Assembly (NCBI RefSeq): GCF_003073175.1
Contig: NZ_QBBX01000015.1
Location: 1-24,000, forward strand
Source of the DNA: Peribacillus acanthi
GTDB lineage: Bacteria; Bacillota; Bacilli; Bacillales; DSM-1321
Direction of reading: 5' to 3'
Length of the DNA: 24,000 nucleotides
Below are positions 1-24,000 of the stretch, one piece after another. The notes below the pieces were generated by a model. It did not search any database. It was not told the DNA's origin and saw only the letters and a list, made by a program, of their open reading frames with translations. The position numbers and the translations under genes are program-made. How positions within the stretch are numbered: position 1 is the stretch's first letter; each line of letters opens with the position of its first letter.

Positions 1-174
1 TTTGGTATGCGTAAATTTAGTATAGCATGAAAAATTTTAAGATTTAATTGAAAGATATTGACAAACTATTAGCTGGTTTAGTTAAAGAAGAAATTGACGC
101 CAATGTCATATAAGTGAGACAACGCAAAAAAAACTACATCGATTTATATAATCAGGTAGTTTTTTGATTGTACT

Positions 175-576
175 TTAATTTATTTTTTCTCCATCTTTAT
201 TTAAGACAATAATATCAAAAGTTTCTTTCTTCTGAATCAATAATTGTGCCTTTTCAGATTGGAGTATCTCACGAACCGATTTCTCAATATCACTCACATC
301 ATTTAAGTTATTGGATACCAAATTTACATAAATCACGCGATTCGGAAAATTTTCCGTGTCAACCTTAATTGAATTTAATGAAAATTCCTTATTCTGTTTC
401 AATAATTTCGCTAACTTTAGTGTCCTTTCAGACAATTCATCGATATATGCTTGTTCAACTTGCTTATTATCAACATCAACTTTGTGACTTGTTCGGTCAA
501 TGAGGAATAACGCTACAACAACCAATACAACTATCACAGTACCAATAATACTTTTTTTCAATTGAAGCACCTCCAA
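175..576 (-). CDS. hypothetical small membrane-anchored protein
   Basis: The ORF is 133 codons with an N-terminal hydrophobic helix (SIIGTVIVVLVVVALFLI). A GGAGGTG Shine-Dalgarno sits 6 nt upstream of an in-frame TTG at 561, so the real start is probably 561 rather than 576. I recognise no family. Confidence 0.5.
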   Translation of the reverse strand: MEVLQLKKSIIGTVIVVLVVVALFLIDRTSHKVDVDNKQVEQAYIDELSERTLKLAKLLKQNKEFSLNSIKVDTENFPNRVIYVNLVSNNLNDVSDIEKSVREILQSEKAQLLIQKKETFDIIVLNKDGEKIN

Positions 577-613
577 TAAAAGATATGACTATCTTTATGG
601 GATTATTCACTAA

Positions 614-636
614 CCTGCCCCGTTTGTTAAGTAAAT
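614..636 (-). repeat. intergenic motif copy A (CCTGCCCCGTTTGTTAAGTAAAT on + strand)
   Basis: It shares the CTGCCCCGTT core and downstream W-G-Y-T-W-A-R-T-A-A positions with copies at 3695, 5342, 5402 and (weaker) 13263. All copies have the same orientation. This one lies between the stop of ORF 647-910 and the start of ORF 175-576. Confidence 0.6.
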
Positions 637-646
637 AGCTTCCTAT

Positions 647-910
647 TTATGATCCTTCCACTTCATCTTTATAGTGGTAATGCCAATGATTTACTCCATC
701 CATACCGACCAATTCACCATTTTTATTAAAATAACCAAAGAACTCATCCACTGGAAATTTAAACAATTGATAATTATTGTCCTTCGGTAGATTTACCAGT
801 TGTTCTTTAGCTTTCGTTTCAGTTAAATAGACTCCTATTGGAAAGAAATTTGGAAAGCGATTTCCGTTAAGAGTTACAAATATAACCCAAACATTCTTTG
901 TTGTATTCAA
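647..910 (-). CDS. hypothetical protein (87 aa)
   Basis: The ORF has an ATG start preceded by a GGGGG-containing SD (ACTGGGGGTAAAGATTTGAATACA region). No recognisable domain. It lies directly downstream of the group II intron 3' exon junction. Confidence 0.5.
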   Translation of the reverse strand: MNTTKNVWVIFVTLNGNRFPNFFPIGVYLTETKAKEQLVNLPKDNNYQLFKFPVDEFFGYFNKNGELVGMDGVNHWHYHYKDEVEGS

Positions 911-983
911 ATCTTTACCCCCAGTTTCTTTATATCTCCCTTGTAAATTCGCTGAATTTACCTAATTCACCTTCTTAATACAG

Positions 984-3688
984 ATAGGTAAGGGTTTGAA
1001 GTTATCGCTCCCTTTTCCCCCTGCTCACACCGTACGTGAGACTTTCATCTCATACGGCGTTCCAACTAAACCAATTTATTCTTTCTATGTATTAAGCAGA
1101 CGAGTGCTGTTTTTCCAATGTTAGATTATTTCATTTTGACATCTTAATCGAAGTTTATTTACTTTTTCTTTTTGCTTAGAGTTAAGCTTTAAAGAGGCTA
1201 GAAGAGTTTCAATTTTAACCTTATCTTTTAGATGAATCAGTTGATGAATAGCTTTATCAACAATAATCAAATTAGAATAGCTATCATCTTTTGAAAGGTG
1301 AAATGGGGTAATGTGATGACAATGCCATTCATTAATCCCTAACTCTTCTTCTAATATGGCACATTTACCATATTGGGCAATGAACTTACTGATCCTGTTG
1401 TCATTATATTCAATTGATCGACTTGGAATGTAGTTTCTCATGATGTAAGAAAGCATAGTTTTATCAATTGCCTTCAAACTATTGTGTATTCTTGCTCTAC
1501 CTTCGGTAGTATAGTTACAAGTCTGTTGGGAAAAACAAAGTGTGTTTTTCCACCGTTGTGCATGGATAGGCACAAAAACCATTCCTTGTATCTTGAATAG
1601 TTTTGCCTTGTAACCCTTATACCTTTTCTGTAAGGTCTTAGTCATATCATGAAAAATTGCCTCTGTTCTAATATTCTTCAGTTGATTATATAACGTTCTG
1701 CGTAAATGAGAGTTTAACTCATTAAGATTAATTGTGATTTGAGTAGCGACAGAGTAATAATTTTGAATCCCCATGACTACAGTATTGAAATTCCAAACAG
1801 TCTGTATGCTCGGCTTTTTCTTGACTACTTTTATGGCTTCTTTAATCTTTTGGAATGCATGTCCTTTCGCCTTTTTGGACATATCAGACCTAGCTACATA
1901 GCCAAATCTTGTTTTTCCTTTTCTAATTACTTTTATGGAAAAACCAAGAAACTCGGAAGAGTTCTTCTTTAAGTTAATAACCCTAGATTTCTCTTCACTT
2001 GTTTCTAGATGTAATCTGTTTTTCAAAAAGTCTTTCACTGCATAATTTATTCTAATTGCCTGTGACCTTGTTCGGCACATTAATTTAAAATCGTCCGCAT
2101 AGCGGACGATAAAGCACTCTTTCAAAGCTGTTTTCTTTAGGAACTGATACTTACTTCCATTGGTTGAGTATGTATATTTACTTTTAAACGTTTCCCATTG
2201 GTCACTGACCCACCAATCCAATTCATTTAATACAATGTTGGATAATAAAGGAGACAGAATTCCTCCTTGCGGGGTTCCTCTGCATGGGATACCTTCTCCT
2301 TCTATCTCTGCTTTCAAAAGTCTAGATATAATAGAAAGAAGTGGTTTATCCTTAATACCAAGTGACCATATTTGTTTTAGTAATTTACTATGATTCACGT
2401 TGTCAAAGAAACCTTTTATATCTACATCGACACAATGGTAAAGTCCAGCTTGATTGATAAGAAATTCAAGCCTGGTTTTGGCATGATGAGTGCTGCGATT
2501 CGGTCTGAATCCATAACTATGTTTATGGAATTTAGCTTCACAAATTGGCTCTAGGATTTGAAGAATACATTGTTGAAAGATTCTATCCCATATCGTTGGA
2601 ATCCCCAGAGGTCTAGTTTTCCCTTGTCCTTTTGGGATGAAAACACGCCTTACTGTTTGTGGTTCATACCATTTGAACATGACTTGAACCTTCGCTACCA
2701 CATCTTCCACTGATAAGTGAAGAATATCTTTAATAGTTAACTTATCTGTTCCCGCAGTTTTGCTACCCGAGTTTCGTTTAATGTTTCGGTAGGCAAGTCG
2801 TATATTATCTTCAGAACTCATTAAATCCGTTAAGTTATAGAATTGGTAACCACTGACACTTTGAGCGTACAATCTGTCAAAACAATCTTGCATATTGTAA
2901 TACTCGGCATGTCTCAGTTTCTTCCGTTTCAATAAGTCGGCAACTCCTTTCGGAGTTAAACCTCTTTTAGTCTCACGAGAACCTTATTAATCGTTTAAGA
3001 ACTGTCTTACATGGTTGAATAAATCTTCATTAGTCTAGTGGCTATCCCTCCATGTGGATTAGACATTTCATTGGTACTGTGCCACCACTTTCACTGATAC
3101 AAAAGCAAGTTATGCAGTAACTACTATTATTAATGGTTTCCTTGCCACCGTTTCATTAGAAGTAAGTCCTCCACGTTATCAGCTTACAACGTTGAATTAT
3201 ATCTATTATGGAATGAACTTAGGTGCTTCCTTTAAGCCTGTTAGCATTCATACGCCTGTAACGTATCATGGATTTTCATATTAGCTATTTTTACTCATCC
3301 ACATCCAACCTCACAATTTGGTGATATACACATTTCTATGTATCGCAGTTATAGACCCGTACATTCAGAAGTTCGTCAGTTTAACCATTTCTTTTTGGTT
3401 TATTCACATTCTCACCATATTCATTCAACTCAAGCATCATGATTTACACCACCCCCGCGGGTAGGCTTTCGTCAGCCGAACTGGTACGGTAAATTCTCAC
3501 GCCTTTTCGCCGAGCTTATAACACTATCATTCTTACTAAATCCAGTGCTATTCGACTAAGAGAGAACCCTTCAAGGCGTTACCCCATCATTTGATTCTTC
3601 GATATAATCCTTCAGTTCCGAGAGGAACTGTCTAGCTTTTACCAGAGTGATGTGACCACCCTCCATTTAGACTAGAAACATTTCGCAC
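984..3688 (-). mobile_element. complete group II intron (about 2.7 kb) with ORF in domain IV
   Basis: The 5' end reads GTGCGAAATG (reverse complement of 3679-3688), matching the GUGYG consensus. A 34-nt domain V lies at 1027-1060 (ACGCCGTATGAGAT-GAAA-GTCTCACGTACGGTGT, with AC bulge and GAAA tetraloop). A domain VI-like helix with a bulged A ends ...CCTAT near 984 (+/- 5 nt). The intron segment GGTTAAACTG (reverse complement of 3377-3386, about 300 nt from the 5' end) is complementary to the last 10 nt of the 5' exon, CAGTTTAACT, giving an EBS1/IBS1 pairing with one G-U. Confidence 0.88.
1121..2932 (-). CDS. ltrA: group II intron reverse transcriptase / maturase with C-terminal HNH endonuclease domain
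   Basis: 603 aa. RT motifs are present (RPLGIPTIWDRIFQQ, HSYGFRPNRS, DIKGFFDNVNH, GTPQGGILSPLLSNI, YADDF), followed by a maturase/X region and an HNH-like C-terminus (WHCHHITP...NLIIVDKAIHQLIH). Confidence 0.95.
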   Translation of the reverse strand: MKRKKLRHAEYYNMQDCFDRLYAQSVSGYQFYNLTDLMSSEDNIRLAYRNIKRNSGSKTAGTDKLTIKDILHLSVEDVVAKVQVMFKWYEPQTVRRVFIPKGQGKTRPLGIPTIWDRIFQQCILQILEPICEAKFHKHSYGFRPNRSTHHAKTRLEFLINQAGLYHCVDVDIKGFFDNVNHSKLLKQIWSLGIKDKPLLSIISRLLKAEIEGEGIPCRGTPQGGILSPLLSNIVLNELDWWVSDQWETFKSKYTYSTNGSKYQFLKKTALKECFIVRYADDFKLMCRTRSQAIRINYAVKDFLKNRLHLETSEEKSRVINLKKNSSEFLGFSIKVIRKGKTRFGYVARSDMSKKAKGHAFQKIKEAIKVVKKKPSIQTVWNFNTVVMGIQNYYSVATQITINLNELNSHLRRTLYNQLKNIRTEAIFHDMTKTLQKRYKGYKAKLFKIQGMVFVPIHAQRWKNTLCFSQQTCNYTTEGRARIHNSLKAIDKTMLSYIMRNYIPSRSIEYNDNRISKFIAQYGKCAILEEELGINEWHCHHITPFHLSKDDSYSNLIIVDKAIHQLIHLKDKVKIETLLASLKLNSKQKEKVNKLRLRCQNEII

Positions 3689-3694
3689 AGTTAA

Positions 3695-3717
3695 ACTGCC
3701 CCGTTTCTACAATAGAA
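3695..3717 (-). repeat. intergenic motif copy B (ACTGCCCCGTTTCTACAATAGAA on + strand), abutting the intron 5' end
   Basis: It has the same core as copies A, C1 and C2. On the minus strand the motif ends ...ACGGGGCAGTTTAACT, immediately followed by the intron GTGCG. Confidence 0.6.
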
Positions 3718-3825
3718 GCTCCTTATCGAAACCCCAGTTACTTTCAGTACATTTGTTCACAATATTATATTTCACTTTTTGAATTTATGCCTAAAAGCTC
3801 TACGTTAATGATAAATGTTAATATA

Positions 3826-4701
3826 TTATCCCATTACATCTTTAAGACGTTTATTTTGTCTCCTAAGAACTAACCAAAATATTAAAAGAACACTAAATAA
3901 AGTAAATAAAAGTATCGGTGCCTGAAAAATACTCCAAGTGTTTGGTCCGTAATAAGTTAATTGGTGATGTTTCTCAACAGTGTGTTCATACGAATTTTTG
4001 TATTCATATTGAATGACCCACAGTTTATTCGCCATCACAACAGTTCCTAAATCATAGCCACTAGGAGTAATGGGCTCATTCTTTCTAAGTATTCCTTCGT
4101 TCCCAATAACGGTGTCGGCTTTCTTATATTCAATAGGATAGATCGTTGTAGGCTTCTGTTTTACAGAAGCATTTTCCTTTAACCAATCCTCTATATCTGC
4201 TGCTGAAAAAACAGCTAACAAATTAAGTTTTTCATTATACTTTTTAAAAATAGTAAGAAGTTGTTTTTCTTCTTTTTCAGTCACTTCTGTTGAGGATCCA
4301 AGAATATGAAATACATCATACATAATGGCATCTTTTTCTTTGTCTACTACTTCGAACTCAGATACTTCTTCATTATACTCACTAAATTTTATTATCGAAT
4401 GAGTTAGAAAAATGAATCCAAACAGCAAGGAGAAAAGTGTAGACAGGAATAAATATTTCGTCAGTTTTTTTTGTTCATTGAAGAATCTGGATACTTTTTG
4501 GAAGGGTCTCTTTACTTCCACTTTATACACTTCATCTATCTCAACGGAAATATCAACATCATTTTTCATATTTTCTAATACTTCTCTACATTTTTTACAA
4601 GTATTTATGTGTTCCTCAATAAAATGTATACTATCTTGGCTACACAAATGATCAATATAAGATGGCAGTAAATCTCTCACTATATTGCATTTATTGCCCA
4701 T
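3826..4701 (-). CDS. membrane anti-sigma factor (zinc-finger ZAS-type N-terminus)
   Basis: 291 aa. The start overlaps the sigma-factor stop by 11 nt. An HxxxCxxC motif (HINTCKKC) sits near the N-terminus. A TM helix (LFLSTLFSLLFGFIFL) follows at about residue 85, then an extracytoplasmic region of about 170 aa and a second C-terminal hydrophobic helix (ILLFTLFSVLLIFWLVL). Confidence 0.7.
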   Translation of the reverse strand: MGNKCNIVRDLLPSYIDHLCSQDSIHFIEEHINTCKKCREVLENMKNDVDISVEIDEVYKVEVKRPFQKVSRFFNEQKKLTKYLFLSTLFSLLFGFIFLTHSIIKFSEYNEEVSEFEVVDKEKDAIMYDVFHILGSSTEVTEKEEKQLLTIFKKYNEKLNLLAVFSAADIEDWLKENASVKQKPTTIYPIEYKKADTVIGNEGILRKNEPITPSGYDLGTVVMANKLWVIQYEYKNSYEHTVEKHHQLTYYGPNTWSIFQAPILLFTLFSVLLIFWLVLRRQNKRLKDVMG

Positions 4702-5179
4702 TGTTATCCTTACCCCTTTCCCTTAATTTCATCTTAGCCCTATAAAAAGTAACTCTCGCCCAGTTTTCATTTTTCAGTTGTATTTCTCCTATTTCTTTGA
4801 AACTTAGATCACCTAAGATTCTTAAAAGAAAAACCTCTTTATAAGGTTCTTCAAGTAAGTGTATTATTCTATATAGAGCAATTTTATCTTCCGAATGAAT
4901 AAGTTTAGCTTCAGGAGAAGTATGTAATGTGTCATCTTGGAACATATCCCTTTGCTGTTTTTTATTACGTTCCAAGTACTTATAATAGGAGTGCTTTGCT
5001 ATTTGACATAGCCAAACTGACATTTTACATTCACCATTATATCTATCAATGGATTTTACAGCTTGATAGAAGGTTTCTTGCGTTAGTTCTTCTGATAAAT
5101 CTGAGTTGTGGCAAAGACACATTAGATATTTGAATACTTCTTCAGCATAATTGCAATAAATTTCATCTAGTTCTCCCAA
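4691..5179 (-). CDS. ECF-type RNA polymerase sigma-70 family factor
   Basis: 162 aa. It has region 2 (ELTQETFYQAVKSIDRY...WLCQIAKHSYYKYLER) and a region 4 HTH (LSFKEIGEIQLKNENWARVTFYRAKMKLRE). The start is TTG, 7 nt after AAAGGAGG. Confidence 0.9.
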   Translation of the reverse strand: MGELDEIYCNYAEEVFKYLMCLCHNSDLSEELTQETFYQAVKSIDRYNGECKMSVWLCQIAKHSYYKYLERNKKQQRDMFQDDTLHTSPEAKLIHSEDKIALYRIIHLLEEPYKEVFLLRILGDLSFKEIGEIQLKNENWARVTFYRAKMKLRERGKDNNGQ

Positions 5180-5341
5180 GCCTTTTCCTCCTTTCGTCTA
5201 TATATCCGATTTAAGCCAATTTCGTTACAAAGAATCTATTAATTTTTATAAATTTTTTTTATGGCAATAGAAAACCACCAAACAAAATGGCGGCTTAAGT
5301 ATTTTACATTCAACAATATTATTAAAATACCTGCTATTAAA

Positions 5342-5364
5342 CCTGCCCCGTTAGCTTAGTAAGG
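5342..5364 (-). repeat. intergenic motif copy C1 (CCTGCCCCGTTAGCTTAGTAAGG on + strand)
   Basis: 17/23 identical to copy A. On the minus strand it lies just downstream of the tniQ terminator and about 165 nt upstream of the sigma-factor start. Confidence 0.6.
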
Positions 5365-5371
5365 ATTTCAA

Positions 5372-5405
5372 CAAAAAAAAGCGATAAACCCTCATGGATT
5401 ATCGC
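5372..5405 (-). terminator. rho-independent terminator after the tnsAB-tnsC-tniQ operon
   Basis: On the minus strand: GCGATAA-TCCATGAGGGT-TTATCGC followed by TTTTTTTT. Confidence 0.7.
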
Positions 5406-5424
5406 CACCGTTAGTTAAATAACA
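5402..5424 (-). repeat. intergenic motif copy C2 (TCGCCACCGTTAGTTAAATAACA on + strand)
   Basis: A degenerate copy 60 bp from C1 in the same orientation. It shares CCGTTAG-T-A-TAA and overlaps the 3' arm of the terminator stem. Confidence 0.45.
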
Positions 5425-5539
5425 TACTTGAGACCAGCAGGTCACTATCATTTAATTAATGTCGTTACACTTCGGTTTGCAGCAATAGTGCACCTAGACA
5501 CCCAAAGTACCCTACGATTACGAGGATTAAAAACCAACA

Positions 5540-7048
5540 TTATTTATAACCTAATAAAGCTAATTCTCCTTTCCAAACCTTCCTTATTTCTGGATCCAAT
5601 AAATAATTTGGATTGGATAATTTTTTCCTTAATGCTTTATCACTTGGATAAATACCATTTTTATGTAAATCTAAAATAACTTCTTTTAATTCTTTTTTTA
5701 TGTTTTCAGATTTATTAGTATTTAGCTTTTTTACATAACTTCTACGCTGATCGATGAGTTTCTTTGATAGTTCTGGGCAATAATATTTTGCTATAGCTTC
5801 TGATATTCCAAAATCTTTGGAAAACTGATACAAACTTACTGGTGGTTCCATGTCTAAAGCAACTAGTAAGTTCCGTTTTATCGCTTCCTTCTTCTGCTTT
5901 TCTAATTCTTTTTTATTTTTTAAGTTATTTTTATTAATCTCCTCACACAATTCAGGAAAATACTTCTTTGCTGTCATTATGTTAAAGCTTTTTGCTTCAC
6001 AGAGTTTTTTAAGACTCTTATAGTAATTATTCTTTATTTCCTCCCTAAATTCTTTTTCCATTTCATTCAAATTAAATACTCGCTTTCTATTAATCACAGT
6101 CTTTTTGATATCTTTTATTTCAAGATTTAAATCATCTTTTAAACTATTAGCAATCAATTCATAGATTGATAGATTAATTTGATTATAGATTTTAAATATA
6201 CAATCGATAGAAGGCTTACTTTTATTACTAATCCATTGTTGCATTAAAGTAGGATGCAAACCTAAGAAATTACCAAATTCATTGATACTACGAAAATTGT
6301 TAACATCCATGATTTTTTTAAGTATATATCCTATTCGTTGTTTAGTAGGATTTGTGTTTAAATTCTGGCCTTTAGCAATTAATGTCTTGAAGGTGTCTAA
6401 TAAGAATTGTTGATATTTTAAATTGTCAACATTGGTAGTTTGACTTTTATAACCTAACCAATTTAAACAGTACTGACAATGACCAACAATAAAGTTAGCA
6501 TGTAAGAAGTTCAGTTTCTTTCCACATATTAGACAACTATCTTCTAAAAGTACCTGATGCTTGTCACATATGTTGATCCCTTTAATGTACCAGATTAGTG
6601 GTTCATAAATTTCACTACCATTATTTTTTGCTTCATCTAAACAATTAGGACACCATTTCCTAGATTCTCCTATGACATTATTCGAAAATAGACCCGACCA
6701 TGAATTCATCGTTAAGAAAATTAAGTCGTTTCTAGTTGTTAACTCTTCTAAGGCAGAAACATATTCAAGACTAATTGAACTATTTCCATTAATGTACTTA
6801 GTTTTTGGACCAATGCTGCCATTCATAAAGGAATTTTTTCGGCTTTCTGTTTTAATAAAAGGAATAAAAGTTTTGCATACCAATGTAGTTAAATTCATAC
6901 TATGACATTCTGCTAACCTAGAAATATAACTGGTTAAACTTTCTACATAAGGAGTACCCATGCCAATAGGTTCTAAGTTATATAATTTACTCCTTGGAGG
7001 TACATTTATCTCGTCCAAATCAAAGTCAACATAATTAACTGGAATCAT
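5540..7048 (-). CDS. tniQ: TniQ/TnsD-like transposition target-selector protein (copy 1)
   Basis: 502 aa. The N-terminal TniQ-type region has Cys/His zinc motifs (WCPNCLDE...CDKH...CLICGKK...HCQYC). A long helical C-terminal half resembles TnsD. It is the last gene of the tns operon. The N-terminal ~200 aa are clearly homologous to ORF 11774-13039. Confidence 0.85.
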   Translation of the reverse strand: MIPVNYVDFDLDEINVPPRSKLYNLEPIGMGTPYVESLTSYISRLAECHSMNLTTLVCKTFIPFIKTESRKNSFMNGSIGPKTKYINGNSSISLEYVSALEELTTRNDLIFLTMNSWSGLFSNNVIGESRKWCPNCLDEAKNNGSEIYEPLIWYIKGINICDKHQVLLEDSCLICGKKLNFLHANFIVGHCQYCLNWLGYKSQTTNVDNLKYQQFLLDTFKTLIAKGQNLNTNPTKQRIGYILKKIMDVNNFRSINEFGNFLGLHPTLMQQWISNKSKPSIDCIFKIYNQINLSIYELIANSLKDDLNLEIKDIKKTVINRKRVFNLNEMEKEFREEIKNNYYKSLKKLCEAKSFNIMTAKKYFPELCEEINKNNLKNKKELEKQKKEAIKRNLLVALDMEPPVSLYQFSKDFGISEAIAKYYCPELSKKLIDQRRSYVKKLNTNKSENIKKELKEVILDLHKNGIYPSDKALRKKLSNPNYLLDPEIRKVWKGELALLGYK

Positions 7049-7093
7049 ATTTGTCCCCCCACTTTTTTCAACCGTGGGACTGATTACATATTT

Positions 7094-8212
7094 TTAAAAA
7101 TCAGTCCCTGTCTTATCCCTTTTTGGTTTCCTCTCTCCAGGCTTCCTATTAGTGTTCTTTTTCGGTTTTTCCTCTTCATCTTCTTGATCCAACTTTAACC
7201 AAGCATCGAGCTTCCGTTCCTTCTCATCTCTTTTTTCAGTTAGATTATTTTCTCCTGTAGTAATTTCTAATGCCATTGTGTATGCTTGATCAATTGTTGG
7301 TTCAAATTTTATAAAATCACTGATTGTTAAAGTTTTAGTTCCCTCATCAGATTTCATTTTATAATGGTAGGTATCGTACAACCAATCCCTAAGAGTACCG
7401 ACACATCCTATCGTGTGTTTATAAAAATATTTCCATTCATCAGTAAGATTAGGTTCTTGGTGCAAAGGAAATGCCTTTTGAAAAACCCAAAGAACATTTT
7501 TGAAAGCATCCATATCCTCTTTTTTTTGCGAATTATACCTTGGAAAATGAATATCATTTGTCCTTCTTCCTAATTGGCCATTTATATTTCTAAAACTTTG
7601 TAACTCATATGTTCCAAACAAAATTATTGGGATCCCAAATTTTGAAGCTAATGATTTTATTGCGTCCATATGATTTCTTAATCCTTTTGAAGTGCCTACC
7701 TTAGTCATATGTTGAGCTTCATCTATTAAAATAATTTTTACTTTTCGGCATCTAATTGCATTTTCCAGGGCCTTACGTAACTTCCTCTTTGTTTTTTCGT
7801 TTGGATTATTCGGTACTTCTACACCAATCTCATTTAAGGGCAATCTCTTTTGATCAATTAAAATGTCCCCAAGTTCATCTAATGACTCAGAATAAAAATT
7901 AATCCAGTCAAACTTGCCATCTTCATTGGCGAATGCTTCTACGGCTAAAATTGGAATCAAACCTAAGTCCTTTTTCATTTCCTCGTCGTACCTTCTTAGA
8001 TATTCATTCCTTACTTTTTTAAATAAAGTAGATTTACCTACACCACTTGGACCATAGACCAATAAGACTTTTTTATCTGCAACTTCAATTTTATCCATTA
8101 AATCATTATAAGAATTAACTAGTGTTGGATGAGCAACACTTTTCTTTTTAAAGTAATTGATTCTGTCATCAACTGATTGGAACAATATTTCTTTTGGAAA
8201 ATTTTTATCCAT
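7094..8212 (-). CDS. tnsC: TnsC/TniB-like AAA+ ATPase transposition regulator
   Basis: 372 aa with Walker A GPSGVGKST and Walker B ILIDEAQH. The start ATG overlaps the upstream stop (TAATG). It sits between the transposase and tniQ. Confidence 0.85.
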   Translation of the reverse strand: MDKNFPKEILFQSVDDRINYFKKKSVAHPTLVNSYNDLMDKIEVADKKVLLVYGPSGVGKSTLFKKVRNEYLRRYDEEMKKDLGLIPILAVEAFANEDGKFDWINFYSESLDELGDILIDQKRLPLNEIGVEVPNNPNEKTKRKLRKALENAIRCRKVKIILIDEAQHMTKVGTSKGLRNHMDAIKSLASKFGIPIILFGTYELQSFRNINGQLGRRTNDIHFPRYNSQKKEDMDAFKNVLWVFQKAFPLHQEPNLTDEWKYFYKHTIGCVGTLRDWLYDTYHYKMKSDEGTKTLTISDFIKFEPTIDQAYTMALEITTGENNLTEKRDEKERKLDAWLKLDQEDEEEKPKKNTNRKPGERKPKRDKTGTDF

Positions 8213-11187
8213 TAGAAAAACTCCCCATACATTTCGAATTGTGAATTATTTTCGGTTTTTTTATGTTCGGTTTTAGTCGGTGAAGTAACTTTATTAGTTT
8301 TTGATGTAGGTTTTACTTCTTCATAATCAATATGATTATAATTAGAATTTTTGCTTTTACCTCCATCAATTACCCTCAATGACCTCTTTAGAGCTTCATC
8401 TTTCAACCTTTGAGTTTCCAATAGTTCATGCGATTCTGCTTTGGCCAAAAATTTTGCTAATTCAGAGGCTGAAACTCCATTAATTTTTTCTTTCGTGGTT
8501 TCTTTCTTTCTCCTCTTTATTTCTGCGGTAGCAAGTTGTATTTCCTTCGCAGATTTCCCTTCGAACTCCAACTCATATTGTGAATGAAGTGTTACCCAGT
8601 AATTTCCAACATAAGCATATGCCTTACTATAATCAAAGGGGTCATACCTTACAGGGATTTGTTTTCCCTCAACCGATGGATTGTTCAACTCATATGAATT
8701 ATAATAGCAGTTATTAATTTTTACTCCCTGGCCTGGTTGAACTTTAGCTGTCTCTTTGGTTGTTGTTGGGAGAGTAAGCATCTCAAAGTTTGCATCATAC
8801 CTAATATATGTTTGCTTTCTTTCACCAGTTTTTCTTACATTTTGTTGATAAGCATCTCGAGGACTTTGATCAAGACTAGTGTGAGGCTGTTGATCATAAA
8901 TCTCATAAAACCAATTGTATAAATATTCATATAATACTTCTAAAGTCCAGATAGCTAAATTACGAGGGTCAAATTCTTTTGTCATTTGACGAACTAATTT
9001 GGATAATTGAGTGTTGCCTGCTAAATTGTTAATAAACACGGTATTTGTTGTGCCAAACAGTCTCTCACAAACAGCTCCAAACTTTGGTTTAGCACCTGGT
9101 CGTATTTTTTTATGACAATCGTTGCTTGCTAGCAAAGTATCAAAATATGTACTTTGGAAATCCTTTCCTCCATCTACTACAAGAGTTTTTGGAAGTCGGG
9201 AGTATTTTCTTACACATTCCCTAATCGTATTCATGCAAGACCTATATGATGGGGCATCATAGGTTAAATAAAAAGCTAATACTCTTCGTGAAAAGGCATC
9301 TATTAGTAAAGTTAACCACGGTTTCCCCAATTTTTTCTGAGTCTTAGAGCAGATAAGTTGAATGTCAAGTTCGGTATGGTCTATATGTGCAATTTCAAAA
9401 GGTCTGGTACCATGTCTAGGTGTCGTAAGTGATAATTCCAAAAAAAATGGCTCTTTATCATATGCAGCTTTTGGTCCCCGTCGTTTTAAATCTTGCTCAT
9501 AGCTGGAACGCTTCTCAATTGCCTTAAAGAATGTTTTGTTGCTAGGAGGATCAAACCCGTTTTCAATACACTTATCTCTAAATGAATTGTAAACTGAAGA
9601 TTTATTTCGTTGTTTTTTATCCTCATATACTTCAGTTACATATTTTTCCATTAATTTAATCACTTTGCTGTTTAAGCGCTCTGTTTTATTCCCTTTTTTA
9701 TGATTTTTTGAAATAAACGCATAAAAGCCTCTTCCGTATTCTTTTTCGGCTTTTTTGAATTTTTGGTTCCAATGTCTTAAAGTCCTTGGTGAAACACCTA
9801 CAGACTCGCCATTCATATGAAGTTTGTACTTATTGTACTTCTCATTAGCTTCGGCTAAATCCTCTGGACTTGCTGTCATAATAATATCCATTAAGTCTGA
9901 CTCTTCATATCCCGTTGACTTTTCATTATCTAAAGATTTAATACTACCCATCTTGATTAACTCTTCGAATGCTTTTAACGGTAATGGAATAATCTTTTCA
10001 GCTTCATCTAAAAGAGTGATTTCTGTCTCTCCCATATTTATCACTGTCCATAGATTTCCATTCCAAAGAATCTTTTTACCGACTTCCACATTCACCACAT
10101 TATCGAGATTGCCATTTCCTTTGTTGCTTTTTGAATCTTCAGCATTCAATATTGCCTCGGCAGTTTCCTTATTAATATACAAAGGAAACTTGTTGAAATT
10201 TATAATGAGAAAACGCTCAAGATCGACATATATTTCACCCAGTACAATTAATTTGTAAATATCATCAGCAGTAAACGCAGGATTACTAACGGATAACAAA
10301 TCATCCAAAGTAATATTTGGTGCAGATTGTATATAACTTAGAATAATGTTTCGACTAGTTAAAGAAACCTTAGGATTTTCTTCTAAAAGATAATCTTCTA
10401 AAAAACGAATATTATTTTGTAAATTCCAGTTAATTTCTTTAGAGCATCGAATCCTAAAAGAAAGTCCCTTTTTCTTTGCAAACTCCTCTACTGGTGGACA
10501 TCTCCATTGTCCATTTTCATCCAGACAATATCTCTCTGGTGATTCTTCAATTAACTTGGATAGCTCTTTCTCCGTTTTCCACTCTTCCCAACCGATAAAG
10601 TTCTCTGAAATGACAAAAAAATCAGCTGTATATCTATGACCTCTATTTTTACCGTCTTTAATATAATTAATGGTAAACCCTTCAGGTTGGTCGTAATACT
10701 CATAAACGTTTTTATCAAACTCCATTGAATAGATTCCACTCAGTTCCAGTGTATGGCTTTCGAATTGAATGGTTAATCCCATCTTTTTGCTAGAATAGAA
10801 CCCTCTTACATTACCCTTCCCACTTCGAACTCTACGTGATGGTTCTGAATTTCTGATATTGTTATTGATATAAATTTTAGTTTCATCAATGATTCCCTTA
10901 TCTTTGCAAAACAGATCAAAATCATTAATCACATATGATTCCCCTTTCTTTAAAAAGTCTAGGAAGCTTAATCTACTTATCATCCATGTATGCATATATA
11001 TATAATTAGTATTTAAAGGATCGTATTTCCCCATAATCCTTTCAGCATTCGCACTGGGGCTAAGATTCTCATTTGAGTGGTAGTAATTATTGTTTACTAT
11101 TACTACTTTACCAAGAATTATTTCAGTCTCCACCTGAGGTAAAGTTAACAAAATGAATTTATCATTACACAAAAATCTCTTTGGCAA
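8212..11187 (-). CDS. tnsB: TnsA-TnsB fusion transposase (TnsA-type endonuclease domain + DDE Mu/Tn7-type transposase)
   Basis: A single uninterrupted ORF. The TnsA-like nuclease core is FESHTLE...YTADFFV...WEEWK, followed by a TnsA C-terminal-like segment (INWNLQNNIRFLEDYL). HTH regions follow, then the DDE core HIDHTELD...VVDGGKDF...CERLFGT and a Mu-type C-terminal barrel (VRYDPFDYSKAYAY). The first ~85 codons of the open frame are homologous to a TnsB C-terminus, i.e. remnant sequence. The true start is therefore more likely the GTG at 10932 (AAAGGGG SD 8 nt upstream) or the ATG at 10983/10995. Confidence 0.85.
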   Translation of the reverse strand: MPKRFLCNDKFILLTLPQVETEIILGKVVIVNNNYYHSNENLSPSANAERIMGKYDPLNTNYIYMHTWMISRLSFLDFLKKGESYVINDFDLFCKDKGIIDETKIYINNNIRNSEPSRRVRSGKGNVRGFYSSKKMGLTIQFESHTLELSGIYSMEFDKNVYEYYDQPEGFTINYIKDGKNRGHRYTADFFVISENFIGWEEWKTEKELSKLIEESPERYCLDENGQWRCPPVEEFAKKKGLSFRIRCSKEINWNLQNNIRFLEDYLLEENPKVSLTSRNIILSYIQSAPNITLDDLLSVSNPAFTADDIYKLIVLGEIYVDLERFLIINFNKFPLYINKETAEAILNAEDSKSNKGNGNLDNVVNVEVGKKILWNGNLWTVINMGETEITLLDEAEKIIPLPLKAFEELIKMGSIKSLDNEKSTGYEESDLMDIIMTASPEDLAEANEKYNKYKLHMNGESVGVSPRTLRHWNQKFKKAEKEYGRGFYAFISKNHKKGNKTERLNSKVIKLMEKYVTEVYEDKKQRNKSSVYNSFRDKCIENGFDPPSNKTFFKAIEKRSSYEQDLKRRGPKAAYDKEPFFLELSLTTPRHGTRPFEIAHIDHTELDIQLICSKTQKKLGKPWLTLLIDAFSRRVLAFYLTYDAPSYRSCMNTIRECVRKYSRLPKTLVVDGGKDFQSTYFDTLLASNDCHKKIRPGAKPKFGAVCERLFGTTNTVFINNLAGNTQLSKLVRQMTKEFDPRNLAIWTLEVLYEYLYNWFYEIYDQQPHTSLDQSPRDAYQQNVRKTGERKQTYIRYDANFEMLTLPTTTKETAKVQPGQGVKINNCYYNSYELNNPSVEGKQIPVRYDPFDYSKAYAYVGNYWVTLHSQYELEFEGKSAKEIQLATAEIKRRKKETTKEKINGVSASELAKFLAKAESHELLETQRLKDEALKRSLRVIDGGKSKNSNYNHIDYEEVKPTSKTNKVTSPTKTEHKKTENNSQFEMYGEFF

Positions 11188-11777
11188 TCTCCTTGAATTA
11201 AAGATTCCTCTAGGACTCTACCCCAAAAATAGAATTTCTTGTTGATTGTAAACGTCATACAATATAGTTGAAACTGTTTTTTCTAGAATGTTTAAATAGC
11301 ATGTTGGTGCACAACGTTCTTTCCTTAAATACTTGTCCTGATTCAAGTTATTGAAATGGAATTTTACTAAATTAGTTAACAATCTCTCGTAAATTGAAAA
11401 TTCATTTTTTGGAATAGTTTACTTTTAATATCTAAAGCAACTATTAATTTGTCTAAATTTTCACTCTGAAACCTTTTAGCATCACATTTCAGTAAAGTTT
11501 TAGGGATCATTGAATTTTTTCTTACAGACTCTCTTAGAGTCATCATGATTGATACATAGGATGGGGGCTCAATTGACAAGTAATATGCAAGAACCCTTCT
11601 AGAGTAAACATCAATTAAGAGAGTCAACCACGGTCTCCCAAGATAATTCTTGGTAACTGGGCAGATTACTTCTATATCAAGGCAAATGTGGTCTATCACG
11701 GCTTTTTCCATTGGTTTTTGACTAAACATTGCTCCATAAAGAAATGAAACTGAGGCTTTTCGATTTTTGAAAGTCAT
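10935..11777 (-). pseudogene. decayed tnsB (DDE transposase) remnant from a second, divergent Tn7-like element
   Basis: The ORF 11376-11777 product aligns to the catalytic core of the intact transposase (VIDHICLD...RPWLTLLIDVYSRRVLAYYL...KCDAKRF versus HIDHTELD...KPWLTLLIDAFSRRVLAFYL...VVDGGKDF). Homology continues in another frame with internal deletions and an in-frame TAG (YDVYNQQEILFLG*SPRGIF versus YEIYDQQPHTSLDQSPRDAY). It then runs into the open frame of the tnsAB ORF (FILLTLP...NNNYYHS...KYDP versus FEMLTLP...NNCYYNS...RYDP). Confidence 0.75.
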
Positions 11778-13039
11778 ATTGATAACTCCTTTTTTAATTT
11801 ATTCCACTTTTCTTGTAATGTTTTTTCCTTAAGAAATCCGGAACCTAATATACCTTCTACTTGTCTTCTACTGGGATATATCCCTTTTTGAAGCAATATA
11901 CGAAATGCTTCCTCAAGTCTTGTTATTTTTAAAAGTGCATTTTCTTCCCTTTTTGTTTGTTGATATGAAATATAAATTTCCTTAATTTTTTCACACTCTG
12001 TTTTATACATTCTTGAAAGCAACTTTCTGTCACATCCAAGTTTCCTTGCAAGAGTACTCAGAGATATTGGTTCTTTATCAGCAATGACTTTAATTAAAGT
12101 ATTTCTTATCACATCATGGTTGTGTTCTTCCTTTGCTTTTGCGGAACTATTGGATATTCCAATATCCTTAACGCTCTGCTCTTTTTGAAGGAACTCGGTT
12201 ATTGTAATACCAAAGCCTTTGCATAGTTGAAGCAGATAGTCAATACTTGGGATGCTTTCTCCAGACAACCATAATACAAACGTTGTTTTAGGTATTTTTA
12301 GTTGCTTAGCAGCTCTAATAGGAGAACAATCAAACATTTCTTTTACATAAAAATTGATCGATTCACGTAAAGAGATACTAGCTACATCTAAATGGCTTTG
12401 AGCCAATAGTTCACCTATCAGTAATACATTTGATAAAAGTTCATCTACATTACATAATGATTCTTTATAAGTTGAAAAAGAACCTAACCATTGTCCACAT
12501 CGCGAACAATAACCAGGGAATGTGTTCCTATTTATTATTGGAACTGATTTATTGCAATTTCCACAAATATCCAAAATCGGTCTTTTATGTTTCAAACATA
12601 TAAAAACGGTTTGAAAGCTCCATATCAAAGGATCATAAATAACCTCACCATTTTCCCTTGACTCCTCATAACAAATTGGACACCATGATTTGGTTTTCTT
12701 TAATAACCCTCTACTCGTAAGGATATTTGACCATTTTTGTAGTGTTGTTAAACATAAATCAGATCTTCCTGTCAATTTATTTGTTAGGTCACTAAACTCA
12801 CAAGCTAATTTACCTACCCCATTAATACCAATTGCCGAATCAAAAAAGCCATTTCCACCATGTTTTGAAACTTTTACTAAATATTCTTTTTTTAACAATG
12901 GTGAGTAAATTCTCGAAATTAGACTACCTGTCGCGACACAATGCGCTTCAGCTAACCTTGAAATATAACTGGTTAACGACTCAACAAATGGAGTTCCAAT
13001 CCCTATCGGATCAAGGTTATACAAAATACTTCTTTCCAT
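11774..13039 (-). CDS. tniQ: TniQ/TnsD-like target-selector protein (copy 2, orphan, apparently intact)
   Basis: 421 aa. It has the same N-terminal signature as copy 1 (LYNLDPIGIGTPFVESLTSYISRLAE; WCPICYEE...CLKH...CGNCNK...YCSRC) and a similar C-terminal end (KGIYPSRRQ). An SD-like GTGGGGGT lies 8 nt upstream of the ATG. The stop overlaps the start of the tnsB remnant by 4 nt. Confidence 0.85.
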   Translation of the reverse strand: MERSILYNLDPIGIGTPFVESLTSYISRLAEAHCVATGSLISRIYSPLLKKEYLVKVSKHGGNGFFDSAIGINGVGKLACEFSDLTNKLTGRSDLCLTTLQKWSNILTSRGLLKKTKSWCPICYEESRENGEVIYDPLIWSFQTVFICLKHKRPILDICGNCNKSVPIINRNTFPGYCSRCGQWLGSFSTYKESLCNVDELLSNVLLIGELLAQSHLDVASISLRESINFYVKEMFDCSPIRAAKQLKIPKTTFVLWLSGESIPSIDYLLQLCKGFGITITEFLQKEQSVKDIGISNSSAKAKEEHNHDVIRNTLIKVIADKEPISLSTLARKLGCDRKLLSRMYKTECEKIKEIYISYQQTKREENALLKITRLEEAFRILLQKGIYPSRRQVEGILGSGFLKEKTLQEKWNKLKKELSI

Positions 13040-13262
13040 TATTTTCTACCCCCACTTTCGGGGGTATTATTTGTAAAAAAAAGTATTCTATACATTAAAT
13101 AAAAATATAGGGTATTAAGTGAAGATTAATCCTTCTGTTTCAAGTTGATAATCCCTAAACTCGTGGAAAACATTCTTCCCAGTACCAGCAAAACAAAAAT
13201 TAGAAATATTTTTTGCAATGTCGGTTTCAATTTAGAACTCTAATAAAATCGTTATATCTAAA

Positions 13263-13286
13263 ACTGTCCCCCTTTTTGATTAAACA
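13263..13286 (-). repeat. intergenic motif copy D (degenerate; ACTGTCCCCCTTTTTGATTAAACA on + strand)
   Basis: A weaker match with indels to the CTGCCCCGTT family. Like C1, on the minus strand it directly follows a terminator plus a TTTTTTGTTG tract. Confidence 0.35.
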
Positions 13287-13346
13287 ACAAAAAAGCACCA
13301 CTAATAAAACGATGCAGGTACGTAACCCATCGTATATTAGCGGTGC
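13286..13346 (-). terminator. long-hairpin rho-independent terminator just inside the transposon right end
   Basis: On the minus strand: GCACCGCTAATA...(inner CGATG/CATCG stem)...TATTAGTGGTGC followed by TTTTTTGTTGTTT. It is oriented to stop read-through coming from ssrA. Confidence 0.55.
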
Positions 13347-13399
13347 TTCCGCATATTTGAGTTATTAAGTTGTTTAAGTAAATTATTAATAAAGCTAGT

Positions 13400-13483
13400 C
13401 TTACATATTTTGAAGCATATTCTTGCCATAAGTTTTTTGAAGCATAACGTTGCCAAAACGGCAAGTTTATGGTTCAAGTCACA
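13400..13483 (-). repeat. candidate Tn7-like right-end: terminal TGTGAC plus three copies of an 18-19 bp motif
   Basis: Read inward on the minus strand, the sequence is TGTGAC-TTGAACCATAAACTTGCC-GTTTT-GGCAACGTTATGCTTCAA-(9)-GGCAAGAATATGCTTCAA. On the plus strand the motif TTGAAGCATAnnnTTGCCA lies at 13410-13428 and 13437-13455, with an inverted copy at 13460-13477. The terminus starts with TGTG, as Tn7 ends do. Confidence 0.45.
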
Positions 13484-13514
13484 AAAAATAAACAATTAAC
13501 CACCAAATTATGTA

Positions 13515-13876
13515 TGGTGGAGACGGTGGGAGTCGAACCCACGTCCAGAAACATCGCCACTTAAGCTTCTACGAGTGTAGTCGACATATTAGCATTTCGC
13601 TAACTCTTATGCCTATCGACAGGCGTCGGAGTAGCTAGTCTGGTTGTTCTCTTCCTTCATCCTCAGACGGTGGAATCCGGCGTAGCCCACTTAGAGTGAG
13701 TCCCTTACCCTACCACATGGGCAATGGAGGGAGGAACCGCAATCAACTGTTATTAAGCAGCGAAAGCGAAGTTGTTGTTTTGTTTGCCAGTTATTGGCTT
13801 TGACGTTTTAACGAGGCCGATCCCCTCGACTCGCAACCTAAGCTCGAACTATCCCTGTCGAATCCGTAACGTCCCC
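13515..13876 (-). ncRNA. ssrA: tmRNA (transfer-messenger RNA)
   Basis: The 5' end is GGGGACGTTACGGATTCGACAGGGATAG and the 3' end is GGACGTGGGTTCGACTCCCACCGTCTCCACCA. The internal tag ORF is GGC AAA CAA AAC AAC AAC TTC GCT TTC GCT GCT TAA TAA, encoding (A)GKQNNNFAFAA. It is collinear with the Bacillus subtilis ssrA I recall, and lies next to smpB. Confidence 0.96.
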
Positions 13877-13952
13877 ATGATAAGAATGGAGCGATAGGAT
13901 GATGAATAGCAAGCAAAGTGCTGTGCATATTCAGTTGTCATCTACAAGAGTT

Positions 13953-13980
13953 ATTATAACACATCTGACATAAGATGCAA
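13953..13980 (-). promoter_or_regulatory. putative sigma-A promoter of ssrA
   Basis: On the minus strand: TTGCAT-16 nt-TATAAT with a TGT extended -10. It lies about 75 nt upstream of the mature tmRNA 5' end, implying a processed leader. Confidence 0.45.
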
Positions 13981-14020
13981 TTGTAACATCCTGTAAACCA
14001 ATGTAAGGAATGGAAATATC

Positions 14021-14497
14021 CTATGTTTTCTGACGATCACGGAAGGCACGTTCAATTTCACGCTTCGCTTCTTTTTTCTTTAAGTCCTCACGTTTGTCAT
14101 ATTGTTTTTTACCCTTACCAAGACCAATTAAAACCTTAGCAAATCCATTTTTCAAATACATTTTTAACGGGACAAGCGTATATCCTGCTTCTTTTGTTTC
14201 ACCAATTAGCTTATTGATCTCTCTACGGTGTAATAATAACTTTCTCGTACGTAAAGGATCATGATTATAACGATTCCCTTGCTCGTACGGACTAACGTGC
14301 ATATTATAAAGGTACAGCTCACCATTATGAATTCTAGCATACGAATCCTTTAAATTCGCTTTTCCTTTTCGAATGGACTTAATTTCAGTCCCTTGAAGAA
14401 CAATTCCCGCTTCATATGTTTCTTCAATAAAAAAGTCATGGTAGGCTTTTTTATTTTGTGCAACTTGTTTGCCTTCTCCTTTTGGCATCTTACCCAC
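14021..14497 (-). CDS. smpB: SsrA-binding protein SmpB
   Basis: The product shows strong SmpB-family similarity ([16 protein letters not shown]). The likely true start is the ATG at 14488 (MPKGEGK), 8 nt after GGGAG. Confidence 0.95.
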
Positions 14498-14568
14498 TCC
14501 CTGAACTGATTGTCTCTATGATAGCATGAGAGCCCGAATTTTTAATACTCAGGCTCTCTTTATTCCAT

Positions 14569-16971
14569 TTATCTCTTCTTTGGTTTCTTTTTACGTTTAG
14601 CGGCGGGGGCATTTTCAAAGAATTTTTTCTTCTTTCTTGGTTTTCGTTCAGAAGAGTTGCCACCATTAGCGTCATCTTTCCGACGATCTTGACCTTGGCC
14701 ACGACTTTGACCGCTACCTTGGCTTTTCCCTCTGCCGTTACGATCACTACTCTTTGAACCACCACGACTTGATCTGTCACCCGATCTTGTTTTGAAAACA
14801 CGGGTTTCATTCGTTTCGCGTCGACGATTATTCTTCATTCCAGCTACTTCAAAGTCAATTGCACGTTCGTCTTTATTAACGTTTGTGACTCTGACTGTAA
14901 TTTCATCCCCAATTCGAAATACCTTTGCTGTACGTTCCCCAATCATCGCCAAATGACGCTCATCAAATCGATAATAATCATCATTCATGGCACTTACATG
15001 GATTAAACCTTCAATTGTGTTTTCCAATTCGACGAACATACCAAAGTTTGTAACTGAGCTGATAACGCCATCGTACTCCTGACCAATTTTGTCCAACATA
15101 TACTCCGCTTTTTTCAGATCGTCTGTCTCACGCTCAGCATCGACAGCACGTCTTTCTCTGTTGGATGTATGGTCGGCAATATCAGGTAATAGTGCATTCC
15201 ATTTTGCTCTAGTTTGTTCATCCACTTTTCCTTCAATTAAGTATGTCCGAATCAATCTATGAACAATTAAATCCGGATAACGGCGGATTGGGGATGTGAA
15301 GTGTGTATAGAATTCCGTTGAAAGTCCGAAGTGACCAAGACTGTCCGGATAATATTTAGCTTGTTGCATGGAACGTAACAAGACTGTAGAAATAACCGTT
15401 TCTTCAGGTTTCCCTTCTACTGCCTCGATGATTTCCTGTAACGCCCGTGGATGGACGTCGTTGGCTTTCCCTTTTACCACATAACCAAAATTCGTAATGA
15501 ATTCAAAGAATCGCTGTAGTTTTTCTTCCTTTGGATCTTCATGGATACGATAAATGAAAGGTACATCCATCCAATGGAAATGCTCTGCAACCGTTTCGTT
15601 AGCAACTAGCATGAATTCCTCAATTAATTTCTCTGCTACAGAACGTTCTCGTAATACAACATCTGTTGGTTCGCCATCTTCATTAACTAGGACCTTCGAT
15701 TCTTTAAAATCAAAGTCGATGGCACCACGATGCATCCTCTTTGAGCGAAGAATGGCTGCTAGCTTTTCCATTTCTTCAAACATTGGAACTATAGGTTCAT
15801 ATTTCTCCCGTAGCTCTTCATCTTTATCTACGAGTATTTTATTGACATCTGAATAAGTCATTCGTTCTGTCGTTTTAATGACACTTTCGAAAATTTCATG
15901 TTTAACGACGGTTCCCGTTTCATCAATTTCCATATCACATGACAGAGTAAATCGGTTCACCTTTGGATTTAAAGAACAAATCCCATTTGATAGACGGTGA
16001 GGAATCATCGGAATCACTCGGTCTACTAAATAAACACTGGTTCCGCGTTCATAAGCTTCCTGGTCAATTGGAGAGCCTTCCTTCACGTAATGGGTCACGT
16101 CTGCTATATGTACACCAAGTTTGTAATTACCGTTTTCTAGTTTCACAACGGTAACAGCATCATCAAGGTCTTTAGCATCCGCACCATCAATCGTGACGAT
16201 AACTTCGTTACGAAGGTCTCTTCTGTTCCCTATATCTTCTTCATTAATGGAATCTGGCACGCTTTGTGCTTGATCAATGACCTCATCCGGAAATTCGAGC
16301 GGCAATCCATGCTGGTGGATGACAGAAAGAATATCTACACCCGGATCATTTTTATGGCCAAGAATTTGGACAACTTCCCCTTCAGCACTCACTCTGCCTT
16401 CAGGATAAGCCGTTAACTTCACGACTACCTTATGCCCTTCAACAGCACCCATAGATGCTGCCTTAGGGATAAAGATGTCATTGACTACCTTTTTATCATC
16501 TGGGATAACAAAGCCGAAATGCTTACTTTCAACATAAGTACCAACGAGTTCAGTCAGACCACGCTCGATAATTTTTTCAATAGTACCTTCACGTCTTGAA
16601 CCTGAGCTTTCAGAAGAAACACGAACGAGAACGATATCTCCGTGCATTGCATTCTTCATGTCTCCAGGTGGGATAAAAATATCATCCATCCCTGGCTCCT
16701 CCGAAAGCACAAATGCAAACCCTTTAGCATGGGCTGACAGTTTTCCTCGAACTAAATTTAATTTTTCCGGAAGACCATAGCGATTGCTTCTTGTTCGAAT
16801 AACAAGTCCCTTTTCTTCCATCTTCACAAGTGCCTTCACAAAGTCTTTAAAGTCAGCAGAATCTTCGATATGCAAAGCTTCCTCTAACTCTTGAACTGAC
16901 ATAGGTTTATATGCTTCTTTTTTCATATATTCAAGAAGCCTATCAATATGGTGTTTCATGTTTTCATCCAT
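14569..16971 (-). CDS. rnr: ribonuclease R
   Basis: 800 aa with an RNB catalytic domain, cold-shock-like N-terminal domains, an S1 domain, and a basic Lys/Arg/Gly/Ser-rich C-terminal tail. AAGGAGGG SD. The conserved secG-est-rnr-smpB-ssrA synteny supports the call. Confidence 0.96.
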
Positions 16972-17016
16972 ATAAAATCCCTCCTTTAGAGGATATATGC
17001 TGTCGGAAGGATTGAA

Positions 17017-17763
17017 TTATTCCTCCCAGTCCAACTTTTCTAGAAATTGATAAACATCTTCATGCAATTGTTCACGTTCTTTATCGAGGGTGATGACATG
17101 CCCTGATTCTTCATACCATTTAATTTCCTTCAAATCTGATTGAACTTCATTGAAAATGATGTTGGCACTGTCTGTGTTAATCATTGCGTCATGTCTTGCT
17201 TGAACGACAAAGGTCGGCGCATAGATTTCATCCACATGTTTCCTTACATCGGCAATCAACTCTTGAAGAGCCTTTAATGTATTCATCGGTGTCCTAGAGA
17301 ATTCCGCCATCTCCTGATCAATTTGTTCTGAAGATTTACCTTCTCTTCTTTTATATTCTCTTGCGTACTCTAATACTCCTTCGTACATCACTTCTTCACT
17401 TTTTATATACATAGGCGCACACATTGGTACAATACCCTTTATAGGTACAGTGTAACCTAATTTCAAGGAAAATACGCCGCCAAGCGAAAGTCCTGCTACC
17501 GCAATTTCTTTATGTCCTTTATTTTTTAAAAAGTCGTATGCCATCATGACATCTTTCCACCAATTATTTGGTCCAGTATGCACGAGTTCTTCTGGTGGAA
17601 CACCATGCCCTTTATATTGTGGAGCATGACATGTATATCCCTTTGACTCTAAAAAACGTCCAAGCATTCTTACGTCAGCAGAATTCCCAGTAAACCCATG
17701 TAACAACAATACAGCCCTTTTCCCACCCTCGAACGTGAATGGTTGTGGCATCTTGATTTTCAT
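17017..17763 (-). CDS. est: carboxylesterase (alpha/beta hydrolase, YvaK/Est type)
   Basis: 248 aa with a GLSLGG nucleophile elbow, an HGFTG oxyanion region and a C-terminal SGH. It occupies the position between secG and rnr, as in Bacillus. Confidence 0.85.
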
Positions 17764-17894
17764 ATTCTTCTACTCCTTTAAATCTGGTCCTACTTGTTAA
17801 GGTTATATGACTTTATTATGACCCAATTCACCCTAAAATGTGAAATATAGGGCTTTTTAAAAAATTAATCAAACGTTTGATTAATTTAATATCA

Positions 17895-17926
17895 ATATAA
17901 AAACCCGGCAATTACGCCGGGTTTTT
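17895..17926 (-). terminator. rho-independent terminator after secG
   Basis: On the minus strand: AAACCCGGC-GTAATT-GCCGGGTTT followed by TTATATT. Confidence 0.7.
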
Positions 17927-17943
17927 GCTTTACTGATAAGCTA

Positions 17944-18177
17944 TTAAGCACCGAAGTACGAAACAGCGATTGTTAAAACGAAGAATAATACAGACAATAC
18001 GATTGTTACTCTGTGTAGAACTAAATCGATGCCGCGAGCTTTTTGTTTTCCAAATAGCTGTTCAGCACCACCTGAAATCGCACCAGATAATCCAGCACTC
18101 TTACCAGATTGAAGCAAAACACTAACGATAAGTCCGATACTAACTAATACAAGAAGAACTACTAAAAATGTGTGCAT
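17944..18177 (-). CDS. secG: preprotein translocase subunit SecG
   Basis: The 77-aa product [10 protein letters not shown]...[10 protein letters not shown]... is typical of SecG. GGAGGTG lies 7 nt upstream of the ATG at 18177. The longer ORF reaching 18243 has no SD and adds a non-SecG extension. Confidence 0.9.
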
Positions 18178-18348
18178 GCAGTTCCACCTCCTGATCCTGT
18201 AAGCAATTATAATTAATGTACCATACAATCTCCTATTCCACAATGCTTGTTTTACACGTTACCCACTAAGGCTAATATTTGAGAAAAAGACTTCTATGGG
18301 GTTATTAGGGTATAATGATGAAAAAGTTGGAAAAGGAGTGAAAATGAC

Positions 18349-18888
18349 ATGTTTATGAAAATCATTAGGCAAATTGATGGACTAAATACGATGTTAGCCG
18401 TATTAGGTGCAATAGCGATTCTTTTCATCGATTTTAATATAGTAGAAGGAATTCTATTGGTTATCGCAAGTCTTTTGCTTCTTCTATCTAAGTATCGACC
18501 ACTGCGTTCTGTTATTTTCTTTTCTTATGTAAGCAGTATTGCATTTCTAGGAAATTTGTTTTTAAGAACGACAGAAGAAACGAATAACTCTACCATTTGG
18601 CTTCCGTCGAGTATAACAACTGTTATCATATTTGCCATTGTTATCGCAGCCATTGCCTCTCTAAGTCGATTTGGGACAACAACTCTTTCGTTCATATGGC
18701 TGGCGTTGCACCTACTTATTTTTATTTCTAGTTTACAAATGGGCCACTTCATCCAATCTTTTTGGAGCTTCAATTCACAGTTTCTAGCCATTCATCAATA
18801 TTATCCATTTTTAATTATGAGCATGTTAATTGGCGTTTTTCTTGAGAAATTCCAATTAGAGATGATTCGTGAATATCGCAATAGGTAA
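18349..18888 (+). CDS. hypothetical polytopic membrane protein
   Basis: 179 aa with about 5 hydrophobic segments. AAAGGAGTG SD. This is the only convincing plus-strand gene in the window. Confidence 0.6.
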   Translation: MFMKIIRQIDGLNTMLAVLGAIAILFIDFNIVEGILLVIASLLLLLSKYRPLRSVIFFSYVSSIAFLGNLFLRTTEETNNSTIWLPSSITTVIIFAIVIAAIASLSRFGTTTLSFIWLALHLLIFISSLQMGHFIQSFWSFNSQFLAIHQYYPFLIMSMLIGVFLEKFQLEMIREYRNR

Positions 18889-18893
18889 ATTTT

Positions 18894-18922
18894 GAGGATG
18901 ACCCATTAATCGGGTCATCCTC
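18894..18922. terminator. hairpin between convergent genes (possible bidirectional terminator)
   Basis: Perfect 11-bp stem GAGGATGACCC-ATTAATC-GGGTCATCCTC. There is no clear U-tract on either strand. Confidence 0.45.
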
Positions 18923-18923
18923 A

Positions 18924-19661
18924 CTATACTTTCAAAGTTCTTTTTAGGAATTCCTTTGTTCGTTCTTGAGTAGGATGGTTGAAAATTTGTTCAGGGTTGC
19001 CCTCTTCTGCAATCACACCTTTATCCATGAACACTACTCTATCCGATACTTCCTTCGCAAATTCCATTTCATGAGTAACAATGAGCATCGTCAAACCAGA
19101 TTCTGCAAGCTCCTTCATAACTTTAAGAACTTCTCCTACCATTTCAGGGTCGAGAGCAGATGTTGGTTCATCAAATAGCATCACATCTGGTTCCATGGAT
19201 AAAGCTCTCGCGATTGCCACACGTTGTTTTTGTCCACCTGATAATTGCTTGGGCTTGGCGTTAATATATCGATCCATTCCCACCGTTTTCAGGTACTTCA
19301 TAGCCACATTTTCAGCCTCTTCTTTGGAGCGTTTCAATACCTTGATTTGTCCCACTATACAGTTACTCAATACATTATGATTATTGAACAGGTTAAACTG
19401 TTGAAATACCATTCCTAAATTTTTACGGTATGTGGGAATATCATGTTTATCATCCAAGATATTTTCACCTTTATAGATGATTTGCCCACCTGATGGCTTT
19501 TCTAGCAGGTTAATACATCTCAAAAGTGTCGATTTTCCCGATCCAGAAGAGCCGATGATACTCACCACTTCTCCCTTATTCACTGAAAAATTAATATCTT
19601 TTAATACTTCATTCGAACCAAAGGATTTGTTCAGATGTTGGATATCTATAATTTTTTCCAC
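18924..19661 (-). CDS. amino-acid ABC transporter ATP-binding protein
   Basis: 245 aa with Walker [10 protein letters not shown], signature LSGGQKQR and Walker [12 protein letters not shown]. The type is polar amino-acid uptake (GlnQ-like). Confidence 0.92.
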
Positions 19662-19681
19662 GTGATCTCCTCCTTCTTCTC

Positions 19682-20452
19682 TTATTGATGTTCACTTTTC
19701 AAGTTCGTTGTCTGAACTGGTGAATATAGTTGCTCTGGATTTCCGATTACAGTAAAGTTATCCGGACCGTCTAATTTACGCTCAAAATAACGCAGGATTC
19801 TAGTAACCATAAAGGTCATGACAAAGTAAATCATACATGCGACAAAGAACGATTCAAAATACCTGAAATTGTTTCCTGCCACTGATTTTGTTAGAAAATA
19901 TAATTCCGTTACAGAAATTACGTTAAGAACTGATGTATCTTTAATATTGATGACAAATTGGTTCCCCGTTGCTGGAAGAATATTACGAATAACTTGTGGA
20001 AGAATGACGTTAAACATCGTTTGAAAATGGTTCATCCCAATGGCATGCGCGGCTTCAAATTGCCCTTTATCTATGGAAACAATTCCTCCACGGACAATTT
20101 CAGCCATGTAAGCACCTGTATTGATTGAAACTACTATAATTGCCGCCACTAAAATATTCATATCGAGTCCAAATGCCAAGGCTGATCCATAATATATAAC
20201 CATGGCTTGTACGATCATTGGTGTGCCTCGGAAAAATTCTATATAAATCGAAAGAATGATATTAATCACTTTAAGGATTAGTTTTTTAGGTCCTTTTTCT
20301 GGTTCTGGAATCGTCCGGACAACTCCCGCTAACAAACCAATTGCTGCTCCTATTAAAGTACCTATCAGTGCGATAAGAAGTGTTAGACCTGCTCCGCGAA
20401 GGAACATTTGCCAGTTCTCTGCTACTATTTTCACGATCCACTCGAAGCTCAT
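19682..20452 (-). CDS. amino-acid ABC transporter permease
   Basis: 256 aa, multi-TM, with an EAA-like loop ([22 protein letters not shown]). Confidence 0.9.
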
Positions 20453-20475
20453 CTTTCTGTCTCCTTTCTAACTAT

Positions 20476-20508
20476 AAGACCGGCTGTCTGAATTCTACAG
20501 CCGGTCTT
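20476..20508 (-). other. intercistronic perfect 12-bp stem-loop between the binding-protein and permease genes
   Basis: AAGACCGGCTGT-9 nt-ACAGCCGGTCTT with no U-tract. This suggests mRNA stabilisation or partial termination favouring the binding-protein transcript. Confidence 0.5.
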
Positions 20509-20517
20509 ACGAAATCA

Positions 20518-21354
20518 TTATTCTGCTGCAGGTTGATTTTTAATTGCCTCATCCATGATGCTTGTACGGTCTTCTTCTGAAATTCCTTGTAGAATTTCAT
20601 TAATTTTCTTTGTTAAGTCACTATCTTTTTTCAATCCAACAGCAATCGCTGTATCATCTTCTGATGTTTCGAATCCTTCTGTAAATTCAACCATCGCAAA
20701 GTTTTCATTGGCAGCTGAAGCACTAACCGCTTCTGGTCTTTCAGATACATAACCATCAATCATTCCAGATTCAAGAGCTACCCTCATTGCAGGGAAGTTA
20801 TCCATCGCAGTCGCTTTTTCTACACCTTCGATTTGATCAATGACTGTGTAGTGGAAGGTATTTAATTGAGCCGTTACTTTTGCTCCATTGAAATCTTGGA
20901 TGGACGTAGCACCTTCAAATTCGCCACCCTTTTTTACTACCATAACAAGGTTTGATTTGTAATAGTTATCTGAGAAATCAATCGTTTCTTTACGCTCAGC
21001 AGTTGGGGACATTCCTGCGATAATCGCATCAATTTTACCAGAAGTTAATGCTGGTACTAGACCATCCCATTCTGTTTTTACAATAACAAGTTTTTTCCCT
21101 AGACCATCCGCAATTTTCTTAGCGATTTCTACGTCATAGCCACCTGCATATTCAGAAGTTCCATCGATTTTAACTCCACCATTGGAATCATCGTTTTGCG
21201 TCCAGTTAAACGGAGCATATCCAGCCTCAAGACCTACCTTAAATGTGTCACTTTCGGATGCTCCAGAGCTAGTATCACTACCTTTTCCACATCCAGCTAA
21301 TAGAATCATAGCTGAAATCATTAAAACCATAATGAATGAAAATTGTTTTTTCAT
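20518..21354 (-). CDS. amino-acid ABC transporter substrate-binding lipoprotein
   Basis: 278 aa. It has a signal peptide with lipobox LLAGC and family-3 solute-binding similarity (DGLVPALTSGKIDAIIAGMS). Confidence 0.9.
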   Translation of the reverse strand: MKKQFSFIMVLMISAMILLAGCGKGSDTSSGASESDTFKVGLEAGYAPFNWTQNDDSNGGVKIDGTSEYAGGYDVEIAKKIADGLGKKLVIVKTEWDGLVPALTSGKIDAIIAGMSPTAERKETIDFSDNYYKSNLVMVVKKGGEFEGATSIQDFNGAKVTAQLNTFHYTVIDQIEGVEKATAMDNFPAMRVALESGMIDGYVSERPEAVSASAANENFAMVEFTEGFETSEDDTAIAVGLKKDSDLTKKINEILQGISEEDRTSIMDEAIKNQPAAE

Positions 21355-21394
21355 ATGAGTTCTCTCCTTTTTTTAAATACATGTTTTAAATAAA

Positions 21395-21655
21395 TAAAAA
21401 ACGACCTGAGATAAACTCAGGTCGTAGTATACATACGTAGTTGCCCTAAAGTCCTCTTCTTTTCCCAAAATGAGATAGCTCAACTCAATAAACCGGGATG
21501 TTTATTGAGACAGTCCTGCAGTTCTTAACTGCAGACCCAGCAAGTAATACTGAGAATATTACCCACTTCGGCGACATTTCCTTCTCCCTAGCATCAAAGC
21601 TTCTCAAACTCCACTAAGGACTGTTAAATATCGCGCCTCTACCTCACTGTTCAAA
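21395..21655 (-). promoter_or_regulatory. lysine riboswitch (L-box) with terminator, leader of the ABC transporter operon
   Basis: The minus strand reads GGTAGAGGCGCGATATTT...GGAGTTTGAGAAGC...GGGAGAAGGAAATGTCGCCGAAG...TTGCTGGGTCTGCAG...GGACTGTCTCAATAA. This matches the conserved L-box blocks I recall from the B. subtilis lysC leader. It is followed by the terminator CGACCTGAG-TTTAT-CTCAGGTCG-TTTTTT (about 21396-21424). TTGACA lies upstream at about 21706-21711. Confidence 0.85.
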
Positions 21656-21805
21656 GTGAGGTCCTATTCAGTTATATGTAATAGGCTACATCAAGCTATG
21701 AAATCTGTCAACCTAGTATTAGTAGAGTCATAGTTTGTAAATTGAACCAGTAATAGAATATATCTCCTAGATTTTATGGTGTTGATTTATTGTTCGGGGG
21801 TGGTC

Positions 21806-21935
21806 CGAATTTGTCTAATAATCGATATTTGTGGATTTTCGATTTTATTTTTTCCGTTTCGATTGGAAATTTTCAAATTCGAATGTATTTTTCCAGTTTC
21901 GATAATAAATCCCCAGTTTCGATAAAAGAGTAGCC
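21806..21935. repeat. tandem array of about 7 degenerate units with strict 20-bp (first two 17-bp) periodicity
   Basis: CGA(T/A) recurs at 21806, 21823, 21840, 21860, 21880, 21900 and 21920. The units resemble CGATnnnnAnTTTTCCAGTTT (e.g. cgaatgtatttttccagttt, cgataataaatccccagttt). The array is intergenic, between the eno terminator and the riboswitch promoter. Confidence 0.6.
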
Positions 21936-22114
21936 TTCCTTAGTCAAAAACATACTGGAATATGGGTGTCTAGCAGAAATAAAGATAAAAGTGCTTAAAC
22001 GGAGTAAAGAAGTGAGTCCATTCCACTCAAATTTCTCGTAATTGATGGAATTTTTTTAAGATAAGCCTACTTGTAAAACATTTCAAGTATCACCCTAGCT
22101 ACATAACATCGCAA

Positions 22115-22152
22115 ATCAAAAAAACCTGCCCCCTCGTCAGGGAACAGGTTTT
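22115..22152 (-). terminator. rho-independent terminator of eno
   Basis: On the minus strand: AAACCTGTTCCC-TGACGA-GGGGGCAGGTTT followed by TTTTTGA. Confidence 0.75.
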
Positions 22153-22157
22153 GCAAA

Positions 22158-23480
<1,323 letters not shown>

Positions 23481-24000
23481 TTAGTTTTTTTGTATTAAAG
23501 AATTCCCTGTCATTTCGACTGGCTTCTCTAATTTTAGAAGTTCTAACATAGTAGGTGCTAGGTCACCAAGAATTCCATTTTGACGTAAGGTCACTTGCTT
23601 ATTTGTCACGATGACAGGAACTGGATTAGTCGTATGGGCTGTCATAGGAGTACCTTCTAGTGTAACCACCTCATCGGCATTTCCATGGTCAGCCGTTATG
23701 ATGGCTTGCCCACCTTTTGCTAGGATGGCATCCACGACTTTTCCTAAGCACTCATCCACCACTTCAACAGCTTTTATGGTAGGTTCAAGCATTCCAGAAT
23801 GCCCTACCATATCAGGGTTAGCAAAGTTCAGGATGATGGCATCAAACTTATCGGCTGCAATCTCATTCAATAATGCGTCCGTTACCTCATAAGCGCTCAT
23901 TTCAGGCTTCAGGTCATATGTTGCTACTTTTGGTGAATTAATGAGGATGCGCTGTTCTCCAGGGAATTCCTGCTCACGCCCACCACTCATAAAGAAGGTG
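23481..24000 (-). CDS. gpmI: 2,3-bisphosphoglycerate-independent phosphoglycerate mutase (C-terminal part; 5' end beyond window)
   Basis: The product matches the iPGM C-terminal region ([20 protein letters not shown]). It lies upstream of eno, as in the gap-pgk-tpi-pgm-eno operon. The frame stays open to the window edge. Confidence 0.95.

Follow-up and report, generated by a model that had tools for sequence, protein, structure and literature searches.

A Tn7-family transposon with a fused TnsAB beside the tmRNA gene of Peribacillus acanthi: a probable ssrA-homing element

The DNA analysed here, a stretch of 24,000 nucleotides from Peribacillus acanthi (contig NZ_QBBX01000015.1, hereafter the window), was found to carry what we consider, with a probability of roughly 0.8, to be a cut-and-paste transposon of the Tn7 family that belongs to a clade with fused TnsAB and was inserted site-specifically, in one orientation, just downstream of the tmRNA gene (ssrA). 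Since relatives occupy the same spot at a dozen other loci, the tmRNA gene is very probably the landing pad of this lineage. Homing to ssrA at a fixed distance, with the right end proximal, had been proposed in an earlier note on this DNA and is well supported by comparison, namely by 13 loci at fixed spacing, five empty sites and the target-site duplication (TSD) of locus L064.

Besides glmS and tRNA genes, the attachment sites of Tn7-type elements include comM, parE, ffs, guaC and others, and it is the choice of attachment site that separates the Tn7 sub-families. The window element represents a known kind of transposon with a target specificity that is new. Homing to ssrA is no conceptual surprise, since tRNA homing by the same clade has already been characterised both experimentally and structurally. 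In the literature searched, which included Benler 2021, Faure 2023, a 2025 Mobile DNA paper and a 2025 tmRNA database paper, ssrA was not found among the attachment sites reported for Tn7-type elements.

The tmRNA gene and the transposon end beside it

The tmRNA gene encodes the tag peptide GKQNNNFAFAA (ARAGORN) and is flanked directly upstream by SmpB and RNase R. On the minus strand, its 3' CCA is followed by the 31 bp TACATAATTTGGTGGTTAATTGTTTATTTTT, beyond which TGTGACTTGAACCATAAACTTGCC opens at 13483 (Table 1). The presence of a Tn7-like element 31 bp past the tmRNA gene, as claimed previously, was thus confirmed, with a TGTGAC terminus at 13483 and the CCA at 13515. The last five bases of the spacer, TTTTT at 13484-13488, are predicted to be the TSD of the window element.

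Table 1. Features of the window
Feature	Position	Strand	Basis and remarks
Presumed cargo	1-5539	minus	Pfam, Rfam; no transposon end found there
Small ORFs in cargo	175-576, 647-910	minus	
Group II intron	about 978-3615	minus	Rfam group-II-D1D4-5, Intron_gpII; RT/HNH ORF 1121-2932
zf-HC2 anti-sigma	3826-4701	minus	Pfam
ECF sigma factor	4691-5179	minus	Pfam
tniQ2, second TniQ-family selector	5540-7048	minus	502 aa; Pfam TniQ
tnsC, AAA+ TniB-type adaptor/regulator	7094-8212	minus	372 aa; Pfam TniB 2e-17, AAA_22 1e-16
tnsAB, TnsA endonuclease and TnsB DDE transposase in one polypeptide	8212-10932	minus	906 aa, GTG start; Pfam
tnsB', decayed mini-tnsB pseudogene	10933-11777	minus	weak rve match; intact homologues in relatives
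tniQ1, TnsD-like	11774-13039	minus	421 aa; TniQ zinc-finger domain, C-terminal HTH regions; Pfam TniQ, HTH_26, HTH_3
Long-stem hairpin resembling an intrinsic terminator	13288-13352	minus	GGAAGCACCnnTAAT...ATTAnnGGTGC and T-run; terminator scan; between right end and tniQ1
Attachment-proximal ('right') transposon end	13410-13483	minus	TGT terminus 13483-13481; three 18-bp repeats; match to end profile
Native spacer with ssrA terminator	13484-13514	minus	31 bp; CCACCA...TGGTGG hairpin, then T-run
ssrA (tmRNA gene), intact, proposed attachment gene	13515-13876	minus	ARAGORN; Rfam RF00023 214.6 bits; 3' CCA at 13515

The right end holds three copies of the 18-bp repeat TTGAAGCATAnnnTTGCC, at 13410-13427 (+), 13437-13454 (+) and 13460-13477 (-), with the terminal copy inverted relative to the two inner ones; these are presumed to be TnsB-binding sites. 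Three copies in the window compare with 0.92 expected, and 10 of 100 shuffles reached this number, which is weak evidence alone; the case for the right end rests on the whole 75-bp end being kept in relatives. A profile of this end, built from eight ssrA-adjacent ends, was matched perfectly by the window (E=1.4e-21) and also matched the tRNA-proximal ends of cyanobacterial relatives. The segment 13400-13483, for which the earlier note had considered a native origin, is a transposon end, which recurs beside cyanobacterial tRNA genes and, inverted and with a 5-bp TSD, at the far end of the L064 element. Between the right end and tniQ1, the hairpin at 13288-13352 was found to be kept with compensatory changes in L003, L004 and L005; it probably blocks read-through from ssrA and, as a terminator inside the right end, would shield the tns genes from it.

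Transposition proteins

The core of a Tn7-family element was found to be complete, comprising a DDE TnsB, TnsA, TnsC/TniB and two selectors of the TniQ/TnsD family (Pfam and PDB-chain matches). The domain-profile searches suggested beforehand gave, with Pfam, TnsA, rve, Mu-transpos_C, TniB/AAA and TniQ twice. The four genes tniQ1, tnsA-tnsB fusion, tnsC and tniQ2 all lie on the minus strand and point away from ssrA, as had been stated.

The TnsA endonuclease is the component that makes Tn7 transposition cut-and-paste. Pfam matches on the ORF at 8212-11187 were TnsA_N, TnsA_C, rve and Mu-transpos_C (with Tn7_TnsA-like_N at 2.1e-8). The start of TnsAB was assigned to the GTG at 10932 (906 aa), which is both the annotated start and the family consensus, and not to the TTG at 11187 (991 aa). 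The 906-aa protein shows 100% identity to a Peribacillus acanthi protein at NCBI, and its residues 22-864 align with PmcCAST TnsAB (9BW1) at E=9.9e-238. Residues E58/D104/K119 of the TnsA type and D518/D587/E623 of the DDE type (P0001 numbering), which, from the analogy to TnsA and TnsB of Tn7, we take to be catalytic, do not vary across an alignment of 24 sequences. The earlier description of a TnsA-TnsB fusion with intact catalytic residues thus stands for these putative residues, but its view of the architecture as uncommon does not, given that 381 database proteins match at E<=1e-10 and that 259 stretches were confirmed in a collection of species-representative genomes, and given the 9BW1 structure and a published catalogue that already includes the fusion (Faure et al. 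2023, PMC10293859).

Directly upstream of tnsAB lies tnsB', whose 5' part is the ORF at 11376-11777 (133 aa) and whose 3' part, a Mu-transposase C barrel, corresponds in frame to codons 1-85 of the 991-aa ORF. Homologues that are still intact, with lengths of 271-276 aa, were found in L004 (271 aa), L007 and L001 (276 aa); they carry a Mu-transpos_C match that passes the Pfam cut-off in L004 (45.2 bits) and narrowly misses it in L001 (21.2 against a cut-off of 21.7 bits). The translation of TnsC displays a Walker A motif (GPSGVGKS) and a Walker B motif (LIDEAQ).

Occupied and empty ssrA loci, and known systems

The same type of end was found 27-31 bp past the ssrA CCA, in one orientation, at 13 loci, these being the window, eight genomes and four metagenome contigs. 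The distance is 27 bp in L001, L004, L007 and the metagenome contig L198, 29 bp in L064, L070 and the contig L082, 30 bp in L002, L011 and the contig L138, and 31 bp in the window, L068 and the contig L142. Hosts, according to the genome records, include Peribacillus, Cytobacillus, Halalkalibacter and Desulfosporosinus. Spacers differ between ssrA loci and some are unrelated, with L004 having AAACCATACCATGAATCGCATGACCGC in place of the terminator hairpin of the window. At L002, L004 and L007 a group I intron splits ssrA 17 nt from its 3' end and the element is still located at +27 to +30; either the last ~17 nt and the flank suffice for recognition, or the insertion is older than the intron.

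Five Bacillaceae-type ssrA loci (L097, L116, L118, L134 and L169) were found to be unoccupied, and these empty sites possess the same CCACCA/TGGTGG hairpin and T-run as the window spacer. Among Bacillaceae-type ssrA loci in metagenomes, a small sample, four of nine were occupied. L064 contains a complete element (8414-18322) with both ends, the far one inverted, and a 5-bp TSD of TTTTA. No ssrA was visible in the 10-kb flank of 18 of the 27 Bacillota relatives, with cargo or other elements lying upstream, and the association of TniQ1 with ssrA is drawn from the loci in which ssrA is visible.

In Tn7, TnsABC and TnsD act at attTn7 downstream of glmS, the right end is proximal, the TSD is 5 bp and the termini are TGT. 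The window element resembles it in having a putative selector for the conserved 3' end of an essential gene, a fixed downstream distance and tns genes reading away. It differs in that TnsA and TnsB are separate in Tn7, that the second pathway of Tn7 relies on TnsE where a second TniQ is found here, and that the attachment gene here encodes an RNA; the match of the window TnsAB to Tn7 TnsB is weak (E=4.7e-6). The fused-TnsAB clade of the window element also includes the cores of type I-B2 and I-D CASTs. PmcCAST (type I-B2, Peltigera membranacea cyanobiont 210A) reportedly homes to tRNA-Leu, and shares with the window element a fused TnsAB, a TnsC adaptor, a TnsD-type selector homologous to TniQ1 over its full length and homing 3' of a tRNA-like gene. 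Unlike PmcCAST, the window element has no CRISPR-Cas module in the part seen, its target is ssrA and not a tRNA gene, its host belongs to the Bacillota, a further selector is encoded beyond tnsC, and a selector gene precedes tnsAB.

Cyanobacterial and acidobacterial relatives were found to carry the same end 29-32 bp past tRNA genes (tRNA-Ala, tRNA-Gln, tRNA-Val). This agrees with CyCAST (type I-D, Cyanothece PCC 7425), for which insertion has been shown 30-33 nt past the end of the tRNA-Leu gene and which needs TnsAB, TnsC and TnsD (Faure et al. 2023, PMC10293859). The position of the window element, 31 bp past the encoded CCA, is similar to the CyCAST spacing, whereas the target gene is different, Cascade-guided jumping is lacking and the dual TniQ/TnsD genes are arranged otherwise. 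In the cyanobacterial and acidobacterial relatives examined, the attachment-proximal end lies by tnsD and the genes read towards the attachment site, while those of the window read away. Cyanobacterial TnsAB-TnsC-TnsD elements that target arrays or tRNAs are minimal, with degraded copies frequent (Mob DNA 2025, PMC11837452); they have the same fused tnsAB, tnsC and tnsD and their clade is represented in our locus set (e.g. L030, Allocoleopsis), but they target CRISPR repeats or tRNAs with a single selector and are not associated with ssrA. Islands built behind ssrA by tyrosine integrases share the landmark. However, these recombine inside the ssrA 3' end, which is restored as a direct repeat, unlike the window element, which is inserted 31 bp beyond ssrA without integrase or repeat.

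If the proposal is true, ssrA serves both as a Tn7 attachment site and as a site for integrases. Confirmation would mean that two unrelated integration chemistries build the ssrA islands of bacilli, which matters for programs that search for islands on the assumption of an integrase and a direct repeat. It would also provide a natural test case of a tRNA-reading TnsD adapting to the tRNA-like end of tmRNA, intron-split genes included, and a four-protein, guide-free integration system for a conserved site in Gram-positive hosts. Should TniQ1, TnsAB and TnsC suffice, this would amount to compact, protein-only integration into a near-universal 'safe harbour' of Gram-positive bacteria that is left intact.

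Recognition of ssrA, and the state of the window copy

A classical tyrosine- or serine-integrase island at ssrA, in which the Tn7-like genes are merely carried, is very hard to credit. Integrases often target ssrA (Williams 2002, through a citing paper; PMC11915505), yet no integrase or recombinase domain was found with Pfam in the ORFs scanned between 175 and 13039, and a search of the stretch seen, outside which the distal island boundary lies, gave no second copy of the ssrA 3' 25-mer with up to three mismatches allowed. The earlier note had named precisely an integrase with a direct repeat of ssrA as evidence against homing. Furthermore, ssrA is intact, and the tRNA-linked relatives share the TGT transposon end that forms the boundary. 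The position could also reflect a general preference for strong terminators or highly transcribed RNA genes without recognition of the ssrA sequence, as the insertion point directly follows the T-run of the ssrA terminator at most loci and relatives use several different tRNA genes. We regard this as improbable, since the CCACCA/TGGTGG terminator is missing from the spacers of L004, L007, L002 and L070 and the element is still 27-30 bp from the CCA, the insertion orientation is constant across loci, and the homologous TnsD of PmcCAST, the att-site binder in the transpososome (structures 9BW1 and 8V32), binds sequence-specifically according to Wang et al. (PMC12585508).

Granting homing to ssrA, TniQ1 is likely to be the selector, its DNA binding being predicted by homology. 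It aligns with PmcCAST TnsD (8V32/9BW1) from end to end (residues 2-419 to TnsD 21-460, E=2.3e-69). A rough neighbour-joining tree, in which branches are long, places TniQ1 in a single clade, whereas the TniQ2 proteins encoded by elements at ssrA are swapped among at least three unrelated clades. The gene order tniQ1-tnsAB-tnsC-tniQ2 was found to be kept in 27 Bacillota loci. Between the window and L004, identity is 64% for TnsAB, 59% for TniQ1 and about 30% for TniQ2, and TniQ2 lengths at the same ssrA position are 502, 444-449 and 627-644 aa. It is unlikely that the selector is instead TniQ2, or a TniQ1-TniQ2 pair, with TniQ1 serving another pathway or as a regulator. Such an arrangement would suit the canonical Tn7 order, which puts the selector after tnsC where TniQ2 is found, the matches of TniQ2 to PmcCAST TnsD (E=3.5e-51) and TniQ (E=2.2e-39), and the effect of CyCAST TniQ and TnsD on each other's pathway (Faure et al. 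2023, PMC10293859). The alignment of TniQ2 to TnsD, however, is limited to its N-terminal 300 residues (6-300), and it is TniQ2 that varies in clade and length at one and the same ssrA position.

In the homing route that we propose, a TnsD-type selector, most likely TniQ1, would bind the DNA of the tRNA-like ssrA 3' end and load the AAA+ adaptor TnsC, which would recruit TnsAB bound to the two asymmetric ends. TnsA and TnsB would cut the element out and insert it some 27-31 bp beyond the CCA with the 'right' end facing ssrA, creating a 5-bp duplication and leaving ssrA and its terminator intact. TniQ2 would be a swappable second selector for a different target, a role that we infer, as we do activity of the window copy. 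Each newcomer would land at the same coordinate, so that unrelated elements would stack head to tail behind ssrA. We lean slightly towards a wider picture in which a Bacillota-wide fused-TnsAB lineage retargeted a tRNA-type TnsD (TniQ1) to the tmRNA gene, with an exchangeable TniQ2 and with a catalytically dead mini-TnsB, possibly a regulator, in some of its members.

The earlier note covers 5540-13876, but the element does not stop at 5540: repeat and end-profile searches located no second transposon end within 1-13483. As the far end is not reached in the window, 1-5539 is only presumed cargo. No Cas domain was found with Pfam in the ORFs scanned, which represent 13.4 kb of the element, with cas genes further left possible, and no CRISPR-like family was present among the repeat families listed by a repeat search of the window.

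No far end was found in 13.4 kb, the broken tnsB' and the group II intron in the cargo hint at some decay, and some relatives are clear fossils with degraded ends (the far end of L001; a TAT terminus in place of TGT in L082). The window copy may be an immobile fossil that arrived by ssrA homing, has since lost the far end or become inactive and is now a fixed island, a possibility that we view with some doubt as tniQ1, tnsAB, tnsC and tniQ2 are all full-length, the putative catalytic residues are conserved and the right end fits the family profile perfectly. In the relatives L001, L011, L070 and L138, cargo or inserted DNA amounting to about 3.7-6.2 kb separates the right end from tniQ1, which makes it plausible that the window element runs on past 5540 to a far end beyond the window. 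For this far end, an inverted TGTGACTTGAA(C/T)CATAA followed by TTTTT is predicted.

The transposon end behind ssrA

Read in the direction of the tmRNA gene (ssrA), a spacer of 31 bp, TACATAATTTGGTGGTTAATTGTTTATTTTT, comes after the terminal CCA at 13515, consisting of a CCACCA/TGGTGG terminator hairpin and a T-run, directly past which TGTGACTTGAACCATAAACTTGCC begins at 13483. Three 18-bp repeats, TTGAAGCATAnnnTTGCC, were found at 13410-13477, with the terminal copy in the opposite orientation to the inner pair, and the genes downstream of this right end all lie on the strand of ssrA. The arrangement described in an earlier note, namely a tmRNA gene, a 31-bp spacer, a TGT end and tns genes reading away, was confirmed. 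No integrase domain was found with Pfam among the ORFs scanned from 175 to 13039, and the 25-mer of the ssrA 3' end occurs once in the window, even with three mismatches allowed. A long-stem terminator and a second hairpin precede tniQ1, the ssrA-proximal of two TniQ genes; they probably shield the element from transcription coming from ssrA and regulate the translation of tniQ1. In the host flank, a lysine riboswitch (21468-21649, minus strand; Rfam RF00168, 110.8 bits) was identified upstream of ORF 20518-21354 and is unrelated to the element.

Among 79 loci around relatives of the TnsA-TnsB fusion (TnsAB), designated L001, L002 and so on, ARAGORN identified an upstream ssrA of like orientation in L001, L011, L064 and L068, and L002, L004, L007 and L070 were added by nhmmer with the window tmRNA as query. 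ARAGORN missed the gene in L002, L004 and L007 because its T-loop is split by a group I intron (GGGTTCGA, an intron of ~285 nt, then TCCCACCGTCTCCACCA). This intron gave no Rfam call at the gathering threshold and matched Intron_gpI at the E-value threshold (31 bits, E=5.7e-6); the intron-split gene form has already been documented (PMC11915505).

All eight ssrA-linked loci were found to have a TGT end, with a shared internal layout, that starts 27-31 bp past the CCA. The Tn7-like end of the three intron-form loci lies at +27 to +30, and this retained spacing limits how much of ssrA the selector can be reading. The spacer itself is not conserved, being AAACCATACCATGAATCGCATGACCGC in L004 and different again in L070 (Desulfosporosinus), and a constant distance to the gene despite a variable spacer is as expected if the selector reads ssrA itself. 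Metagenomes scanned for the 3' end of ssrA yielded nine Bacillaceae-type loci, four of them occupied, with the end at +27 to +31 (L082, L138, L142, L198), and five empty, with the native terminator followed by unrelated DNA (L097, L116, L118, L134, L169). Locus L138 reads RNase R, SmpB, ssrA, the end at +30, ~4 kb of cargo, tniQ1, tnsAB, tnsC and tniQ2 (the distal TniQ gene), and L064 carries a complete 9.9-kb element (8414-18322) with TTTTA at both flanks. Comparison of the ssrA-linked loci thus supports the previously proposed reading of homing to ssrA.

The fused TnsAB and its neighbouring genes

Coordinates of features in the window and, where a locus is named, in relatives
Feature	Position	Strand	Remarks
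RNase R	14569-16971		upstream of ssrA
SmpB	14021-14497		upstream of ssrA
tmRNA gene (ssrA), standard form	13515-13876	minus	ARAGORN and Rfam agree
Long-stem terminator, conserved	13288-13352	minus	between transposon end and tniQ1; also in L003, L004, L005
Second conserved hairpin, CCCCCGAAAGTGGGGG	13047-13066		directly before tniQ1 start codon; also in L003, L004, L005
tniQ1	11774-13039	minus	421 aa; TniQ domain and HTH regions
tnsB' (mini-tnsB gene)	10933-11777	minus	L004 9947-10759; L007 from 9947; L001 9983-10813
133-aa ORF	11376-11777	minus	weak rve match
ORF with TnsA_N, TnsA_C, rve, Mu-transpos_C	8212-11187	minus	991 aa as ORF
tnsC	7094-8212	minus
tniQ2	5540-7048	minus
ECF sigma/anti-sigma pair, group II intron, small ORFs	after tniQ2
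Group II intron	978-3615	minus	Rfam D1-D4-5 at 3421-3615; domain V/VI at 978-1062
RT/HNH ORF of group II intron	1121-2932		in presumed cargo
Group I intron in ssrA T-loop	L002 ~5194-5470; L004 8026-8310; L007 ~8029-8313		17 nt from 3' end
Far/proximal end pairs	L006 4950/4956; L064 18322/18328; L074 15649/15655; L079 15598/15604
Far/proximal end pairs	L069 17178/17180; L015 14993/14996; L008 15537/15541; L078 14726/14730

In the database, TnsAB is best matched, with 100% identity, by a protein of 906 aa that carries the name of Peribacillus acanthi, and both this protein and the family consensus have GTG 10932 as start. The 'extension' of 85 residues in the longer ORF is the in-frame 3' part of tnsB', which is broken in the window, the 133-aa ORF being its 5' part. 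In L004, L007 and L001, three divergent relatives, tnsB' was found as one intact gene of 271-276 aa (271 in L004, 276 in L001) between tniQ1 and tnsAB. Its product comprises a TnsB-like core, in which the putative catalytic aspartates are not conserved, and a Mu-transposase C-terminal barrel, with the Mu-transpos_C match exceeding the Pfam cut-off in L004 (45.2 bits) and narrowly missing it in L001 (21.2 vs 21.7 bits). The gene may have a regulatory, non-catalytic role or may be an ancient remnant. The idea that an older tandem element before tnsAB left tniQ1 and the TnsB fragment behind was mostly rejected; the gene order kept in 27 loci speaks against it, and no end junction was found in the window between tniQ1 or the TnsB fragment and tnsAB. 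In L002, a decayed tnsB/tnsC pair lies upstream of tniQ1, and an origin by fusion of two elements is therefore possible.

The TnsAB fusion itself is intact, and the putative TnsA-type E/D/K residues and DDE triad, which we assigned by analogy with Tn7, do not vary across an alignment of 24 sequences. The suggestion that such a fusion is uncommon was not borne out, as 381 relatives from Bacillales, cyanobacteria and other groups, the majority ~900 aa long, were retrieved by a protein search at E<=1e-10, a scan of species-representative genomes confirmed 259 stretches, and a structure has been solved. The nearest such structure is TnsAB of PmcCAST (type I-B2) in a TnsABCD transpososome (9BW1, E=9.9e-238; PMC12585508). 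On the TnsC tree of Faure et al. [quoted passage not shown]

In the full-text literature searched, the coverage of which is incomplete, nothing was found that describes ssrA as an attachment site for Tn7-type elements, so that this is absence of evidence only. The site is absent from Benler 2021, Faure 2023 (PMC10293859), a 2025 array-targeting paper (PMC11837452), an archaeal Tn7 preprint and the 2025 tmRNA database paper (PMC11915505). The element is a new target specificity, combined with an unusual gene layout, within a well-characterised clade.

The probable selector of ssrA and the link to tRNA homing

The 27 Bacillota loci share the gene order tniQ1-tnsAB-tnsC-tniQ2. TniQ1 aligns with PmcCAST TnsD from end to end (residues 2-419 against 21-460, 238 bits), and TniQ2 over its first 300 residues only (178 bits). 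In a crude neighbour-joining tree of 106 TniQ proteins, Bacillota TniQ1 forms one clade beside a non-Bacillota TnsD/TniQ group, with TniQ2 proteins falling into several distant clades; at the identical ssrA position TniQ2 measures ~500, ~445 or ~630-645 aa. Identity between the window and L004 is 64% for TnsAB, 58% for TnsC and 59% for TniQ1, with TniQ2 reaching ~30% only. On these sequence comparisons TniQ1 would be the selector of ssrA, with a probability of roughly 0.65-0.7, and is favoured because it is the constant partner of a constant target; the Bacillota elements compared include none with a clearly different attachment site. A second pathway, through TniQ2, possibly produced the copy on the 282-kb plasmid pBFI_1 of B. 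cereus 03BB108 (L080, NZ_CP009639.1, 10733-17394), where the same four-gene module adjoins restriction-modification genes; transposon ends of this copy were searched for and not located.

A 75-bp profile of the ssrA-proximal ends was found to match, over its full length, one end of cyanobacterial and acidobacterial relatives, which is separated by 29-32 bp from the 3' terminus of tRNA-Ala (L032, L043), tRNA-Gln (L039, L041) or tRNA-Val (L050). This spacing equals the 30-33 nt measured for homing of CyCAST TnsAB+TnsC+TnsD to tRNA-Leu (Faure et al. 2023, PMC10293859). The shared end and the tRNA spacing therefore suggest that ssrA homing is a tRNA-homing machine retargeted to the tRNA-like end of tmRNA. 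In the cyanobacterial and acidobacterial elements the att-proximal end adjoins tnsD and genes read towards the tRNA, whereas in the Bacillota elements the same end type adjoins tniQ1, with every gene pointing away from ssrA. Compared with the window, L019-L025, L032, L039, L041, L043 and L048-L050 carry the tns block in reversed orientation between the two asymmetric ends.

Tandem arrays, cargo and the state of this copy

A far end followed by the proximal end of another element was identified after 5 bp in L006, L064, L074 and L079 and after 1-3 bp in L008, L015, L069 and L078, the 5 bp in L064 being the TSD itself. Such head-to-tail arrays would be expected of elements that insert repeatedly, and without mutual exclusion, at a single fixed position behind ssrA. 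In L001, L011, L070 and L138, ~3.7-6.2 kb of DNA separates the proximal end from tniQ1, including an IS3-type insertion sequence in L001 (orfA/orfB, 4533-5890), large ORFs in L011 that by appearance resemble defence genes, and an extra TniQ2-like gene within this group. Arrays and intervening DNA of this kind account for the many relatives that have no ssrA within 10 kb. The upstream flanks of relatives without visible ssrA are cargo-like (an ars operon, sigma/anti-sigma pairs, defence genes), and no inverted far-end copy was found within 2.5 kb upstream of their tniQ1. Genes other than tns follow tniQ2 in the window, L002 and L064, and no far end was found after tniQ2 in L004. The far end (16290-16350) of L001, the closest ssrA-linked relative, has lost its terminal GTCACA, and that copy is therefore immobilised.

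This copy has four intact core genes and a canonical right end. Its far end falls outside the window, its tnsB' is dead, and its presumed cargo has been entered by a group II intron. It is somewhat doubtful that this copy is a fossil. Searches with a pattern, a fuzzy regex and a profile of eight ends gave no transposon end in the window other than that at 13483, and the far end, modelled on L005 and L006, is predicted to read ...TTGGCAAGATTATG(G/A)TTCAAGTCACA, followed by TTTTT. An RT ORF related to that of the group II intron was observed upstream of tniQ1 in L005. Three minus-strand copies of the motif AACGGGGCAG(G/T)TT were also identified (612-634, 3693-3715 and 5340-5362), each intergenic and ahead of a gene or intron, with one preceding the ECF sigma gene by ~160 bp; these may be promoters for the ECF sigma factor encoded in the cargo (4691-5179) and for the corresponding anti-sigma (3826-4701).

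Follow-up and report, generated by a model that had tools for sequence, protein, structure and literature searches.

The 24,000 nt of Peribacillus acanthi contig NZ_QBBX01000015.1 analysed here (the window) probably contain a single Tn7-like transposon of the fused-TnsAB clade, which sits 31 nt downstream of the tmRNA gene ssrA and for which tniQ2 encodes the TnsD-type target selector. Every feature that an earlier note had described was found, on the minus strand and in the order given there, running from ssrA through a spacer, the transposon end, a terminator, tniQ2 and a broken tnsB-like stretch (tnsB-prime) into tnsAB, tnsC and a second selector gene, tniQ1 (Table 1). The tnsAB, tnsC and tniQ1 genes are all intact, and the attachment site is presumed to be the tRNA-like 3' end of ssrA. 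The far end of the mobile element lies outside the window; end motif and inverted-repeat searches found no inverted partner of the ssrA-proximal end in the remaining 13.4 kb of the island, and end motif and general inverted-repeat searches found no second transposon end in the fetched relative loci either.

Table 1. Features of the transposon and its attachment site, in minus-strand order from ssrA
Feature	Position	Strand	Remarks
ssrA (tmRNA gene)	13515..13876	-	ARAGORN; Rfam RF00023, 214.6 bits
Spacer, ssrA CCA end to transposon terminus	13484..13514	-	31 nt, read from sequence
att-proximal transposon end	13405..13483	-	Terminal sequence TGTGACTTGAACCATAAACTTGCC; TGT terminus at 13483
Intrinsic terminator, strong hairpin	about 13290..13350	-	Between end and tniQ2
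Hairpin ACCCCC-GAAA-GUGGGGGU	13047..13066	-	Just 5' of tniQ2 start; likely SD within the 3' arm
tniQ2, full-length TnsD-type selector	11774..13039	-	Intact 421-aa ORF; PF06527 E 7e-15 and HTH matches
tnsB-prime pseudogene	10933..11777	-	Disrupted copy of a short gene that encodes a catalytically dead TnsB core and beta-barrel
tnsAB, fused transposase	8212..10932	-	TnsA_N, rve, Mu-transpos_C; probable start GTG at 10932, 906 aa
tnsC, AAA+ adaptor	7094..8212	-	PF05621, PF13401
tniQ1, second selector	5540..7048	-	502 aa; PF06527; family-specific C-terminal ~200 aa

The operon has the composition of a Tn7-like element, with TnsC and two PF06527 TniQ proteins encoded together with a TnsAB in which a TnsA endonuclease domain is joined to a DDE TnsB. 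PF08722, PF08721, PF00665 and PF09299 all match this single protein, which carries the motifs HIDH, VVDGG and CERLF, has the DDE residues and is 84% identical over its full length to the TnsAB of Cytobacillus solani (L088). The 991-aa ORF at 8212-11187 is probably tnsAB plus a false N-terminal extension of 85 codons that precedes the true GTG start, and the TnsAB proteins of relatives are 905-920 aa long. Comparison with NCBIfam gave no useful names, and sequence matches to solved TnsD and TnsAB proteins are enough to fix the folds.

The position of the transposon end suggests homing to ssrA. When the window is aligned with L001, L002 and L008 the spacing between the CCA of ssrA and the end is 27-31 nt, and both distance and orientation relative to ssrA are fixed as in TnsD-type insertion. 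The spacing in the window agrees with TnsD homing by McCAST, which inserts 29 +/- 1 bp away, and by CyCAST, where the spacing is 30-33 nt. Within the end there are three 20-nt sites of the type GGCAANNNTATGCTTCAAAA (13408-13479; chance expectation 0.1), a number reached in none of 100 shuffles, and the two inner TnsB-type sites are oriented opposite to the terminal one. In the literature on the fused-TnsAB clade the att-proximal end is reported to have TnsB sites in both orientations, and it is the left end that adjoins the tRNA. The end next to ssrA is conserved in L001, L002, L008, L014, L009, L018 and L031, the terminator hairpin is kept in all eight close loci, and the hairpin in the tniQ2 leader is conserved across loci with changes in both of its arms. 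This end may not be cognate to the resident TnsAB, because it resembles the ends of elements whose TnsB is only 63-66% identical, and no such end is present within 3.6 kb in L088.

The tniQ2 gene itself is as it had been described, an intact ORF with a likely SD (GGGGG) about 10 nt 5' of its ATG, and its product matches HTH_26 and HTH_3 in addition to the TniQ domain. Residues 2-419 of TniQ2 align with residues 21-460 of PDB 8V32_J (E 2e-69), the solved tRNA-targeting TnsD of PmcCAST, so that the alignment covers the full length of the protein. The zinc ligands C120, C123, C148, H151, C159, C162, C178 and C181 are invariant in 21 homologues, as are some residues of the C-terminal part. The comparison of substitution rates with orthologues that had been proposed gave a dN/dS of 0.13-0.28 (0.25 against L001, at a dS of 0.38), and the gene is thus under purifying selection. 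TniQ1 matches the solved TnsD over residues 6-300 only, and full-length homologues of about 500 aa exist for it. The two proteins share 34% identity up to about residue 300 and are unalignable beyond, which bears out the earlier observation that they are alike N-terminally and diverged C-terminally and supports the view that they are old paralogues, not recent duplicates.

From these comparisons TniQ2 is most likely the ssrA selector and TniQ1 an alternative selector, because TniQ2 has the full-length TnsD match, is under purifying selection and co-occurs with ssrA despite swaps of the downstream TniQ. Six of the eight elements with a TniQ2 of at least 56% identity abut ssrA at 27-31 nt, and four of those six (L001, L002, L008, L014) have a downstream TniQ of another family, only 29-34% identical to TniQ1. 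The core of L088 is near-identical to that of the window (TnsAB 84%, TnsC 86%, TniQ1 64%) yet its upstream TniQ is only 39% identical to TniQ2, and neither ssrA nor a matching end was found nearby. The association has exceptions: L005 and L006 have a TniQ2 of 56-57% identity and no ssrA within 8.5-10 kb, and L018 and L031 sit at ssrA although their upstream TniQs are only 33-34% identical to TniQ2, so that family and site do not correspond one to one. Beyond the close clade, conservation of the C-terminal domain of the upstream TniQ gave no signal with respect to ssrA.

It is also conceivable, though unlikely, that the roles are reversed, with TniQ1 the ssrA selector and TniQ2 serving an alternative pathway, for example to plasmids or other mobile DNA. 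TniQ1 does share the TniQ core, its homologues carry HTH domains, the tRNA-adjacent TnsD of cyanobacterial relatives is the last gene, after tnsC, and in L052 and L053 it is the downstream TniQ that faces a tmRNA or tRNA gene. In the Alicyclobacillus and cyanobacterial relatives the element is arranged the other way round with respect to the RNA gene, and in the cyanobacterial L020 and L032 an inverted-repeat search for ends was uninformative on geometry. Against a reversal, the ssrA elements share TniQ2-type proteins but have two unrelated families of downstream TniQ, whilst L088, L017, L019, L055 and L059 combine a TniQ1-type protein with other upstream TniQs and have no ssrA nearby, and of the two TniQs only TniQ2 can be aligned over its whole length with the solved tRNA-targeting TnsD. 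The comparative data thus favour TniQ2 over TniQ1, which the earlier note had implicitly taken as the resident selector for ssrA. With TniQ2 as the ssrA selector, it would bind ssrA DNA where the gene has its tRNA-like 3' end and recruit TnsC and then TnsAB, insertion would take place some 30 bp farther downstream in the manner of the solved TnsD system of PmcCAST, and TniQ1 would serve a second target pathway. The suggestion that tniQ2 is retained as a working selector of a dual-pathway element is the best reading, with purifying selection in its favour.

A selector gene ahead of tnsAB is not peculiar to P. acanthi. The layout of one tniQ upstream, tnsAB, tnsC and one tniQ downstream occurs in 28 distinct loci including the window, drawn from Bacillaceae, Alicyclobacillus, Clostridia, a Nitrospirota MAG and metagenome contigs, and L001, L002-4 and L005 are the close relatives that share it. 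The upstream tniQ often abuts or overlaps the start of tnsAB (in L087 the tniQ ends at 11293, past the tnsAB start at 11290), and this is the normal operon of a large Bacillota group of Tn7-like elements with fused TnsAB. A survey of the arrangement across genomes had been suggested in the earlier note; the recurrence that it revealed contradicts two statements made there. tniQ2 is no orphan, the position of a TnsD-like tniQ directly upstream of tnsAB being conserved in all 28 loci, and an order of tniQ then tnsB, held to be impossible for one element, is standard and needs no deletions.

The same loci make it quite improbable that an older related element once homed to ssrA and then lost most of its length by deletion, with the tnsB piece and an orphan tniQ2 as what remains of it. 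Tandem remnants do exist: in L009 ssrA is followed by an end, a terminator, a UTR with the first tniQ codons, a tnsB core ORF, a broken tnsC and then an intact operon, and L055 has tnsB fragments upstream of its tniQ. Nucleotide identity is also mosaic, with a junction at the tnsB-prime/tnsAB boundary. However, at least 27 further loci, with identities as low as about 30%, have the same order with operon-like spacing and no transposon end between the upstream tniQ and tnsAB, tniQ2 has a dN/dS of about 0.2, and the ortholog of tnsB-prime is intact in at least seven lineages. As an account of the gene order the older-element model is largely refuted, and no transposon end was seen between the cargo and the upstream tniQ in L010, L012, L023 and L031.

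What does hold of the proposal of successive homing followed by deletions is that elements pile up and recombine, as the mosaic identity and the tandem with deletions in L009 show; successive arrival and recombination explain the shuffling of modules, not the order of the genes. All 13 members of the TniQ2 family lie upstream of tnsAB and all nine of the TniQ1 family downstream of tnsC, the TniQ clusters are found in the pairings cl1+cl2, cl1+cl4 and cl5+cl2, and upstream selectors, downstream selectors and core genes have been exchanged between related elements. That TniQ2 is a competitor or immunity factor, which blocks further insertions by sitting on the ssrA site or by titrating TnsC, is very improbable: interference between TniQ paralogues is real, since co-expression of a second TniQ lowers TnsD-pathway transposition in McCAST, PmcCAST and CyCAST, but TniQ2 shows no sign of specialisation or of having lost the TnsC-facing N-terminal domain, its place in the operon and its homology to TnsD over the full length agree with an ordinary selector, and tandem elements still accumulate at ssrA (L009). 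The idea of an att-site-occupying competitor finds no support.

The tnsB-prime stretch contains the frameshift (at about 11420), the deletion and the in-frame TAG (11218-11220) that had been reported for it. Over the first 133 codons it shares 53% identity with residues 595-695 of the listed 991-aa tnsAB ORF. Compared with L001 it has 4 codons deleted and 6 inserted, and having no stop of its own it reads in frame into tnsAB. A programmed frameshift was considered and rejected, given the lack of a slippery site, the TAG and the degraded C-terminal motifs. It is not, as had been supposed, the decayed full-length tnsB of this genome, for its ortholog is a short ORF that is intact in relatives (267-281 aa in L001, L002, L006, L008, L014, L083 and L088, at least seven elements). 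The intact orthologs align to residues 509-783 of the PmcCAST TnsAB only, comprising the TnsB core and beta-barrel without the N-terminal DNA-binding domains or the C-terminal tail, and their catalytic aspartates are variably replaced (the first by I, E, C or T, the second by S, R or T). With the frame broken in the window and the DDE triad, end-binding domains and TnsC-binding tail absent, tnsB-prime does not have the attributes of a TnsB transposase, and the copy in the window is a recently inactivated version of a conserved short ORF. Its loss appears to be tolerated, because L005 and L009 have likewise lost it.

Whether TnsB-prime is a genuine, previously undescribed accessory component of these transposons is doubtful, although the open frame persists in at least seven diverged elements. 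It forms a clade of its own, separate from working TnsB cores, is often translationally coupled to the upstream tniQ through an ATGA overlap, and has a dN/dS of about 0.3; between L008 and L014 there are an estimated 23 or so non-synonymous and 19 synonymous changes, for a neutral expectation of about 33 and 9. A word-indexed search returned only three TnsB-prime proteins, an exhaustive profile search being needed for the rest, and similar core-only TnsB ORFs occur independently in L017/L059, L009 and L086. As an accessory it might regulate TnsAB or act on it as a dominant-negative partner, or it might connect the upstream TnsD with the transposase; the copy in the window would then be one that has only just been lost. 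The Tn5 inhibitor protein, a truncated regulator derived from its transposase, is a classic dominant-negative or regulatory derivative of this kind. The tnsB-prime orthologs resemble that design in lacking the N-terminal DNA-binding domains whilst keeping the core fold, but differ in being a separate, diverged gene with replaced catalytic aspartates and no C-terminal tail, which in the window is a pseudogene.

The closest known systems are those with a tRNA-targeting TnsD and a fused TnsAB, namely PmcCAST of type I-B2 (PDB 8V32/9BW1) and McCAST and CyCAST of type I-D. As in these, TniQ2 has an N-terminal zinc-finger TniQ domain and C-terminal HTH domains and is partnered by fused TnsAB and TnsC, insertion is about 30 bp beyond a tRNA-like gene on its 3' side, TnsB sites lie in both orientations at the att-proximal end, and a second TniQ paralogue is present in the element. 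In contrast, the window has a tmRNA gene and not a tRNA gene as target, its TnsD-type gene opens the operon ahead of tnsAB and does not follow tnsC, the operon is read away from the att gene and not toward it, and a CRISPR-Cas module is lacking. Prototypic Tn7 (TnsABC+D at glmS, and TnsABC+E) likewise has one selector dedicated to its att site beside a second pathway, goes in at a constant distance downstream of a conserved gene that is left undisrupted, and has tns genes reading inward from the att-proximal end. The element in the window differs from it in its fused TnsAB, its lack of TnsE, its other att site and a selector gene that precedes the transposase genes.

Tn7-like elements with two selectors are already known. 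Dual tniQ-tnsD transposons carry them as tandem gene pairs in 1,048 loci (Faure et al. 2023, PMC10293859; Hsieh et al. 2022, PMC9881144), and like the present element they are read as combining chromosomal homing with an alternative pathway. The selectors of the window are not adjacent in the sense of Faure et al. (2023), tniQ2 and tniQ1 being split by tnsB-prime, tnsAB and tnsC, as they are in 27 relatives, and unlike the tandem pairs they flank tnsAB-tnsC and are exchanged independently between elements. What is new is this split layout, ssrA as the probable target and the conserved dead TnsB-like gene; no report of ssrA as a protein-guided Tn7-like attachment site was found in the literature searched.

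What appeared to be a decaying tandem relic is thus the normal way in which a sizeable and little-described set of Bacillota Tn7-like elements is built, and ssrA is indicated as a protein-guided attachment site for them. The independent exchange of upstream and downstream selectors amounts to a natural swap experiment for the pairing of TniQ proteins with their targets, and the dead TnsB-like gene is a testable candidate regulator in a family of transposons on which engineering for DNA insertion is under way.

The island, from position 1 to 13.5 kb, has a G+C content of 31-33%, and the host DNA from about 13.5 kb to 24 kb one of roughly 40%. All of the features listed in the earlier note are present in the window and its observation is fully confirmed, whereas its interpretation is supported in part. 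tniQ2, the tniQ ahead of tnsAB, is intact, its 421-aa protein is 100% identical to an NCBI entry for Peribacillus acanthi, and the tnsB-like stretch that follows is damaged by a frameshift near 11420, a TAG at 11218-11220 and small indels relative to L001, one of the related elements compared from other genomes (L numbers). TniQ2 and TniQ1, the latter encoded after tnsC, are 34% identical across about 300 residues and unrelated past that. The outermost TnsB-type site at the end nearest ssrA (the tmRNA gene) is inverted relative to the two inner sites.

Features of the element and its flank in the window
Feature	Position	Strand	Remark
smpB, RNase R gene, lysine riboswitch	~13.5-24 kb		host part of window
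ssrA	13515-13876	minus	
spacer, ssrA to transposon terminus	31 nt	minus	
transposon terminus	TGT at 13483	minus	
three TnsB-type sites, 20 nt each	13408-13479	minus	0.1 expected by chance
strong terminator	about 13290-13350	minus	
small hairpin holding likely SD	13047-13066	minus	upstream of tniQ2
tniQ2	11774-13039	minus	intact, 421 aa, TniQ + HTH
tnsB-like stretch	between tniQ2 and tnsAB	minus	
tnsAB	between tnsB-like stretch and tnsC	minus	
tnsC	7094-8212	minus	
tniQ1	5540-7048	minus	
cargo: ECF sigma/anti-sigma pair, group II intron	after tniQ1 in minus-strand order		

The intron and sigma-pair cargo spans 978-3615 and 3826-5179; the intron is complete (it matches Rfam D1-D4 and D5-D6 and carries a 603-aa RT that has an HNH domain) and adjoins the ECF sigma factor and zf-HC2 anti-sigma pair, with a group II intron likewise near the element in L005. 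Three copies of the motif AACCTGCCCCGTT are present in the island (612-634, 3693-3715, 5340-5362), each shortly downstream of a minus-strand gene end (ORF 647-910, the anti-sigma gene and tniQ1). The short SD hairpin and long terminator hairpin upstream of tniQ2 are conserved RNA structures, found at equivalent places in L001, L002, L005, L006, L008, L009 and L014. The 3' arm of the short hairpin contains the likely SD, the hairpin arms covary between loci (ACCCCA/TGGGGT, ACCCCC/GGGGGT), and the structures may keep ssrA read-through out of the operon and regulate translation of tniQ2.

It had been claimed that this gene order needs more than one canonical element, but the same layout is standard across the family loci surveyed. 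On the contigs with TniQ2 homologues at 82%, 78% and 57% identity, tniQ is followed by a short tnsB-like ORF, whole or in pieces, and then by tnsAB, tnsC and another tniQ. One genome per species was scanned with the TniQ2 family profile, followed by tblastn of the window's proteins over 82 loci, and a TnsD-like tniQ was found directly upstream of tnsAB in Priestia, Cytobacillus, Ornithinibacillus, Lentibacillus, Virgibacillus, Mesobacillus, Bacillus pseudomycoides, Aquibacillus, Oceanobacillus, Metabacillus, Alicyclobacillus, Desulfosporosinus, Desulfitobacterium, Ruminiclostridium and a Nitrospirota MAG. The B. cereus group also has an upstream tniQ (tniQ end 11293, tnsAB start 11290), and in L010 an arsenic-resistance (ars) operon and its terminator reach right to the upstream tniQ of that locus with no transposon end between. 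When 110 TniQ ORFs were clustered (at least 38% identity, at least 80% coverage), all 13 members of the TniQ2 family lay upstream of tnsAB and all nine of the TniQ1 family downstream of tnsC, with mixed pairings of cluster 1 with 2, 1 with 4 and 5 with 2. The two selectors are therefore separate, exchangeable modules flanking a tnsAB-tnsC core, and the order tniQ, tnsAB, tnsC, second tniQ is the family norm.

Cargo-like genes, among them a biosynthetic cluster, an ars operon and genes of restriction or helicase-like type, lie upstream of the first tniQ in L031 (2641-10001), L087 (1-10001), L010 (5551-9857) and L023 (5554-9893); such genes between the att-proximal end and the tns operon are unusual for Tn7-like elements. 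In Alicyclobacillus and cyanobacteria the operon faces the tmRNA/tRNA 3' end with its last tniQ 120-900 bp away (L052 15892-18701, L053 17214-19030; cyanobacterial e.g. L020 10001-11568), the reverse of the window and in agreement with the reported left end abutting a tRNA in McCAST, a fused-TnsAB system.

Residues 2-419 of TniQ2 align end to end with 21-460 of the TnsD chain in the solved PmcCAST TnsABCD transpososome (E 2e-69), a TnsD that targets a tRNA gene, and TniQ1 matches the same chain over residues 6-300 only. Among 21 homologues, eight zinc ligands and several C-terminal residues of TniQ2 are invariant. Pairwise dN/dS of tniQ2, a check named in the earlier note, is 0.13-0.28 (against L001, 0.25 at an unsaturated dS of 0.38), and the eight close homologues are all full length.

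Six of the eight distinct elements with TniQ2 at no less than 56% identity abut ssrA, their terminus 27-31 nt past its CCA end, which agrees with the TnsD insertion spacing of McCAST (29 +/- 1 bp) and the similar system CyCAST (30-33 nt). Four of these six have a downstream TniQ of a different family, 29-34% identical to TniQ1. L088 of Cytobacillus solani has a core near-identical to that of the window (TnsAB 84%, TnsC 86%, TniQ1 64%), an upstream TniQ only 39% identical to TniQ2, and no ssrA or matching end in 3.6 kb upstream. This comparison of sequences amounts to a natural swap and favours TniQ2 over TniQ1 as the ssrA selector. As caveats, no ssrA is within reach in L005 and L006, L018 and L031 adjoin ssrA yet carry more distant upstream TniQs, and identity in the C-terminal domain of the upstream TniQ added no signal for the link. 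In L008 (9345-9690), L014, L009 (6695-7020) and L018 (9410-9680) about 330 bp separate the end of the complete tmRNA gene from the transposon end, and 17 nt of the ssrA 3' end are repeated as TCCCACCGTCTCCACCA 27 nt before the TGT terminus; this resembles a scar left by a later integrase-type element that displaced the original ssrA 3' end.

The tnsB-like stretch had been taken for a decayed tnsB, but it did not decay from a full-length tnsB in this genome, since relatives hold intact short orthologs (tnsB-prime) at the same position. ORFs of 267-281 aa are found there in L001, L002, L006, L008, L014, L083 and L088, and the contigs of proteins P0122 and P0124 hold such ORFs as well; in four intact lineages the ORF overlaps the tniQ stop. 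They align to PmcCAST TnsAB residues 509-783, the catalytic core and beta-barrel; TnsA is absent from them, as are the DNA-binding domains of TnsB and the C-terminal tail. Most of the orthologs examined have I, E, C, T or G in place of the first catalytic Asp, although the window copy, P0122 and P0124 keep it; at the second Asp the residue is S, R, T, I or C, and the Glu is usually retained. An exhaustive profile search gave about six short representatives among 2,815 matches, the remainder being TnsAB of ~900 aa, and a neighbour-joining tree places the short proteins in a single clade separate from working TnsB cores. The additional copy found in L017 clusters with the TnsB of that element, and so is an independent duplication. 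Intact copies have a dN/dS of 0.28-0.62, mostly at saturated dS, and 0.33 for the close L008-L014 pair, where a rough hand calculation from the dN/dS values, not a tool output, gives ~23 non-synonymous and ~19 synonymous changes against a neutral expectation of ~33 and ~9.

In the window the initial ATG overlaps the tniQ2 stop (ATGA), the stretch shares 53% identity with the resident TnsB core over its first 133 codons, and three-frame translation shows it continuing past the frameshift. The stretch has no stop of its own and runs on into the tnsAB frame, therefore the 991-aa ORF has a false 85-codon N-terminal extension; tnsAB itself most likely begins with the GTG at 10932 (AAAGGGG SD, 906 aa), with products of 905-920 aa in relatives. 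The C-terminal motifs of the tnsB-like stretch are eroded and its dN/dS against L001 is 0.57, compared with 0.25 for tniQ2; it is a pseudogene, recently formed, of a short gene that is conserved in relatives. Most of tnsB-prime is lost in L005 and L009 too, and it is therefore dispensable in the window's sub-lineage.

Core-only TnsB ORFs also occur elsewhere, in L017 (4610-5620, also L059) as an ORF that keeps the DDE triad and separates tnsAB from tnsC, in L009 (7743-8636) upstream of a broken tnsC, and in L086 (2310-3185, P0195) directly upstream of a separate tnsA, with L055 (5207-6085) holding broken pieces upstream of its first tniQ. All begin shortly before the first catalytic Asp, and those with an intact frame end past the beta-barrel.

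Nucleotide comparison of the window with its relatives gives a mosaic. Window and L001 are collinear at 79% through the UTR, tniQ2 and tnsB-prime into a truncated first tnsA copy of L001, whose own tnsAB is only 72% identical; L006, L088, L009 and L005 reach 80-87% only from about 10937-10951 onward (the tnsAB start), with 67-69% in tniQ2 and no match in tnsB-prime. Past ssrA, L009 starts with an end and a terminator, goes on through a UTR that includes the first tniQ codons, a 297-aa tnsB core ORF and a broken tnsC, and then has another terminator and UTR ahead of the intact operon. Two like elements thus stand in tandem there, cut back by deletions; for B. cereus, too, tandem Tn7-like elements are on record, at glmS as a single att site. 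L001 has a tandem duplication of about 690 bp over the tnsA 5' region (2472-4208), in which a stop interrupts the first copy; identity to the window's tnsA is 79% for that copy and 72% for the second, which looks like the footprint of core-module replacement by recombination. The successive homing at ssrA proposed earlier thus holds in part: arrival of related elements, recombination and deletion are real and explain the module shuffling, but the present position of tniQ2 is not explained by such homing. tnsB-prime may first have arisen through such arrival and recombination.

Dual TniQ/TnsD elements are well described, with 1,048 tandem loci in Faure et al., and interference between two TniQ paralogues has been measured in earlier work; unlike those tandem loci, the selectors here are split around the tnsAB-tnsC core. 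In the literature searched, no report was found of a split layout with a TnsD-type gene first in the operon, of ssrA as a Tn7-like attachment site or of a conserved dead TnsB-like gene, though coverage was incomplete and this absence is therefore weak evidence of novelty. The tnsB-prime gene, broken in the window itself, is the newest aspect of an element that belongs to a known kind but varies it in architecture.
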